Below, one piece after another: positions 1 to 64,000 of a DNA stretch of 64,000 bases (positions within the stretch are counted from its first letter, which is position 1; the number at the start of each line of letters is the position of its first letter). This stretch comes from Gammaproteobacteria bacterium (GTDB taxonomy: Bacteria; Pseudomonadota; Gammaproteobacteria; Eutrophobiales; Eutrophobiaceae), in assembly GCA_022826885.1 (NCBI GenBank), contig JAJDUB010000047.1, positions 2,076 to 66,075 of the forward strand, read 5' to 3'. Both the position numbers and the translations under genes were made by a program. The notes beneath the pieces are model-generated. The model worked only from the letters and a program-made list of their open reading frames with translations. It was not told where the DNA came from and made no database searches.

Positions 1-1513
1 TGAAGGCGCACTGCTGGTTGTGGATTGTTCCCAGAGTGTAGAGGCGCAGACGGTAGCCAATTGTTTTGCGGCAATCGACAACGGGCTGGAAGTAGTGCCG
101 GTATTGAACAAGATTGACCTGCCTGCTGCCGACCCGGAAAAAGCCATACTGGATATAGAGGAGTTGATCGGGATTGATGCAAAAGATGCCATCAAGGTCA
201 GCGCCAAAACCGGATACGGCCTTGACGCCCTTCTCAGCGCCATTATAGCGCGCATACCCCCTCCGCGGGGAGATGCCGACGCGCCGCTGACTGCCTTGAT
301 CATCGATTCCTGGTTTGACAATTACCTGGGAGTAATTTCCCTGGTACGCGTAATCGAGGGCAGCCTGAGCGTCGGGGACAGGGTCAGGATATTCTCAACC
401 GGGCAGGATTACATTGTTGATGGAGTAGGCTCGTTCACCCCCAAAAGAACTCCCGCAACCTGCCTTGCTACAGGCGAGGTCGGCTATGTGGTCGCCGGGA
501 TAAAGGAAATTCTTGGAGCGCCGGTCGGCGACACCATTACATCCGGCAAACGTCCTGCAGAACAGCCGCTCCCCGGCTTTCAGCCAGCCAAACCCCGCGT
601 ATTTGCCGGTATGTTTCCCATCGATTCCGGTGATTTTGAAGACTTCCGCGAAGCGCTTGCCAAGCTGAAATTGAATGATGCCGCGCTCTATTTCGAGCCT
701 GAAACCTCCCAGGCCCTGGGGTTCGGCTTCCGTTGCGGTTTTCTGGGTATGCTGCACATGGAAATTGTCCAGGAACGCCTGGAGCGCGAGTATGGCATGA
801 GCCTGATTACAACGGCTCCTACCGTAGTATATGAAGTCGATACCACCTCCGGTTCAAGAATATATCTCGACAATCCGGCAGATCTGCCTGGAACGGACAA
901 ACTGGCTGCGATTCGGGAACCCATGGTCCATGCTGATATACTGACTCCACAGCAATACCTCGGCAACGTGATCTCCCTTTGTGTCGAGAAAAGAGGACGG
1001 CAGAAGAAGTTGCACTTTGCGGGGCGCCAGGTATCCGTATCATACGAACTGCCCCTGAGTGAGATCGTGCTGGATTTTTTTGACAGGCTGAAATCGGTCA
1101 GCAAGGGATATGCCTCCTTTGATTATCACTTTGAACGCTATAATGAAGCACCCCTTGTGAAGCTGGACGTGTTGATCAATGGAGACAGGGTGGATGCCTT
1201 GTCGAGTATCGTACACAGGGACCTTGCGCAACGACGCGGGCGTGAACTGGCGGCCAAAATGAAACAGCTTGTGCCCCGGCAGATGTACGAGGTGGCGATA
1301 CAGGCAGCCATAGGATCAAAAATCATCGCCAGGGAATCCGTCAAGGCGTTGCGCAAGAACGTTACGGCCAAGTGTTATGGCGGCGACGTGACGCGCAAGA
1401 GAAAACTGCTGGAAAAACAAAAAGCAGGAAAGAAAAGAATGAAACAACTGGGTTCAGTGGAAATCCCACAATCCGCGTTCATGGCGATTCTCGATGTCGG
1501 AGGTGAGCAATGA
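1..1513 (+). CDS. lepA: Elongation factor 4 (LepA), 5' end outside window
   Basis: The frame is open from base 2 ('[17 protein letters not shown]...[11 protein letters not shown]'). It has the NKxD GTPase box and the LepA C-terminal domain. Its stop overlaps the lepB start (ATGA at 1510-1513). Confidence 0.95.
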
Positions 1514-2313
1514 CCTTTGATTTCGCCGGCCTGCTGGTATTGCTTACCGCCGCCAGCGGGATAATCTGGGCGATTGATGCCATGTTTTTTGCCCGCAACA
1601 GGAAACCTCCCACCGGCGACGAACGCCCTGAACCGTTGATCGTCGATTATGCCCGTTCACTTTTTCCCGTTTTTCTCATCGTATTGATCCTGCGTTCATT
1701 TATTATCGAACCGTTCCGCATTCCGTCCGCCTCCATGATGCCGACACTGTTAAGAGGCGATTTCATCCTGGTCAACAAGTACGATTACGGCATCCGCCTG
1801 CCGGTACTGAACACCAAGGTTTTCGGTAGCGGGAAACCGCAACGCGGCGACATCATCGTCTTCCGATACCCTGAAGACCCCGCAGTGCCGTTTATCAAGC
1901 GGGTAGTGGGCGTGCCCGGCGACCGCCTGCAGTACAAGGACAAAAAACTGATAATAAACGGCGCGCAAATCGGACTCGATCTCAAAGGGGTTTATCACAG
2001 TGATGGAGTAGGCAGGAGAGAGAACGGTTCATACCTCGTGGAAGAACAACTGGGCAAACTCAAACACGATATATTAATCAACCCCTTGCAGCTTTCGTCT
2101 GTGGAGATTGACCGGAAAATACCGGAGGGGCATTATTTTGTCCTGGGCGACAACCGTGACAACAGCAGGGACAGCCGCTACTGGGGTCTGGTTCCGGACA
2201 GAAACCTCGTGGGCAGGGCATTTTACATCTGGATGAACTGGAGCAGCGACAGCATCCTTGACCCGGGGAGCTGGGATATGGACTGGGAGCGCATCGGATC
2301 TGCAATAAAGTAA
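1510..2313 (+). CDS. lepB: Signal peptidase I
   Basis: 267 aa with N-terminal TM segments. It has the Ser box '[10 protein letters not shown]', the Lys box '[11 protein letters not shown]' and '[14 protein letters not shown]'. The lepA-lepB-rnc order is conserved. Confidence 0.93.
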
Positions 2314-2320
2314 CCCCTGA

Positions 2321-3022
2321 ATGGCGCACATGGGCACAGATAAGGATTTAAACCTGCATATCAGGAATGTCCTGGGACATGAATTTCGCGATGCCGAATT
2401 ATTGAACAAGGCATTGACACACCGGAGTTTCAGCAGGAACCACAACGAAAGGCTCGAATTTCTCGGTGATGCCTTGCTCGGCATGTTCATTGCCGATGCG
2501 CTGTTTGCGAAATTCCCGGAGGCCGCGGAAAGCGACCTGACGCGACTGCGCTCATCCTTGGTCAACAAGGAAACACTCGCGCGACTTGCAAGGCAACTGG
2601 ACCTTGGCAGCCATATAAAATTCGGAATCGGCGAGCACAAAAGCGGCGGATGGCAAAAAAAGTCGCTCCTTTCCAACGCCATGGAAGCGTTGATAGGAGC
2701 AGTTTACCTGGATTCCGACCTGGAAAACTGCCGCAGCTTCATCCTGGCCCTGTACGCTTGTCTGCTGGATGAGTTAACCATCGAGAATGTTCCGAAAGAC
2801 CCGAAATCCGAACTGCAGGAATACCTGCAGGCCAATAAAAAATCACTGCCTGCCTACCATGTCATAGCAGAAGAAGGTGAAGCGCATAACAGGATGTTTA
2901 CCATAGAATGCCGTATTGACGGTATTGCCGGGCCGGTCGTGGCAAAAGGCAGGAACAAGAGGGACGCGGAACAGGCGGCGGCAAGTGCGGCATTGAAAAT
3001 AATATCTCCGGATGCGGGTTAA
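2321..3022 (+). CDS. rnc: Ribonuclease III
   Basis: 233 aa with the RNase III signature 'HNERLEFLGDALL' and a C-terminal dsRNA-binding domain. Confidence 0.95.
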   Translation: MAHMGTDKDLNLHIRNVLGHEFRDAELLNKALTHRSFSRNHNERLEFLGDALLGMFIADALFAKFPEAAESDLTRLRSSLVNKETLARLARQLDLGSHIKFGIGEHKSGGWQKKSLLSNAMEALIGAVYLDSDLENCRSFILALYACLLDELTIENVPKDPKSELQEYLQANKKSLPAYHVIAEEGEAHNRMFTIECRIDGIAGPVVAKGRNKRDAEQAAASAALKIISPDAG

Positions 3023-3911
3023 AGGTCCGGAATTCAAGGCCGGTTATGTATCCATCGTCGGCCGTCCCAACGTCGGCAAATCGACACTGCTGAACCGGCT
3101 GATAGAACACAAGATCAGTATCGTCACACGAAAACCGCAAACGACGCGCTGGCAGATTCGGGGGATAAAATCAACTCCGGAATACCAGATAATCTTCACC
3201 GACACGCCCGGCTACCAGAATAACCACAAAAACGCGATTAACCGGTATATGAACAGGGAGGTAACCAACTCATTATCGCATATAGACGTGGTATTGTTTG
3301 TCGTTGAAGCAGTCAAGTGGGGTCGTAATGACGCCCTGGTTGCCGACCTGTTGAAGGAAGTCAGCGCAACCCTGATACTGGTTATCAATAAGCTGGACCT
3401 GCTCAAGGAGCGCTCAAGCCTGTTGCCGTATATAAATAACCTGAAGGAAAAGCTGCCATTTGCGGAGATTGTGCCGCTCAGCGCCAGACGCCGGAAAGAT
3501 GTCGACCTGCTGGAAAGCAAGATAGTTGCAATGCTTCCATCAGGAGAACCCTTGTTTCCGACCGATCAGATCAGTGACAGAAGCACGCGTTTTCTGGCGG
3601 CTGAATATATAAGGGAAAAAGTGATGGAGCGCCTGGGTGATGAGTTGCCTTACCGGACGTCTGTCACTATCGACGTCTTCAAGGATGAGCCGGAACTGTT
3701 GAGCATGTCCGCCACCATCTGGGTGGAACGCCGCTCACAACGGGCGATCCTCATTGGGGGAAACGGCAAAATGCTGAAATCGATAGGCGCCGAGGCGCGT
3801 ATTGAACTGGAAAATTTCTTTTCAAAAAAGGTATACCTGCAAACCTGGGTCAAGACAAAAAAGAACTGGACCGAAGACATCAAGGCGCTGAAGATGCTGG
3901 GGTATGACTAG
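3012..3911 (+). CDS. era: GTPase Era
   Basis: 299 aa with P-loop 'GRPNVGKST', 'DTPG', 'NKLD' and a C-terminal KH domain. It overlaps rnc by 11 nt. Confidence 0.95.
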   Translation: MRVKGPEFKAGYVSIVGRPNVGKSTLLNRLIEHKISIVTRKPQTTRWQIRGIKSTPEYQIIFTDTPGYQNNHKNAINRYMNREVTNSLSHIDVVLFVVEAVKWGRNDALVADLLKEVSATLILVINKLDLLKERSSLLPYINNLKEKLPFAEIVPLSARRRKDVDLLESKIVAMLPSGEPLFPTDQISDRSTRFLAAEYIREKVMERLGDELPYRTSVTIDVFKDEPELLSMSATIWVERRSQRAILIGGNGKMLKSIGAEARIELENFFSKKVYLQTWVKTKKNWTEDIKALKMLGYD

Positions 3912-3920
3912 GGGTTAATC

Positions 3921-4634
3921 GTGAGAGTTGAACTGAATCCCTGCTATATCCTGCACAGCCGTAACTATCGTGAAACAAGTCTGTTACTGGATGTGTTTTC
4001 CCGCCGGTACGGCAGGATAAGCCTGGTGGCAAAAGGAGCAAGAAGACAGAAAAATGACAGCCGCGCGCTATTGCAGCCGGGGCGGAAGATCAATATTGCC
4101 TGGACCATGCGCAGGGAACTTGGGACACTGACCAGGGCGGAACCCTGTCATGGCAGTAATCCGCAGGGAGCGAGCGCATTGTTGACCGTATTTTATGTCA
4201 ATGAACTGCTGGTCAGGTTGCTGCACAGGCATGAGCCTCATGCGGAACTGTTTGACTCCTATGCAGAAACGCTGGAAAAATTAACGGATAGCGCAACTGA
4301 ACAGGTTACCCTCAGGATATTTGAAAAACGATTGCTTGAAGCGCTGGGTTACGGCCTGGCGCTGGATTCGGATACCGAGGGGAATGCCGTCAGGCCGGAT
4401 GAGGATTATAATTACCTGCCGGAACGAGGGCCGGAGCCGGGGACATCACCTGGTCCGGGTGGTCTGGCAATATCAGGACGGACATTGCTGGCCCTGGCGG
4501 AAGAAAACCTCGGCGACGAGATCGTTCTCGCAGAAGCCAAACAACTGATGCGCAAGGCGCTGGGCAACCTGTTGGGCGACAAGCCCCTGGCCAGCCGGAA
4601 ACTATATCAATTCAGCGTGAGTATGCGACGGTAA
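3921..4634 (+). CDS. recO: DNA repair protein RecO
   Basis: 237 aa with a GTG start. The N-terminal OB-fold region 'YILHSRNYRETSLLLDVFSRRYGRISLVAKGARR' is RecO-like, and era-recO-pdxJ synteny supports the call. Confidence 0.85.
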   Translation: MRVELNPCYILHSRNYRETSLLLDVFSRRYGRISLVAKGARRQKNDSRALLQPGRKINIAWTMRRELGTLTRAEPCHGSNPQGASALLTVFYVNELLVRLLHRHEPHAELFDSYAETLEKLTDSATEQVTLRIFEKRLLEALGYGLALDSDTEGNAVRPDEDYNYLPERGPEPGTSPGPGGLAISGRTLLALAEENLGDEIVLAEAKQLMRKALGNLLGDKPLASRKLYQFSVSMRR

Positions 4635-4642
4635 TACAGTCC

Positions 4643-5374
4643 ATGAGACCAATAAAACTGGGTGTTAACATCGACCACGTGGCAACGCTGCGCCAGGCGA
4701 GGCTGACCCGTTACCCGGAACCGGTACACGCTGCCCTGGCAGCCGAGCAGGCCGGCGCTGACTCCATAACGATACATCTACGGGAAGACCGCCGACATAT
4801 CCAGGAAAGGGACGTAGTGATGTTGAAGGACGTGCTGACGATTCCGATCAACCTTGAAATGGCGGTCACGGACGAGATGGTGGAGCTGGCCGAAAAACTG
4901 CAACCTGATTATTGCTGTTTTGTCCCGGAACGGCGCGAGGAACTGACAACCGAAGGGGGGCTGGAAGTGGCCGGACAGCCGGACAGGATACGCGCCGCCT
5001 GCGCCAGGCTGCAGGCAAGCGGTTCCAGACTGTCCCTGTTTATAGATGCGGACGCCGCCCAGATAGACGCGGCAGTTGATGCCGGCGCAGACATGATTGA
5101 AATCCATACGGGCCACTATGCAGACTCTGACAGTCCTGAAACGCGGGATGTGGAATTCAATAAAATTGCCCGGGCTGTCGAGCATGCTGCGACATCCTCG
5201 TTACAGATTAATGCCGGACACGGATTACACTACCATAATGTCAGGCCGATAGCCTCGCTCGAACAGGTTGCCGAGCTCAACATAGGCCATTCCATCATAG
5301 CCAGGGCCGTATTTTCCGGTCTCTACCAGGCGGTCAAGGACATGAAGACCCTGATGGATGAGGCAAGACGATGA
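4643..5374 (+). CDS. pdxJ: Pyridoxine 5'-phosphate synthase
   Basis: 243 aa with the motifs 'LGVNIDHVATLRQAR', 'ITIHLREDRRHI' and 'IEIHTGHYA'. Confidence 0.93.
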   Translation: MRPIKLGVNIDHVATLRQARLTRYPEPVHAALAAEQAGADSITIHLREDRRHIQERDVVMLKDVLTIPINLEMAVTDEMVELAEKLQPDYCCFVPERREELTTEGGLEVAGQPDRIRAACARLQASGSRLSLFIDADAAQIDAAVDAGADMIEIHTGHYADSDSPETRDVEFNKIARAVEHAATSSLQINAGHGLHYHNVRPIASLEQVAELNIGHSIIARAVFSGLYQAVKDMKTLMDEARR

Positions 5375-5383
5375 TGTTACCAG

Positions 5384-7135
5384 GTGATTCCCGTGGCGGC
5401 CTGGGATAACGATAAAATAATCCATGTGGATATGACCCGCCGGGTCGTCTCCGTCGACAGATATCCGGTCAAGTGGAAGTATCTGGGCGGTCGCGCGTTG
5501 ATTGCCAGGATACTGCTCGGTGAGTGCCCGCCCCTGTGTAACCCTCTGGGTCCGGAAAATATGCTGGTGATGGCGCCGGGCCTGTTATCGGGTTCCATGG
5601 CGCCGACATCGGGGCGCTTGTCGGTCGGCTGCAAAAGCCCACTGACGGGTGGTATTAAAGAAGCCAATGTGGGAGGTGAGCCGGCACAGGACCTGATGAG
5701 GTTGGGATACAGGGCGGTCGTGATCACAGGGCAACCCGCGCAAAGAAATAACCGCTGGGGATTAATAATCAATGCTGACGGCGCCGAACTCGTCACCGCC
5801 GATGAATATAAGGGACTGTGGAATTATGCCTGCTGTGAAAAACTGCTGGCGAAGCACCCAGCATCAGCCTCTGCCATGTCCATCGGACCGGCAGGGGAGC
5901 ACCTGCTGGCCAGCGCGTCCATCGCCTGTACCGACCGCAGCAAGGGTCGTCACCCGGCGAGACACGCGGCGCGCGGCGGTGTCGGCGCCGTCATGGGTTC
6001 GAAATGCCTGAAGTGGATACTGATTGACCCCGGCAAGGCGCCGTTACGTAAGGCACAGGACCCCGGGACCTTTGCAAAATACAAAAAAACATTCAGTCAG
6101 GATTACCTGACCAACGGCCGCCATGACGCGTTCAAATACGGCACCAGTTCCCTGGTGCCGACTGCCAATATGCTGCATGCATTTCCCTACAAGAACCGCA
6201 CCTCCGGCCAGAACCCGGAATGGGAAAAACTGGACGGGGCAAGGATACTTGAATCCTTCGAGTCCCGCGGGGGCGGCATGCACAACTGTCTGACGGGTTG
6301 CATCGTGCGCTGTTCCAACGTGGTTCACGATGAGCACGGGCATTACCTGACCTCTGCCCTGGAATTTGAAACCATTACGCTGATGGGATCCAACTGTGCA
6401 ATCAACGACTGGGAAGAAATCGCCCGGCTGGATCGTCTCTGTGACGAAGTGGGCATAGATACTATCGAGACGGGTGCGGCATTTGCCGTATACATGGATT
6501 CCGGGGGGCTGGAATGGGGCGATGCTGAAGGAGTAAAAGCGATCATCCGCAATGATATCGCCAACGCCACCGAACTGGGCAGGCAAATCGGCAACGGAAC
6601 GTTATCTATCGGCAGGGCGCGCAAACATCACCGCATTCCCCATAACAAGGGCCAGGCGGTGCCGGCATTTGACCCGCGCCCGTTCAAGGCCACGGGGATC
6701 ACTTATTGCTCCAGCGCCATGGGCGCCGACCACACTGCCGGCCTGGTGTTCGACCAGGATTTGACGGAAGAAGAGGCAGTAAGACGTTCCCAGGAACTGC
6801 AAATCATCAATGCTGTCGGGGATTCCACCGGCTTCTGTATTTTCCTGGGGCCGACGCTGGAAGAGACCGCGTATTACCTGTCACCGTTTTTTGGCGCGGA
6901 CATCAGCGCACAACAGTTGGCGGACATCGGCTGGCAGTGCCTGACCGACGAATGGCAATTTAATAACGCTGCCGGGTTTACCGATAAAGACGACACCTGC
7001 CCGTCCTGTCTGCGCGAAGAGGGCATTGGTCCCGGCCAATCCATGGTGTTCGATATCAGCGACAAGGCAATTGCTGCGGTGAAAACAAGGCAACCGCCGA
7101 GGGATGAACTCTATAACACCTCACCCGCAGGCTGA
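5384..7135 (+). CDS. Aldehyde:ferredoxin oxidoreductase (AOR) family tungsto/molybdopterin enzyme
   Basis: 583 aa with a GTG start. AOR-family motifs are present: 'LGGRALIARIL', 'SGRLSVGCKSPLTGG', a Cys cluster 'CLTGCIVRC', 'CDEVGIDTIETG' and 'SAMGADHTAG'. Confidence 0.8.
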   Translation: MIPVAAWDNDKIIHVDMTRRVVSVDRYPVKWKYLGGRALIARILLGECPPLCNPLGPENMLVMAPGLLSGSMAPTSGRLSVGCKSPLTGGIKEANVGGEPAQDLMRLGYRAVVITGQPAQRNNRWGLIINADGAELVTADEYKGLWNYACCEKLLAKHPASASAMSIGPAGEHLLASASIACTDRSKGRHPARHAARGGVGAVMGSKCLKWILIDPGKAPLRKAQDPGTFAKYKKTFSQDYLTNGRHDAFKYGTSSLVPTANMLHAFPYKNRTSGQNPEWEKLDGARILESFESRGGGMHNCLTGCIVRCSNVVHDEHGHYLTSALEFETITLMGSNCAINDWEEIARLDRLCDEVGIDTIETGAAFAVYMDSGGLEWGDAEGVKAIIRNDIANATELGRQIGNGTLSIGRARKHHRIPHNKGQAVPAFDPRPFKATGITYCSSAMGADHTAGLVFDQDLTEEEAVRRSQELQIINAVGDSTGFCIFLGPTLEETAYYLSPFFGADISAQQLADIGWQCLTDEWQFNNAAGFTDKDDTCPSCLREEGIGPGQSMVFDISDKAIAAVKTRQPPRDELYNTSPAG

Positions 7136-7160
7136 GCGGCCGGAAATCAGGAAATGCAGG

Positions 7161-8135
7161 TTAAGGCTTGCGCTGGTGAGCAAGGCGTTTCAGTATATCT
7201 TCAAGGTCCCCCGGCAACGGCGCGCTGAATTGATACTCTCCGGTCGCTTTCAATTCAGGCACGGAGAGTTTGCCGGCGTGTAAAAACATGCGTTTCAGAC
7301 CGGCCGTACGCATTTCCCTGTTGAATTCCCTGTCCCCGTATTTCCTGTCGCCGGCGATGGGATGACCGATTGAGTCGGCATGAACCCTGATTTGGTGGGT
7401 TCGTCCGGTGCCGATCCTGACTTTGACGCGGGTTGCATCCCGGAAGAACTCTACCGCTTCAAACTCGGACAGGGCAGTCTTGCCGGATCCCTCGACCCTG
7501 ACCCTTCCTTCCCCGTAGCGACTCCTGTGACGCTGCAACGGGGTATCCACCACCGTCTTTTTTTGCTGCAGGCGGCCTTTCAGCAGCGCATCATATTCTT
7601 TCTGAACATCACCCGTTTTCAGCGCCAGGTTGACCTGGCGCAGGACAGGCATGCTTTTTGCCATCATCAGGCAGCCGGAAGTTTCCTTATCCAGCCGATG
7701 GATCAAGTGCAGGTTGTCCTCACGGTGGAACAGCCCACGCAGTAGTTCTATCACTCCGAAAAAACTGCCGGTGCCCGCATGTACGGACAGGCCGGCAGGC
7801 TTGTTGATGACGACAAGCCTGTCATCCTCGTATATGACACATCCTTTAATCATATCAACCAGGTATGCGGGTGCTGCGTCCTGCGTCCCGGATTTTTGTT
7901 CAAATACCGGAGGGATACGTATTTCATCTTCGGCTTGCAGGCGGTAATCGGGCTTGATCCGCCCTCCGTTGACCCTCACTTCGCCCCGCCTCAACATTTG
8001 ATAAATTCGACTTTTCGGTATTCGATTAAGACGTGAGATCAAAAAATTATCGATACGCCGGCCGGCCTGGTCAGCGCCGATTACCATGTTTGCGGGCTTG
8101 CTTTTTTTGTTACCGGGTTGTGACATTTTGAACAA
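7161..8135 (-). CDS. rluC: 23S rRNA pseudouridine synthase RluC
   Basis: 324 aa with an S4 domain at the N-terminus. It has the RluA-family catalytic 'HRLDKETSGCLMMAK' and 'GRTHQIRVH', and lies divergent from rne as in E. coli and Pseudomonas. Confidence 0.88.
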   Translation of the reverse strand: MFKMSQPGNKKSKPANMVIGADQAGRRIDNFLISRLNRIPKSRIYQMLRRGEVRVNGGRIKPDYRLQAEDEIRIPPVFEQKSGTQDAAPAYLVDMIKGCVIYEDDRLVVINKPAGLSVHAGTGSFFGVIELLRGLFHREDNLHLIHRLDKETSGCLMMAKSMPVLRQVNLALKTGDVQKEYDALLKGRLQQKKTVVDTPLQRHRSRYGEGRVRVEGSGKTALSEFEAVEFFRDATRVKVRIGTGRTHQIRVHADSIGHPIAGDRKYGDREFNREMRTAGLKRMFLHAGKLSVPELKATGEYQFSAPLPGDLEDILKRLAHQRKP

Positions 8136-8140
8136 CGATA

Positions 8141-8169
8141 TTGCCGTAACGGCCTAAGTCTGGTATAGT
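8141..8169 (+). promoter_or_regulatory. Candidate sigma70 promoter for rne
   Basis: TTGCCG (8141-8146), a 17-nt spacer, then TATAGT (8164-8169). It starts 6 nt from the rluC start codon, and no other comparable match was seen in the spacer. Confidence 0.45.
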
Positions 8170-8582
8170 GGTTCTGCTTAAGCTGATAATCAGATATCCT
8201 GCAAGGATAAGCCATAACAGGGCGCCTGTCTTTAACAGGCAAAAACTTGAAAGAAGGAGCCGATCCTGACGGATCGAAACAACGTCGCTCCTGCCCTGAG
8301 TGAGATGTATAGATGGAGACATAACATTTGCAGGAAAACGTATTACCAGGTTTTAACCCACCAGGGTTAAGGCCGAGCAGACAAAGTACATTGACAGCCC
8401 GGGAACAGAACTGCGTCATGCATGAGAATGAACCCAAAGTTGTAGTCCCGGGATTAATATCGTAGCTGCTGAACGGCGGCACGATTACAGATTAACATGG
8501 CTTCCGGCTGACGGCCGGGATATTCGGTCACTGACTGCGAGTCGGAGTGTGGTCGAGCCATTGCGTAAAGGACACACAGACA
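8170..8582 (+). promoter_or_regulatory. Long structured rne 5' leader (autoregulatory type)
   Basis: About 413 nt lie between the candidate -10 and ATG 8583. Local hairpins include gcctgt/acaggc (8224-8240), cgatcc-tgac-ggatcg nested in ggagc...gctcc (8256-8295) and ttaaccc-acca-gggttaa (8353-8370). E. coli rne has an analogous long leader. Confidence 0.5.
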
Positions 8583-10607
8583 ATGAAGAGAATGTTGATT
8601 AACGCAACTCAACCGGAAGAGTTGCGGGTGGCGCTAGTGGATGGCCAACGCCTGTATGATCTTGATATCGAGGCAACAGGCAGGGAACAGAAGAAGTCGA
8701 ACATCTATAAATGCCGGATAGTCAGGATAGAACCCAGTCTTGAAGCCGCATTCGTGGATTTTGGCGCCGAGAGGCACGGCTTCCTCCCCTTCAAGGAAAT
8801 AGCCCGTTCCCTGTTAAAATCCAAAAACAGTGATGATAACCGCGGGCGTATAAGCGTCAAGGATGCCCTGGAGGTAGGTCAGGAATACATCGTCCAGGTT
8901 GAAAAGGAAGAACGCGGTAACAAGGGAGCTGCGCTGACCACCTTTATCAGTCTTGCCGGACGCTACCTGGTGCTTATGCCGAATAACCCCAGGGCAGGGG
9001 GCGTTTCCAGGCAAATTGAGGGCAACGATCGCAGCGACGCCCGTGAGGCGATGAGCACCCTGGAAATTCCCCAGGGCATGGGTTTGATACTGCGCACCGC
9101 CGGCGTAGGCAAAAGCGCTGAAGAACTGCAATGGGACCTGGACTACCTGAATATGCTCTGGGATTCCATCAAGACAACCGCCAAGGAAAAACCCGCTCCG
9201 TTCCTCATTTACCAGGAAAGCGAAGTCATTATCAGGGCAATCCGGGATTACCTCAGGAGCGATATTGCCGAGATATGGATCGACGATAACGACATCTTCC
9301 ACCGGGCGCGGGACTTCATGCAGCAGGTCATGCCCCATAACCTGCAAAAACTGAAACTCTATTCAGGCAGCGATCCTTTATTCAGCCGCTACCAGATCGA
9401 GGGTCAGATTGAAACCGCCTTTGCCCGCGATGTTCAACTCCCGTCCGGAGGAGTGCTCATAATCGATCATACCGAGGCGCTCACGTCAATCGATATCAAC
9501 TCGGCGCGCGCCACCAAGGGCGAGGATATAGAAGAGACGGCGTTTAATACGAACCTGGAAGCGGCCGATGAAATTGCCCGGCAACTGCGCCTGCGCGACC
9601 TCGGCGGTTTGTTTGTCATAGACTTTATCGACATGACCAATAACCGGAACCAGCGCGAAGTGGAAAGTCGCCTGAGGGACGGGCTGAAGGTGGATCGAGC
9701 CAGGGTGCAAACGGGGCGTATTTCCCGTTTCGGCCTGCTGGAAATGTCGCGCCAGCGATTACGGCCGTCACTTGGAGAATCGAGCCATATTCCATGCCCG
9801 CGCTGTGACGGGCAGGGGACCATTCGCGGGGTTAAGTCCCTGTCACTCTCGGTGTTACGGATTATTCAGGAAGAAGCCATGAAAGAGTTGACTGCCAAAG
9901 TGGTGGCCCAATTATCGGTTGAAGCCGCCACATTTTTACTGAACGAAAAACGCCAGGCCATACGCGAGATAGAGCAACGGCTGGACGTGGAAATCATCAT
10001 CAGTCCCAATCCCATGATGGAAACGCCCCAGTACCTGGTGCAACGCATCAACCTGTCTGAATCGTCATCGGATTCATCCCGGAAAGAGAGCTACAAATTT
10101 GCTGAGACAAAACAGGACAATGTTGGCCACGCCGTATCCAGTGACAGCCGTAAAACACCGGAAAAACCTGCCTTGACGCAGATCATGCCGGACAGGCCCG
10201 CTCCTTCGACAAGACAGGACAAGGAGAAAAGTCTGATGAGCAGGTTGTTCGGCGGATTATTCGGGAATAATGCCGAGGTCACGGAAAAGCAGGAACCGCC
10301 TTCAAAGCCAAGAAAACCCCAGACCTCCTCGCGCAGCAGAAGCAGGAGCAGGCCTTCCGGAAACAACTCCGGCCGGCAACAACAGCGCAGGAGTTCCAGG
10401 AGAAACGAAAACACGTCCGGCAACAGTCAACGCAGACAGGGCAATCGCGACCAGGGGGGCGGTGACAACAGGCAATCCCGTTCTGCTTCCAGGAACAGGA
10501 GCGCACGCGAAAAAAAACAGACAAGTGAACCTGCTGAAACCGGCGCTTCCCCCGGGCGGGTATCGGAAAAAAAGGAAGCGCCCGCCAGCGCCACATCAGA
10601 AGAATAA
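8583..10607 (+). CDS. rne: Ribonuclease E (short C-terminal region)
   Basis: The N-terminus '[30 protein letters not shown]' is nearly identical to E. coli RNase E, so ATG 8583 is preferred over the ORF-track start 8547. It has S1, DNase-I-like and Zn-link ('CPRCDGQG') regions and an Arg/Ser-rich tail. Confidence 0.93.
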
Positions 10608-10639
10608 CTGATAACCCGGTTTTCTCACCAGGTGATGCG

Positions 10640-11569
10640 ATGAGTGACCCGTGGCAAGATAATGCCGATAAGACGGATCCCGGATTCGAACAGGCCCTGG
10701 TAAACCGGATTGCCCGGGAATTCCTTGCCGAACAACGACGCGCCAGGCGCTGGAATATCGCATTCAGAGTGTTCCTTGCCTTAATCGTATCGATTTTCCT
10801 GGCGGTTTACCTGATTGGCAAAACCGATATTTCTCCGGCCACTCTGAAAACCGGCAAACATACGGCACTGATCGACATACAAGGCATTATTGCTCCCGGC
10901 GAACAGGCCAGGGCCGATTACGTGACGGCCAGCTTGCGGGCCGCTTACGAAGACAGCAATACAGAAGGGATCATTATCCGCATCAATAGTCCCGGCGGAA
11001 GCCCGGTACAGGCCGGCCATGTCAATGACGAGATAACTCGTCTGAAAAATGAATATCCCGATATCCCTGTTTTTGCGGTGATAGGCGATCTCTGTGCATC
11101 CGGCGGTTATTATATTGCTGTTGCGGCTGACAGAATCTATGCCGACAAGGCCAGTCTGGTTGGCTCGATCGGTGTTATTGCGGCCGGTTTCGGTTTCGTG
11201 GATACGCTGAATAAACTGGGAATAGAGCGGCGTATTTATCATGCAGGCGACCACAAGGCCTTTATGGACCCGTTTTCACCGCAACGCCATGAAGAGCTGG
11301 AACATCTCGACCACCTGTTGAACGATATTTATCAACAATTTGTGGAAACCGTCAAGCAAGGCCGTGGTGAGCGCCTCGCCGATGATGAAAGAATTTTCTC
11401 CGGTTTGATATGGACCGGCGAACAGTCCATTGAGTTGGGTCTGGTGGACGAACTGGGCAACGCCGATTATGTTGCCCGGGAAGTTATCGGCGCTGAAGAT
11501 ATCGTAGACTTTACTTACCGGGAGACCTTCCTGGATCAATTCTCTCGCAGTCTGGGTGCGTTCTTCTAG
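10640..11569 (+). CDS. sppA: Signal peptide peptidase SppA-like S49 peptidase (36K type)
   Basis: 309 aa with one N-terminal TM segment. It has S49 motifs 'INSPGGS' and 'CASGGYYIA', and occupies the same position (rne side of maf) as in Pseudomonas. Confidence 0.75.
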   Translation: MSDPWQDNADKTDPGFEQALVNRIAREFLAEQRRARRWNIAFRVFLALIVSIFLAVYLIGKTDISPATLKTGKHTALIDIQGIIAPGEQARADYVTASLRAAYEDSNTEGIIIRINSPGGSPVQAGHVNDEITRLKNEYPDIPVFAVIGDLCASGGYYIAVAADRIYADKASLVGSIGVIAAGFGFVDTLNKLGIERRIYHAGDHKAFMDPFSPQRHEELEHLDHLLNDIYQQFVETVKQGRGERLADDERIFSGLIWTGEQSIELGLVDELGNADYVAREVIGAEDIVDFTYRETFLDQFSRSLGAFF

Positions 11570-12153
11570 GGTATGACATAACCTTCGTTACGCAACATCC
11601 TTTGCAGGCTTATCAAGGGAAGTCCCAACAGGGCAGTGCTGTCGTTACTGCTTATCCTGTCAACCAGGGTAATGCCGGCGGTTTCCGATTTGAAACTCCC
11701 CGCACAGTCATAGGGCTTATCCCAATCCAGGTACCGGTGTATCCCGGCGTCGGTCAATACCCTGAAATGGACTTCTACGGTCACCATGTCAAGTTGGCGG
11801 TGCCCTGTCCTGCTGTTGACGAGACATATACCGGTCAGAAAATCCACGACCTGTCCTGACATTATCCTGAGCTGTCTCACTGCGCCTGCATGGTCTCCGG
11901 GTTTATTAAGGATTTGTCCGTTTACCGTAGCGACCTCGTCTGACCCGATAACCAGCGCGTCCGGGTGGTTTTTAGCCACTTCCAGGGCCTTGGCCAAAGC
12001 CAGGCGTTTGACTAAAGCCGCCGGCGTTTCATTATCCATAATGCTTTCATCAATGTTCGGCGGTTGGCTGCGGAAAGGAAGTCGCAACCGTTCCATCAAT
12101 CCAATGCGGTGTACCGACGAAGAAGCCAGAATCAGTTCCGTAGCTGCAGCCAT
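11566..12153 (-). CDS. maf: Maf/YceF-type nucleoside triphosphate pyrophosphatase
   Basis: 195 aa with 'LILASSSVHR' at the N-terminus and 'YDCAGSF' in the C-terminal region. It lies divergent from yceD-rpmF, and its stop overlaps the sppA stop by 4 nt. Confidence 0.85.
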   Translation of the reverse strand: MAAATELILASSSVHRIGLMERLRLPFRSQPPNIDESIMDNETPAALVKRLALAKALEVAKNHPDALVIGSDEVATVNGQILNKPGDHAGAVRQLRIMSGQVVDFLTGICLVNSRTGHRQLDMVTVEVHFRVLTDAGIHRYLDWDKPYDCAGSFKSETAGITLVDRISSNDSTALLGLPLISLQRMLRNEGYVIP

Positions 12154-12232
12154 TTATACATGATGATCTGTAATCTGCTGTTAAGTCAATAGTTTGACAG
12201 TACGTTCTGCAATCGCTAAACTTCCGTTTCTG

Positions 12233-12730
12233 ATGTCGTCGGACCTGCCTCAATACATCGATCCCGAGCGCCTTGCAATTGAAGGCGTTCACCTGGAAGG
12301 GCAGGTAGGATTGAACGAAATGGCGCGTCTTGCAAAGTTACTGGCAGTCAGCCGGGGCATGGTTAGCCTGAAACTGGCTTTCAGTCGCACCGAGAAAGGA
12401 TTGACATGTATCACCGGCAGTTATGAAACGGAAATGCAGTTGACTTGCCAGCGCTGTCTTGAACCCGTAACGGTAAAACTTGCGGAAACGATCAACGTCG
12501 GGATAACTTTTGCAGGATCGGCGAATAAATTGCCTGCTTCAGCAGAACCACTGGTGCTGACGGAGGATACCATTTTACTGGCAGATTTTATTGAAGAGGA
12601 AATTTTACTGGGCTTACCGATTTCACCCATGCACGAATTGCAGGAATGCGCTGCGGCAGAACAGGTAAGACATAGCGACAACACCGCTTCAGGCCCGTTT
12701 CACGTATTAAAGACCCTAAAATCCGGATAA
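12233..12730 (+). CDS. yceD: YceD (DUF177) ribosome-associated protein
   Basis: 165 aa counted from ATG 12233; TTG 12194 is also possible. It has the Cys pair 'CQRCLEPV' and an acidic tail, and lies directly upstream of rpmF. Confidence 0.8.
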   Translation: MSSDLPQYIDPERLAIEGVHLEGQVGLNEMARLAKLLAVSRGMVSLKLAFSRTEKGLTCITGSYETEMQLTCQRCLEPVTVKLAETINVGITFAGSANKLPASAEPLVLTEDTILLADFIEEEILLGLPISPMHELQECAAAEQVRHSDNTASGPFHVLKTLKSG

Positions 12731-12747
12731 ACAGGAGAATTTGAATT

Positions 12748-12933
12748 ATGGCTGTACAGCAAAGAAAAAAATCGACCGCAAAACGGGATTCCCGGCGCGC
12801 CCACGACTCGCTGTCTCCCCCCTGTTTATCAATTGAACCGACTACAGGTGAAGTGCACAGGCGCCACCATGTCAGCCCTGACGGGTATTATCGGGGAGAA
12901 AAAGTGCTGAATACCGAGGACGAGGATGAATAG
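12748..12933 (+). CDS. rpmF: 50S ribosomal protein L32
   Basis: 61 aa starting '[19 protein letters not shown]'. Confidence 0.93.
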
Positions 12934-12962
12934 CCCGCATTTGAGATCGTTATTGATCTGAA

Positions 12963-13976
12963 ATGGGATACCGTATTGCGCTTGATGCCATGGGAGGGGA
13001 CCATGGGCCCGGCGAGATTGTCCCCGCAGCGATACACTCTCTGAAAAAACACCGGGATCTCGAACTTCTTCTGGTAGGACTGGAAGATATAATCAAACCA
13101 AGGCTGGCCCACCTGAATCACGAACTGGCTGTCCGCATCCAGGTGCTTCATGCGCCTGAAGTCGTAACAATGGATGAAGCGCCTTCCTCAGCGCTGCGTA
13201 ACAAAAAAAACTCATCCATGCGAGTCGCCATCGAACAGGTGAAGAAGGGGCAGGCGCAAGCCTGCGTCAGCGCAGGCAACACCGGCGCCTTGATGGCAAT
13301 CTCACGCTATATTCTCAAGATGTTGCCTGGCATAGACAGGCCTGCCATATGCACAATCATACCAGGCATTAACAGTCACACCCACATTCTTGACCTTGGC
13401 GCTAACGTTGATTCCAGTCCGGAACAATTATTCCAGTTTGCGGTTATGGGGGCGGAGTTGTCCGGCGCTGTTGAGAACATCAGCGCGCCGAAAGTAGCCC
13501 TGCTGAATGTCGGAACTGAGGACAACAAGGGTAATGATCGCGTAAAGAAAGCAAAAATCCTTTTGGACAGGAGCCACCTTAATTTCATCGGGTTTGTTGA
13601 AGGCAACCATATTTATTCCGGTGATGCCCATGTGATTGTTTGTGATGGTTTTGTCGGTAATATCGCGCTGAAGGCCAGTGAGGGCGTAGCAGAATTTTTT
13701 CTGCATCACGTTAACATGAACTTTCAACGAGGTCTGTATGGTAAACTGGCCGCGCTCATTTCAATGCCGATTCTCAAATCCATTCGCAGGAGAACCGATC
13801 CCAGGCGCCATAACGGCGCCAGTCTGCTCGGGTTGCGCGGAATTGTAATCAAAAGTCACGGCAGTGCAGATCGCCTGTCTTTTGCTCACGCAATCGAAGA
13901 AGCGATTCTTGAAGTTGAGAAAAATATACCCGCACGTATCACTTCACGACTGGAAGTGCTGTTAACCGGGAAGTGA
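12963..13976 (+). CDS. plsX: Phosphate acyltransferase PlsX
   Basis: 337 aa with 'IALDAMGGDHGP' at the N-terminus, in rpmF-plsX-fabH order. Confidence 0.95.
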   Translation: MGYRIALDAMGGDHGPGEIVPAAIHSLKKHRDLELLLVGLEDIIKPRLAHLNHELAVRIQVLHAPEVVTMDEAPSSALRNKKNSSMRVAIEQVKKGQAQACVSAGNTGALMAISRYILKMLPGIDRPAICTIIPGINSHTHILDLGANVDSSPEQLFQFAVMGAELSGAVENISAPKVALLNVGTEDNKGNDRVKKAKILLDRSHLNFIGFVEGNHIYSGDAHVIVCDGFVGNIALKASEGVAEFFLHHVNMNFQRGLYGKLAALISMPILKSIRRRTDPRRHNGASLLGLRGIVIKSHGSADRLSFAHAIEEAILEVEKNIPARITSRLEVLLTGK

Positions 13977-13979
13977 CCG

Positions 13980-14936
13980 GTGCATTACTCGCACATCATT
14001 GCCAGCGGCGCATATCTTCCTGAACGGATCATGCATAACTCCGAGCTGGAAAACCTGGTTGAGACAACTGATGAATGGATCCGATCGAGAACAGGCATAA
14101 GACAGCGGCATATTGCCAGGGAGGATGAGACCACGTCAGACATGGCCTGCAATGCATCGCTTCGCGCCATAGACATGGCCGGAATCAAGCCTGACAGCAT
14201 CGATCTGATCATCGTTGCCACATCAACTCCCGACCTGATCTACCCCAGCACTGCCTGCCTGTTGCAGAAAAAACTGGGGTTGCGTAACGGTTCTGCAGCA
14301 TTTGACGTACAGGCCGTATGCTCCGGTTTTATTTATGCATTGAGTATTGCCGATCGATTTATCCGCACCGGGGAAACCCGGTGCGCACTTGTCATCGGCG
14401 CCGACATGAACTCCAGGATACTGGATTGGACAGACCGTTCGACCTGTGTATTGTTCGGCGACGGCGCCGGCGCCGTTATCCTTGGGAGCAGTGCTGAGCC
14501 CGGTATCTACAGGACATTGTTACACGCTGATGGCAGTTACAGCGATTACCTGAAAGTGCCGTCAGGAGTTTCCGGACCGACAGGAGAGCCTTTTATCAGA
14601 ATGCGCGGCAATGAAGTCTTCAAGTTTGCCGTGCAGAAAATGGATGAGATCGTAGATGAAACCCTCGACGATTCCGGTTTGACAAAAACGGATATAGACT
14701 GGCTTGTGCCCCATCAGGCAAACCAGCGAATCATTGCCGCTACCGTAAAAAAGCTGGGCATCAGTATGGATGATGTGATTTTGACTGTGGCGGAACACGG
14801 CAACACCTCAGCGGCGTCAATTCCCCTGGCGCTTGACGTGGGTATTCGTGATGGGCGCATCAAGCGCGGAGATGTCATATTGATGGAAGCCGTTGGTGGA
14901 GGTTTTACCTGGGGCTCTGCATTGCTCCGGTATTAA
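13980..14936 (+). CDS. fabH: 3-oxoacyl-ACP synthase III
   Basis: 318 aa with a GTG start. The catalytic triad context is 'AVCSGF' (Cys), 'VPHQAN' (His) and 'GNTSAAS' (Asn). Confidence 0.95.
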
Positions 14937-14952
14937 CGATTAAAAAGGCAAT

Positions 14953-15885
14953 ATGGCGGACAAAATTGCGTTTGTATTTCCCGGTCAAGGCTCCCAATAC
15001 GTGGGGATGTGCTCTGACCTGGCGAAAAACTTCCCTGCGGCAGGTAGAACATTTGCCGACGCATCGGCGGTACTGGGTTATGACCTGTTGTCCCTGTGCA
15101 TAAACGGGCCGGAGGAGAAACTGCATCAAACCGAATATACCCAACCGGCATTACTGGCTGCCAGTTATGCCGCCTGGCAAATCTGGCAGGAGCGGGGAGG
15201 AACCATCCCGATGTATATGGCCGGACACAGCCTGGGCGAGTATTCTGCCCTGGTGTGCGCCGGAGTCATCAATTTTACCGATGCGGTCGGACTGGTAGCT
15301 GAACGGGGCCGCTCTATGCAGGAAGCCGTACCCCATGGAACAGGGGCCATGGCTGCCATTTCGGGTCTGGATGACGAGACGGTAATCGATGTCTGTGCCA
15401 AAGCCGCGCAGGGTGAAGTTGTCTCAGCAGCGAATTTCAATTTCCCGGGACAGGTGGTTATAGCCGGCGATACCGTTGCAGTGGAGCGCGCGTGCTTGCT
15501 CGCTAAAGAGTCGGGAGCCCGACGAGTCACACCATTGCCGGTCAGCGTGCCGTCCCATTGTCGCCTGATGACGCCTGCGGCGGACAGGTTGCACTCACTC
15601 GTCAATAAAATTACGTTTATGCCTGCCGCAATACCGGTTGTACAAAACGTCGATGCCAGGGCGCAGACCGACCCTCATGAGATTAAACAGGCTCTTGTCC
15701 TCCAGTTGCGTCAATCCGTGTTGTGGTCAAGCTGTGTAACAACCATGCAACGACTGGGGACCACCGCAATGATAGAGTGCGGCCCCGGCAAGGTGCTGAG
15801 CGGTCTGATCAGGCGCATCGATAAAAATATTGTCTGCGCCGGCATTTCTGACAGGGAGTCCCTTGAAGCCGCCTTGTTGATATAA
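14953..15885 (+). CDS. fabD: Malonyl-CoA:ACP transacylase
   Basis: 310 aa with 'FPGQGSQ' and the active-site Ser in 'GHSLGEYSAL'. Confidence 0.95.
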   Translation: MADKIAFVFPGQGSQYVGMCSDLAKNFPAAGRTFADASAVLGYDLLSLCINGPEEKLHQTEYTQPALLAASYAAWQIWQERGGTIPMYMAGHSLGEYSALVCAGVINFTDAVGLVAERGRSMQEAVPHGTGAMAAISGLDDETVIDVCAKAAQGEVVSAANFNFPGQVVIAGDTVAVERACLLAKESGARRVTPLPVSVPSHCRLMTPAADRLHSLVNKITFMPAAIPVVQNVDARAQTDPHEIKQALVLQLRQSVLWSSCVTTMQRLGTTAMIECGPGKVLSGLIRRIDKNIVCAGISDRESLEAALLI

Positions 15886-15892
15886 TCCGCAG

Positions 15893-16642
15893 ATGGACTT
15901 TCATCTCAAAGAGCAGGTTGCCCTGGTAACAGGTGCGAGCCGGGGAATAGGAAAGGCAATCGCCGGACGGCTTGGGCGTTCCGGCGCTTTTGTTGCGGGC
16001 ACGTCAACAACTGAAACCGGCGCCGCAGGAATCGAAGAATTTTTCAGGGAAACGGGAATAGAAGGCAGGGGATTCGTACTGGACATAAGCGCAGATGATT
16101 CGGTGGCACAACTGGATGAAGTATTGAAAACAGCGTCCATAACACCTTCAATACTGGTGAATAATGCAGGAATCACCCGGGATAACCTGATGTTGAGGAT
16201 GAAGCAGCAGGAGTGGAATGAAGTCATTAACACCAACCTGAATGCTGTTTATCGCCTGAGCAAATTATGCCTGCGTAACATGATCAAGTCACGCTATGGC
16301 CGGATAATCAATATCACCTCAGTCGTGGCGCTGTCGGGGAATCCCGGGCAAACCAATTACGTTGCGGCCAAATCGGGCATCATAGGTTTTACACGTGCGC
16401 TGGCCAAGGAAACCGGCAGCCGGGGCATCACTGTCAACTGCATTGCTCCGGGCTTCATCGATACCGACATGACAGCGAAGCTCGCAGCCGGCCAGCGCGA
16501 AAAACTGCTTGAACAAATTCCCCTGGGGCGACTTGGTCTCGCCGATGACGTAGCGTATGCTGTCGAATTTATCGCATCACCGGCTGCCGGTTACATAACA
16601 GGCGAGGTGCTGAATGTAAACGGCGGCATGTACATGGCCTGA
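15893..16642 (+). CDS. fabG: 3-oxoacyl-ACP reductase
   Basis: 249 aa with 'VTGASRGIGKAIA', 'NNAG' and the 'YVAAKSG' YxxxK motif. Confidence 0.95.
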   Translation: MDFHLKEQVALVTGASRGIGKAIAGRLGRSGAFVAGTSTTETGAAGIEEFFRETGIEGRGFVLDISADDSVAQLDEVLKTASITPSILVNNAGITRDNLMLRMKQQEWNEVINTNLNAVYRLSKLCLRNMIKSRYGRIINITSVVALSGNPGQTNYVAAKSGIIGFTRALAKETGSRGITVNCIAPGFIDTDMTAKLAAGQREKLLEQIPLGRLGLADDVAYAVEFIASPAAGYITGEVLNVNGGMYMA

Positions 16643-16887
16643 GATATCGGCCGCTCAGGCATATTGGCTGTCGTCCTGGTATCCTGTCCTGATAACGGTC
16701 CTGCTAGAAACGCAAAAGTCTTTCTATTGGGTTTTACAGAGACTATAATATGCAGGAAACACAATAATAATATTTCGTTGTTGCATAGATGTTTTTTTAT
16801 TGCCAAAAAACAACTTGAAAGCAGGGATTATTTGGCTTATCGTACATCGGCTTTTGGTCTTAGTACCGTAGAAGGAGGTTATATCAC

Positions 16888-17124
16888 ATGAGCAACGTTG
16901 AAGAACGAGTGATGAAAATCATTGTAGAGCAGCTCGGGGTTAAAGAAGAGGAAGTTACCAGTGAAGCATCGTTTGTTGATGATTTAGGGGCTGATTCGCT
17001 TGATACAGTAGAATTAGTGATGGCTCTGGAAGAAGAATTCAAAATCGAAATACCCGATGAAGACGCAGAAAAAATAACAACCGTACAGCAGGCAATCGAC
17101 TATATTGACACTCATCTTGAATAA
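16888..17124 (+). CDS. acpP: Acyl carrier protein
   Basis: 78 aa with '[20 protein letters not shown]'. A strong SD 'AAGGAGG' lies upstream. Confidence 0.97.
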
Positions 17125-17145
17125 CTGCCCTGACTAGTCCCTGAC

Positions 17146-17184
17146 AAGGCCGCTTCACTGGATAACCGAAAGCGGCCTTTTTTC
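17146..17184 (+). terminator. Rho-independent terminator/attenuator after acpP
   Basis: A 10-bp stem aaggccgctt (17146-17155) pairs with aagcggcctt (17170-17179), followed by a T run to 17184. Confidence 0.75.
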
Positions 17185-17212
17185 ATATATACGATCAATA
17201 ATTTTCCGAACA

Positions 17213-18451
17213 GTGAATAAACGACGGGTTGTTATCACCGGCCTCGGCCTGGTTACCCCTATGGGAAATACAGTCGAGGAGGCATGGAAGAACACATTAG
17301 CGGGCAACAGTGGGATTTCCACGATTACTCACTTTGATGCCGGCGGATATCCCGTGAGGATAGCCGGGTTGGTAAAGAACCTTGACCTGGATGCCTTTAT
17401 CCCCAGGAAAGATCAAAAAAAGATGGGCACCTTCATACATTACGGTATGGCGGCGGGCATCCAGGCGGTGCATGACGCAGGGATGGACACGGATAAAGTT
17501 GACCCGTATCGAATCGGGGTTGCTATCGGTTCCGGCATAGGCGGTATTTCAGGCATAGAAAAAGGGCGTGACACCATCCTGAACAGCGGTCCGAGAAGGA
17601 TCTCGCCATTCTTCGTCCCCGCCAATATTATCAACATGATTTCCGGCAACCTGTCTATTCGCTTTGGTTTCAAGGGGCCTAATTTCAGCATTGTGACCGC
17701 ATGCGCGACCGGCACCCATAACATAAGTGAAGCAGCCCGGATCATCGAGCATGGTGATGCGGACGCGATGGTGGCAGGCGGCGCTGAGTTTGCCTCGTCT
17801 CCCACGTCCATGGCCGGATTTGCCAATGCAAAAGCACTATCCACACGTAACGACGAACCGCAAAAAGCAAGCCGGCCCTGGGACAGGGACAGGGACGGGT
17901 TTGTGTTGAGTGACGGCGCGGGCGTAATAGTCCTGGAAGAATTTGAACACGCGAGAACCAGGGGCGCCAATGTATATGCCGAGCTCATCGGATCCGCCAT
18001 GAATGGAGACGCTTACCATATGACCGCGCCCTCCGAGGATGGCGAAGGGGCGATACGATGCATGCAAATGGCTCTTGGGAGCGCAGGTATCGACAAAACC
18101 TACATCGACTATATCAACGCCCATGGCACCTCAACGCCGGCAGGTGATATCGTCGAAAGCAATGCCGTCAAGTCGGTTTTCGGCGAACATGCAAAACGCC
18201 TGGTAATCAGCTCTACGAAATCCATGTCCGGTCACATGCTTGGGGCCGCCGGCAGTGTTGAAACCATATTCTGCGCCCTGGCATTACGCGATCAGGTGGC
18301 GCCTCCTACCATTAACCTGGATAATCCCGATCCCGACTGTGATCTGGATTATGTTCCCCATGAGGCGCGGGATATGGAATTAAACTACGTGATATGCAAC
18401 TCCTTCGGCTTCGGCGGCACTAACGGGTGTGTCATTCTGAAGCGGATATAA
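17213..18451 (+). CDS. fabF: 3-oxoacyl-ACP synthase II
   Basis: 412 aa with a GTG start. It has 'TACATGTH' (Cys), 'NAHGTST' and 'GHMLGAAG' (His-His). Confidence 0.95.
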
Positions 18452-18483
18452 ATCATGGGAATCTTTGAACAAGTCCTCATAAG

Positions 18484-19314
18484 GTGATAGACGCACTGGT
18501 CAACGGCGAACCCGGCGGCGTCATATCAATCCATGATCGCGGCCTTCAGTTCGGCGACGGCGTGTTCGAGACGATCGCGGTCCAGTCAGGAGAACCACTT
18601 TGCCGTGAAGCGCATTTTGCCAGACTGGAAGCAGGTTGCCGGCATTTATCCATAACCTGTCCGGACAGGAACCTGCTGGAGCATGAGGCGCTGCAGCTTT
18701 GCCGCTCACACGAAACGGCAGTACTGAAAATCGTCGTTACCCGTGGTGTGGCTGGGCGGGGTTATGGACTTCCTGAAGAGGTTACGCCCAACAGGATAAT
18801 GACGGTCCATGAACGCCCGGTCTATCCGGCGGCATATTACCGGGAGGGCATCCCGTCATATATATGTACACGCCGCCTTGTTCATCAGCCCGATCTCGCC
18901 GGCATCAAACATCTCAACCGGCTGGAACAGGTTCTGCTGCGCTCCGAGATCGCAGCCACGCCTTATCCGGAAGGTGTGGCGCTGGATCCGCATGACAATG
19001 TCATAGAAGGTTCAATGAGCAACCTGTTCATGGTAAAAGACGGTAAACTGGTAACTCCGGACCTGTCCCGTTGCGGTATCGAAGGCGTGATAAGAAAATC
19101 AATAATTGAGCGGAATGAGGCAGCAGGTAATGAAACAGGTATAAGGGAGATAAAACCGGAAGAATTGTATGAGGCAGATGAAGTATTCTATTGCAACAGC
19201 GTGATAGGTGTCTGGCCGGTCAGGCAGATCGGCGATAAAGTGTTCAACGGCATTGATACGGCCCTCGAAATCATGAATAAATTGACCAGCGAAAACGTGA
19301 TTGCTGTTGTTTGA
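18484..19314 (+). CDS. pabC: Aminodeoxychorismate lyase (class IV PLP enzyme)
   Basis: 276 aa with a GTG start. It has 'GDGVFETI' and 'IKHLNRLEQV' (Lys region), in fabF-pabC-mltG order. Confidence 0.8.
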   Translation: MIDALVNGEPGGVISIHDRGLQFGDGVFETIAVQSGEPLCREAHFARLEAGCRHLSITCPDRNLLEHEALQLCRSHETAVLKIVVTRGVAGRGYGLPEEVTPNRIMTVHERPVYPAAYYREGIPSYICTRRLVHQPDLAGIKHLNRLEQVLLRSEIAATPYPEGVALDPHDNVIEGSMSNLFMVKDGKLVTPDLSRCGIEGVIRKSIIERNEAAGNETGIREIKPEELYEADEVFYCNSVIGVWPVRQIGDKVFNGIDTALEIMNKLTSENVIAVV

Positions 19315-20306
19315 TGCGGAAACTGCTATTCATCCCCGTCATTCTGTTCATCCTGGTCGGATGGTGGCTTTATGATGACATGCAGACACAGTTGATTGCG
19401 CCGCTCAAGCTGGACCGCACCGAACTTTTCGCTATCGAGCCAGGCATGTCCCTGCTTGCCGTTGCCGATGAGGTGGCCCGGCGGGGCTGGTTCGATTACC
19501 CGCTATACCTGGAACTTGAAGGCAAAATTCGCGGGGTGGACGGCCTGATCAAGGCCGGCCAGTACCAGCTTGCACCCGGCGCCACGGCCCTTTCTCTGCT
19601 GGATATGATAGTGGCGGGAAAAATTACCCAACATGCGCTGACGATACCGGAAGGCTGGGCCTTCAGACAGATCATGGCTTCGCTTCACGAACACCCGCAC
19701 ATCAGGAGGGTGTTGACATCAACGGACCCGCGACGCGTCATGACGGAAATAGGTTATCCCGGTTATTCCGCAGAGGGACGTTTTTTCCCCGACACCTATT
19801 ATTTCCCGGCGGAAACCACGGACGCTGATTTTTTGCGCCGCGCATTCAAGCAGATGGAAGCGGTATTAAACGAGGAATGGGAACTGCGTATGGCCGGATT
19901 GCCGTACCGGTCGCCTTACCAGGCATTGATAATGGCTTCATTGATTGAAAAGGAAACAGCGGTTGCCGACGAAAGGGAACGGATCGCGGGTGTATTCATA
20001 CGCCGACTGGAAAGGGGCATGAAACTGCAGACGGACCCTACCGTGATATATGCGATGGGAGAGAGCTTTGACGGTGACATCAGGCACAAGGACCTGGATA
20101 TCAATTCACCATTCAACACCTACCGCTACAGGGGATTACCGCCTACGCCCATCGCCGCTGCAGGAAGAGCTTCAATACGCGCAGCGCTGCAACCCGAACC
20201 GGGAGAAGCCCTGTATTTTGTCGCAACGGGGGAAAACGGTCGCCACCACTTTTCCCGAACTCTTGCAGAACACAACAGGGCAGTAGCAGAATACCAGCTA
20301 AAATAA
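19311..20306 (+). CDS. mltG: Endolytic murein transglycosylase MltG (YceG)
   Basis: 331 aa with an N-terminal TM segment. The YceG domain carries 'MASLIEKETAV'. It overlaps pabC by 4 nt. Confidence 0.9.
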   Translation: MMRKLLFIPVILFILVGWWLYDDMQTQLIAPLKLDRTELFAIEPGMSLLAVADEVARRGWFDYPLYLELEGKIRGVDGLIKAGQYQLAPGATALSLLDMIVAGKITQHALTIPEGWAFRQIMASLHEHPHIRRVLTSTDPRRVMTEIGYPGYSAEGRFFPDTYYFPAETTDADFLRRAFKQMEAVLNEEWELRMAGLPYRSPYQALIMASLIEKETAVADERERIAGVFIRRLERGMKLQTDPTVIYAMGESFDGDIRHKDLDINSPFNTYRYRGLPPTPIAAAGRASIRAALQPEPGEALYFVATGENGRHHFSRTLAEHNRAVAEYQLK

Positions 20307-20307
20307 A

Positions 20308-20934
20308 ATGACAGGTTTTTTTATTACATTTGAAGGCGTAGAGGGGGTGGGCAAAACCACCCAGGCACAAAAAGCCTTCGACCTGCTCGATGGGAAGCAC
20401 CCCGGCAAGGTCATCATGACCAGGGAACCCGGCGGCACCAGTTCCGGGGAGGCCATCCGTAACATCATGTTAGAGGCCGGTAATAACGGCATTGACGGGA
20501 TGACGGAAATGCTCCTGGTATTCGCAGCCCGCCGTCTGCACATACGCGATGTGATAGAACCGTCGCTGAAGGCAGGTAAAATCGTACTCTGCGACAGGTT
20601 CACCGATGCTACGTTTGCCTACCAGGGAGGAGGGCGCGGCGTTGATGAAAAGCTGATAGCCCAGCTTCAGGACATGGTTCAGAACACGCTCAGGCCGGAC
20701 CTGACCCTGTTGTTCGACGCCCCGGTCGAAACCGGTCTCGCCCGAATCGGTGAGCGCAGTAAACCTGACCGGCTTGAAGCAGAGACTATAAGTTTTTTCC
20801 AACGTGTCAGGCGCAGTTACCTGGACCTGTCCCAACGATATCCTGAAAGAATCCGCGTCATCGACGCCGCAAGGGGAGCTGATGAAATAGCGGACGAAAT
20901 ACGGACGATACTCAGGGAAAACGGTTTATGCTGA
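20308..20934 (+). CDS. tmk: Thymidylate kinase
   Basis: 208 aa with P-loop 'FEGVEGVGKTTQ' and 'CDRFTDATFAYQG'. Confidence 0.93.
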   Translation: MTGFFITFEGVEGVGKTTQAQKAFDLLDGKHPGKVIMTREPGGTSSGEAIRNIMLEAGNNGIDGMTEMLLVFAARRLHIRDVIEPSLKAGKIVLCDRFTDATFAYQGGGRGVDEKLIAQLQDMVQNTLRPDLTLLFDAPVETGLARIGERSKPDRLEAETISFFQRVRRSYLDLSQRYPERIRVIDAARGADEIADEIRTILRENGLC

Positions 20935-20947
20935 CAATCCCTGAACG

Positions 20948-21955
20948 ATGCTCATGCCTTATCCCTGGCAGCTGAAACAATGGGAACAGCTCCGGCTTGC
21001 CGCCGACCGGAACAGGCTGGCCCACGCGTTGTTGCTGAGCGGGGCGGAAGGAAGCGGCATGGGGCAGTTTGCCCTGGAACTTTCCCGGTACCTGTTATGT
21101 GAAACACCGGCGCGCAGCGCGGCGTGTGAACAGTGCCGATCCTGTATATTGTTTAATGCCGGCAATCATCCGGACATCAGGTTGATAAGTCCGGAAGATA
21201 ATGGTTCACAAATCAAGGTGGATGCTATCCGCGACATGATAGCCTACCTGCAGCTCAGCAATCAGTATGGCAGGCGTAAAATCGCCGTCATAGAACCGGC
21301 TGAGGGCATGAACCGGCACTCGGCCAACAGCCTGCTGAAAACCCTGGAAGAGCCGACGCTGTCAACATTGCTTATACTGGTTTCCTATCAACCTGCCAGA
21401 TTGCCCGTCACCATTCGCAGTCGCTGCCGGTTAATCAGTTTCAACCGGACAGACCGGCATTCGGCATCCGAGTGGCTGCGTAAACGGATAAACGATCCTG
21501 CACAGACCAACGACCTGCTCGAACTTGCGGGAGACGCGCCGCTCAGGGCGCTGGACCTGGACGAAACCGATGCGCTGCACAACCGCGGGGAAATGCTGGA
21601 AGATTTACAGGAAGCCGCCCTGCCGTACGCCGACCCCGTCAGGATTGCCGAAAAATGGCAGAAAAACGATGCGGCCGAAGTGATGAACCGGTTACTGTTC
21701 CTGTTCAGCAGAATGGCCGCTCTACGCGCCACGGAAGCCGGCAAATCTACCCGTCAATCCGATTTTGACGCTGAACTGCGGCGCGTCGCGGATGGTATGT
21801 CCCTTGCCGCGCTGCTTGACTGTTACGATGTCTCCCTGAAGAATTACCACCTCCTGACCAGTGAGACCAACCTGAACAAGCAAAGCCTGCTGGAGGAAAT
21901 AATCGTATTCTGGCAATCCATACACAATATATTATCCGCAGATGACGCAGATTAA
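20948..21955 (+). CDS. holB: DNA polymerase III delta' subunit
   Basis: 335 aa with 'YPWQ' at the N-terminus, the Zn module 'CEQCRSCILFNAGNHPD' and 'LKTLEEP'. Confidence 0.85.
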   Translation: MLMPYPWQLKQWEQLRLAADRNRLAHALLLSGAEGSGMGQFALELSRYLLCETPARSAACEQCRSCILFNAGNHPDIRLISPEDNGSQIKVDAIRDMIAYLQLSNQYGRRKIAVIEPAEGMNRHSANSLLKTLEEPTLSTLLILVSYQPARLPVTIRSRCRLISFNRTDRHSASEWLRKRINDPAQTNDLLELAGDAPLRALDLDETDALHNRGEMLEDLQEAALPYADPVRIAEKWQKNDAAEVMNRLLFLFSRMAALRATEAGKSTRQSDFDAELRRVADGMSLAALLDCYDVSLKNYHLLTSETNLNKQSLLEEIIVFWQSIHNILSADDAD

Positions 21956-21971
21956 CGCAGATGAAATAACC

Positions 21972-22757
21972 ATGCAAAGCCCGTACTTGATCGATTCACA
22001 CTGCCATATCCCACTGATAGAGATGGAGGGTGGCGCGGATGCCGTAATCGGCGCGGCACGGGAGGCGGGAGTAGGGCATATTCTGTGTGTCTCGATAGAC
22101 CTTGTATCCTATCCTGAAATCAAACATCTGGCCGATTCCTACTCCTGCGTATCCGCGTCGGCAGGCGTGCATCCAAATTCAGCAAGGGAAATCGAATTGA
22201 CGGAACAAGACCTGCTGGTTCTTGCCGATGATGAGAAAGTGATAGCAATCGGTGAAACAGGCCTGGATTATTACCGGAGCCAGGGCGACCTGGAGTGGCA
22301 AAGACAGCGGTTTCGCACCCATATTCGCGCAGCAAGACAGATTGATAAACCCCTTATTATCCACAGTCGCGAAGCCCGGGGAGACGTCATAAAAATCCTC
22401 ACGGAAGAAGGAGCGGATGCTGTCGGCGGGATAATGCATTGCTTCGTTGATGACCTGGAAACGGCAAAACAGGCGATGGACCTGGATTTTTATATCTCTT
22501 TTTCCGGAATTGTCACCTTTCGCAATGCAAAAGACCTGCAGGAAGTGGCCCGGCAGCTTCCCCTGGACCGGATCCTGGTTGAGACCGATGCGCCATACCT
22601 TGCGCCGGTTCCTTACCGCGGCAAACAGAACCAGCCCGCGTACGTTCGTCATGTCGCGGAAAAAATTGCCGAACTGCATGAAATTGATGTAACTGATGTG
22701 ATTTCTTCGACAACCGGAAATTTTAACAATCTGTTTTCGATAGATAAAATAAAATAA
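21972..22757 (+). CDS. ycfH: TatD-family metal-dependent hydrolase (YcfH)
   Basis: 261 aa counted from ATG 21972; the ORF-track start 21942 overlaps holB. It has 'LIDSHCHI', 'GETGLDYY' and 'ETDAPYLAP', and follows holB. Confidence 0.88.
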   Translation: MQSPYLIDSHCHIPLIEMEGGADAVIGAAREAGVGHILCVSIDLVSYPEIKHLADSYSCVSASAGVHPNSAREIELTEQDLLVLADDEKVIAIGETGLDYYRSQGDLEWQRQRFRTHIRAARQIDKPLIIHSREARGDVIKILTEEGADAVGGIMHCFVDDLETAKQAMDLDFYISFSGIVTFRNAKDLQEVARQLPLDRILVETDAPYLAPVPYRGKQNQPAYVRHVAEKIAELHEIDVTDVISSTTGNFNNLFSIDKIK

Positions 22758-22764
22758 TTGTTTA

Positions 22765-23904
22765 TCAAATAGTTGATGTTAATATATCAAGTGACTTATC
22801 AATTTTATCCATGCTGATATAGTAATGGGGAGAAAAGCGGATAGCGCCGCCGCGCAATGCGCATATTACCTGGTTCTCCATCAGCCGTTTATGCAGTTCC
22901 TGTTGCTCTGACCCGGTAACCTGAAAAGCGACAATCCCCGATCTTCGGTCCGAATCGCCCGGCGTGATGAGGCGTATCCGGTCATGCTCCGCCAGTCTTT
23001 CCATCAGGTATGAAACCCTGGCTTCCAGTTCCCGCTCTATATACCTCATGCCCAGGTCTTCTATCAGACCCAGGCTGGCGGAAAGGGCATGTACGCCCAG
23101 CAGGTTGTTTGATCCCGGTTCGAAGCGCCTGGCGGTCTTTGTCGGTTGCCAGGAACGGATGTCGAAGTCATCCGGCGTTGTCGTCATGTGCCACCCGTGC
23201 TGGTACAGGTTCAATTCATCCCGAACCGCTTCATTGCAATAAAACAGGGCGATGCCTTCCGGACCCAGCATCCACTTGTGAGCGTCGGCCATGACGAAGT
23301 CGGCCTGTATTTTCTGCACGTCGATATCATGGGCGCCGATACTCTGGATCGCATCAACACAGAACAGGATGTTATTTGTCCTGCAGAAGTCGCCCAATAA
23401 CTGCAGGTCCAGCCTGATGCCGCTGCTGAACTGTACGGAACTGACACTCAGCAACCTGGTGCGGTTATCACAGGCCTCAATCAATGCCTGTTCTGAAGAC
23501 CGCTCCCTGATATGTACTTTCTTCAGTGTGACGCCGTGTATCTTCTGCGCATCCCAGGGGATCCAGTTGGAAGGAAATTCCTCGGCGGACGTCACTACGT
23601 TATCGCCCCGGTTCCACCTGATACCTGCGGCCACTACCGACAAGGCCTCGGAGGTATTCTTCAACAGGGCGATATCATCAACTGAAGGGGCGTTGATAAG
23701 GTCCTTGGCCTGACGGCGCAACCGGTTTTCTTTTTCAATGAACAGGTAGTACCTGCTGGCGCCGTAGACAACGTTTTCCCGGGCGAATTCAACCACTGCA
23801 TCCCGGGTCCGCGCCGGCCAGGGAGCCACCCCGGCATGATTCAGGTATATCAATCCTTCCGCCTGGGGAAATTCGCTTTGTATTATGTTATCTTTCGACA
23901 TCAT
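22765..23904 (-). CDS. Class-V aminotransferase-fold PLP enzyme (cysteine desulfurase/epimerase-like)
   Basis: 379 aa with 'LNHAG', 'FCVDAIQSIG' and the PLP Lys context 'MADAHKWMLGPEG'. Confidence 0.75.
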   Translation of the reverse strand: MMSKDNIIQSEFPQAEGLIYLNHAGVAPWPARTRDAVVEFARENVVYGASRYYLFIEKENRLRRQAKDLINAPSVDDIALLKNTSEALSVVAAGIRWNRGDNVVTSAEEFPSNWIPWDAQKIHGVTLKKVHIRERSSEQALIEACDNRTRLLSVSSVQFSSGIRLDLQLLGDFCRTNNILFCVDAIQSIGAHDIDVQKIQADFVMADAHKWMLGPEGIALFYCNEAVRDELNLYQHGWHMTTTPDDFDIRSWQPTKTARRFEPGSNNLLGVHALSASLGLIEDLGMRYIERELEARVSYLMERLAEHDRIRLITPGDSDRRSGIVAFQVTGSEQQELHKRLMENQVICALRGGAIRFSPHYYISMDKIDKSLDILTSTI

Positions 23905-24011
23905 TGCTTCGGTATATCACCATACGACATGCATAATACCTCACGTGACTCCGGATACAACCGCTCTGTCAACGGAGTCTGCCGATCCTGTTTACCTGCA
24001 GGGATAAAACT

Positions 24012-25064
24012 GTGAACCAATCAAACAGCTTCGCCGGCGTCCACCTTGTGGGCAGTATTGCGATGGACAACTGTGAGCAGGTGTTTCGTAAAATCAGCGC
24101 CGAACTGGGTCCGTACCTTGACAAGATTCCTGATGGCGAGACCGGTGAACGGGCCCGCTGGATATATTTTCAAAGAACCATGCTGGTGGAACATCCCGCA
24201 ATGGAAATCGATCCGACGGTACCTGAACTGACATTGTACCAGTGGGATGGCAAGCTGTTACGCTCATTGCCCCTGCTGCGTTTCAGGGAAGGGATAAACC
24301 CTGATGACGTGGAATTTCCGACAGGTTACGACAAGGCGGCAGAGTATTCCTACAGCATCTTCAAAAAACTGCGCGCAGAGGGGGTAATACCCACCCATGT
24401 CCGTTTCCAGGTATGCCTGCCCACACCCATGTCCAGTTGTTACATGTACGTCAGCCACAAAGCGTACGACGATTACCAGCGCGTCTACCTGAAATCGCTG
24501 CTGAATGCCCTGAACGGGATTCTGGATAATATTCCCCATGAAGACCTGTACATACAGTATGACGTATGCCAGGAAGTGCTGATATTTGAGGATTACTTCC
24601 CATATCGTCCCCCGGACTACAAGGACCGGATATTCAGTGAATTGGCCGTGCTCGGCAACGCCGTGCCGGCAGACGTAAAACTTGGTTACCACCTGTGCTA
24701 CGGCACCCCGTACGATGAGCACCTGGTGATGCCGAAGGACGCGGGAATACTCGTGGAATTGATGAACGGTATAATCGGTGGCGTCAACCGCGGGGTGGAC
24801 TTCCTGCACATCCCCGTGCCGAAGGGCCGGACCGACCACGCTTATTTTATGCCGTTAAAAAACTTCAGGGGCGATACCAGGCTGTACCTGGGTCTTATAC
24901 ACCATGATGATGGCGACGGTGACCGGCAACGGATTGAGGCGGCGCGGGAATATGTCAGGGATTTTGGCATCGGTACTGAATGCGGCTGGGGGAGGGCGGA
25001 TCCAAAACGGGTCCCTGGTCTGCTTGCCAGCCACAGGAAAGCTGCTGAGGCATTGGGCGTGTAG
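24012..25064 (+). CDS. Hypothetical protein, possibly a MetE/UROD-fold Zn enzyme
   Basis: 350 aa with a GTG start. Coding looks clean with no internal low complexity. 'IQYDVCQEV', 'GYHLCYG' and 'GTECGWG' recall the IQxDEP / HxC / CG Zn-ligand layout of cobalamin-independent Met-synthase-like proteins. This is motif recall only. Confidence 0.55.
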   Translation: MNQSNSFAGVHLVGSIAMDNCEQVFRKISAELGPYLDKIPDGETGERARWIYFQRTMLVEHPAMEIDPTVPELTLYQWDGKLLRSLPLLRFREGINPDDVEFPTGYDKAAEYSYSIFKKLRAEGVIPTHVRFQVCLPTPMSSCYMYVSHKAYDDYQRVYLKSLLNALNGILDNIPHEDLYIQYDVCQEVLIFEDYFPYRPPDYKDRIFSELAVLGNAVPADVKLGYHLCYGTPYDEHLVMPKDAGILVELMNGIIGGVNRGVDFLHIPVPKGRTDHAYFMPLKNFRGDTRLYLGLIHHDDGDGDRQRIEAAREYVRDFGIGTECGWGRADPKRVPGLLASHRKAAEALGV

Positions 25065-25078
25065 CGCCGGGCACTGTA

Positions 25079-26038
25079 TTAATCCGCGTGGACGATCCCT
25101 GCGGCGATACCCAGTTCCGGCATAACACTGTAAAAATCCTGGACAGGCATCCTGCCGCCGGCAGCCCTGTGCGCGGCGGCAGCGGCAATCCAGGTATGCA
25201 GTTCCATGGAACCGATACCGGCCCGCTCAACCAGTTCGTACTGGTCCCAGTCATCGTATTCTTCCAGCCTGTTCTGCGTGAGCAGGTCCAGGAAACGCTG
25301 ATCCGATTCCGCATTCAGGCGCATGTCCCCGGCTGTGCGCTCACCGCGTGCTATCATCCCGGCGCCCTCATGGTGCATCACATCCAGACGTCCCAGCCAT
25401 TGCCCGGGCGTCAGTGATTGCGGGTCATCACCACCTGACAATTTCCAGGCTTCAACTTCCTGTTCACCCTTACCATGCTCGGGATAATAGCGCGTGGGAT
25501 GGTGTGACATCCCCCCTGACGCAAGAAACAACACTCTCTTGTCAAGAGCAAGGGCAAAACGTCCGATTGCCTCTCCCAGCATACGGGTACGCCTGAAAGG
25601 CACGAAAGGTGTCGTGATGCAGTTGATAAAAACAGGGATAACAGGACGCGCCGCCAGGCTGCCGAGTATGACGCTGATGGTCTGGGAAAAAGCGTGGTCG
25701 ATAGTCATCCTGTAGGATACGGCGGGGTCGATATCGTTATTCCGCAGGTATTCCACGCAGTCAACCGCAATTTCCCCGGGGATAACCAGAGGGCCGGCAA
25801 ATCCGCCTATATCGCCGGCCGCCTCGGCGCTGAAGCCCACGCAAAAGGCCGGCATGGTCTTCAGGAAAAAACCGTTGAAGTGATCCGAACCAAAGGCAAC
25901 CACCAGTTCGGGGTCAAATTCCGCGACGGCGCGGGACCTCTCGGCAAAGGCGCGTTGCAAGCCGTCCCAGTCTTCCGGTTCCCGGGCATAACAATACAGC
26001 AGCGGCGAATGCGAGGCACAAACCAGCGATGTTCTCAT
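25079..26038 (-). CDS. Class III (LigB-type) extradiol dioxygenase, MhpB-like
   Basis: 319 aa, collinear with E. coli MhpB as I remember it. Matching segments are 'ASHSPL', 'FGSDHFNGFF', 'MPAFCVG', 'VSYRMTIDHAFSQ', 'PVFINCITTPFVPFRRTRMLGEAIGRF' and 'KRVLFLASGGMSHHP'. Confidence 0.85.
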   Translation of the reverse strand: MRTSLVCASHSPLLYCYAREPEDWDGLQRAFAERSRAVAEFDPELVVAFGSDHFNGFFLKTMPAFCVGFSAEAAGDIGGFAGPLVIPGEIAVDCVEYLRNNDIDPAVSYRMTIDHAFSQTISVILGSLAARPVIPVFINCITTPFVPFRRTRMLGEAIGRFALALDKRVLFLASGGMSHHPTRYYPEHGKGEQEVEAWKLSGGDDPQSLTPGQWLGRLDVMHHEGAGMIARGERTAGDMRLNAESDQRFLDLLTQNRLEEYDDWDQYELVERAGIGSMELHTWIAAAAAHRAAGGRMPVQDFYSVMPELGIAAGIVHAD

Positions 26039-26060
26039 TGCAGCATACCCACGTGGAGTT

Positions 26061-27116
26061 TTATTTATCCGGCGCCGGCCGGTTACCGCGGTCCAGGCGC
26101 CATTGGCCGATTTCCTTCTCTTCGATAACGATATGGTTCACCAGTGTACCCAGACCGTCAATACTGACCTCCACCGGGCCCTCGATGACCTGGAAATCGG
26201 CCTGGTGGATAGACTTGCGGTTGGCCGAAGGTTTGAAGGCGGTGCCGCAGGATTTGAAGGCGGTGCCGCAGGAAATGATATCGCCGGGATGAAGCGTATG
26301 GAACTGGCTTATGAAACTGATAATCTCCGCCACCTTGTAGTTGTAAAATTTCGTATTGTCCTCGGCGAGCAACTCATCTCCGGCCCTGCAGTAGACATTC
26401 AATTCATCCGGGTTCGTTATCTCGTCTTTCGTCACCAGCCAGGGCCCCGAGCAGCCGAAGGTGTCACAACCTTTGTAACGGCCGGCGTAGGACAAGTGCT
26501 GCCTGACCCTGACGGTTCCGGCAGGATTGTCTTCACTGGCGTATATTGCCCAGTATTCGAACATATCCTCAGCGCGCATGCCGTTACCGGTAATATCGTT
26601 GAAGATGCTGTAACCGAACACTGCGTCAAGTGCGCCGGAAGCGGGCACATCCCTGGTCTCCCGGCCTATCACGACCGCCAGTTCCGGTTCGGGATGCACA
26701 CTGCCGTAATAGGGACGTATCCGAACGGGCTGCCTGTGTCCTGTAAGGCAGGAAGCAGGCTTCAGGAAAAATGCAGGATGGCCGGGCGCGCTGATTTTCC
26801 TCGCGTTGCTTGCCGAATTATTCATGGCTACGCCGCAGATTTTTCCCGGCATGCGCACCGGTGGATGCCAGAGCACTTCCCGGGCGGGAATGGTTTCTGC
26901 TGTATTGCTTCCCCTCCCTGATATTTCCAGGGCAGCCTCGACCTTATCCAGCAATGGCTGTCCGGAACGTATGATTTCAGTCATATCGTTTATGCCGGCA
27001 AGGCCTGGCCGGCCGGGGATTAACTCAAGCAGGCTCCTGATATCGACCAGGCGGTCATCATCAAGACAGACAACGACCATATCTTCGCCCTGGTGGTGTA
27101 CGCTCGCCAGTTTCAT
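26061..27116 (-). CDS. Fumarylacetoacetate hydrolase (FAH) family protein
   Basis: 351 aa with the FAH C-terminal domain motifs 'FFLKPASC', 'PELAVVIG', 'GYSIFNDITG' and 'HPGDIIS'. It contains the 7-aa duplication listed separately. Confidence 0.85.
   Translation of the reverse strand: MKLASVHHQGEDMVVVCLDDDRLVDIRSLLELIPGRPGLAGINDMTEIIRSGQPLLDKVEAALEISGRGSNTAETIPAREVLWHPPVRMPGKICGVAMNNSASNARKISAPGHPAFFLKPASCLTGHRQPVRIRPYYGSVHPEPELAVVIGRETRDVPASGALDAVFGYSIFNDITGNGMRAEDMFEYWAIYASEDNPAGTVRVRQHLSYAGRYKGCDTFGCSGPWLVTKDEITNPDELNVYCRAGDELLAEDNTKFYNYKVAEIISFISQFHTLHPGDIISCGTAFKSCGTAFKPSANRKSIHQADFQVIEGPVEVSIDGLGTLVNHIVIEEKEIGQWRLDRGNRPAPDK
26232..26273. repeat. Perfect 21-bp x2 tandem duplication inside the FAH gene
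   Basis: tttgaaggcggtgccgcagga at 26232-26252 is repeated exactly at 26253-26273. It is in frame and gives 'CGTAFKS CGTAFKP' on the minus strand. Confidence 0.95.
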
Positions 27117-27146
27117 ATATATCTGTAATAAGTTCCCGGAGTAATA

Positions 27147-28556
27147 TTAACCCTGCCGCAGATATATCCTCAATAACGGATACAGGGTTAACGAGACGAT
27201 TATCGCCGTAACAAACTCGACGGGAATAATACTGTTGAAAACGTAGTGGGACAGGATAAACGAGGAAATAATGGTGATGACACCGGCCCAGTTTACCTGC
27301 AGGTTTCGCCCGGGAACTGCATCTTCATGTCTCAGCCAGCGCCGTACGATAAAGTAATCGGCGATCATTATGCCGGAAAAACTGATGGTCAGGACGCTGA
27401 GAATTACCAGGAAGGATTTGAACCAGCTGATAATTTCTCCGTAGAGGAACAGCAATGAGAGCAGGTTGGCGACGACCACGAAGACGATCCTGCCCGGTTT
27501 CCATCCGAATATGGCATCCATAATGTTCGTCAGGGACAACGACGAGGAATAGGTATTCAAAACCTGGGCTTTCGCGTTTGCCAGCACCATCAGTATGGTG
27601 CCGAGTATGCCGCCGAAGATGATGAAAGCCGCAGCGACCCTGTCGGGGTTTTCGATGGCGATGGTTGTTGCGTCCGCGACCGACATCCCCGCGTTATCGA
27701 CGTAATACTCGACCAGTACCGGCATTCCCGCATACATGATTACGCCGCCTATGAACACCATCAGCACATCCATCGCAAAGTTGCCCAGGAAAGCCGCAAT
27801 ACCGATATCTGCAGAACTCCTGGCATAGCGGCCCAGGTCGGCATCGAGTAACGCCAGTGCGCCGGCAGAGCCGGCCAGAATATTGATGCCGAAAGCCAGT
27901 TTTGCCAGGTCAGACGTGGCGCCGGTATTTATCAGGGTCTCCGTGGAGACCTGGGAATCAAAAAAGAGAACGTCAAGCCAGTTCTGTTCACTTGAAAAAA
28001 TAATAGCGAACAGGATGTACAACAGGACAACAAGAAATCCGATCACCATGCTTGATGAAACCTTTGTGACCAGTTTAAAACCGTAAGCGGTCAGCAGGAT
28101 CCAGGCAATCGTGAAAATGCCATAGATGATTACCTGGTTTGCCAGGGTGTCTTCCAGGTTCAGGTAAAACAGGAAACCCCGGTAGAGCAACACGTTTTCA
28201 GCGGCGATAAAGCCGATGAGCATGAATGCATAGATGGATGAACCGATGGCAGACCCTTTGATCCCGAAGCCGTGAATTCTCGCCATTACCCCACTGGCCA
28301 GGCCGGTCCTGTAGGCGATATGACCGACACTCCAGCCGATAGTCCCACCCACCAGTGCAATGATGACGCCGGACAACAGGGCAATTTTCATACCCGCTAT
28401 GAAGGTGATCAGTGCGCCCACATAGATCTGCACCAGCGTGGTAACGATGCCGACAGTGTTCCAGGACATGGCGAGCCAGCCATGCCGTTCATTATCCGGC
28501 ACCCGTTCCAGCGCGTGGTCTTCGATGAGGTCCTGGATTGATTGTGTGCCGCTCAT
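27147..28556 (-). CDS. NCS1-family (purine-cytosine/CodB-like) permease
   Basis: 469 aa counted from ATG 28556; TTG 28589 is possible. The N-terminus has 'ERVPDNERHGW', followed by about 12 hydrophobic segments. Confidence 0.8.
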   Translation of the reverse strand: MSGTQSIQDLIEDHALERVPDNERHGWLAMSWNTVGIVTTLVQIYVGALITFIAGMKIALLSGVIIALVGGTIGWSVGHIAYRTGLASGVMARIHGFGIKGSAIGSSIYAFMLIGFIAAENVLLYRGFLFYLNLEDTLANQVIIYGIFTIAWILLTAYGFKLVTKVSSSMVIGFLVVLLYILFAIIFSSEQNWLDVLFFDSQVSTETLINTGATSDLAKLAFGINILAGSAGALALLDADLGRYARSSADIGIAAFLGNFAMDVLMVFIGGVIMYAGMPVLVEYYVDNAGMSVADATTIAIENPDRVAAAFIIFGGILGTILMVLANAKAQVLNTYSSSLSLTNIMDAIFGWKPGRIVFVVVANLLSLLFLYGEIISWFKSFLVILSVLTISFSGIMIADYFIVRRWLRHEDAVPGRNLQVNWAGVITIISSFILSHYVFNSIIPVEFVTAIIVSLTLYPLLRIYLRQG

Positions 28557-28671
28557 GAAAATTATTTTAACGCGTACATGTCCGGACAAGTTTCTCTGAC
28601 AATGTATTATCTTGTTATATTTTTCCAGCCAAGCATAATAGTCAATAAACGACTAATCAGGAAGGACAACC

Positions 28672-29643
28672 ATGAGCAAGGCAGTTTTTGTCAATCAATA
28701 TGGCGGCCCCGAGGTACTGTCATACCAGGATAACCCCATCGGCGCGCCAGGTCCGGGTGAAGTATTGGTGCGCAACACCGCCATCGGCGTGAATTACATA
28801 GACACTTATTACCGTTCCGGGCTGTATCCGGCTAAATTGCCGCTGATACCCGGCGACCAGGCCGCTGCCGTCGTTGAAGCGGTCGGCGCCGGCGTCACCG
28901 GGTTCAACCCCGGGGACCGGGTCGGCTATGCCTCGAAGCCCCTGGGCGCCTACACCTCGGAAAGAGTGATAGACGCGGTCCTGCTCGTGCCCCTGCCCGA
29001 GGGTATTTCCAATGAAGTGGCGGGGACCACGCTGACCCGGGGCCTGACCGTTGAGTACCTGACTCACCGGTTGTATGAGCTGAAGGCAGGGGAGACGGCG
29101 CTGGTCCATGCCGCGGCCGGCGGCACGGGCAGGATTCTGTGCCAATGGGCCAGTAACATCGGCGCAAGGGTGATCGGCACTGTCGGCTCCGAAGAGAAGA
29201 TGGACATTGCCCGGGAAAATGGCTGTTCAGAAGTGTTTCTGCATCAACAGGATTTTGCCCCGCAGGTAAGGGAACTGACCGACGGGCAGGGGGTCGATAT
29301 CGCCTATGACTCCATCGGCAAGGCCACCTTCATGAAATCCCTGAACTGCATAAGGCCCAGGGGCATGATGGTCAGCTTCGGCAATGCTTCGGGAAAACCG
29401 GACTCCCTGGACGTGCTGGAACTGGCAAAACGCGGCAGCCTGTTCCTGACCCGGCCAACGCTGTACGGATATACAAGTAACAGGGAGGACCTGTTGCTGT
29501 CGGCGCAGCGCTATTTCACAGCGATAACAAGCGGTTTGCTGGACGTAGAAAACGGCGTGCCTTTTGCATTGAAAGACGCCGCAGAAGCGCACCGGCACCT
29601 GGAAGACCGATCCATCGTCGGTTCGCCTATCCTCATTCCCTGA
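28672..29643 (+). CDS. qor: NADPH:quinone oxidoreductase (zeta-crystallin type MDR)
   Basis: 323 aa with 'GVNYIDTYYRSGLYP' and the cofactor loop 'AAAGGTG'. Confidence 0.85.
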   Translation: MSKAVFVNQYGGPEVLSYQDNPIGAPGPGEVLVRNTAIGVNYIDTYYRSGLYPAKLPLIPGDQAAAVVEAVGAGVTGFNPGDRVGYASKPLGAYTSERVIDAVLLVPLPEGISNEVAGTTLTRGLTVEYLTHRLYELKAGETALVHAAAGGTGRILCQWASNIGARVIGTVGSEEKMDIARENGCSEVFLHQQDFAPQVRELTDGQGVDIAYDSIGKATFMKSLNCIRPRGMMVSFGNASGKPDSLDVLELAKRGSLFLTRPTLYGYTSNREDLLLSAQRYFTAITSGLLDVENGVPFALKDAAEAHRHLEDRSIVGSPILIP

Positions 29644-29644
29644 C

Positions 29645-31015
29645 ATGCATTTTTATGCCGATCTTCATATCCACTCAAAATATTCCCGCGCCACCAGCAA
29701 GGATTGCGACCTGGAGCACCTGAGCTTCTGGGGGCGCAAAAAAGGTATCACCGTTATCGGCACGGGTGACTTCACTCATCCTGCATGGTTCAGTGAATTA
29801 AGTGAAAAACTGGTGCCGGCGGAACCGGGCCTGTTCCGTCTGCGCGACGATATTGAAAAGGAGGTCATGCAGAAATTACCGGGGAGTTGTCACGGCACAA
29901 CCCGTTTCATGCTGTCGGTGGAGATATCCACCATCTACAAAAAGGGCGAGAAGACACGCAAAATCCACCACCTGATCTACGCGCCTACCCTGAACCAGGC
30001 GGAGTTTATCAACCGCAAACTCGACCGCATCGGCAACATCAAGTCCGACGGGCGTCCCATCCTGGGCCTGGATTCCCGCCATTTACTGGAGATTGTGCTG
30101 GAAGCCGGGGAGGGCTGCTACCTGGTGCCGGCCCATATCTGGACCCCCTGGTTTGCCGTCCTGGGGTCAAAATCCGGCTTCGATTCCATAGGCGAGTGTT
30201 ACGGCGACCTTGCGGAGCACATATTCGCCGTAGAGACCGGCCTCTCAGCCGACCCGGACATGATAAGGTTGGTCTCGGACCTGGATCGTTACCGCCTGGT
30301 CTCCAACTCGGACGCGCATTCCCCGGCCAAACTGGGACGGGAGGCTTGTATATTCAACACTGATCTGGACTATTTTTCCATGCGCCGCGCCCTGGAAACG
30401 GGTGAGGGCTACGGCGGCAGCGCGGAATTCTTTCCGGAAGAGGGCAAGTACCACATGGACGGGCATCGCAAATGCAATGTCCGCCTGTCACCGGAGGAAA
30501 GTCGCCGACTGGGCGGTATCTGTCCCGTGTGCAACAAGCCTTTGACCCTGGGCGTGATGCACCGTGTACATGAACTGGCTGATCGCCCCGCAGGGGAAGC
30601 GCCTGAAACTACCGATCCCTTTGTCAGCCTGGTTCCCTTGCCGGAGGTAATCGCGGAAACGGAAGGCGTCGGCCCGAACAGCAAGCGGGTGGCAAACAAA
30701 TACGAACAACTACTGCATAAACTCGGGGCGGAATTAGGGATACTGAACGACATCCCCCTGGAGGAGATCAAAAACCTTTCCAATTCCTCCCTGATCCCCG
30801 AGGCTATTGCCCGTATGCGCAAGGGAGACGTGATCCGCGAAGCCGGTTACGATGGCGAATACGGCAGGATCAAACTGTTCCAGGAAGATGAACTGAAGCA
30901 AGCCGCCACTTTTGACTCATTTTCAATTAACACCTATATGGATAGCATCCGTGCGGGCACTCGACTCGGTACCGGCCTGTCCATAGATGACTTACGGAAG
31001 GAAGGACGGCGCTAG
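29645..31015 (+). CDS. Endonuclease Q-like PHP-domain protein (TIGR00375-type)
   Basis: 456 aa with the PHP N-terminus 'DLHIHSKYSRATS...VIGTGDFTHPAW', 'NSDAHSP', the Zn-finger 'CPVCNKPLTLGVMHRV' and 'GYDGEYGRI'. The ATG lies 1 nt after the qor stop. Confidence 0.75.
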   Translation: MHFYADLHIHSKYSRATSKDCDLEHLSFWGRKKGITVIGTGDFTHPAWFSELSEKLVPAEPGLFRLRDDIEKEVMQKLPGSCHGTTRFMLSVEISTIYKKGEKTRKIHHLIYAPTLNQAEFINRKLDRIGNIKSDGRPILGLDSRHLLEIVLEAGEGCYLVPAHIWTPWFAVLGSKSGFDSIGECYGDLAEHIFAVETGLSADPDMIRLVSDLDRYRLVSNSDAHSPAKLGREACIFNTDLDYFSMRRALETGEGYGGSAEFFPEEGKYHMDGHRKCNVRLSPEESRRLGGICPVCNKPLTLGVMHRVHELADRPAGEAPETTDPFVSLVPLPEVIAETEGVGPNSKRVANKYEQLLHKLGAELGILNDIPLEEIKNLSNSSLIPEAIARMRKGDVIREAGYDGEYGRIKLFQEDELKQAATFDSFSINTYMDSIRAGTRLGTGLSIDDLRKEGRR

Positions 31016-31128
31016 TAGCTTCGCTGGTGCTGGACTGCTCCGTCAGCGCAGCCTGGTTCTTTGAGGACCAATTCAGCAGCTACAGTGAACGTGGCCGGGG
31101 GAAGGGTGTTCAACTGAAATTCCGATAA
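31015..31128 (+). pseudogene. Stub of a PIN-domain (VapC-like) toxin gene
   Basis: The frame reads 'VASLVLDCSVSAAWFFEDQFSSYSE...'. This matches the first beta-strand/helix of PIN toxins (LxLDxSVxxxWxxxE) and then runs out after 37 codons into the 3' end of the opposing gene. Confidence 0.4.
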
Positions 31129-31547
31129 GCCCTGATTTCATTCAAGACGTCATCTTCCGTGATGTCATTTTCTAATGCCCGTTTTTTGCCATAGGAATAA
31201 ATTTCCTCCCATACGGCCTTATCTGACGAAAAGTGGTAGACCCCGATCTCAGGCCTGGTTTTTAACATCAATACCACTTTGGGTATCAGTGGCTCCAAAT
31301 CCTGAACGCGCGTACGGTACGAAATAAGAACAATGATGGTGACTGGTAGAGTATCCGGATTCTGTTGATATTCCATGCTCCTGTCCGTTGTAACGAGAGC
31401 ATCAAAATCCTCCTGGCTTGCAAGCGTCAATAATGAGCCGTTCTTTATTCCAGCCCAGCCCATTTGAGGCACCGTTCTGATGTCAAATGTACCAGGGAAA
31501 CTACGGGCCAAAAGACGGGGGACGGACTCGTCAAGGAGTAATTTCAT
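31110..31547 (-). CDS. DUF5615-family (PIN-like) putative toxin with C-terminal extension
   Basis: 145 aa. 'MKLLLDESVPRLLARSFPG...VRTV..MGWAGIKNGSLL' is typical of DUF5615. It overlaps the upstream DUF433 gene by 17 nt. Confidence 0.7.
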   Translation of the reverse strand: MKLLLDESVPRLLARSFPGTFDIRTVPQMGWAGIKNGSLLTLASQEDFDALVTTDRSMEYQQNPDTLPVTIIVLISYRTRVQDLEPLIPKVVLMLKTRPEIGVYHFSSDKAVWEEIYSYGKKRALENDITEDDVLNEIRAYRNFS

Positions 31548-31776
31548 CTCCTTGATTTGCGAATTGGTCGAGGGCCAATTTGATAGCCTGGGTGGCTTGA
31601 TTACGGGTTACACTGGGAAAATTGTCAAGAAAATCATCAAGGCGATCACCTGCTTCAAGATGCTCTGATAATATGCGTACAGGTACTCGCGTACCGGTGA
31701 AAACGGGCGTTCCTCCCAGAATCTCCGGATCACAGGTAACAACTGAATGACTTATCTGTGGATTCTGCTTGTCCAT
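31531..31776 (-). CDS. DUF433-family putative antitoxin
   Basis: 81 aa. 'DPEILGGTPVFTGTRVPVRILSEHLEAG..LDDFLDNFPSVTRNQ' is the DUF433 core. Confidence 0.75.
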   Translation of the reverse strand: MDKQNPQISHSVVTCDPEILGGTPVFTGTRVPVRILSEHLEAGDRLDDFLDNFPSVTRNQATQAIKLALDQFANQGDEITP

Positions 31777-31783
31777 AACGCCG

Positions 31784-31810
31784 ATTATAGTACAAACAAC
31801 ACCTGTTCAA
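31784..31810 (-). promoter_or_regulatory. Candidate promoter giving a near-leaderless DUF433/DUF5615 transcript
   Basis: On the minus strand: TTGAAC (31810-31805), a 15-nt spacer, then TATAAT (31789-31784) only 7 nt before ATG 31776. No SD is visible. The spacer is shorter than optimal. Confidence 0.3.
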
Positions 31811-32029
31811 CAAAAAAGGTATCCCATGCTCACTGCTTGTCATACTCAGCATCATCTGGGTTATGCCATAGCTTATTTAGGCGCTTCTGATGAGGCCAAA
31901 GAAGTAACATGAAGTCATAGAATAGTCCAGCAGCTTACTGTGAGAATGTACAGCACCGCCACTGTAGCGGTAGGCGTACTGGTAGCGCTGGACCGTTTGC
32001 TTCCGGGTTGAGGCGGGGTCAGAGTTTCT

Positions 32030-32737
32030 TTAACCCGGGAACAGAGTTGCGCACCACTGGCGTAGAGCGTTAAGCAGTCCTGCTGTTTTGTCCTGGTTTG
32101 TAACTTTATTCGTGCGGGACAGTTCCAGTTGTATCCACGGCTTGCGCTGACCGTAATGTTGAGTGATATACCCGCCAGCGAAGGGGGCGTTAACGGCGAC
32201 AGGCTGTCTGAATTCCGCTTCCATGATCTCTGCGAGCAATGTGATCCACTGTTCCGGACAGGTTTTATGATGTGCATTTCCCAGACAGATCAATGGTCGC
32301 TCCTGACCCGGATCCGGGCCGACCGGCGGCCCGTACTCCGCCATGGTGTGGCAGTCTATGCATACCGGCACATCCTGCATCGCTGAGAAGCCCGCCAGGT
32401 CCCGGTGGTATGGGATGTAATACTTTTCAATCAGCAGTGCAATCATGTCAGCGTCCGGGTATTCACGATAAACCGGCACATCCCAGCAAGTATGGGTTTT
32501 GATGATCCCGTCCTTTCTGAAATCGTCGGTAGCCCGGTTCAAGTCGACGATAGCCCGGGCAAAATCAGATTTCCGGAAAGCAGCGACATGGAGTTCCAGC
32601 GGCGAATAAATCTCGTCTGCGCCTACATCGCCGTCCTCAATGACCTCCTGCGCGGTCAACGCACAGATCTGTTTGATTTCAACCGGGATTTTTACGCCGC
32701 TGTGTGGGGCGGACAGGGCAAGAGGCAAGATGCTCAA
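32030..32737 (-). CDS. N-formylglutamate amidohydrolase (FGase) family protein
   Basis: 235 aa with 'SAPHSG' near the N-terminus, 'CIDCHTM' and 'GGYITQHYG'. It overlaps the upstream GGT gene by 4 nt. Confidence 0.7.
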   Translation of the reverse strand: MSILPLALSAPHSGVKIPVEIKQICALTAQEVIEDGDVGADEIYSPLELHVAAFRKSDFARAIVDLNRATDDFRKDGIIKTHTCWDVPVYREYPDADMIALLIEKYYIPYHRDLAGFSAMQDVPVCIDCHTMAEYGPPVGPDPGQERPLICLGNAHHKTCPEQWITLLAEIMEAEFRQPVAVNAPFAGGYITQHYGQRKPWIQLELSRTNKVTNQDKTAGLLNALRQWCATLFPG

Positions 32738-34332
32738 TCCGTACCGCCAGCCGAGCCGTCGCGCCGGGGGTCGGCGACTCCCATGAGTTCACCCGGCGCT
32801 TCCCGAATGACAAGTTGTACGCTGCCAAGGTAAAACGAGTAGGGGTCGCGGACATCTATCTCAAATCCATGCCTGCTCAACAGTTTGGGGATATCGTCAC
32901 GGAAACGGGAGGCTTCCAGCGACACCCTGCCTCGTACCGAGCAATGCATGCGCGGGGCTTCCACGGCATCGAACGGATGGGCGCCACGCTGGAGGCGCAG
33001 CAGGACCTGTACGATAGCCGACACTATGCGCTCGCTGCCCGGGGAACCGATGACCAGCCAGGGTTGGCGTCCTTTGAACACAATGGTCGGTACCACGCTC
33101 GCCCAGGGGACGGCATTGGGGCGCAGGAAGTAAGGGTGGGTGATGTCCTTGTACTCAAAAGAGGTCATGTAGTTGTTATATAAAAAACCCAGGTCCGGCG
33201 TTGCGGTAAAGGAACCGTAAACCTGTTCGATGGATTGGGTGATGCCTACCACGTTGCCCTGGTTATCCATGGCTGATAAATGGGTGGTTTCTCCCTGGGT
33301 GGTGATTCGGCGCTTGATCCGTTTCGCAATCGTGGCTGCATAGCTTTTTTCGGTAATATCCTGGCCCATTTCCAACTCCTGGGCGAACAGGGCAGGGTCA
33401 TCAGGCTGGTCGGCCCGGTCCAGGTTGGCTTTGCGCAATACATGAGCCAGCAACAGGGCGCCTTCCGGTGTATCGGGATCCTGTAACCTGTCGGGAAACT
33501 GCTCCAGCAGGTTTAACGTTTCAATCAGCGTGCGGCCGGCGCCTGGCGGGCCGAATGTGAAGATGCGCAGGTCGGAGAAACGCGTTGCCAGGGGGCGCCG
33601 CTCTATGGGCCAGGGAATCTGCGCCAGGTCATCATCCCGGATATAACCGCCGTTTGCTTCCATATCGGCATGTATCTTCGCCGCTATCTCTCCCTGGTAG
33701 AAATCTTCGATGCCGGCCTCAGCCAGGCGTTTGAATGTTTGCGCCAGCACCAGTTGTTTGAATATGCTGCCGATTGCCCAGGGTTGTGTCCCGTTTCTGA
33801 GAAAGAATTTGGCGGCCGTTCCCTGCTTCAGGTATTTCAGTTCCCGTTTGGTCAGGTAATGTTGCAAAGCTGAAACAGGGTACCCCTGTTCGGCAAAATA
33901 AATCGCCGGTTGCAATATCTCATCCAGCGGTTTTGTGCCATATCTGGACAGGATGTAAGCAAGCACGGCAGGAGTGCTTGGGACGGTCGTCGCCTTGTGC
34001 CCGCGCAATCTCAGGGTGCGATCCAGTTCCCCCGGAACAACCCGGTTAGGCGCGCGCGTGCCGCCATCCAGGGCAATCTTTCTTTTGGAATCGGCATGGT
34101 ACAGGAGCGCCATGCTCTGCCCGCCGAGGCCCGACGCGGCGGGTTCCACCACACCCAGGGCGAACGCTGCCGCTACTGCCGCATCTATCGCATTGCCGCC
34201 GTTTTTCAGGATTTCCACGCCTGCATTGGTGGCCAGGTAGTGTGAAGTCGCAATCATGCCTTTTTTGCCGATGCTGACACGCTGCGGATAAACGATGCGG
34301 CGATCCCGGGGATCAACCAGCTCGGTATCCAT
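32734..34332 (-). CDS. Gamma-glutamyltransferase family protein, no visible signal peptide
   Basis: 532 aa counted from ATG 34332; the ORF-track start 34458 would overlap the upstream gene by 101 nt. It has 'ATSHYLATNAGVEILKNGGNAIDAAVA' and the Ntn nucleophile motif 'GETTHLSAMD'. Confidence 0.85.
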   Translation of the reverse strand: MDTELVDPRDRRIVYPQRVSIGKKGMIATSHYLATNAGVEILKNGGNAIDAAVAAAFALGVVEPAASGLGGQSMALLYHADSKRKIALDGGTRAPNRVVPGELDRTLRLRGHKATTVPSTPAVLAYILSRYGTKPLDEILQPAIYFAEQGYPVSALQHYLTKRELKYLKQGTAAKFFLRNGTQPWAIGSIFKQLVLAQTFKRLAEAGIEDFYQGEIAAKIHADMEANGGYIRDDDLAQIPWPIERRPLATRFSDLRIFTFGPPGAGRTLIETLNLLEQFPDRLQDPDTPEGALLLAHVLRKANLDRADQPDDPALFAQELEMGQDITEKSYAATIAKRIKRRITTQGETTHLSAMDNQGNVVGITQSIEQVYGSFTATPDLGFLYNNYMTSFEYKDITHPYFLRPNAVPWASVVPTIVFKGRQPWLVIGSPGSERIVSAIVQVLLRLQRGAHPFDAVEAPRMHCSVRGRVSLEASRFRDDIPKLLSRHGFEIDVRDPYSFYLGSVQLVIREAPGELMGVADPRRDGSAGGTD

Positions 34333-34357
34333 ATACTGTTTTGACTGCCTGTTCAAA

Positions 34358-36505
34358 TCAGTCAGCCTGTGACAGCAGGTATTCCGACAGCAGCAAGGTG
34401 CGTTGTACGAGACTGATACGGGAGACGGACTCGCGACTGGTATATAACTCCCTGGCAACGGGGCCGACGCCGCACAGGACCGGCACGAAATCAGGCGCCA
34501 GTCCCGCGGCCGATGGCAATAGCGACGCTTCCGTCTTTATCGGTATGTCCCATTTATCGGCAATAGCCATATAATCCCGGACCAGCGTGTTGTTTTTGCG
34601 GCGCTCCGGCATGGGGGGGCGTTCAGACAGCAACGCCAGGTTCCACTTGACGCCTTCGCCCTTCAGCACACTTCTCATGGATTGTTCAATATCCTTTGCA
34701 ACATCCTGTTTTGGATATGAAACCTGAATCATCACGTTGACCCTGTGGGGCAGCAGGCCGGGAAAGGCCTCAGACTCTATATCCACTGCCGAGACCCCGA
34801 TACGGTTGGCCCGGGATGATAATTTTGCAAGTTCTTCCAGTTTGGCAAACACGATGCGCATCACCTCCCTGCGCACGCCGCTTTGACCCAGTTTCTGCGG
34901 CTTGCCTTCTACCAGCAAGCGGTAACGGCGTTGCCCCCTGCGCGCGGTGACGACGTGGTCATCCAGGTTTCCGGGAGTCAGAACAAGAACCTGCTTTGCC
35001 TGCCTTGCCGCCCGGGTAATATACTCCCTGCTTTCTATGCAGTCCCTGCCTTCATCGGCATAATAGAGGACACCCAACGGTAATTTATTCAATTTTCGGG
35101 CCGCGCGTAACGCGCGCAAGCTGTATTCCAGCATTGCGAGTGAGGCCCGGGATGACCCCACGCCTTCACCGTAGAGCCATTCGGGGTCGCGCCGGAAATG
35201 TTCCACGTTGAAAACCGGGTTGATGGGCACGTCCAGGAAGCCGATCAGCAAGGTGCCCTCATCCAGGCCGCGCCGGGTCTGCCAGCACCACACATCACGG
35301 TTGTCGGTCAGTTCCCGCATCGGCAGCAGGCCGCAGTCCAGCAGGGTGTCATTTATTTTGTCAGCGGCGAGGGAGGTGCCGATGGGATCATCGGTCCTGC
35401 TTGAAACTCCTGCCCATTCCTCCACCTTTTTTTCCAGCCGGTCACGCCGTTGGGTCAGGTAGGTGAAAGCAGCAGTGTCGGGGTCCCTGGCCGAGGAAGA
35501 CAGTTCGGGCGGGTTGGGGGTGCCGAAGTAGCGCGCACTGGCCACTTCAATTAACCGATTGGCCAGCGCAGCGAAATCCATACCCATGGCCTCGGCTGCC
35601 GCCACGTAGGAGCCGTGTTCACCCAGGCTGGGCAGGCTGTTGATCTCCAGGATATAGAAATTGCCGTCCTCATCCAGGCGCAGATCGACGCGGGCGCAGT
35701 CATAGCAACCCAGCGCATTGAATGCGTTTATGGAAATTTCATGGGCCTGTTTTGTCAGCTCTTCATCGAGCGGGGCAGGACAGAGGATCTTGATTTCCCT
35801 GCCGGACTTGCTTTTTTTATCCTCCATGGTGTAGATGTTGGGGCCGCCCTCGCCAAACACCAGTTCCGCCGGCGGAAATACGTCCGGCGTGCCATTGCCC
35901 AGCAAACCGACATTGATCTCCCGGCCCTCAATGTAGCGTTCTACCAGCACCGGTTGATTGAACTGGTCGAAAATAAACCCGGCGGCCTCCCTCAATTCGT
36001 CGGCGTCGTTCACGATCCTGATGCCCATGGAGACCGCCTCGTTCTTGGGTTTGACGATAAGCGGGTACTCTATCTCAGGGTCGGGATAATCGGGCGCATC
36101 GAGCACCACAAAATCGGGTGTGGGTATCCCCTGTTGCACAAAGATCATCTTGGCGACCACCTTGTCCAGCGACAGCGAATGGGCCAGCGGACCGGAACCC
36201 ACGTAGGGCACCCCTACCATCTCCAGCATCCCGGGCACATGGGTGTAACGGGCCTGTCCCTGGATACCGTAGGAAAGGTTGAATACCATACCGGGACGCT
36301 CGCCCTTCAACGCCCGCGGCATGAATTCTTCCAGCTTGTCTATCAGGTCCTTGTCACCCTCCAGGGCAATCACCTGGTGCCCGCCACCCTGCAATGCCTT
36401 GACCAGACGTTGAATGGCGCGAATGCCGTAGCGCTCGCGATTGGGCACACCAAACAAATTGATGACGCTTTTGCTTTCCCGGTTATATACGATGGCGATT
36501 TTCAT
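34358..36505 (-). CDS. Fusion protein: D-Ala-D-Ala-ligase-like ATP-grasp (aa 1-~330) + degenerate M20 peptidase-like domain (aa ~335-715)
   Basis: 715 aa. The ATP-grasp part has 'LIVKPKNEAVSMGI', 'VERYIEGREINVG' and 'CARVDLRLDEDGNFYILEINSLPSLG'. The C-terminal half is collinear with M20 motifs, but ligand positions read F423, S451, G486, T510 and Y688. Confidence 0.85.
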   Translation of the reverse strand: MKIAIVYNRESKSVINLFGVPNRERYGIRAIQRLVKALQGGGHQVIALEGDKDLIDKLEEFMPRALKGERPGMVFNLSYGIQGQARYTHVPGMLEMVGVPYVGSGPLAHSLSLDKVVAKMIFVQQGIPTPDFVVLDAPDYPDPEIEYPLIVKPKNEAVSMGIRIVNDADELREAAGFIFDQFNQPVLVERYIEGREINVGLLGNGTPDVFPPAELVFGEGGPNIYTMEDKKSKSGREIKILCPAPLDEELTKQAHEISINAFNALGCYDCARVDLRLDEDGNFYILEINSLPSLGEHGSYVAAAEAMGMDFAALANRLIEVASARYFGTPNPPELSSSARDPDTAAFTYLTQRRDRLEKKVEEWAGVSSRTDDPIGTSLAADKINDTLLDCGLLPMRELTDNRDVWCWQTRRGLDEGTLLIGFLDVPINPVFNVEHFRRDPEWLYGEGVGSSRASLAMLEYSLRALRAARKLNKLPLGVLYYADEGRDCIESREYITRAARQAKQVLVLTPGNLDDHVVTARRGQRRYRLLVEGKPQKLGQSGVRREVMRIVFAKLEELAKLSSRANRIGVSAVDIESEAFPGLLPHRVNVMIQVSYPKQDVAKDIEQSMRSVLKGEGVKWNLALLSERPPMPERRKNNTLVRDYMAIADKWDIPIKTEASLLPSAAGLAPDFVPVLCGVGPVARELYTSRESVSRISLVQRTLLLSEYLLSQAD

Positions 36506-36516
36506 TAAGTAATCCT

Positions 36517-36531
36517 ATTGAATTATTCAAT
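36517..36531. promoter_or_regulatory. 15-bp palindrome ATTGAAT-T-ATTCAAT, 12-26 nt upstream of the ATP-grasp start codon
   Basis: Perfect 7-bp arms surround a central T. It is too short-looped to be an RNA hairpin, so it is a candidate dimeric-regulator operator. Confidence 0.3.
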
Positions 36532-36580
36532 CTGACTTACAACCGGACAGGGTCGGAATATCCGGCCTGGGGAGCAACCC

Positions 36581-36638
36581 AAAAAAAGATACAAGCGGTT
36601 TGGCAATGGATATGCCATATACGTCTACCGCTTGTATC
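36581..36638 (-). terminator. Rho-independent terminator after the MscS-like gene
   Basis: 12-bp arms gatacaagcggt (36588-36599) and accgcttgtatc (36627-36638), followed on the minus strand by a T7 run (36587-36581). The 27-nt loop is large. Confidence 0.6.
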
Positions 36639-36655
36639 AACCGCTGCAACTTTGC

Positions 36656-37519
36656 TTATGAAGTGTTTTCGCTGACAACATTCCGAAGAAGATTTTCGTT
36701 CGGAATGTGAATTAAAGTTCCATCCTGAACCCGAATGCTTGTAGTTATTGAACCGACACTTTCTACGGTGCCCTGATACTCGAGAAACTGAAGTTTGGCG
36801 CCGGGTTTATACAAATCACGCGCATACACACCGGAAACGATACTTTGCGCCACGCCTCTGGTGCCCAGACCAAGAGCGATTGCGAGTGCAGCCCCCACTG
36901 CGATCAAAATAATTCCGATAACCTGATCAAGCAAACCGGTTTCGACCCCGAGCTGATCGATGGCGAGAGTACCCACTACGACGATGAGCACGATATATGC
37001 CAATCGTGAGACCGCACGGGCATATCCGAAGCCCAATCCTTCGGCTGCCGTTTCGACAAGAGTACGGACAAAGTGCGCCAGCAACAGGCCCAACACAACA
37101 ATCAATGCAGCCGCAATCACATTAGGCAGGTATTCTACAAAGGTGTTGATGGTCCTGGATACGTTCTCCAGTCCGAGCGTCTCCGAGGCTGAAATAAGAA
37201 TCGTCAACATGAATAACCAGAAGACCAGCTTGCCTACAATTTCTGACGCCGAGGATTTGATCCCTACTCTCGCCAGGGTCCCGTTCAGCCCGGTTTTCTC
37301 GCTGGCCACTTCGAATTTAACCTTTGTGAGTATTGCGGTGGTGATCCTCGCCAGCAGCAGGGATAACAAATAGCCTATGACGACGATCACGATTGCACCG
37401 AGTAAATTGGGAATGAACACGGCGATCTTTGTCCAAAGCGCAGTCATCGCTTCGACAACGGTATTTTTCCATTCAATCGGCAAATCCATGCCCGGTATGG
37501 TATTGGTTGCATCATTCAT
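36656..37519 (-). CDS. MscS-like 'conserved TM-helix repeat' membrane protein (paralogue 1)
   Basis: 287 aa with repeated 'Y/F-(I/L)PN-hydrophobic helix' units ('FIPNLLGAIVIVVIG', 'YLPNVIAAALIVVLG'). The C-terminal beta-domain-like segment reads 'GTVESVGSITTSIRVQDGTLIHIPNENL'. Confidence 0.7.
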   Translation of the reverse strand: MNDATNTIPGMDLPIEWKNTVVEAMTALWTKIAVFIPNLLGAIVIVVIGYLLSLLLARITTAILTKVKFEVASEKTGLNGTLARVGIKSSASEIVGKLVFWLFMLTILISASETLGLENVSRTINTFVEYLPNVIAAALIVVLGLLLAHFVRTLVETAAEGLGFGYARAVSRLAYIVLIVVVGTLAIDQLGVETGLLDQVIGIILIAVGAALAIALGLGTRGVAQSIVSGVYARDLYKPGAKLQFLEYQGTVESVGSITTSIRVQDGTLIHIPNENLLRNVVSENTS

Positions 37520-37577
37520 GTCTTGGACCCTCTCGTTTATATGTAACCACTACGACTAATAAATCTGCTTTCTGTAA

Positions 37578-37790
37578 CTACCGGCCGGCATTGGTATCCG
37601 CCAGGGACTCTCCACTGTGTTTGGTGGCCGGGGTATTGACAAGCTTGTAAACAACGGCAAGCAATTCAAGCAGAACCAGCCAGATACGGCCCAGCCCGAA
37701 TGCCAATACGTCACGGAGCGCTACACTCGTCTTAACTCTTGACATAATCCGCCTGACCCTTTGCTCATCTGTTTTGCTGATATTCGCCAT
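37578..37790 (-). CDS. Small single-TM protein, possible anti-sigma partner
   Basis: 70 aa with a basic N-terminus and one hydrophobic helix 'LAFGLGRIWLVLLELLAVVY'. It lies between the ECF sigma gene and the MscS-like gene on the same strand. I recognise no family motif. Confidence 0.4.
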   Translation of the reverse strand: MANISKTDEQRVRRIMSRVKTSVALRDVLAFGLGRIWLVLLELLAVVYKLVNTPATKHSGESLADTNAGR

Positions 37791-37963
37791 AGCCGGTAAC
37801 CTGGAGTTGTTTTGTTAAATTACTGCACTCAATTGTTTTAGACGCTTGTCAGGCGTAAAAAAGTCACAGCAAGAAAAATATATCTGCATTAAGCCGGACA
37901 AGACACGAGCGGGATACCGGTTGTATTTCAGGCACAACCGGTACTGAATGATAGAGTTTTACT

Positions 37964-38554
37964 TCATAGCTGGTTTTCTATTGCAGCTTTGAGGCGTTGT
38001 TCAGCCCTGTAAAGTCGCATCTTGCATGCACTGAGATTTAATTCCAGAGCCTGTGAGATTTCTTTGAAACTCAGCTCTGATATATGTCTCAGGATAAGGA
38101 TTTCGCGATCAGGTGCAGCGAGTATATCCAATGCGTTAATCAGTGGAGCATCCTCCAGATCGATTTTGTCCGCTGGTGAATTACCCTGTTCAATAATTTC
38201 AAATTGCTCAAGCCAGGCTTGGCGCTGCTCATGGATACGCCGTAAAGACCGGTATCGCGAAGCGCAGATATTGGCGACAATACGAAAAAGCCAGGTCTTG
38301 AACGATGCGCGGCCGTCAAATTTGTCAATGTTGAAAAACAACCGTAGAAATACATCCTGTGTCGCTTCTTCTGCCTCGTTCTCCAACTTCAGGTACCTGA
38401 GGCATGTCCGGAATACCAACGACTCATAGCGCCGCACCAGCTTTTCGAATGCTGTCGTGCCATAAGGCTTCTCAGCCTTGCATGATGCGACCAGTACGTC
38501 ATCTGATTCTGCTGATATCCCGTGCTTTTCATTATTTTCCATGGTGACAGACAC
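37964..38554 (-). CDS. ECF-type RNA polymerase sigma-70 family factor
   Basis: 196 aa; a GTG start at 38554 or ATG at 38542 are both possible. Region 2 reads 'EEATQDVFLRLFFNIDKFDGRASFKTWLFRIVANI' and region 4 reads 'REILILRHISELSFKEISQALELNLSACKMRLYRAEQRL'. Confidence 0.88.
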   Translation of the reverse strand: MSVTMENNEKHGISAESDDVLVASCKAEKPYGTTAFEKLVRRYESLVFRTCLRYLKLENEAEEATQDVFLRLFFNIDKFDGRASFKTWLFRIVANICASRYRSLRRIHEQRQAWLEQFEIIEQGNSPADKIDLEDAPLINALDILAAPDREILILRHISELSFKEISQALELNLSACKMRLYRAEQRLKAAIENQL

Positions 38555-38706
38555 CCCTCATGACGGTCCGAACCGGAGAGATTGTTTACAGTATATACCG
38601 GGGACCTGATTTACAGCATTGGATGGGGCGAAGGGGCGTCGTTATCCGCCACGAATTTCGCAAGACCAAAGTATTATAATAGAATTATCACCCATGGGAG
38701 GGTCTC

Positions 38707-39534
38707 ATGCAGCAACAATATGATGACTGGAAAGATCTGTTAACCAACAGCTTCGACCAGTTTATATCCACATTCATGGCCTACCTGCCCAACCTGTTCA
38801 CTGCCCTGGTGCTGCTTGTTGCCGGTCTGCTCGTTGCGGCTCTCATTCGTTCATTGATTATCCGTCTGGGAAAATGGCTGGAACAGTTTGCGCAAAGGAC
38901 AGGCATCAGTTCCTACTATTTTCGCGTGCGCTGGCCCATCACTCGCATCATAGCGACGATCATATACTGGCTCGTAATTATATTTTTCGTTACCGCCGCC
39001 GCGAAGAGTCTGGGCTTGCCTGGCATTGCCGAATGGCTGAACAAGCTCATCGATTATTCTCCTTCCATCCTGGTCGCTGCCCTGATCATCTGGGCAGGTT
39101 TCGTACTGGGCGATTTTACCAGGGAAAAACTGGCTGCCAGGCTCGGCGACTCCCGCATACAGCAGGCAGAACAACTGGGAAATGCCGCACGGATCCTGGT
39201 AATTACCTTGACGATTATTATTGGATTAGGCCAGTTGGGTATCGACATTGACCTGATAGCTCAGATACTCGTCTTATTGATATCCGCTGTCTTGCTGTCT
39301 CTCGCTTTGGCATTCGGATTTGGGGCAGGAACAACTGTTGCCAATATTATCGCCCTGCGGAACTTGAGCAGGCACTACCACACCGGGCAGCGCGTACGAA
39401 TTGGTGATGTGGAGGGAGAAATATCCGAGTTATCAAAAACTACGGTGATACTCGATACCGATTCGGGCCAGGCAATAATTCCGGCAAAGTTATTCCAGGA
39501 GGAGACATGTGTTCTGCTGGATGAGGAAGATTAG
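38707..39534 (+). CDS. MscS-like 'conserved TM-helix repeat' membrane protein (paralogue 2)
   Basis: 275 aa with the same architecture as 36656-37519 ('YLPNLFTALVLLVAG', 'YSPSILVAALIIWAG'). The C-terminal segment reads 'GDVEGEISELSKTTVILDTDSGQAIIPAKL'. Confidence 0.7.
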   Translation: MQQQYDDWKDLLTNSFDQFISTFMAYLPNLFTALVLLVAGLLVAALIRSLIIRLGKWLEQFAQRTGISSYYFRVRWPITRIIATIIYWLVIIFFVTAAAKSLGLPGIAEWLNKLIDYSPSILVAALIIWAGFVLGDFTREKLAARLGDSRIQQAEQLGNAARILVITLTIIIGLGQLGIDIDLIAQILVLLISAVLLSLALAFGFGAGTTVANIIALRNLSRHYHTGQRVRIGDVEGEISELSKTTVILDTDSGQAIIPAKLFQEETCVLLDEED

Positions 39535-40359
39535 ATGGCTGCCGATCCTGTCATACAGCGATTTATAGAAAAACATGCGGACAATGTGGCTCGGCTGCTG
39601 GAATCTGCCGGGTATGATGAGATGCGGGCTTTTATGGCGACATTATCTACGGAACAGGCAGCAAGCATAGTCCGGCACCTGGGCAAGCGCAGTGCCTGCC
39701 ATTATCTGGCAACGCTGGGCACGGAGCAGGCCATGGAGATCATCAAGGTCCTGCCCGTACAGTATGCTGCCGCCCTGATCAGGGACATGCCGGGGCCGGA
39801 AAAAAAAGCGCTGCTTGCCGGCAAAGATATCCCTTACCGGATTAAAACAATCCTGCGTTACCCAAAGGACAGTGTCGGCGCGGAGATGGAAAGCAACCCC
39901 GTTACCCTGAACGAGGGTTTAACGGTGAAACAGGCCAGGGCTTTCCTGAAAAAAAACCGTGACCATATATCCGACACCTTGTTTGTAACGGGCAGTGAGC
40001 AGCAATTTACAGGTGTAATTGCCTTGAAGAACCTGTTGTTTGCAGATAATACAACCAAAATCGCACGGTTATGCGAGCCGTCCACACACCGGTTATCTCC
40101 ACGGGAAGCGCTGGTATCGGCGGGCGCACACCCGGCATGGAAACAGGTTACGGCGCTGCCTGTTGTTGAGAGAGGCGGGCGTTTATCCGGCGTATTACAC
40201 AGGGAGAGGGTGCAGGAGGTTTTAGATACGGCGCCTGTTAATCCAGCGCTGACCAGCGACATCACTGACGGTGTCTTTTCGTTAAGTGAACTGTTCTGGA
40301 CCGCCTGCGCAGACATGCTGTCCGGCAACGATTCCCCCGCACAGTCTGAACGGCACTGA
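39535..40359 (+). CDS. Stand-alone MgtE N-domain + CBS-pair protein (no membrane domain)
   Basis: 274 aa with MgtE_N-like helical repeats ('EQAASIVRHL', 'EQAMEIIKVLPVQYAAALIRDM') followed by CBS-like segments. There is no hydrophobic C-terminal half. Its ATG directly follows the stop of the preceding gene. Confidence 0.75.
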   Translation: MAADPVIQRFIEKHADNVARLLESAGYDEMRAFMATLSTEQAASIVRHLGKRSACHYLATLGTEQAMEIIKVLPVQYAAALIRDMPGPEKKALLAGKDIPYRIKTILRYPKDSVGAEMESNPVTLNEGLTVKQARAFLKKNRDHISDTLFVTGSEQQFTGVIALKNLLFADNTTKIARLCEPSTHRLSPREALVSAGAHPAWKQVTALPVVERGGRLSGVLHRERVQEVLDTAPVNPALTSDITDGVFSLSELFWTACADMLSGNDSPAQSERH

Positions 40360-40360
40360 A

Positions 40361-41668
40361 ATGACAAGGTCAATTGCTGATATAAGCGCTTCCCTGCGCA
40401 GAGATTTCTTTCAGAGTTATCCGGCGGAAGCGGTTCATTATATGGAAGAATTGCCCACGGAGCGAATTGCCGACGTGCTGAAAGGCTTGCCTCAGGCTTT
40501 GTCGGTCAGTATCTGGGAGGCGCTGTCCCCTGTCATTGCCGCCCGCACACTCGCTCACCTGGATGGCAATACAATTCAACAGGTACTTTCCCGGATTGAT
40601 CCCAACAGGGGCGCGCTTATTTTGTCTTCCCTGGCCGACGAGGAACGCAAGCGCTGCCTCAGCCTGTTAAATCCTCATGTCGTCCAGGATTTCGAGCGGG
40701 CATTGAGTCATGAGCCGGACAGCGCCGGCGCCCTCATGAATACCAGGGTGGTTTACTACACGCAGGATATGAAAGTAAGGGACGTCGTGAAGAAACTCCG
40801 GCTTCACCGGCAAACCGGGTTCAGGGTTTTGTATATCACGGATGACGAAAACAGGTTGACCGGCATGGTTGAACTGCAGGACCTGGTACTGGCGCGCAGG
40901 GAGAGTCGTTTAGGCGAAATAGCCCAGCCTGTCAGGGCAATAGCCCTGGTAACGACTACAAGCGAGGAGTTGGTGGACATATTCGATAAATTCCGCTTGA
41001 CGGATCTGCCCGTGGTGGATGCCGACCGGCATTTGATCGGCATTATTCAACACCATATCCTGCTCGATGCTGCCAGGGAGGAGGCCATCGTCGACATCCA
41101 GACGATGGTAGGGGTAAGCAAGGACGAGCGGGCGCTGTCGGACGCATCTTTCGCCATCAAAAAACGCCTGCCCTGGTTACAGGTAAACCTTGCCACGGCG
41201 TTCCTGGCAGCTGCCGTAGTCGGCGTATTCGAACAGACCATAGCCCAGGTTACAGCTTTGGCAGTATTGTTACCGGTAGTGGCCGGGCAATCGGGCAATA
41301 CCGGCGCCCAGGCCCTGGCCGTCACCATGCGCGGCCTGGCCCTTCGCGAGGTCTGGCCGCGGCATTGGCTGCGCCTGGTATTCAAGGAATTCAACGTGGG
41401 CTTGTGGAACGGCATTGCCGTAGCCTTGACGACCTCTTTGGGTGTCTATATCTGGAGCCAGTCATTGGGCCTGTGCCTGATTATCGGCATTTCCATGGTT
41501 GCTTCCATGATTATCGCTTCGGTTTCCGGCGCGATGATCCCTGTTCTGTTAATCAAGGCAGGCCAGGACCCGGCTACCTCGTCTTCCATTTTTTTGACGA
41601 CCGTAACGGATGTTATGGGTTTTTTGAGTTTTCTCGGGATTGCTACTTTACTGATGGGGATGATTTAA
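40361..41668 (+). CDS. mgtE: Magnesium transporter MgtE
   Basis: 435 aa counted from ATG 40361, 1 nt after the upstream stop; the ORF-track start 40286 overlaps the upstream gene. It has the N domain, a CBS pair and a 5-TM domain with 'PVVAGQSGNTGAQALAV' and 'TTVTDVMGF'. Confidence 0.88.
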   Translation: MTRSIADISASLRRDFFQSYPAEAVHYMEELPTERIADVLKGLPQALSVSIWEALSPVIAARTLAHLDGNTIQQVLSRIDPNRGALILSSLADEERKRCLSLLNPHVVQDFERALSHEPDSAGALMNTRVVYYTQDMKVRDVVKKLRLHRQTGFRVLYITDDENRLTGMVELQDLVLARRESRLGEIAQPVRAIALVTTTSEELVDIFDKFRLTDLPVVDADRHLIGIIQHHILLDAAREEAIVDIQTMVGVSKDERALSDASFAIKKRLPWLQVNLATAFLAAAVVGVFEQTIAQVTALAVLLPVVAGQSGNTGAQALAVTMRGLALREVWPRHWLRLVFKEFNVGLWNGIAVALTTSLGVYIWSQSLGLCLIIGISMVASMIIASVSGAMIPVLLIKAGQDPATSSSIFLTTVTDVMGFLSFLGIATLLMGMI

Positions 41669-41705
41669 GAACAATCAGGACCACCAGACGGTTTCCCTGA
41701 CAGAA

Positions 41706-43055
41706 TTATTCTGCACCTAATAAGTCCAACGCGCCGGTCGTCATCACCTCAACGCCGGTCGTGATGGTCGGTTGCGGGTCCGGGGCGAAGAAAGGGGAGT
41801 GCAGGGAGGGCAGGACCTCGCCCGTTTCCATTGCGGCAACGTATTTACCGGCTTCGACACCGCCTATCCAGAGAAGCAGGCTGGGTATTTTCGGTTCCAC
41901 CCGGCCATATTGAGCAAAATCCTCGCCTCCCATAACGGGCTCTCCGGGAATAAGCTGTTCCTCGTCCAGAACGGTCCGTAAAACATTTACGATACGGTCG
42001 GCCAGGTCGGGGTTGTTATAGACCGAAGGCGTGAATTCGTCCTTGATGGTTACCACCGGCAACTTGTCGGGGGGCAGACCCATGGTCATGGCCTGGCCGG
42101 TTGCTATTCTTTTAATGCCATCGAGCAGCGTATTGCGCGCTTCATCCGTATAGGAGCGTACTGTTAATTGCAGTTCCACCTTGTCGGGGATGACATTGTG
42201 TTTGGTGCCCCCGTGTATCGAGCCGACCGTAATAACACCGGCGTCAATGGGTTTCAATTCGCGTGATACCAGGGTCTGCAAGGCATTGATAATCTGGGCG
42301 GACAAAACTATAGGGTCTTTGGTGCTATGGGGATAGGCCCCATGCCCGCCAACGCCGTAAACGGTAATATCGACACTGTCAACGTTGGCCATGGCATACC
42401 CTTTGGTATAAATAACCTCGCCGGCGGGCCTTGAAGCGCTGACGTGCAGGGCGAGGTTGTAATCCGGTCTAGGGAAGCGCTCGAACAGGCCATCTTTCAG
42501 CATGGCGCGGGCGCCGGCGCCGCGTTCCTCGGCAGGCTGGGCAATCATTACCAGGGTGCCTTGCCACTTATCGACCATGGCCGTCAAACGTCTGGCGGCG
42601 CCGATAAAAACTGTCATGTTCACGTCATGGGCACAGGCATGCATGACACTCACCGTATTCCCGTGTTCATCGACCGTGGTCGCTTTGCTGGCATAGGGTT
42701 TGCCGGTTTTCTCAAGGACGGGGAGGGCGTCCATGTCCGCCCTCAACAATACCGTAGGGCCTTCACCGTTGTTCAATACGCCGACGACACCGTAACCGCC
42801 GACTTTCTCCGTTACCGTAAAACCCAGGCCGCGTAGTTCGGCTGCCATCCGCTCACTGGTCTTTTCCTCATGGAAGGACAATTCCGGATTCTGGTGCAAA
42901 TGCAGGTACAGGGATTCAAGATAAGGGTAATCTTCCTGAATCATCGTCTGCAAGGCAGTATCCGCCCGCACGCATAGCATGAGTTGCACCAGGAATAAAA
43001 AGAGCAGGGTAGATGATTTCATTGGCCCTGACAGGAATAAAACCGGGTTATTCAA
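41706..43055 (-). CDS. M20D-family amidohydrolase (aminoacylase/hippurate-hydrolase-like), secreted
   Basis: 449 aa with an N-terminal hydrophobic leader, 'MHACAHDVNM' and 'GGEDFAQY'. Confidence 0.82.
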   Translation of the reverse strand: MNNPVLFLSGPMKSSTLLFLFLVQLMLCVRADTALQTMIQEDYPYLESLYLHLHQNPELSFHEEKTSERMAAELRGLGFTVTEKVGGYGVVGVLNNGEGPTVLLRADMDALPVLEKTGKPYASKATTVDEHGNTVSVMHACAHDVNMTVFIGAARRLTAMVDKWQGTLVMIAQPAEERGAGARAMLKDGLFERFPRPDYNLALHVSASRPAGEVIYTKGYAMANVDSVDITVYGVGGHGAYPHSTKDPIVLSAQIINALQTLVSRELKPIDAGVITVGSIHGGTKHNVIPDKVELQLTVRSYTDEARNTLLDGIKRIATGQAMTMGLPPDKLPVVTIKDEFTPSVYNNPDLADRIVNVLRTVLDEEQLIPGEPVMGGEDFAQYGRVEPKIPSLLLWIGGVEAGKYVAAMETGEVLPSLHSPFFAPDPQPTITTGVEVMTTGALDLLGAE

Positions 43056-43075
43056 GAATACGCGGGAATACTTGT

Positions 43076-43306
43076 TCAGATAAAACGCATTGCGGCCAGG
43101 ATGATGCCTGTCAGCGTGATCATCAGACCGCCCAGGGTAATGACCAGTTCACGTTTAAACTGGGACAGGACACTTTTCAAATCGGTAGTGGTAATCAATT
43201 CCGTACTGTGCTCATTAAGAATATGCACCATTGCCTCTGCCTGATCCTGGCTGAAACCGGCGGCTTCCAGCCGGCGTACAGCCTTCAGTGTATCTGTGAT
43301 AATCAC
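43076..43306 (-). CDS. DUF1640-family small membrane-anchored coiled-coil protein
   Basis: 76 aa. The N-terminus 'DTLKAVRRLEAAGFSQDQAEAMV' is typical of DUF1640, and a C-terminal TM helix is present. Confidence 0.65.
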   Translation of the reverse strand: MIITDTLKAVRRLEAAGFSQDQAEAMVHILNEHSTELITTTDLKSVLSQFKRELVITLGGLMITLTGIILAAMRFI

Positions 43307-43404
43307 GCTTTTACCTCCATGATGATCTCCATGTTTCCATGTTAGAATTGAACAGTAATTACTCTATCATAATGAGTTGACCAAGTAAATGTCGGAGGTA
43401 AAGC

Positions 43405-44025
43405 ATGGTCCTGGACTCCATCACTGATTCGCAGGAGTTACGCGATCATTTCGGCGAACCATTGCATATCGCCGTTGCGGTAGAAAAACAACAACTCGAT
43501 GAACACCACCGGCGCTTTATCGAGCACTCGCCATTCATATGCCTTGCGAGTACGGGGTCAGACGGCCAACCGGCTGTCTCGCCGAAAGGCGATGCTCCCG
43601 GTTTTGTTAAAGTAATTGATGAAAAAACACTGCTAATTCCCGATAGACCAGGGAATAATAAAGTCGAGGGATTCGGCAATATAGTGGAAAACCCCAAGGT
43701 TTCACTGATATTTTTCATACCTGGAATAACAGAGACTTTACGCGTCCATGGTGAAGCGGAAATTGTGCTGGACAAGGAGCTTCTCAAGTTCGGTAAGGCA
43801 GGATCCAAATTACCCAAAACGGCCACGCTCATAAGAGTCACCAAGGCATACATGCACTGCGGCAAGGCCTTGATACGTTCAAAACTCTGGGATCCCGAAC
43901 GGCATATTGCCAAAGGGGTGATACCGCCGTTCGGTCTGGTCGTAAAAGAACAGGCAGGCGTGCCGATGTCGCAGGAGGAGGTACAGGGAGTGGTGGACCA
44001 GGAATACCAGGACAACCTCTACTGA
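43405..44025 (+). CDS. PNPOx-like FMN-binding flavoprotein
   Basis: 206 aa with split-barrel family motifs 'VSPKGDAPGF', 'IPDRPGNN' and 'NPKVSLIFFIPGITETLRVHG'. Confidence 0.7.
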   Translation: MVLDSITDSQELRDHFGEPLHIAVAVEKQQLDEHHRRFIEHSPFICLASTGSDGQPAVSPKGDAPGFVKVIDEKTLLIPDRPGNNKVEGFGNIVENPKVSLIFFIPGITETLRVHGEAEIVLDKELLKFGKAGSKLPKTATLIRVTKAYMHCGKALIRSKLWDPERHIAKGVIPPFGLVVKEQAGVPMSQEEVQGVVDQEYQDNLY

Positions 44026-44147
44026 AACTGATTCGGCTTCTCATGTAGGACGCCGGAACCGTTGCTTTTAACCAGGTATTTATTTCAGAACTCCAGGTTT
44101 CTGTTCAAGCATCTTTTCATACCCCCACAATATGCGCATAATATATA

Positions 44148-44180
44148 TTATGTTAAATAGACTTTGTCTATTTAACATAA
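44148..44180. repeat. Perfect inverted repeat (15-bp arms, 3-nt spacer) between convergent genes
   Basis: ttatgttaaatagac (44148-44162), ttt, then gtctatttaacataa (44166-44180). It is AT-rich with no flanking T run on either strand, so it could be a bidirectional terminator or a protein-binding site. Confidence 0.6.
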
Positions 44181-44217
44181 CATATTGTCTGGAGGGCTTT
44201 TGATTGGGGTTTCCTTA

Positions 44218-47200
44218 TTATTTGGGGCCTCCTCTGCACTTCCATTGATGGAATATCACGGGGATGACTACCAGGGTCAGGATGGTTGAACTCAGTACTC
44301 CTCCTATCATGGGCGCGGCTACGCGTTGCATCACTTCCGATCCGGTGCCGTCGATGAGCATGATCGGCAGGAGGCCGGCTATGGTTGAGCAGGTTGTCAT
44401 CATGATCGGCCGCAGGCGTTGTTCGGCGGCGTTTACCGTATTTTCGATCAGGAGTTCGGGTTCCGGATTGGCTGCGGTAATACTTATCGTTTTCAATGAT
44501 TTGTTCAGGAATCCAAGCATTACTATCCCGCTTTCGACGGCAACGCCTGCCAGGGCGATAAATCCGACGCCTGCGGCGATGGATAGATTGAAGTCCAGAA
44601 TATACAGCAACCATACTCCCCCGCCGAAGGCGAACGGGAGGGTTGCCATGATAAGGCATACTTCGGTCATACTGCGGAAGTTCAGGTATAACAAGATGAA
44701 TATGATGAAGAGAGTCACGGGTACCACGATTGATAATCTTTCCATTGCCCGCTTCATGTACTCATACTGTCCGGACCATGCCAGGGAATAACCCGGCGGC
44801 AATTCCACTTCAGCCGCGATCCGGTTGCGGGCTTCATTTACGTAACTGCCGAGGTCCCTGCCCCGGATATCCACGTAAACCCAGCCGTTGAGGCGCGCAT
44901 TTTCACTTTTTATCAGAGGCGGTCCGTCCGTTACCTTGATGGTTGCAACTTCTTGCAGTGGAATCCGGGCGCCTGCAGGTGTTACTACCGGCAATTGGCG
45001 CAACCGCTCCAGGGAATCCCGCATCCCGCGCGGGTAGCGGATATTGACCGGGTATCGTTCCAGTCCTTCCACAGTCATCGTTACGTTCATGCCACCGATG
45101 GCGGTGCGGACGATATCCTGAATATCGTCGATATTCAAACCCAGGCGGGCTGCACTGATCCGGTTGATGTCTATGGTAATATAGCGGCCGCCGGTGACCC
45201 GTTCTGCGTACACGGATGCCGTGCCGGGGACATCCCTCAAAGCCTGTTCTATCCGGTAACCAATGTCCTCTATCACCTGTAGATCCGCACCGGCAACCTT
45301 GATGCCCAGGGGTGTCTTGATCCCCGTCGCCAGCATGTCTATGCGTGTCTTGATGGGCATTACCCAGGCATTGGTGACCCCCGGCAATTGTACCAGCGCA
45401 TCGAGTTCCTGTTTCAGGCTCTCCAGTGTCATACCCTCGCGCCACTCGTCACGGGGCCTGAGCCTGATCAGGGTTTCAATCATCGTCATGGGGGCCGGGT
45501 CCGTGGCTGTCTCCGCCTGGCCGATCTTGCCGAACACAGTTTCAACTTCAGGCACGGTGCGGATCAGCTTGTCGGTCTGCTGCAACAGTTGGCGGGCCTT
45601 CCCCGCAGATATCGCCGGCAGGGTCGTCGGCATGTACATCAGGTCACCTTCGTCCAGTTCCGGCATGAACTCGGCTCCGAGGCGGGTTAGCGGCCATAAA
45701 CCAGCCAGTAATAGAACCAGCGCGACAGACAACGTCGTCAAGGGCAGGCGCAGCAGGAACCGGAGCGCCGGACGGTAGATCCCGGAAAGCAACCGTATGA
45801 CGGGATTGTCGGCAACAGGCACAATCCGTCCGCGCATAAAATACCCCAGCAGCACGGGAACGAGGGTTACCGCCATTACCGTTGCCGACAACAAGGCATA
45901 CAGCCAGGTAAATGCAAGGGGGGAAAACATGCGTCCTTCCTGCGCCTGAAGGGTAAAGATCGGCAGCACGCTGAGACCTGTAATCAGCAGGGCAAAGAAC
46001 AACGGACGCCCTACTTCGGCCGCGCCGGCGGCAACGGTCTGCCAATGCTCCCCGCGTCCGGAGCCGCGCTCGAGATGCTTGTGCACGTTGTCGATCATGA
46101 CAACTGCTGCATCCACCATAACGCCTATCGCTATGGCAATCCCCCCCAATGACATGATATTGGCATTGACACCCTGGGTGTACATGATCAGGAATGCCAT
46201 CAGGATGCCCAGTGGCAGGCTGATAATCACGGATATCACGGACCGAAGGTGCAGCAGAAACAATATGCAGACGATTGTTACGAGCAACAACTCAGCCAAC
46301 AAGGCATTCCTCAAGGTGTCTATGGTGCGGCTGATCAATCCTGACCGGTCATAGGTCTCAACGATTTCCACGCCGTCAGGCAGGCTTTTTTCCAGTTCCC
46401 TGAGCTTGCCTTTCACGTCGCCGATGACTTTCCTGGCATTCTCTCCCCAGCGCATGACGATGATGCCGCCGACCACCTCTCCTTCCCCATCCAGCTCTGC
46501 AATCCCGCGTCGGAGTTGCGGTCCTGTATGCACGTCCGCAACGTCGCCCAGCAGCAGCGGCGTCCCGCGCATGCTGACTCCTAACGGAATCTCGCGCAGT
46601 TGCTCCAATCCGCTGATATAACCGGTTGCGCGGACCATGTATTCCGCTTCGGCTAGTTCAACTACCGATGCGCCGGCTTCCTGGTTGGCCCTCCTGATTG
46701 CCTGGCGCAGCGTCGCCAGCGTGATATCGTAGGCGCGCAACAGGTCGGGGTCGATAACGACCTGGTACTGCTTCACCATTCCTCCAACCGTTGCAACCTC
46801 AGCCACACCCGGTACGGCCTGTAATTCATATTTCAGGAACCAGTCCTGCAGAGAACGCAACTGGGATAGATCATGTGCTCCGCTTCGATCAACCAGGGCA
46901 TACTCGTAGACCCAGCCCACACCTGTTGCATCGGGACCAAGCTGGGGTTTCACGCCCGACGGCAGACGGCCGGTCACCTGGCTGAGATATTCAAGCACGC
47001 GCGAACGCGCCCAGTACAGGTCGGTGCCTTCGGAAAAGATGACGTACACGTAAGAATTGCCGAAAAACGAATAGCCGCGCACGGTCACCGCGTGGGGAAC
47101 GGCCAGCATGGCCGAGGTGAGTGGATAGGTCACCTGGTCTTCAACGACTTGCGGCGCCTGGCCGGGGAACGGCGTTTTGATGATAACCTGAACGTCCGAA

Positions 47201-47325
47201 AGATCGGGGATCGCATCCACCGGCGTTTCAAACAGCGCGAAAAGCCCTCCCAACGCCAACAGTACGGCCAGCACCACAACCAGGAACCGGTTATATATCG
47301 ACCAGCGGATTACCTGTTCAATCAT
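44218..47325 (-). CDS. cusA: CusA-type heavy-metal (Cu/Ag) RND efflux pump
   Basis: 1035 aa, collinear with E. coli CusA from 'MIE..I..S..NRFLV'. The three-Met site contexts are conserved: 'EGDLMYMPTT', 'APMTMIETL' and 'RIDMLATGIKTP'. Confidence 0.88.
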   Translation of the reverse strand: MIEQVIRWSIYNRFLVVVLAVLLALGGLFALFETPVDAIPDLSDVQVIIKTPFPGQAPQVVEDQVTYPLTSAMLAVPHAVTVRGYSFFGNSYVYVIFSEGTDLYWARSRVLEYLSQVTGRLPSGVKPQLGPDATGVGWVYEYALVDRSGAHDLSQLRSLQDWFLKYELQAVPGVAEVATVGGMVKQYQVVIDPDLLRAYDITLATLRQAIRRANQEAGASVVELAEAEYMVRATGYISGLEQLREIPLGVSMRGTPLLLGDVADVHTGPQLRRGIAELDGEGEVVGGIIVMRWGENARKVIGDVKGKLRELEKSLPDGVEIVETYDRSGLISRTIDTLRNALLAELLLVTIVCILFLLHLRSVISVIISLPLGILMAFLIMYTQGVNANIMSLGGIAIAIGVMVDAAVVMIDNVHKHLERGSGRGEHWQTVAAGAAEVGRPLFFALLITGLSVLPIFTLQAQEGRMFSPLAFTWLYALLSATVMAVTLVPVLLGYFMRGRIVPVADNPVIRLLSGIYRPALRFLLRLPLTTLSVALVLLLAGLWPLTRLGAEFMPELDEGDLMYMPTTLPAISAGKARQLLQQTDKLIRTVPEVETVFGKIGQAETATDPAPMTMIETLIRLRPRDEWREGMTLESLKQELDALVQLPGVTNAWVMPIKTRIDMLATGIKTPLGIKVAGADLQVIEDIGYRIEQALRDVPGTASVYAERVTGGRYITIDINRISAARLGLNIDDIQDIVRTAIGGMNVTMTVEGLERYPVNIRYPRGMRDSLERLRQLPVVTPAGARIPLQEVATIKVTDGPPLIKSENARLNGWVYVDIRGRDLGSYVNEARNRIAAEVELPPGYSLAWSGQYEYMKRAMERLSIVVPVTLFIIFILLYLNFRSMTEVCLIMATLPFAFGGGVWLLYILDFNLSIAAGVGFIALAGVAVESGIVMLGFLNKSLKTISITAANPEPELLIENTVNAAEQRLRPIMMTTCSTIAGLLPIMLIDGTGSEVMQRVAAPMIGGVLSSTILTLVVIPVIFHQWKCRGGPK

Positions 47326-47330
47326 GATTC

Positions 47331-48590
47331 TTAGCGCTCCTTCGATGCGTCCGCCGCTTTATCCCCCGAGGACTGCAGGCGCTGTAGCCCGGCGTTCAGG
47401 CTGGCCTCCGAATCAATCAGGAACTGTGCCGATACGACAATTTCCTCACCCTCCTCCAAACCGGACAGTACTTCAACCCTGTCGTCACTCTCCATGCCGG
47501 CCCTGATTTTCCGTACTTCAAAGCTGCCGTTGCCCAGCGAAATAACTACCCGCGTCATGTCCGCGCCGTGTATCAACGCCTCGTTAGGGATGGTCAAAAT
47601 CTCTCTGGCCGGCTCACCGTGTATTTCCACGTGGGCATACATATTCGGCATCAGGAGGCGTTCCGTATTATCAAACCGCAGCCGCGCGCGCAGAGTTCTC
47701 GTCACAGGGTCCAGGTCAGGATAAATATATTCGACTTCTCCCGACCAGGTGCGCTCCGGTAACGCCGGCAGACGCGCTTCTGCCGCCTGCCCTTTTTTTA
47801 CCCAGCCTGCCTGTCTTTCAAATACCTCGGCCAGGAGCCATACCTGGTCCAGGTTGGCCAGGCTCATCACCTCCGTATCCGGTTTCACGTACATCCCTTC
47901 CCTTACGTTCAATCGGGACAAAATACCGCTCTGAGGCGCGTGAAACCTGACGTATTGCGCCACCTTGCGGTTTTGCTCCAGTTGCTTCACCTGTGCAGGC
48001 GATACCCCGAGCGCGAGCAGGCGCTCACCGGATGCCTGGGACAGCAACCTGTTGCCGCTTGCCAGCGCCTGCAGGTACTCTTCCTGCGCATTGACCAGGG
48101 TCGGCGCATATAACTCAAACAGGAGTTGTCCCTTACCCACCTGTTCGCCTTCGGCGCGCACTGTCAGGCGCTCTATCCAGCCTTCGGTTCGGGTGTGAAT
48201 ATGGCTAATGCGGGTCTCGTCATAATCGAGGTATCCGACGGTGCTGATGTTCCGGGACAGAGTCTCGCGCCGCACCGGTGCGGTCCGTACGCCCAGGTTG
48301 TTTACGACTTCCGGCAGAATTTTTACCAGGGAACCGGCAGCGTTCCCGTTATCGGCATAGACCGGAATCAAGTCCATCCCCATAGGAGATTTGCCCGGTT
48401 TGTCGCTTCGATAACCCGGGTCCATAGGCGCTACCCAGTACAAAGGTTCATCCGCCATTGCCGCCGGACTGCTGCGGGTGGCTGGCGTTTCGCTATCGGG
48501 AAGGCGCGGGCCGTCGATTACTCGATTTATGGTTATTCCGACACCCGTTCCGATCAATAGTGCGCCGGCAAGCATCAAGCCCTGTTTCAT
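47331..48590 (-). CDS. cusB: CusB-type periplasmic adaptor
   Basis: 419 aa. The N-terminal metal-site region 'YWVAPMDPGYRSDKPGKSPMGMDLIPVYAD' matches the CusB 'KPGKSPxMxMDLVP' segment. It has the membrane-fusion-protein fold. Confidence 0.85.
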   Translation of the reverse strand: MKQGLMLAGALLIGTGVGITINRVIDGPRLPDSETPATRSSPAAMADEPLYWVAPMDPGYRSDKPGKSPMGMDLIPVYADNGNAAGSLVKILPEVVNNLGVRTAPVRRETLSRNISTVGYLDYDETRISHIHTRTEGWIERLTVRAEGEQVGKGQLLFELYAPTLVNAQEEYLQALASGNRLLSQASGERLLALGVSPAQVKQLEQNRKVAQYVRFHAPQSGILSRLNVREGMYVKPDTEVMSLANLDQVWLLAEVFERQAGWVKKGQAAEARLPALPERTWSGEVEYIYPDLDPVTRTLRARLRFDNTERLLMPNMYAHVEIHGEPAREILTIPNEALIHGADMTRVVISLGNGSFEVRKIRAGMESDDRVEVLSGLEEGEEIVVSAQFLIDSEASLNAGLQRLQSSGDKAADASKER

Positions 48591-49882
48591 TGCTCATCTC
48601 CGACAAAATATAATAAATCCGACTGCACCTTTGCCCGGTCTACGGACAGCCGGATCATCGCAAGGCGTGTATTCAACTCGAGCAACCGGGCCCGCATCAA
48701 GGTGGTGAAGTCCGCCACGTCATTCCGGTAGGCCTTCAGGGTCGTGTCCGCATTTTGTTGTGCTTCGATGCTCGTGTGAGATTCATAGAATTCATAACGC
48801 TTTCCCAGTTGCCTCCACGAGGCATGGATACGTCCTGCCTGGCGGGCAAGTTCCCGCAGTTGATCAGTGCGCGCGAATTTAGCCGCCAGGTGCCGTTGGC
48901 GGCCGGCCAGGACTCGTTTGTCCTGGCGTTGGCCGGTAAACAACGGGATGTCCATCAGCACCATGGCGGAGAGAAAATCCTCCCTCCCGCCTCCCTGCAG
49001 ATCACTGCCCGTCCGTTCCGAGTAAGTAACATCGATGGACCAGCCCGGCTTATACTGTTCTTCCGCGATGGATACCTGGTAGCGGCTGGCGTCTATCGTA
49101 TGGTCATGGGCAAGGATCAGCGGATGCCGGGACAGGTCCGTGATGATCCCGTCAAGTGCAGGAATAGCAGGCAGTACAGGTTGCTCATCGGGTAACGGCA
49201 GGACCGCGTACTGCGCGCCGATCCACTTCGACAGTTGCACAACAGCCGCCTCCTTCAACCCGGCAATTTCGGCGCGCCTGTCCTGTAATAACGATAACTC
49301 CAGTTGCGCGAGAAGTACGTCGTGCTGGTTATCACGGCCTACCGCGTATTGACGTTGCGTAACATCAAGCAAGCGTGAAAACAAGCGCTCGTGTTCAGCG
49401 AGTATCTTCTCGTTTTGCAGTTGAAAATAAAGTTCCAGGTAGGCTTTTCGAACTGAGCGTAACACACTGAGTTTGCGCTCGGCAACGCGCGCGGTTTCAA
49501 CTCCTGCCATGGCAGATGTCCTGCTCCTGCTGTAACGCAGGGTATGGCCGCGCGGGAAGGTCTGCTGCACGCCGAACTGGAGTTGAGTCATGGGTTCCTG
49601 GCCGCGCGCGAACGAATCAACCGGAAAGTTGACGGCTCCCAGTTTGAACCTGGGGTCGGATAACTGCCCGTCTGCTACGGACTGGTGGCGCAGGGCCTGT
49701 GCCCTTGCACTGATACTTTGTCCCAGGGCATCCCTGTCCCCGGCAAGCCGCTCAGCCTGCGCAAGGGCAAGTACGGCTTCGTCTGCACTGGCCCGGGTTA
49801 AGCCGGCGCCGTTCAGGACGACCCATGTCGTGATACAACATAATAGTGTTTTGAGGCGCGTCGGCCGAATAAAATAAAGCAT
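48587..49882 (-). CDS. cusC: Outer-membrane factor (CusC/TolC family)
   Basis: 431 aa with a signal peptide and the two-repeat OMF architecture. It overlaps cusB by 4 nt. Confidence 0.8.
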   Translation of the reverse strand: MLYFIRPTRLKTLLCCITTWVVLNGAGLTRASADEAVLALAQAERLAGDRDALGQSISARAQALRHQSVADGQLSDPRFKLGAVNFPVDSFARGQEPMTQLQFGVQQTFPRGHTLRYSRSRTSAMAGVETARVAERKLSVLRSVRKAYLELYFQLQNEKILAEHERLFSRLLDVTQRQYAVGRDNQHDVLLAQLELSLLQDRRAEIAGLKEAAVVQLSKWIGAQYAVLPLPDEQPVLPAIPALDGIITDLSRHPLILAHDHTIDASRYQVSIAEEQYKPGWSIDVTYSERTGSDLQGGGREDFLSAMVLMDIPLFTGQRQDKRVLAGRQRHLAAKFARTDQLRELARQAGRIHASWRQLGKRYEFYESHTSIEAQQNADTTLKAYRNDVADFTTLMRARLLELNTRLAMIRLSVDRAKVQSDLLYFVGDEQ

Positions 49883-49938
49883 GGTTGTCTCCCGTAATGA
49901 AGTCCACGAATAAAAATCGAGAGTTCAATACGGGCGGA

Positions 49939-50346
49939 CTACTTTATCTGTACTCGGTAACTGCCGATGGGAGATAATCCCGGATAACCGGGAGAGAGTG
50001 CTTTAACCGGATATGGATCCGGCTCCTCTGCCCTGCGCGTCCAGCCAAAGCCATGGACCAGCGCCACAGGGTTGAAATTGAACACTTCCTTATGCGCGCC
50101 GGGCTTGATGCCGGCAGCAACGCCATCGCATTCACAGGCGTCGCCATAGGGTTGCAGGGCGCCGCCGGTACTGTAGCCGGCAGGTTCATGCTCAGTCTTA
50201 TCACCGCAGTGACCGCTTTCTGACGTCTGCGCAGGCTGGTGATTAAGGCCGGGGTGCGCCAGGCAGGCCTGGCATACCACACTCAACCAGCCTCCCAACA
50301 GGAGCACGACTACTGCGAGACTTATCTGGCGTCGGTGAAAAGCCAT
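49939..50346 (-). CDS. Small Cys/His-rich exported or membrane-anchored protein upstream of cusCBA
   Basis: 135 aa with an N-terminal TM/signal segment 'ISLAVVVLLLGGWLSVV', then 'CQACLAH', 'GHCGDKTEHE' and 'CECD'. It lies on the same strand 56 nt upstream of cusC. Confidence 0.5.
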   Translation of the reverse strand: MAFHRRQISLAVVVLLLGGWLSVVCQACLAHPGLNHQPAQTSESGHCGDKTEHEPAGYSTGGALQPYGDACECDGVAAGIKPGAHKEVFNFNPVALVHGFGWTRRAEEPDPYPVKALSPGYPGLSPIGSYRVQIK

Positions 50347-50411
50347 AATGGAGAAGTATTGTGCATAAACGTGAATTTGTCAAAACCCCATCAGGTGATG
50401 CTATCGATTTC

Positions 50412-51677
50412 TCAGTCTGTCGCTCTCTGGAAGACGACCCTGCCGTTCTGTATCACCAGCCACGGTTTTACCATCGCTTCAAGGCTCTCCAACGGGTCTG
50501 AATCAAGCAATATCACGTCTCCCCATTTACCGGCTTCGATACTCCCGGCCTGAGCCTCCAGTCCCATTGTTTCCGCGCCAATCAGGGTGGCCCCCTGTAT
50601 GATTTCCATGTGCGTCAGACCTCCCAGCGTGAACCCCTCCAGTTCCTGGAGATACACCTTGTCTATGGTCGCCAGATCCTTTGCGTTGGAATCCGTGCCG
50701 ACGGCAAATTTCACCCCCAGTTCATGCATCCTCCTGAACCGTTCAACCATGCCTTCATAGGTATGGCCCAGGTGCTTTTCCAGGTAGGCGGCATCATACG
50801 TGTACTGACCCGCCAGTTCACGCAGGTGATAGCCGATGGTCGGGACCAGGTTGATATTATTTTTCACCATGTCCCGGTACACGTCATCATCACCGAACGG
50901 ATAAAGGTGCTCCATACTGTCGACCCCGGCGTCAACGGCTATCCGTCCCGAAGTATGATACGGGTCCTGGGCGCCGCCCAGGTGTGCGGTAAGGCGCAGC
51001 TTCCATAAATGTGCTTCCTCAACCGCGGCGCTGAGTTCCTCCAGTGTATACGGGGTCGTCGTCTTGATCAGGTCTGCTCCCAGTTTCGCCGCCTCGCGCA
51101 CCCGTTTGCGAAATTCCCACGGCCCGTCGGCCTCCACCGCCCATATCGGTGGTATCAACGGCTGAAATTCCGTGGCGTGCCCACCTGTCGTGGTAATCAA
51201 GGGTCCGGATACATATATCCTGGCGCCACCGATTAGCCCGTCCCGCTGGGCCCGCTTTAGCGAGTAACCAACATGGTAGCGGGACGCCACGTCCCGTATC
51301 ACCGTCACACCTATTTCCTGGTAGCGTTCCAGGAAACGTTCGGAACGGAAGGCATTGCTCACGTCGTCTTCCAGGTCCCGGGCGCCCGCCAGTTTGAAGG
51401 TAATGTGCGCATGCAGGTCGAACAGTCCCGGCAGCACCCATTTTCCCTCGGCATTGATTTCCCTGGTATCAGCCGGCAAAGAGTCGGTTTCACCAAGAGA
51501 GACTATGTTACCTTCATTGATGAAAATACCGGGGTTCGGTCCCGGTTCCGCCCCGGTGCCGTCAATCAGCGTCCCTCCCGTTATCCAGTAGGGCGTTGCG
51601 ACCGCGTTACAGCCAAAAAGCAGCAATAATGTATTTCCGGCAGTCAGTAGTAACTTTCGCAAAAATCGGTAAATCAT
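50412..51677 (-). CDS. Secreted amidohydrolase-superfamily enzyme (COG1228-like)
   Basis: 421 aa counted from ATG 51677, which has SD GAGAGG; the ORF-track start 51734 overlaps the upstream gene. It has a hydrophobic leader, 'GLFDLHAHITF' and 'AVGTDSNA'. Confidence 0.8.
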   Translation of the reverse strand: MIYRFLRKLLLTAGNTLLLLFGCNAVATPYWITGGTLIDGTGAEPGPNPGIFINEGNIVSLGETDSLPADTREINAEGKWVLPGLFDLHAHITFKLAGARDLEDDVSNAFRSERFLERYQEIGVTVIRDVASRYHVGYSLKRAQRDGLIGGARIYVSGPLITTTGGHATEFQPLIPPIWAVEADGPWEFRKRVREAAKLGADLIKTTTPYTLEELSAAVEEAHLWKLRLTAHLGGAQDPYHTSGRIAVDAGVDSMEHLYPFGDDDVYRDMVKNNINLVPTIGYHLRELAGQYTYDAAYLEKHLGHTYEGMVERFRRMHELGVKFAVGTDSNAKDLATIDKVYLQELEGFTLGGLTHMEIIQGATLIGAETMGLEAQAGSIEAGKWGDVILLDSDPLESLEAMVKPWLVIQNGRVVFQRATD

Positions 51678-51711
51678 TACCCGGACCTCTCTGTTCTCAA
51701 TAAAACAGCAG

Positions 51712-53394
51712 CTAAAATGAACCATAAACGACATTGCCTGCCACCACGGTGGCCTCGACCTCTATGTCCTTGATAGTCTCAGCGGGTACGGTGAGGATGT
51801 CGTCCGACAAGACAACAAAATCGGCATACTTGCCGGGTTCTACAGACCCTTTAATATCTTCCTCAAAACTGACGTAAGCCGAATCGAGGGTGATGCCCCG
51901 GATGGCTTCTTCCCGTGTCAGTCCCTGGTCCGGACCGAGTACTCCGCCCCACCCTGTTCCCCTGGTGACGGCAACGTAAATCTGCATTATCGGTTTTGAA
52001 CGGGAGGACACCGGCTTGTCCGCGCCAAGTGACAGTTTTATGCCGTTGTCCAGCCAGTCCCTGAGCCGGTAAGACTTGTGGGCCAGTTCTTCACCCCAGT
52101 GCTCTATGAACTTATCGCCGATGATATAGAGATGCCTGGGTTGGGGGAGTACGATCAGACCAAGCTTTTTTATTCGATCGTAGTGGTCAGGTTGCAACAG
52201 GATGCCATGGTCCACAATCCAGCGCCTGTCGGTAATATCTATCCGGCTGTTTACATACTCATAGGCATCCAGGAGCTGATCGATGGAGGCGCCACCGACT
52301 GCATGGGGACCCGGGCGCCAGCCATGCTGCGCGGCAGCAAGCACGAACTTGTTCAGTTGATCCTGTTCAACGAGACGCAGCCCGTAGTAACCGGGGCGAC
52401 CCTGGTATTCCGTGCGAATCTGGGCCGATTCCTCGGCGCCGTCCAGCATCATTTCCGCCAGGCCGTCAGTCCTGAACATACCGTCTCCCCATTTCTCTTC
52501 CGGGTCGCCCAGGGCTTCAAACAAGGCATCCATCTCATCTTCCGGGGTATTGGGGTCGACGTCATAACACCAGTCGATCCTGATGGTCAGTTCGCCGTCT
52601 TCATACAATTCGCGCAGCATTTCGACAAGCTCCCTGCTGCCGCCGGGTTCTCTCAGGCTCGTCATGCCCCAACTGTTTACCCGCCTGATTGCCTGCCGGA
52701 TGCCGTCCTTCTGCACTTCCCTGCTCGGCGTCTCGAAATGATCCAGAAACGGGTACATGGCATTGCGCACAAGAAAGCCGGTCGGTTCCCCCTCATCATC
52801 CTTCCATATTTCTCCACCAGGCGGGTTTTCGCTGTCCCGGTCGTAGCCTACCCGTTCCAGGGCCAGGCTGTTGGCAATGACATAATGGCCGCCTTTCAAC
52901 GTCACCGGATTGTCGGGCGAGACCTCATCAAGATCATACCGGTTCGGCAGGCGTCCATCCTCCAGCATGAACTGCCACCAGCCCCCCTCGCTGAAGATCC
53001 ATTCGCCTTTTTCCGTGACCTTCACACGTTCCGCTACGGCCTGTTTTATATCGGCTATGGAAGTTATTTCGGTCAGGTCGATCATGGTCGGGAGATTGAT
53101 GCCCATGGTGGTCATATGGCTGTGAGTATCGTTGAACCCGGGAAGAACCGTCTTGCCGCCCAGGTCCACGATTGCCGTGTCCGGACCGGCACTCTCAAGG
53201 ACCGAGCTTTCAGTCCCTACCCGCAGGAACTTCCCGTCCTTGACTGCAGCGGCTTCAGCGATGGAGAAGTCCTTGTCAACGGTGACAATCTTCGCGTTGT
53301 GGATAACCAGGTCTGCGTCCTGTTGGGCACACCCGCTACAGATAAAGGCGAAGAGGACTAAAACCAGCAGAGGAATGTTGTAAATATATTTCAT
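51712..53394 (-). CDS. Secreted Amidohydro_3 (YtcJ-like) metal-dependent hydrolase
   Basis: 560 aa with the leader 'IPLLVLVLFAFICSGCAQQ', 'GFNDTHSHM' and a C-terminal 'GSVEPGKYADFVVL'. Confidence 0.8.
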   Translation of the reverse strand: MKYIYNIPLLVLVLFAFICSGCAQQDADLVIHNAKIVTVDKDFSIAEAAAVKDGKFLRVGTESSVLESAGPDTAIVDLGGKTVLPGFNDTHSHMTTMGINLPTMIDLTEITSIADIKQAVAERVKVTEKGEWIFSEGGWWQFMLEDGRLPNRYDLDEVSPDNPVTLKGGHYVIANSLALERVGYDRDSENPPGGEIWKDDEGEPTGFLVRNAMYPFLDHFETPSREVQKDGIRQAIRRVNSWGMTSLREPGGSRELVEMLRELYEDGELTIRIDWCYDVDPNTPEDEMDALFEALGDPEEKWGDGMFRTDGLAEMMLDGAEESAQIRTEYQGRPGYYGLRLVEQDQLNKFVLAAAQHGWRPGPHAVGGASIDQLLDAYEYVNSRIDITDRRWIVDHGILLQPDHYDRIKKLGLIVLPQPRHLYIIGDKFIEHWGEELAHKSYRLRDWLDNGIKLSLGADKPVSSRSKPIMQIYVAVTRGTGWGGVLGPDQGLTREEAIRGITLDSAYVSFEEDIKGSVEPGKYADFVVLSDDILTVPAETIKDIEVEATVVAGNVVYGSF

Positions 53395-53459
53395 GATATT
53401 CTCCCGACGATGAGTTACATCTGAAAATCGTTCCTTCTATAACTGTAAGACCGTATCTG

Positions 53460-54776
53460 TTATGTGTATCGGTGATGACTGGTAAATTTATGCATCACCC
53501 GGGACCGAAGCCTGACGCTATTGATAAGTATAGCGGGTAAGTAAGACATCAAACCGTGATAACGAACAGGATCCGGCTTTTCAACCGATAAATTCAGGTT
53601 TTCAGTGTGTCCCTGTTTGATAAAACCTGCAACTTCGCGTCCAAGTATCGTGTTTGCAGCCAGGCCCCTGCCGTTACAGGCCTGAATTGCGAACAGTCCA
53701 TCAGAGAGCTTAACGAACCTGGGCAGGACGGAACGGCCTATCCATGGCGTGCCTTGCCACAGATAGCGGATGCGGGCCGCATCAAGCAGGGGTGAAAAAT
53801 ACCTTAGCCGTTCTTCGACGTAACGGATGATGCGACCCCCGGCATTATTGAAAATGAATGCCGGGCAGGCGGTAATTAATCGGCCATCCCTGTCATAACG
53901 CAGTGAGAAAATGTTCGGGTTGACATCGGTCATCGCATGGTTTTCAGGCAGAATGACTTCCCTTATCTCTCCGTCCAGCGGTTCGGTTGCTACTTGAAAC
54001 ACCTTGAAAGGCAAAACTGTACGGGCAAGGCCGCTGAACAGGTTGCGGTTGCCGCCACCTGCGCATAGCACGACTTTTTTTGCGCTAACCCGGAATCTTT
54101 CTGACTCGAGGCACCATCCGGTTCCCTCTTTATGGATTTTAACCACCGTGCTGTTAATGTATATGCGGGCGCCCTGCCCTACCGCGACCCGTGCCAGTTC
54201 CCGCACAAAAGCCAGCGGGTTGATTGCGCCGCCTGCCGGGTCCAGCAGCGCTCCCTGGTAGGCGTCCAGCCCGGTAAGGCGGCGGATTGTGTCTTTATCG
54301 ACGGTTTGAATCCCGTACCCGAACGAACGCCATTCCGAAGCTGTCTTTTCGACCCGTTCGACCTCCTGTGGGGTCCTTGCCGGAGCCAGGAAGCCCGTTT
54401 GTTGGGGCGCACAATCAAGGTCCAGCTTTTGCACCAGGGAAAATACATACTTCCCCGACTCGCCGACCAGGTTCACCAGTCGCCTGCCCTTGATGTCGCC
54501 GTACTTTTCCAGGATCTGATATGGGCTGTGGCGCACCGGCAGGGATACTATGATGCCGGCGCTTTTACCCGCGGCATCGCTGCCCGGTGTTGCCGCTTCC
54601 AGCACAACCGGGGCCTCTCCTGCTTCGGTCAAGTGGTAAGCCAGCGAAATTCCGGCAACACCACCGCCTACGATTGCGATTTCCGCATCGTGAACTCCCG
54701 TTAATTTTGCAAGGCCTGCAGTAGCCGGTGTGACGTTGCTCCAGAGCGTATTCTCTTCAACCTCAACCGCGCACAT
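53460..54776 (-). CDS. FAD-dependent oxidoreductase (DAO/glycine-D-amino-acid-oxidase family)
   Basis: 438 aa with the dinucleotide fold 'IAIVGGGVAGISLAYHL'. No leader peptide is present. Confidence 0.8.
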   Translation of the reverse strand: MCAVEVEENTLWSNVTPATAGLAKLTGVHDAEIAIVGGGVAGISLAYHLTEAGEAPVVLEAATPGSDAAGKSAGIIVSLPVRHSPYQILEKYGDIKGRRLVNLVGESGKYVFSLVQKLDLDCAPQQTGFLAPARTPQEVERVEKTASEWRSFGYGIQTVDKDTIRRLTGLDAYQGALLDPAGGAINPLAFVRELARVAVGQGARIYINSTVVKIHKEGTGWCLESERFRVSAKKVVLCAGGGNRNLFSGLARTVLPFKVFQVATEPLDGEIREVILPENHAMTDVNPNIFSLRYDRDGRLITACPAFIFNNAGGRIIRYVEERLRYFSPLLDAARIRYLWQGTPWIGRSVLPRFVKLSDGLFAIQACNGRGLAANTILGREVAGFIKQGHTENLNLSVEKPDPVRYHGLMSYLPAILINSVRLRSRVMHKFTSHHRYT

Positions 54777-54788
54777 GGCTGGTTATGC

Positions 54789-55274
54789 TCAGTCCACGGG
54801 CTCAATGGACAACCTGCATGCACCGTTTTTCCGGATCTCACCGATGCAGGACTGCGCATGGGCAAGGTCTTCCGGAACAATCTCCGCACAGATATTGGCC
54901 ATCAGCCAGCCAAAAGGAAAGAACAGGCGCCCGCCATCGCCGTAGAAAATACCCACGTCAAAGAACGGGCCTGGCGGTAGTCCTTTTATGCTCCCCGATT
55001 TGACATAGGCCAGGACAATTTCCCCTGTCTGGGGAAAGGACGTGGCATTTTCCAGGGGAATGTCTGTCCGGGCGAACTGTTCAGGCAATACCGAAGCGGG
55101 TAACGGGCAGGAAAGTTCCGGGCCTGTCCACATGGCGTGGATGGCATCGTATGAAGGCCGGGTCTGTGCCAGTTGCCATAAAAATCCGGCTGATTGCGGC
55201 GCCTTGTCATCGAGGAGAACACACCTGGCCGACAGCCCCGAGCGTGGTTCGGTAAACCTGACGAGGCGGTTCAC
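54789..55274 (-). CDS. Small cytoplasmic protein, probably cyclophilin-like fold (DUF3830-like)
   Basis: 161 aa. The pattern 'ARCVLLDDKAPQSAGFLWQL....AIHAMWTGPELSCPLP' resembles what I recall of DUF3830. It overlaps the upstream amidohydrolase by 4 nt. The family call is tentative. Confidence 0.5.
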   Translation of the reverse strand: MNRLVRFTEPRSGLSARCVLLDDKAPQSAGFLWQLAQTRPSYDAIHAMWTGPELSCPLPASVLPEQFARTDIPLENATSFPQTGEIVLAYVKSGSIKGLPPGPFFDVGIFYGDGGRLFFPFGWLMANICAEIVPEDLAHAQSCIGEIRKNGACRLSIEPVD

Positions 55275-56635
55275 TTGGTGAAATCGCGTATTACCCTGCC
55301 GTCGGCAACGACCAGTTTTACATCCCGGAGATTCTGGATGTCTTCCAGCGGATTACTGCCGACCACAAGTATGTCCGCCAGCTTGCCTGCTTCCACGGTA
55401 CCCAGCTTATCTGCCATTTTCAGTATTTCCGCGCCGACACGGGTGGCCGAGGCAAATACATCCGCATCGGACAAACCCGCGTCTTTCAACAGACGGAGTT
55501 CCGTGTAATAGTCCTCAGGATAACGCACGTCGTTTTCAAACGGGATATCCGAACCGACACCGATACGGATTCCAGACTCGTGAGCGAGTCCAACCATCTC
55601 AAGATGTTGTGCATGAACGACGGGATAACGGCGAGCGAAAGTGAAGAAAAAACCACCGGAGGGTATTCCCGCCGAGGGGTAGCCTGTTTTCTCCACGTTG
55701 TAGAATGCGGTCAGTGTCGGCACAAAGTCCGTCTTGTTACGGGCCATCACTGCGATAATATGTTCGTCCAATGCCAACGGATGCTCGATCGAGTCGACAC
55801 CTGCTTCGGACGCCCACACGGTATATTTGCCGAATGAGTCAACAGTGACAGGGATACCCTGCATGTGCGCTTCATTAACGGCAGCGGTAACTTCTTCCCG
55901 GGTGTACGGCGAGGTCAGTTTTATCCAGTCCGCCTGCTTGCGAATCTGTTCCCGTACCGCCAGCCTCCAGTCCCAGGGTCCGGTCGCGACACGCACCCGG
56001 CTGGCAGTCGCCGTGCTTTTTGGCTTGCCTGTAGCAGTTGAAGTAATCTCATCCGCATGCCCGCCTCTCGCAGCAATGAGATTACCGCTCCATAACACGC
56101 GCGGCCCGTCGACCATGCGCCGTTCGACGGCCTCCTTGATCCGTAATGCGACGTCATTGGACGTACCCACGTCCCGGACCGTGGTAACTCCGGCGTCAGC
56201 CAATTGGCCCAGCAACAGGACCCCGCGAATGGCCGAGGCCGCATCCGAGTTGCGGTAGCGGGTGAAATTGCCGCGTTGCTGGGTGAAGTGAATATGCAGG
56301 TCAATCAATCCCGGCACGATATATAAGTCCGACGTGTCGATAACCTGCCCCTCTTCCGTAGAAACCTCGGCCCCGGCCGCATTACCGGCATAAAATATCC
56401 GGTCACCGCGCAGCGCTACCAATGCGTCGGTTATGGGAGCCGTACCAGTGCCGTTAATCAGGGTCCCCCCCTGTAATACGAGCAACGGGTCTGCAGAGTA
56501 ATCATGGGGTGGAACCGGCACCCGCCTGGTGTCGTCCGTGGTGGGGAATGTCGATGTTTGTGCCGCACTGATACCTGGCGCGCTAAACAATAGAATGTAG
56601 ATGATGACTGAAAAAATGTTTCTCATGGTGGCCAT
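55271..56635 (-). CDS. Secreted amidohydrolase-superfamily enzyme (COG1228-like)
   Basis: 454 aa counted from ATG 56635, with SD GGAGA 9 nt upstream. It has the leader 'IFSVIIYILLFSAPGISAAQ', 'GLIDLHIHFT' and 'GVGSDIPF'. Confidence 0.8.
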   Translation of the reverse strand: MATMRNIFSVIIYILLFSAPGISAAQTSTFPTTDDTRRVPVPPHDYSADPLLVLQGGTLINGTGTAPITDALVALRGDRIFYAGNAAGAEVSTEEGQVIDTSDLYIVPGLIDLHIHFTQQRGNFTRYRNSDAASAIRGVLLLGQLADAGVTTVRDVGTSNDVALRIKEAVERRMVDGPRVLWSGNLIAARGGHADEITSTATGKPKSTATASRVRVATGPWDWRLAVREQIRKQADWIKLTSPYTREEVTAAVNEAHMQGIPVTVDSFGKYTVWASEAGVDSIEHPLALDEHIIAVMARNKTDFVPTLTAFYNVEKTGYPSAGIPSGGFFFTFARRYPVVHAQHLEMVGLAHESGIRIGVGSDIPFENDVRYPEDYYTELRLLKDAGLSDADVFASATRVGAEILKMADKLGTVEAGKLADILVVGSNPLEDIQNLRDVKLVVADGRVIRDFTK

Positions 56636-56725
56636 TTGATTGTGTCTCCTCGTCGTGCCTGCACAAGCAGGAATGGAGCAGGAGCCGCGCACACTGCCTG
56701 AACAGGATGCGCGACTCTGAGTTGC

Positions 56726-59059
56726 TTAATGACTGTAGCTGAGACTTACCCCGAATATCCGCGGCGGACCGTAGTGCAGTCGGCCGGGCAGAAAGCCTGA
56801 AGCCGGCCCGAATATTTCACTGAAGTAAATCTTGTCGGACAGGTTGCGCCCCCAGCCCGCCAGTTCCCAGCGCCCGTCGTCGGACCTGACGCCTATCCGG
56901 GCATTCAGCAGCGTATAGGAATTCTGCACCGCGCCGGGGTGATTCGGCAGGATAAACTGGTTCGAATCGGTATAGCTGTAATCGAACTGGGCAAAGGGCC
57001 GGAACCCGGATATTGCCTGTGACGCCGTGTAGCTGACAAGGCCGTTTATCGTGAAGTCAGGCGCGTGAGCAGGGGTTTGGTCTTCATAGTCACCGCTTTT
57101 GATTTCCGCATCCATAAGGTTAAGGCCGGTGTAAACCAGCAACTCAGGAGTAAGCTTCCAGGTAAGCTCAGCCTCGGCGCCGTAGATCTCGACATCGCCC
57201 GCGGTGCCCAACGTAATTACCCTGACATTCTGCCCCGAGACGGGGTCGATCCTGTCGAGCGCCGCTCTCGCCTGCATGTCATTCCAGTCGTAATAATATC
57301 CCGCTGCGTTGAATTGCACGTTGCCATCGGCCAGCGAGGACTTGAATCCCAACTCATAGGCCAGCAGTTCCTCCGACTCGAACGGCAGTAGCTGGTTGCG
57401 AGAGAAGGCAATGGACGCCGGGAAGCCGCCGCTCTTGAACCCGCGGTTGAAGCTGGCATAGAGCAACAGGTTATCGTTCGGCGTAAACTCCAGCGCCACC
57501 CTGCCACCCACCTCTTCGGTATTCAGTTTCGGGTGTGTGAATTCGGCAAGCGGCACCGGGCCGGAGCCGGTTATCTTTCCACCGAAGTTAAACTCGCGAT
57601 CCTCATCGGTATAACGCACTCCACCTGACAGCTTGAATTGTTCAGTAAGACGCCAGTCCACCTGGGCAAATGCGGAGATGCCTTCCGTCTCCTGGAACGA
57701 ACCGCTTTCAAAAAACCCGGAGAACGAGGCATGGTCGCGAAAATCGGTATCCGAGAAGAAGTCGTTATCATCGTTGCTGTAGAACCCGCCCACGATCCAG
57801 TCTATCGGCCCCCAGCTGTCGTCCGAGGCAAAGCGTATCTCCTGGGTAAAACTGGTAATATCTTCCCAGTTCCTGATTTCATGGATATACGCAGGCGACC
57901 CACCCTGGTCCAGGGGCTGGTACCGGTCAAATTCCCGGTAACCGGTGATGGAGGTGGCGGTAAACCGGCCAAGATCCAGGTTGACCGTGGCAGAAATCCC
58001 CCAGGACTCCGCGTCAACCTGGTTGCCGGTGGAGAATTCGCCCAGTACCGTGCGTACGTCCGGGTTACGGTCCTGGATTATCTCTCTTTCAGGCGTCAAA
58101 GCCATACCGCCGGTACGATCGCGTATCTGTGCAAACGAGGCGCATTCCACCTCATTGCGTATCCCTTCTGTTGCATAGGAGCAGAAACCGTTACCGTCCG
58201 CCCTCAGGTTACCCGCATGCTTGAATGCCATGACTTCGGATTCATCCTTTGAATAATCCCCGCTGATGAAAATGTCGAAATCCTCCGTAGGCTCAAACAG
58301 CAATGACCCGCGAAAGGCCTTCCTGTCAATCTCGCCGTTGTCAGGGTCCACCCCGGGGCCGAATGGCACTTCAGGTATGGCTACGAGGGTCTGCCAGCCA
58401 GACTGCGATACATTTATATTTGTGGCAACCCGTGCCGACAAGGTGTCGCTCAGAGGACCGCCGACACCCATTTCAAACTCGGTACGGTCATACTCGGCAT
58501 AATCGAAGCGGGCCTGCAGTTCGAATTCATCGGTGGGTTTGCGCGGTACGACTTTTATCGCGCCGCCGGTAGTATTACGGCCATACAGGGTGCCTTGCGG
58601 ACCTTTCAATACCTCTATCCGGTCCACGTCGAATACCTGGAATCCCAGCATGACGTGTGACGGCAAGGCTATTTCATCCAGATAGATCATGACCGCCGGG
58701 TTCTGTTTACTGGTGACGTCGTTCATCCCTACCCCGCGGATGGTAAACACCGAATCACCCTCGTAGGAGGAGCTGGAGTTAACCGTTAACCCGGGCGTGA
58801 ATTGCGCCAGGTCCCGTGGTTGCGCAACACCAAGGTCGCGCAACATATCACCTGTGAATGCGGTGATCGATATGGAGACATCCTGAACGTTCTGCTCGCG
58901 TTTCTGCGCCGTGACGATGATTTCCTCAATCTGGGCAGATACTGGCGATGAGAATAAAGTAAAACACGAAATAAAAATTATAAAAGATTGAAAAGTAAGC
59001 CTTTTATAAAAAGAACACAGAACAGATACAGAAAATCTGTCTATCGAGTAAGTAATCAT
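56726..59059 (-). CDS. TonB-dependent receptor
   Basis: About 777 aa counted from ATG 59059, with SD GGGGGAGGGG; TTG 59062 is also possible. The plug has 'IEEIIVTAQKREQNVQDV' and 'IEVLKGPQGTLYGRNTTGGAI', followed by a beta-barrel. Confidence 0.88.
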   Translation of the reverse strand: MITYSIDRFSVSVLCSFYKRLTFQSFIIFISCFTLFSSPVSAQIEEIIVTAQKREQNVQDVSISITAFTGDMLRDLGVAQPRDLAQFTPGLTVNSSSSYEGDSVFTIRGVGMNDVTSKQNPAVMIYLDEIALPSHVMLGFQVFDVDRIEVLKGPQGTLYGRNTTGGAIKVVPRKPTDEFELQARFDYAEYDRTEFEMGVGGPLSDTLSARVATNINVSQSGWQTLVAIPEVPFGPGVDPDNGEIDRKAFRGSLLFEPTEDFDIFISGDYSKDESEVMAFKHAGNLRADGNGFCSYATEGIRNEVECASFAQIRDRTGGMALTPEREIIQDRNPDVRTVLGEFSTGNQVDAESWGISATVNLDLGRFTATSITGYREFDRYQPLDQGGSPAYIHEIRNWEDITSFTQEIRFASDDSWGPIDWIVGGFYSNDDNDFFSDTDFRDHASFSGFFESGSFQETEGISAFAQVDWRLTEQFKLSGGVRYTDEDREFNFGGKITGSGPVPLAEFTHPKLNTEEVGGRVALEFTPNDNLLLYASFNRGFKSGGFPASIAFSRNQLLPFESEELLAYELGFKSSLADGNVQFNAAGYYYDWNDMQARAALDRIDPVSGQNVRVITLGTAGDVEIYGAEAELTWKLTPELLVYTGLNLMDAEIKSGDYEDQTPAHAPDFTINGLVSYTASQAISGFRPFAQFDYSYTDSNQFILPNHPGAVQNSYTLLNARIGVRSDDGRWELAGWGRNLSDKIYFSEIFGPASGFLPGRLHYGPPRIFGVSLSYSH

Positions 59060-59149
59060 CAACCCCTCCCCCTTGGTATTATGGATACTACGCCAATCAC
59101 AGGATATGTATTACGCGTAAAATTGTCAATAATCGACAGTATTGTTTTT

Positions 59150-60514
59150 TTACAACTTCTGCCAGCCTTCCTCTGCTTCCAGCAGACTCTGCCGGTAATA
59201 TTTCAGTCCCGTATAGAGTATGAGCGCCGATAACGGCGCCGCTATAGCCGCTACCGTTGCCAGTGAATAGCCCACCAGGGCCGGGTCGCCGTACAGGTAG
59301 TCGGTCATCAGGGCAACAAAGGTCGGACCTATCCCCATGCCTACCAGGTTGACACTCAACAGGTACAGTGCAGAGACCTGGGCGCGCATCTGGTTCGGCG
59401 TGATTGGCTGTAACGCAGCAGGCGCGATGCCGTGCGGCAGGCTCCAAAGAAAGGTGAACGGCGCCATGAGCGCCAGCGCCAGCCACACATTGTCGACCAA
59501 CGGCACAGCTATGCCAAACGGGGCGGCGCAAAGCGCCCCGATCATAATGACTCTCAGGTTGGCATCTGTATGGCCGCGCCGGCGCAATGCATCTGCTATC
59601 CATCCTGCGCCGACTACACCGGAAGTCCCGAATATCAACAGCATGAAGCCATAAACGAGGCCGACCTCACCTGGCGTCCAGCCATACTTGCGTATAAAAA
59701 ATGCGGGCGTCCAGGCTAAAATCGCATAGGCAAGCATCACGAACATGGAAACCCCGATCAGGTGGTGTCCGTAAGTGCGCCAGTTTTTACGCAAAAATCT
59801 CAATATGTCTTTAATCGGAATGCTTTTCGGGACAGCGCCCGGCTCATCCCCAAGCAGGCCCCTGCGGGCCGGTTCACGCAGGGTCATTACCAGGAGCGCC
59901 AATAAAACCCCGGGCAATCCTACAACTATGAATGCCAGTTGCCATGCCCTCAACTGCCCGATAAAAGGTATATCGACTGTATCAAGACTCGCCACATAAT
60001 CGACGACAAGGCCGCCGATGATATATGCAAGGCCCGCGCCGAGAAAGCTGCCTCCGGTATACACCGCGATAGCCCGTGTGACTTTACCGGGCGGAAAATA
60101 ATCGCTGAACAACGAATAGGCCGGAGGAGATAATGCAGCCTCTCCGACTCCCACCCCTATGCGCGCGGCAAACAACTGCCAGAAGGTTTTCGACAAACCG
60201 CACAGGGCAGTCATCAGACTCCAGAGAAACACACCGGCGGCAATAATGGAACGGCGATTGGAGACGTCTGCAAGACGGGCAATCGGAATGCCCATCAGTG
60301 TATAGAACAGCGCAAAGGCAATCCCCTGCAGGAGGGATATCTGGGTATCCGAGAGATTCAGGTCATGGCGGATTGGTTCGACCAGCAGGTTCAGGATCTG
60401 CCGGTCAATGAACGAGAAGATATAGGCGAGCGTCAGAACGCCTACGACATACCAGGCATAGACCTGGTTGGGATAGTCTGCAGTTCCGGCAGTCGGCGTA
60501 TGGGAGTTCTTCAT
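59150..60514 (-). CDS. MFS transporter
   Basis: 454 aa with about 12 TM segments and MFS motif A 'GIPIARLADVSNRRSII'. Confidence 0.85.
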   Translation of the reverse strand: MKNSHTPTAGTADYPNQVYAWYVVGVLTLAYIFSFIDRQILNLLVEPIRHDLNLSDTQISLLQGIAFALFYTLMGIPIARLADVSNRRSIIAAGVFLWSLMTALCGLSKTFWQLFAARIGVGVGEAALSPPAYSLFSDYFPPGKVTRAIAVYTGGSFLGAGLAYIIGGLVVDYVASLDTVDIPFIGQLRAWQLAFIVVGLPGVLLALLVMTLREPARRGLLGDEPGAVPKSIPIKDILRFLRKNWRTYGHHLIGVSMFVMLAYAILAWTPAFFIRKYGWTPGEVGLVYGFMLLIFGTSGVVGAGWIADALRRRGHTDANLRVIMIGALCAAPFGIAVPLVDNVWLALALMAPFTFLWSLPHGIAPAALQPITPNQMRAQVSALYLLSVNLVGMGIGPTFVALMTDYLYGDPALVGYSLATVAAIAAPLSALILYTGLKYYRQSLLEAEEGWQKL

Positions 60515-60589
60515 TTCGTTGCAGGTGTACCTGGTGATTATTTCAAGTACTCCGAATTCAGTTTACTATAAATAACAGAGGGAGCAGGC

Positions 60590-62923
60590 ATGAATCTGAC
60601 CATGACAAAAAATTCCATGTCCCGTCACATCAGGTGTTTACTCATAATGATTGGAATGGCGGCATGCGCCGGCGCGCCGGCACTGGAAGAAATTGTCGTA
60701 ACCGCCCAGAAGCGGGAGCAGAACATCAACGACGTAGGCGTAGCTGTCACCGCCTTCAGCGGGGAGCAGATGAATGCGCTGGGGATCGAGTCCAGCACCG
60801 ACCTGATCGCATTCACGCCCGGCGTCTCCCTGGCCGGGGACATCGGCGGCCAGCGCGCCATCTTCAACATCCGCGGTGTCGTGCAAAACGACTATGCAGA
60901 CATTGCGGAAGCTCCGGTAGCCGTCTATGTTGACGACAGTTATCTTGCCAGTACCCAGGCCCAGACCTTCGGCCTGTTTGACATCGAACGAATTGAAGTC
61001 CTCAAGGGCCCCCAAGGCACCCTGTTCGGCAGAAACGCAACCGGCGGCCTGGTCAACACGATAACCGTAAAACCCACCTATGAGTTCGAAGGATACGGCG
61101 AGTTTACTGCGGCCAGGTTTGACCAGTACCGGTTTGAAGGCGCCATCTCCGGCGCCCTGTCGGATAAATTACGCGCCCGCGTGGCTTTCCTGTCCAACCT
61201 GCAGGGAGAAATACTGAAAAACGTGTACGTGGACGGCTCAGCGCCTGATACCCGCCCCGGGTCGCCCGGCGGCGGTGAAGACACCTACAACGATGACACA
61301 CAGGCCGTGCGCGCCCACATCGAATATGATTTGAATGACAACGGCAGTCTGCTGCTGAGCGCGAACTGGGCCGATACGACAAAAAGTGAAGGGCCGTACC
61401 AGGCAGTCAACACCACCGAAATTCTCAATGCCGACGGTGCGGTCATTGATGTCATCTACGCCGCAGACGACCCGCTGGGGTGCGATCAGATACAGTCGGG
61501 CAGATGTGTCGATGCCGTACTCGACGCCGGCGCCAGCCCGTATCGCCCAGTGCCCGGCGGTGATTTCAATGGCAATATCGACCCTGACGGCAGCGGCAGG
61601 CGCATCGACCGGGACTTCGCTTTTGACGACCAAAACCGGATTGAATCCCATGGGATAACAGGGACTCTTGACTATGACTTCGGCGCAATTGAATTCGTAT
61701 CCATAACCGATTATAAATATTTCAGTAGAATTATAGGGTTAGACCCGGATGTCAGCGCATCACCTGAGGTTATATTCCATTCCGACGGGGAAATTGAACA
61801 GGTCAGCCAGGAAACGAGAATCTCCGGCGCAAACGACTCCATGAACTGGGTCGCCGGTCTGTATTATCTCGGTATCGATACCGGGTTTACCCAGGGACTG
61901 GCCGGTAGCGCCGAATCGTTTGTGATCGGACCCAGCCGGGAATTCAATACGATCACCTCCATGGAAACCGATTCCTTGTCCGTTTTCGGGCAGGTAGACT
62001 GGCTCCTGTCACACAACCTTGCGGCGGTGCTGGGATTGCGCTACATCAACGAAGATAAAAAACTGTCGGGTGATATCGGTTTGTTCCGGAACCTGGATGA
62101 CAGGACAATAGAAACGGATACCCGTATGGCTACCCTTGAACGCGCGGACCTGGAAAATAACCAGGACCTCTGGTCCGCCAAGGTCCAGCTAGAATACTCG
62201 CCTGATGAGGACAGCCTGTATTACATCGGCGTGAACCGGGGCGTCAAGGCCGGCAGTTTCAGCGCACCCCTGCTGGGAGGCTTCGGCACTTACAAGCCTG
62301 AAGTCTTACTGGCCTTCGAGACAGGCGCAAAACTGACATTTGCGGATGGGCGGGCGCAGTTGAATACCAGCCTGTTCTATTATGACTACACCGACTACCA
62401 GTCCTTCTCCTGGGTCAACAACGTCAGTTCCGTGACGAATGAAGAGGCCGGATTCACCGGGATCGAACTTGAACTGTTCCTGACACCGTCAGTGGCCTGG
62501 GATATCATGGCAGGCGGTTCCTGGACAGATGCCGAGGTGAACAAACTGGAGGTTGCCCCGGGTTTGACCAGGGATACCCGGCCGGCGTTCACCCCCGAGT
62601 TTCAGGCATCAGGGTTAATTCGTTATAACCGGGACACCGGCCTGGGTAATGTCGCGGCGCAACTCAGCGGTTCGTTTCGCTCCGAGGTGTTCCATAACGC
62701 CAGGAACTTCACGGCACATGAAATAGAAAGTCACACTGTTATGGATATCCGCCTCAGCTGGTCCGACCCGTCGTATGAATGGTCGGTAACCGGGTATATC
62801 GACAATCTGCTTGATTCGAACCACGGTATTATCGGGTTTGATGTGTCGGGATTTACCGGCAATACCCAGATTTCCTACGCGCGTCCCCGCACTTATGGAA
62901 TAACGATCAGAAGAGATTTCTGA
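60590..62923 (+). CDS. TonB-dependent receptor
   Basis: 777 aa with a signal peptide. The plug has 'LEEIVVTAQKREQNINDV' and 'IEVLKGPQGTLFGRNATGGLV'. The terminal residue is Phe. Confidence 0.9.
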   Translation: MNLTMTKNSMSRHIRCLLIMIGMAACAGAPALEEIVVTAQKREQNINDVGVAVTAFSGEQMNALGIESSTDLIAFTPGVSLAGDIGGQRAIFNIRGVVQNDYADIAEAPVAVYVDDSYLASTQAQTFGLFDIERIEVLKGPQGTLFGRNATGGLVNTITVKPTYEFEGYGEFTAARFDQYRFEGAISGALSDKLRARVAFLSNLQGEILKNVYVDGSAPDTRPGSPGGGEDTYNDDTQAVRAHIEYDLNDNGSLLLSANWADTTKSEGPYQAVNTTEILNADGAVIDVIYAADDPLGCDQIQSGRCVDAVLDAGASPYRPVPGGDFNGNIDPDGSGRRIDRDFAFDDQNRIESHGITGTLDYDFGAIEFVSITDYKYFSRIIGLDPDVSASPEVIFHSDGEIEQVSQETRISGANDSMNWVAGLYYLGIDTGFTQGLAGSAESFVIGPSREFNTITSMETDSLSVFGQVDWLLSHNLAAVLGLRYINEDKKLSGDIGLFRNLDDRTIETDTRMATLERADLENNQDLWSAKVQLEYSPDEDSLYYIGVNRGVKAGSFSAPLLGGFGTYKPEVLLAFETGAKLTFADGRAQLNTSLFYYDYTDYQSFSWVNNVSSVTNEEAGFTGIELELFLTPSVAWDIMAGGSWTDAEVNKLEVAPGLTRDTRPAFTPEFQASGLIRYNRDTGLGNVAAQLSGSFRSEVFHNARNFTAHEIESHTVMDIRLSWSDPSYEWSVTGYIDNLLDSNHGIIGFDVSGFTGNTQISYARPRTYGITIRRDF

Positions 62924-62939
62924 GAAACCTCTCCGCGAT

Positions 62940-64000
62940 TCAATCAGAGACTCGTCGGGATGAATCGTCCAGTTCCGCTGCCAGCCAGGTAACCACTGCC
63001 CAGGCGGCAACGTTCTGTTTCAGCTGATTGGGGTCGATCTTGTCCAGGGTGTCGTCGGCCGTGTGGTGGTAATCAAAATAATCTGTGCCGTCCTGCCGCA
63101 GTCGGAATATCCGCACGCCCCTTTCATGCAGCGGTACTATATCCGGCCCGCCGGACTGGGCAGCCTCCCCTTTTTCAATACCCAGGACTTCAAGCACGGG
63201 CATGGCCGTTTCCATCAACACAGGATTATCGGTATCGAAACGCCAGACCGGTCCGGCGCCGAAATCGGATTCGGAGGCATAGATATGATTTTCCAGGTTT
63301 TCGGCATGGGTATTCACATATTGTTTTGCGCCCCACAGGCCGGCTTCTTCATTCCCGAACAGCACCAGGCGGATACTGCTTCGAGGTCTTTGGGGCAATT
63401 CGCCTATCAGGTGTGCCGCGGCAGCGGTGATGGCGACGCCGGCGCCGTCATCCACTGCACCGGTTCCCAGGTCCCAGGAATCCAGGTGAGCGCCGATCAG
63501 CACGAGTTTTTCCGGGGTTTCACGGCCGTTGAGTTGGGCTATCACGTTCCAGGAATGTCCTGCTTCCCTTAAATCCACCTGGATATCCAGGGATATCCTG
63601 ATGCTGTCGCCCCGGCTCATGATCCGCGCCAGTTGATCCGCATCCGGCGCGGACAGGGCCACGGCCGGCAAGGGGTCTTTGGCCATGGTGGACACTCCCG
63701 TGTGGGGGAAGCGATGGCTGTCCGTGCCGATGGAACGGATCAGGACGCCGAGCGCATCTTTTTCCTTGGCAAGCAACCCCGAATCGTAGCGCACCTTGAC
63801 GGAATCTCCATACCCTGTTCCGGTCCGTGTCCGCTCGGTGTATTGATTGATAAAAACGAACCTGCCCTCGACCTGTTCGAGAGGGGCATTTCGAAAAGCG
63901 TCCAGATCCGCGAAGCCGATGACTTCAGCGGTGATCTCACCGTCGGTGGACCCGCTGTAGCCCAGCGCCGTGACATGCAGTTCCTGCGGGTATGGCGCTT
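62940..64000 (-). CDS. M28-family (PA-domain) aminopeptidase, 5' end outside window
   Basis: My own translation shows the frame stays open upstream of the ORF-track GTG (63794) to base 64000 ('APYPQELHVTALGYSGSTDGEITAEVIGF...'). Zn-ligand contexts are 'IGAHLDSWDLGTGAVDDGAG', 'LFGNEEAGLWGA' and 'DYHHTADD'. Confidence 0.85.
   Translation of the reverse strand, partial: APYPQELHVTALGYSGSTDGEITAEVIGFADLDAFRNAPLEQVEGRFVFINQYTERTRTGTGYGDSVKVRYDSGLLAKEKDALGVLIRSIGTDSHRFPHTGVSTMAKDPLPAVALSAPDADQLARIMSRGDSIRISLDIQVDLREAGHSWNVIAQLNGRETPEKLVLIGAHLDSWDLGTGAVDDGAGVAITAAAAHLIGELPQRPRSSIRLVLFGNEEAGLWGAKQYVNTHAENLENHIYASESDFGAGPVWRFDTDNPVLMETAMPVLEVLGIEKGEAAQSGGPDIVPLHERGVRIFRLRQDGTDYFDYHHTADDTLDKIDPNQLKQNVAAWAVVTWLAAELDDSSRRVSD

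Follow-up and report, generated by a model that had tools for sequence, protein, structure and literature searches.

Systems that both make and break an amide conjugate have precedents in PuuA/PuuD, PauA/PauD and the glutathionylspermidine synthetase/amidase, and the ATP-grasp enzymes of the phevamine pathway themselves attach amino acids to a polyamine. In addition, the characterised members of the carboxypeptidase G2 (CPG2)-like M20, GGT and FGase families all handle amides of Glu or Gln. The locus analyzed here brings these protein families together in three adjacent genes of a 64-kb window (the whole stretch of DNA that was analyzed): an ATP-grasp ligase fused to an M20-like domain (ORF1), a GGT homologue (ORF2) and an FGase-fold amidase (ORF3). 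These genes form one unit that is widespread in marine or saline sulfur-cycling bacteria. An initial, sequence-only reading had been unable to map the trio to any characterised pathway, and this still holds: our literature search found no described function for it, and the source names of its homologues are only "ATP-grasp domain-containing protein" or "D-alanine-D-alanine ligase".

Organisation and conservation of the operon

The features of this locus are listed in Table 1. The three packed minus-strand ORFs with their gap and overlap, the motifs RVDLRLDEDGNFYILEINSLP (ORF1), GETTHLS (ORF2) and CIDCHTM (ORF3), the palindrome upstream of the operon and the terminated channel-like gene beyond it had all been described in the sequence-only reading, and every one of them was recovered in our analysis. 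The ORF1-ORF2 gap measures 25 nt (34333-34357) when counted from the ORF2 ATG at 34332, and the start of ORF3 overlaps the stop of ORF2 by 4 nt. The open frame of ORF2 reaches back to a TTG at 34458; the conserved start is the ATG at 34332, and orthologues align from residue 1-2 of this form, just as those of ORF3 align from its TTG start. Upstream, the MscS-like gene ends in a hairpin followed by U7 (dG -28.6 kcal/mol, z -3.0 on folding), and this terminator sets the gene apart from the operon. The sigma-54-like box TGGCATATCCATTGC sits in the loop of the same hairpin; the strict form of the motif precedes the ligase in 6 of 84 loci, where about one would be expected, and we regard the box as a candidate element of uncertain function. 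The palindrome TTGAATAATTCAA is a possible operator.

Table 1. Coordinates of the operon, the two halves of ORF1 and the upstream elements, in positions of the window.
Feature	Position	Strand	Description
ORF1	34358..36505	-	715 aa, Ddl-type ATP-grasp fused to M20/CPG2-fold domain
ATP-grasp half of ORF1	35531..36505	-	about residues 1-325
M20-like half of ORF1	34358..35530	-	about residues 326-715
ORF2	32734..34332	-	532 aa, predicted signal-less GGT-family Ntn hydrolase
ORF3	32030..32737	-	235 aa, TTG start, FGase-family amidase
Perfect 13-nt palindrome TTGAATAATTCAA	36518..36530	.	just upstream of ORF1 ribosome-binding site
Intrinsic terminator of MscS-like gene	36581..36638	-	12-bp stem, inner 5-bp stem, U7
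Sigma-54-like box TGGCATATCCATTGC (GG-N10-GC)	36603..36617	-	112 nt upstream of ORF1 ATG
Small upstream MscS-like channel gene	36656..37519	-	context, outside the operon's transcription unit

The operon had been labelled an orphan, which proved to be wrong: at least 543 metagenome matches were confirmed, and the order ligase-GGT-FGase is maintained in 57 of the 66 related loci that offer at least 2.5 kb of downstream DNA, so that the co-occurrence check proposed with that label came out in favour of the trio. Median gaps in these loci are 32 nt (ligase-GGT) and -4 nt (GGT-FGase); the flanking genes vary from locus to locus, and conservation does not extend to a fourth gene. Every carrier with a name belongs to a marine or saline taxon, Chromatiaceae, Thiodiazotropha and Sedimenticola among them, and the carriers found come mostly from Desulfobacterota and uncultured bacteria of sediments. 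Loci of the Thiodiazotropha lineage (L014, L020 and L104) have a class-I glutamine amidotransferase (GATase) in the position that GGT and FGase occupy elsewhere. The Cys-His-Glu triad of this GATase is intact and its best scores are with glutaminase subunits that donate ammonia (GMP synthase subunit A, TrpG/PabA and CarA), with a faint match to Peptidase_C26, the PuuD type (E 3e-4 to 2e-6).

Catalytic and binding residues of the three proteins

The ATP-grasp half of ORF1 has the hallmarks of a Ddl: it matches Dala_Dala_lig_C in Pfam (E 1.3e-40), its nearest solved structures are all D-Ala-D-Ala ligases, and the AF2 model of ORF1 (pLDDT 82.5) superposes on DdlB (2dln) with a TM of 0.84. All 123 sequences have the ATP, Mg and catalytic residues K152, E156, R272, D274, E287 and N289 unchanged; these correspond to K144, E148, R255, D257, E270 and N272 of E. 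coli DdlB. However, alignment to P. aeruginosa DdlB, together with a residue census of the 123 sequences, indicated that the D-Ala-binding positions are substituted family-wide (from DdlB to ORF1, H63 to Y79, S150 to V158, S281 to G298 and L282 to S299, with Y216 at the variable position 232); H63, S150, Y216, S281 and L282 are the D-Ala-binding residues in E. coli DdlB numbering. ORF1 also scores below every NCBIfam Ddl cutoff, at best 178.1 bits against 243 (NF002378), with 166.4 bits against 245.65 for TIGR01205. The sub-cutoff scores and the replaced D-Ala-binding positions rule against ORF1 being a Ddl; from its residues it looks like an active ligase, yet not a Ddl. What it shares with Ddl is the fold, the ATP/Mg and acyl-phosphate residues and the best sequence matches, and what separates the two is the 390-aa M20-fold extension, the altered D-Ala sites and a genomic context without cell-wall genes.

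The M20-like half has no Pfam match; a 20-sequence profile built from it matches carboxypeptidase G2 (E 9.7e-14, about 1e-13), and the AF2 model of ORF1 aligns with CPG2 (1cg2) at a TM of 0.74 over 391 columns in Foldseek. The equivalents of the CPG2 zinc ligands in ORF1 are F423 (H112), S452 (D141), G486 (E176), T510 (E200) and T689 (H385). Across the 123 sequences, four of the five (D141, E176, E200 and H385) are never canonical: Gly occupies the G486 position in 123/123 and Thr the T689 position in 118/123, and the T510 position holds R, N, T or K, never E or D. Only the F423 position retains His in most relatives (98/123). The half is without a di-zinc site across the family, and this family-wide loss of four ligands indicates that it is not a trimming peptidase; the "trim" role that had been assigned to it is contradicted by S, G, R/N/T/K and T at these positions in essentially all 123 sequences. 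It is probably a pseudo-peptidase or a repurposed binding domain. D425, D484, E485, H587 and several Arg are invariant in the same set. The half has in common with CPG2 and the M20 family the fold of the catalytic and dimerisation domains, the HxD Asp, the general-base Glu position and the lid-domain His, and it differs by the lost zinc ligands, the fifth being gone as well in the protein of the window. Free-standing relatives of about 390 aa retain all the motifs.

ORF2 matches G_glu_transpept (PF01019, E 5.8e-111) and falls under the cutoff of the GGT equivalog TIGR00066 (337.9 versus 357.85). In the alignment to 2e0w its T349 coincides with T391 of E. coli GGT, so that the Thr nucleophile is retained. 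Of the eight gamma-glutamyl-binding residues of E. coli GGT, only S463 and G483 are kept; the others are replaced (R114 to G91, N411 to E, Q430 to Y, D433 to S/A, S462 to A and G484 to S). This pocket pattern is invariant in 9 orthologues, which also have an invariant R93 near G91. Since the canonical gamma-glutamyl pocket is missing, a plain gamma-glutamyl peptide is not the obvious substrate. The lack of a hydrophobic leader, by contrast, was borne out: none is present at either possible N-terminus, and no export signal was found in 82 orthologues taken with their longest upstream extension, where the top 12-residue Kyte-Doolittle window reached 1.62 in 1/82 (median 0.71). ORF2 is therefore best described, from its sequence, as a putative cytoplasmic GGT-family hydrolase with an altered pocket. 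It shares with canonical bacterial GGT the GGT domain and the Thr at the autoprocessing site; the canonical enzyme is periplasmic and has an export signal, whereas ORF2 has no signal, a score below the equivalog and a replaced pocket.

The FGase-like character of ORF3 was upheld by its Pfam match to FGase (PF05013, E 5.7e-41). Its metal-site motifs are PHxG, DLNR and DCHTM, and its profile matches 2q7s (E 1.2e-9) with the PHxG, DxNR and HxM motifs aligned. The FGase fold and these motifs are what it shares with HutG. As an N-formylglutamate deformylase of the HutG type it was rejected, because its score lies far under the hutG TIGR02017 cutoff (68.2 bits versus 278.75) and hut context is lacking: hut-related families are absent from the recurrent neighbour clusters annotated.

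Recurrent neighbours and proposed function

About 100 loci were annotated and neighbours were also counted over 34 ligase clusters (70% identity). With a rough estimate of the background, drawn from general knowledge, as the yardstick for enrichment in place of a phylogenetically corrected control, MscS-family genes of several different subfamilies adjoin the ligase in 13 loci (9/34 clusters), Mg2+ transporters (MgtE or CorA) are present in 12 (7/34 clusters) and diadenylate cyclases in 6. Fusions with only about 35% identity have a homologue of GGT next to them, or a gene resembling either MscS or glutamate 2,3-aminomutase; the MscS-like one follows its fusion co-directionally after 2 nt. The hint of an osmolyte or stress metabolite, which had been drawn from MscS-like genes next to the operon, is strengthened by the 13 loci and by this fusion. 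Polyamine-linked loci together fall in 5/34 clusters. In Desulfoluna (L013), ADC-CANSDH-CANSDC-agmatinase lies directly upstream of the ligase on the same strand; this set recurs in L054, convergent with the ligase, an agmatinase is found upstream of it in L056, a PotABCD-like ABC importer is directly upstream in L015, and Thiodiazotropha (L104) has ligase-GATase-agmatinase-ADC packed on one strand. L033 and L040 contain a SpeY/DHS-like gene, an agmatinase and AdoMetDC, a gene set that constitutes a homospermidine route (PMC13625781). The polyamine link comes from unrelated gene sets in different phyla, with genes of two separate pathways and the importer represented; the 64-kb window itself contains no polyamine genes.

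The recurrent polyamine genes and the replacement of GGT and FGase by a GATase in one lineage are the strongest clues to the substrate. The kind of substrate, the direction in which each step runs and the role in physiology are inferred in a reading that is tentative but could well be right: in the service of cation or osmotic homeostasis, the module would conjugate and deconjugate a glutamate-type acyl group with an amine, likeliest a polyamine or ammonia. The ATP-grasp half of ORF1 would activate a carboxylate as an acyl phosphate and join it to an amine other than D-alanine; the M20-fold half would most likely provide dimerisation and the holding of an acidic glutamate-like or N-acyl-glutamate-like ligand; and ORF2 and ORF3 would cleave amide bonds of the conjugate, or of what it breaks down to, and set glutamate free. 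The likeliest amine would be a polyamine (spermidine, homospermidine, putrescine or agmatine), with ammonia as the alternative, and the module would buffer free polycation and glutamate pools within ionic and osmotic homeostasis. The absence from ORF2 of the residues that hold a free alpha-amino group and alpha-carboxylate argues against a plain gamma-glutamyl-amine. It is important to consider that the likeness of the GATase to ammonia-donating subunits, together with its faint PuuD match, counts against this reading, that a simple ligase/hydrolase cycle leaves the role of the FGase unexplained, and that, without regulation, a synthetase transcribed together with hydrolases would run a futile cycle. 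Of the cytoplasmic osmolyte-type module suggested in the sequence-only reading, the single unit, the absence of export and the osmotic hint stand; the orphan status, the M20 trimming and the NAGGN analogy do not, and a plain gamma-glutamyl peptide is no longer the obvious substrate.

The same loci can be read as serving the synthesis of a carboxamide or beta-amino-acid compatible solute, which we consider unlikely. ORF1 would then amidate a glutamate-derived acid, or lengthen it by an amino acid, to an uncharged solute (of the type of beta-glutamine, NAGGN or N-carbamoyl-glutamine-amide) with ammonia from the GATase or from the GGT homologue acting as a glutaminase. Upon an osmotic downshift the solute would be broken down by ORF2 and ORF3, with MscS-type channels releasing it. 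The GATase partner is indeed most like the glutaminase subunits of amidotransferases, but an amidotransferase is missing from most loci, and we know of no GGT-type enzyme that donates ammonia to a synthetase. Loss of the Ddl residues for the second-substrate carboxylate would fit a small uncharged nucleophile, and a GGT pocket without both charge-recognising residues would be suited to a substrate whose alpha-amino group is blocked and whose alpha-carboxyl group is amidated. It would be unusual for a solute synthase to share its transcript with degradative enzymes. Glutamate 2,3-aminomutase makes beta-glutamate, a known osmolyte, and the gene after a 36%-identical fusion is a fragment that matches this enzyme best (247 bits over half the model, versus 143 for lysine 2,3-aminomutase); this link, however, concerns a partial gene in a sister family. 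The MscS and diadenylate cyclase neighbours, a neighbouring glycosyltransferase that weakly resembles glucosyl-3-phosphoglycerate synthase, and the marine or saline origin of all named carriers are also consistent with a solute, which would leave the polyamine-gene associations unexplained.

It is highly improbable that the genes serve the glutathione-type thiol metabolism of sulfur-cycling bacteria, for example by making or recycling glutathione amide or a different gamma-glutamyl thiol. Chromatium is known to have glutathione amide, Chromatiaceae, Thiodiazotropha and Sedimenticola are among the carriers, the trio has a GGT-family member, and a true glutathione synthetase (PRK12458, 443 bits versus a cutoff of 408) is near the trio in L018, L056 and L080. 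However, GshB adjacency is confined to these 3 loci, Desulfobacterota and uncultured sediment bacteria prevail among the carriers found, the recurrent neighbours include no cysteine or thiol enzymes, and the GGT pocket is without the residues needed to bind glutathione by its free gamma-glutamyl end. Scarcely credible is a cell-wall set in which a second D-Ala-D-Ala ligase and murein-peptide amidases would recycle L-Ala-gamma-D-Glu-mDAP peptides: the solved structures nearest to the N-half are of that ligase class, the C-half profile resembles DapE weakly (E 1e-3) and GGT-family enzymes can cleave gamma-D-glutamyl bonds (CapD), but ORF1 lies under all Ddl cutoffs with its D-Ala-binding positions replaced family-wide, the M20 half has no metal site, and no mur, amp, ldc or mpl was found among the recurrent neighbour clusters annotated in about 100 loci. 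Returning to the glutamate-type conjugate, we put forward one more specific, and rather doubtful, proposal: a new ATP-grasp family with a pseudo-M20 holding domain may make an undescribed glutamate-derived amide (a glutamyl-polyamine or an uncharged carboxamide) that marine or saline sulfur-cycling bacteria would use as a cation and osmotic buffer, with turnover by a dedicated cytoplasmic GGT-type hydrolase and an FGase-type amidase and a pool functionally tied to MscS-type channels, Mg2+ transport and c-di-AMP signalling.

Comparison with described amide-conjugate systems

In the glutathionylspermidine synthetase/amidase (GspSA), synthesis and hydrolysis of a peptide-polyamine amide are coupled, which sets a precedent for making and breaking such an amide in a regulated cycle. 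The trio differs from it in its separate hydrolases, its different domain families and its catalytically degenerate fused second domain, and Pfam scans of the three proteins detected neither GSP_synth nor CHAP domains. The NAGGN system (Ngg, AsnO), to which the operon had been likened, also has an ATP-grasp ligase, whose product is a solute of the glutamine-amide type, and its cluster includes a peptidase-like gene. The analogy nevertheless fails on the defining parts, since the Pfam scan of ORF1 gave no GNAT domain and no AsnB/AsnO-type amidotransferase is present in the trio or in the recurrent neighbour classes annotated; in addition, the M20-like part of the trio is fused to the ligase and predicted to be inactive. 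The phevamine A pathway builds a small amino acid-spermidine conjugate, and its published account mentions ATP-grasp enzymes (PMC6187163). It concerns a Pseudomonas syringae virulence factor, with other partners and no known association with M20, GGT or FGase.

The trio shares with PuuA/PuuD, PauA/PauD and the GlnA3-type systems an ATP-dependent amide ligase next to a GATase-type or gamma-glutamyl hydrolase, as well as the linkage to polyamine genes. The ligase is glutamine-synthetase-like in those systems and ATP-grasp here, the hydrolases are usually a GGT homologue whose pocket departs from the canonical one and an FGase-fold amidase, and no oxidase or dehydrogenase partners of the Puu/Pau type recur among the annotated neighbour clusters. 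These differences from Puu/Pau lower the case for membership in such pathways, and they leave the functional analogy in place.

Conservation and layout of the three-gene unit

The ligase fusion (ORF1), the GGT-family homologue (ORF2) and the FGase-family amidase (ORF3) make up a conserved unit, referred to here as the trio. A protein search with ORF1 returned about 2,000 relatives; the best 120 are all full-length fusions, 59-98% identical to ORF1, from Thiohalocapsa, Imhoffiella, Thiodiazotropha, Sedimenticola, Desulfoluna, Thermodesulfobacteriota and many metagenome bins, and none of these 120 carries a functional name. We gathered 105 loci from genomes and metagenomes and considered informative the 66 in which 2.5 kb or more of DNA follows a ligase at least 50% identical to ORF1. 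GGT and then FGase follow the ligase in the same order and on the same strand in 57 of these 66, so the description of the operon as an orphan, made in a sequence-only reading of this DNA, does not hold. The other informative loci contain GGT only (two), GGT followed by DNA too short to judge the presence of FGase (one), a class-I glutamine amidotransferase (GATase) in place of GGT and FGase (three), or the ligase alone (three). Median gaps are 32 nt between ligase and GGT and -4 nt between GGT and FGase, and among the shorter loci the GGT gene starts directly after the ligase in 20 of 21. The flanks outside the trio vary between loci, and clustering of about 750 neighbour ORFs from 95 loci found no fourth conserved gene in more than eight loci.

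Some individual loci deserve mention. L094 has two tandem full-length ligase fusions ahead of its GGT gene (positions 1606-5978). A few kb 3' of the trio and on the strand opposite to it, L084 (9140-11231, minus strand) and L089 (6556-8647, minus strand) carry two further Ddl-like ATP-grasp genes that stand alone and are 31-34% identical to the N-terminal half of ORF1. L008 (CAYOEQ010000365.1), a 2.3-kb MAG contig and the sole public one that is nearly identical, with 99-100% protein identity to ORF1 and ORF2 of the window, is labelled as an uncultured Enterobacteriaceae; since all other relatives are Chromatiales-like or belong to Desulfobacterota, this label is probably a binning or taxonomy error.

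The three long minus-strand ORFs proposed for the window were all found, with their 25-nt gap, which results from taking the ATG common to orthologues as the start of ORF2, and the 4-nt overlap between the ORF3 start and the ORF2 stop; the three peptide motifs reported earlier are also present in the translations. Pfam searches matched Dala_Dala_lig_C in ORF1 (E 1.3e-40), G_glu_transpept in ORF2 (E 5.8e-111) and FGase in ORF3 (E 5.7e-41).

Features of the operon and its surroundings in the window
Feature	Position	Strand	Remarks
ORF1, ligase fusion	34358-36505	-	715 aa
ORF2, GGT-family homologue	32734-34458 (longest ORF)	-	532 aa from the start common to orthologues, ATG 34332
ORF3, FGase-family amidase	32030-32737	-	235 aa; start TTG 32737
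Small MscS-like gene upstream of operon	36656-37519	-	ends in hairpin and U7
Near-consensus sigma-54 -24/-12 box	36603-36617	-	TGGCATATCCATTGC; in loop of hairpin 36581-36638
ECF-type sigma factor gene	37964-38554	-	flanked by two small MscS-like genes
Second small MscS-like gene	38707-39534	+	paralogue of the MscS-like gene upstream of the operon, 25% identical
MgtE_N-CBS protein gene	39535-40359	+	
Full MgtE gene	40286-41668	+	
DUF433/DUF5615 gene pair	31110-31776	-	ends overlapping; directly 3' of ORF3
456-aa ORF	29645-31015	+	starts with PHP-like motif DLHIHSKYS

Upstream of the operon, the palindrome of the sequence-only reading proved to be perfect, 13 nt in length and immediately 5' of the ORF1 ribosome-binding site, and the channel-like gene described as terminated is indeed a small MscS-like gene whose closing hairpin is strong. 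A simple promoter/terminator scan overlooked this terminator because its loop is longer than the limit of the scan, and detected no sigma-70 promoter in the spacer 36506-36655. The halves of the sigma-54-like box, TGGCA/TGCCA, double as the inner stem of the same hairpin; the box may represent a promoter embedded in the terminator or merely stem bases. A strict sigma-54 motif is found 5' of the ligase at no more than 6 of 84 loci, where about one would be expected, and sigma-54 activators are neighbours in eight loci only, so sigma-54 control was rejected as a general feature. The operon region has a GC content of 0.56-0.58 against about 0.54 for the window, which does not mark it as foreign and leaves a recent horizontal island unsupported.

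Properties of the three proteins

The ATP-grasp half of ORF1 retains all ATP/Mg and acyl-phosphate residues. The Ddl positions that contact its two D-alanines carry other residues in ORF1 (V158, Y79, G298 and S299), and the equivalent of DdlB Y216 is variable. ORF1 also scores far below each curated cutoff for D-alanine-D-alanine ligase (Ddl), and from these residues we predict an active ligase for substrates other than D-alanine. The C-terminal 390 residues searched alone gave no Pfam match even at E 10, and as a single sequence this half matches carboxypeptidase G2 (CPG2), an M20 metallopeptidase, weakly (E 0.0018). Its M20 nature is seen only by family profile and fold search: a 20-sequence profile matched CPG2 at E 9.7e-14 and DapE at about 1e-3, and in an AlphaFold2 model of ORF1 (pLDDT 82.5, pTM 0.82) the C-terminal half superposes on CPG2 with a TM of 0.74, spanning both M20 subdomains, and the N-terminal half on DdlB with a TM of 0.84.

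An alignment of 123 family members was read at the CPG2 zinc-ligand positions. The H112 equivalent is H in 98 and Q or N in 20 sequences (F in the window protein), that of D141 is S in 111, that of E176 is G in all 123, that of E200 is R, N, T or K and acidic in none, and in 118 the H385 equivalent is T. The alignment shows no variation at the HxD aspartate, at the position of the general-base glutamate, at a lid-domain His or at several arginines. With its zinc ligands lost and these other residues invariant, the M20 half must be kept for some purpose and cannot be a di-zinc peptidase; we regard it as an apparently dead peptidase fold, conserved for a non-peptidase role, and it cannot supply the trimming step of the make-and-trim module suggested earlier. 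Free-standing M20 relatives of about 390 aa retain every M20 motif; the DEE motif is absent also from more distant Ddl::M20 fusions.

ORF2 aligns over its full length with the E. coli and Bacillus GGTs and retains the nucleophile Thr (T349, equivalent to E. coli T391). E. coli GGT holds the gamma-glutamyl group with a set of residues of which ORF2 retains S463 and G483 alone: R114 is replaced by G, with an invariant Arg two residues further on, N411 by E (as in Bacillus), Q430 by Y, D433 by S or A, S462 by A and G484 by S. Nine orthologues from different phyla show these pocket replacements without exception, and ORF2 falls narrowly below the GGT equivalog cutoff. In agreement with the signal-less homologue described before, no hydrophobic N-terminus was found in ORF2 or 82 orthologues, even with the frame extended maximally upstream. 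A useful internal contrast comes from L071, where a second GGT paralogue (11769-13418) is inserted between the cytoplasmic homologue and FGase: its N-terminus is signal-like, and it has the canonical Asp equivalent to E. coli D433.

The FGase motifs of ORF3 line up with structure 2q7s. Its score of 68 bits against the HutG model (cutoff 279) and the absence of a hut gene context rule out a HutG assignment.

Variable neighbours and sister families

The variable neighbours of the trio are not random when judged against an estimated background. Within 8 kb, 13 loci have MscS-family channels, often directly adjacent and drawn from four or more subfamilies (with small MscS-like, canonical MscS and MscK-type among them), and 12 have MgtE or CorA Mg2+ transporters; diadenylate cyclases are near the trio in six loci, and a glycosyltransferase weakly similar to glucosyl-3-phosphoglycerate synthase in four. 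Clustering of the ligases at 70% identity gave 34 clusters, of which 9 show MscS adjacency, 7 have Mg2+ transporters and 5 have polyamine genes; this spread argues against one inherited arrangement. A genome of several thousand genes contains a few MscS genes and, for every other neighbour class, between one and three genes; chance adjacency would therefore be about 1-2% per locus, a rough estimate, against the 10-20% of loci at which these classes are found.

Polyamine genes near the ligase take three unrelated forms. The first is an ADC-CANSDH-CANSDC-agmatinase set, which lies directly 5' of the ligase on the same strand in Desulfoluna and is convergent with it in L054, with its agmatinase 5' in L056; in one Thiodiazotropha genome it takes the form of ligase, GATase, agmatinase and ADC packed on one strand. 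The second, in L033 and L040, combines a SpeY/DHS-like gene with an AdoMetDC-family gene and a homologue of agmatinase, a gene set that PMC13625781 describes as a route to homospermidine. The third is a PotABCD-like ABC importer directly 5' of the ligase in L015.

No polyamine genes were found within the 64-kb window, whose own theme is ionic: two MscS-like genes, an ECF sigma factor, an MgtE_N-CBS protein and MgtE. Its closest relative, L011, also has MgtE and MS-channel genes, but on the opposite side of the trio. On the other flank of the operon, the DUF433/DUF5615 pair looks like a toxin-antitoxin system, and the 456-aa ORF had no Pfam match at E 0.001. Another poorly understood amidoligase system is a neighbour of the trio in several loci (L017, L018 and L056; neighbour clusters c15 and c29 as well as 'GshB'): it comprises a PF05618 gene for a putative ATP-dependent zinc protease, a gene for a 7TM-transglutaminase and an ATP-grasp of the glutathione-synthetase family.

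Distant Ddl::M20 fusions, only 35-36% identical to ORF1, point the same way as the main family. Only 4 nt behind P0204 begins a GGT homologue that lacks a signal and carries the same two motifs, DGSSRAP and ATTVPSTPA. P0220, from a 3.3-Mb genome, is followed after 2 nt by an MscS-like gene of 275 aa, a relative of the MscS-type genes found beside the ligase in four main-family loci. P0191 has a KamA-family gene 3', a fragment of which best matches glutamate 2,3-aminomutase, and on the short contigs L098 (2626-3306) and L099 a distant fusion is followed, 30 nt 3', by a radical-SAM gene similar to glutamate 2,3-aminomutase, possibly a beta-glutamate-utilising ligase system. The fusion P0223 has an intact M20 peptidase on one side and another ATP-grasp on the other.

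Proposed function and relation to known systems

The partners of the ligase are a CPG2-like fold, GGT and FGase or, in the variant, a GATase with an intact Cys-His-Glu triad, all of them families whose studied members act on glutamate or glutamine amides; the simplest account is one of ligation and amide cleavage. ORF1 would couple an amine to a glutamate-type acid, and amide bonds of its product would be cleaved by ORF2 and ORF3. The polyamine gene contexts make a polyamine the leading candidate amine, and a precedent for amino-acid-polyamine conjugates comes from the ATP-grasp enzymes of the phevamine pathway (PMC6187163). We tentatively favour a conjugation/deconjugation module with a polyamine or ammonia as acceptor, to which we give somewhat less than an even chance. 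A plain gamma-glutamyl-amine does not fit with a GGT pocket that is altered, an amidase of N-acyl-glutamate type and a GATase of glutaminase-like character; the same three features suit glutamyl alpha-groups that are blocked or uncharged, or ammonia as nucleophile, and the closest rival is thus that the trio makes a carboxamide or beta-glutamate-type compatible solute, which we judge rather unlikely. Small weight goes to a glutathione-type thiol and to a cell-wall peptide; a role in peptidoglycan was rejected after membership tests.

Both the conjugation module and the compatible solute place the trio in cation and osmotic homeostasis, in line with the neighbour themes. The earlier hint of an osmolyte or stress metabolite, drawn from the MscS-like neighbours, thus gains support from the recurrent MscS neighbours.

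The trio is widespread among symbionts and bacteria of marine sediments, namely Chromatiaceae, Thiodiazotropha, Sedimenticola, Desulfobacterota and Nitrospirota. It is named by no annotation pipeline, and its assignment would fill a recurrent gap in sulfur-cycling genomes. Its architecture and distribution are solid and its biology is directly testable, since cultured carriers exist and all three proteins are taken as soluble; its chemistry we infer. If the product proved to be a new carboxamide solute or a glutamyl-polyamine, cation and osmotic homeostasis in bacteria would gain a metabolite and a regulatory layer, next to K+/glutamate, Mg2+, polyamines and c-di-AMP. Judged by its sequence, ORF1 would show clearly how a metallopeptidase fold can be taken over as a non-catalytic part of a ligase, and ORF2 would be a putative cytoplasmic GGT-family enzyme with a rebuilt acyl pocket.

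Literature searches on the trio or its parts with osmolytes or polyamines (the amidoligase survey of Iyer et al. 2009 lay outside their scope), and on ATP-grasp enzymes with carboxyspermidine/spermidine gene clusters, found no description of it. Membership tests failed for Ddl, M20 peptidase, canonical GGT, HutG, NAGGN, Puu/Pau and glutathionylspermidine synthetase/amidase, as the trio lacks at least one defining feature of each; the analogy once drawn with NAGGN falls with them. In function, the trio may be a parallel to PuuA/PuuD, PauA/PauD and glutathionylspermidine synthetase/amidase, and by analogy it resembles modules that combine a ligase with an amidohydrolase, either for tagging and untagging small amines or for building amide solutes.
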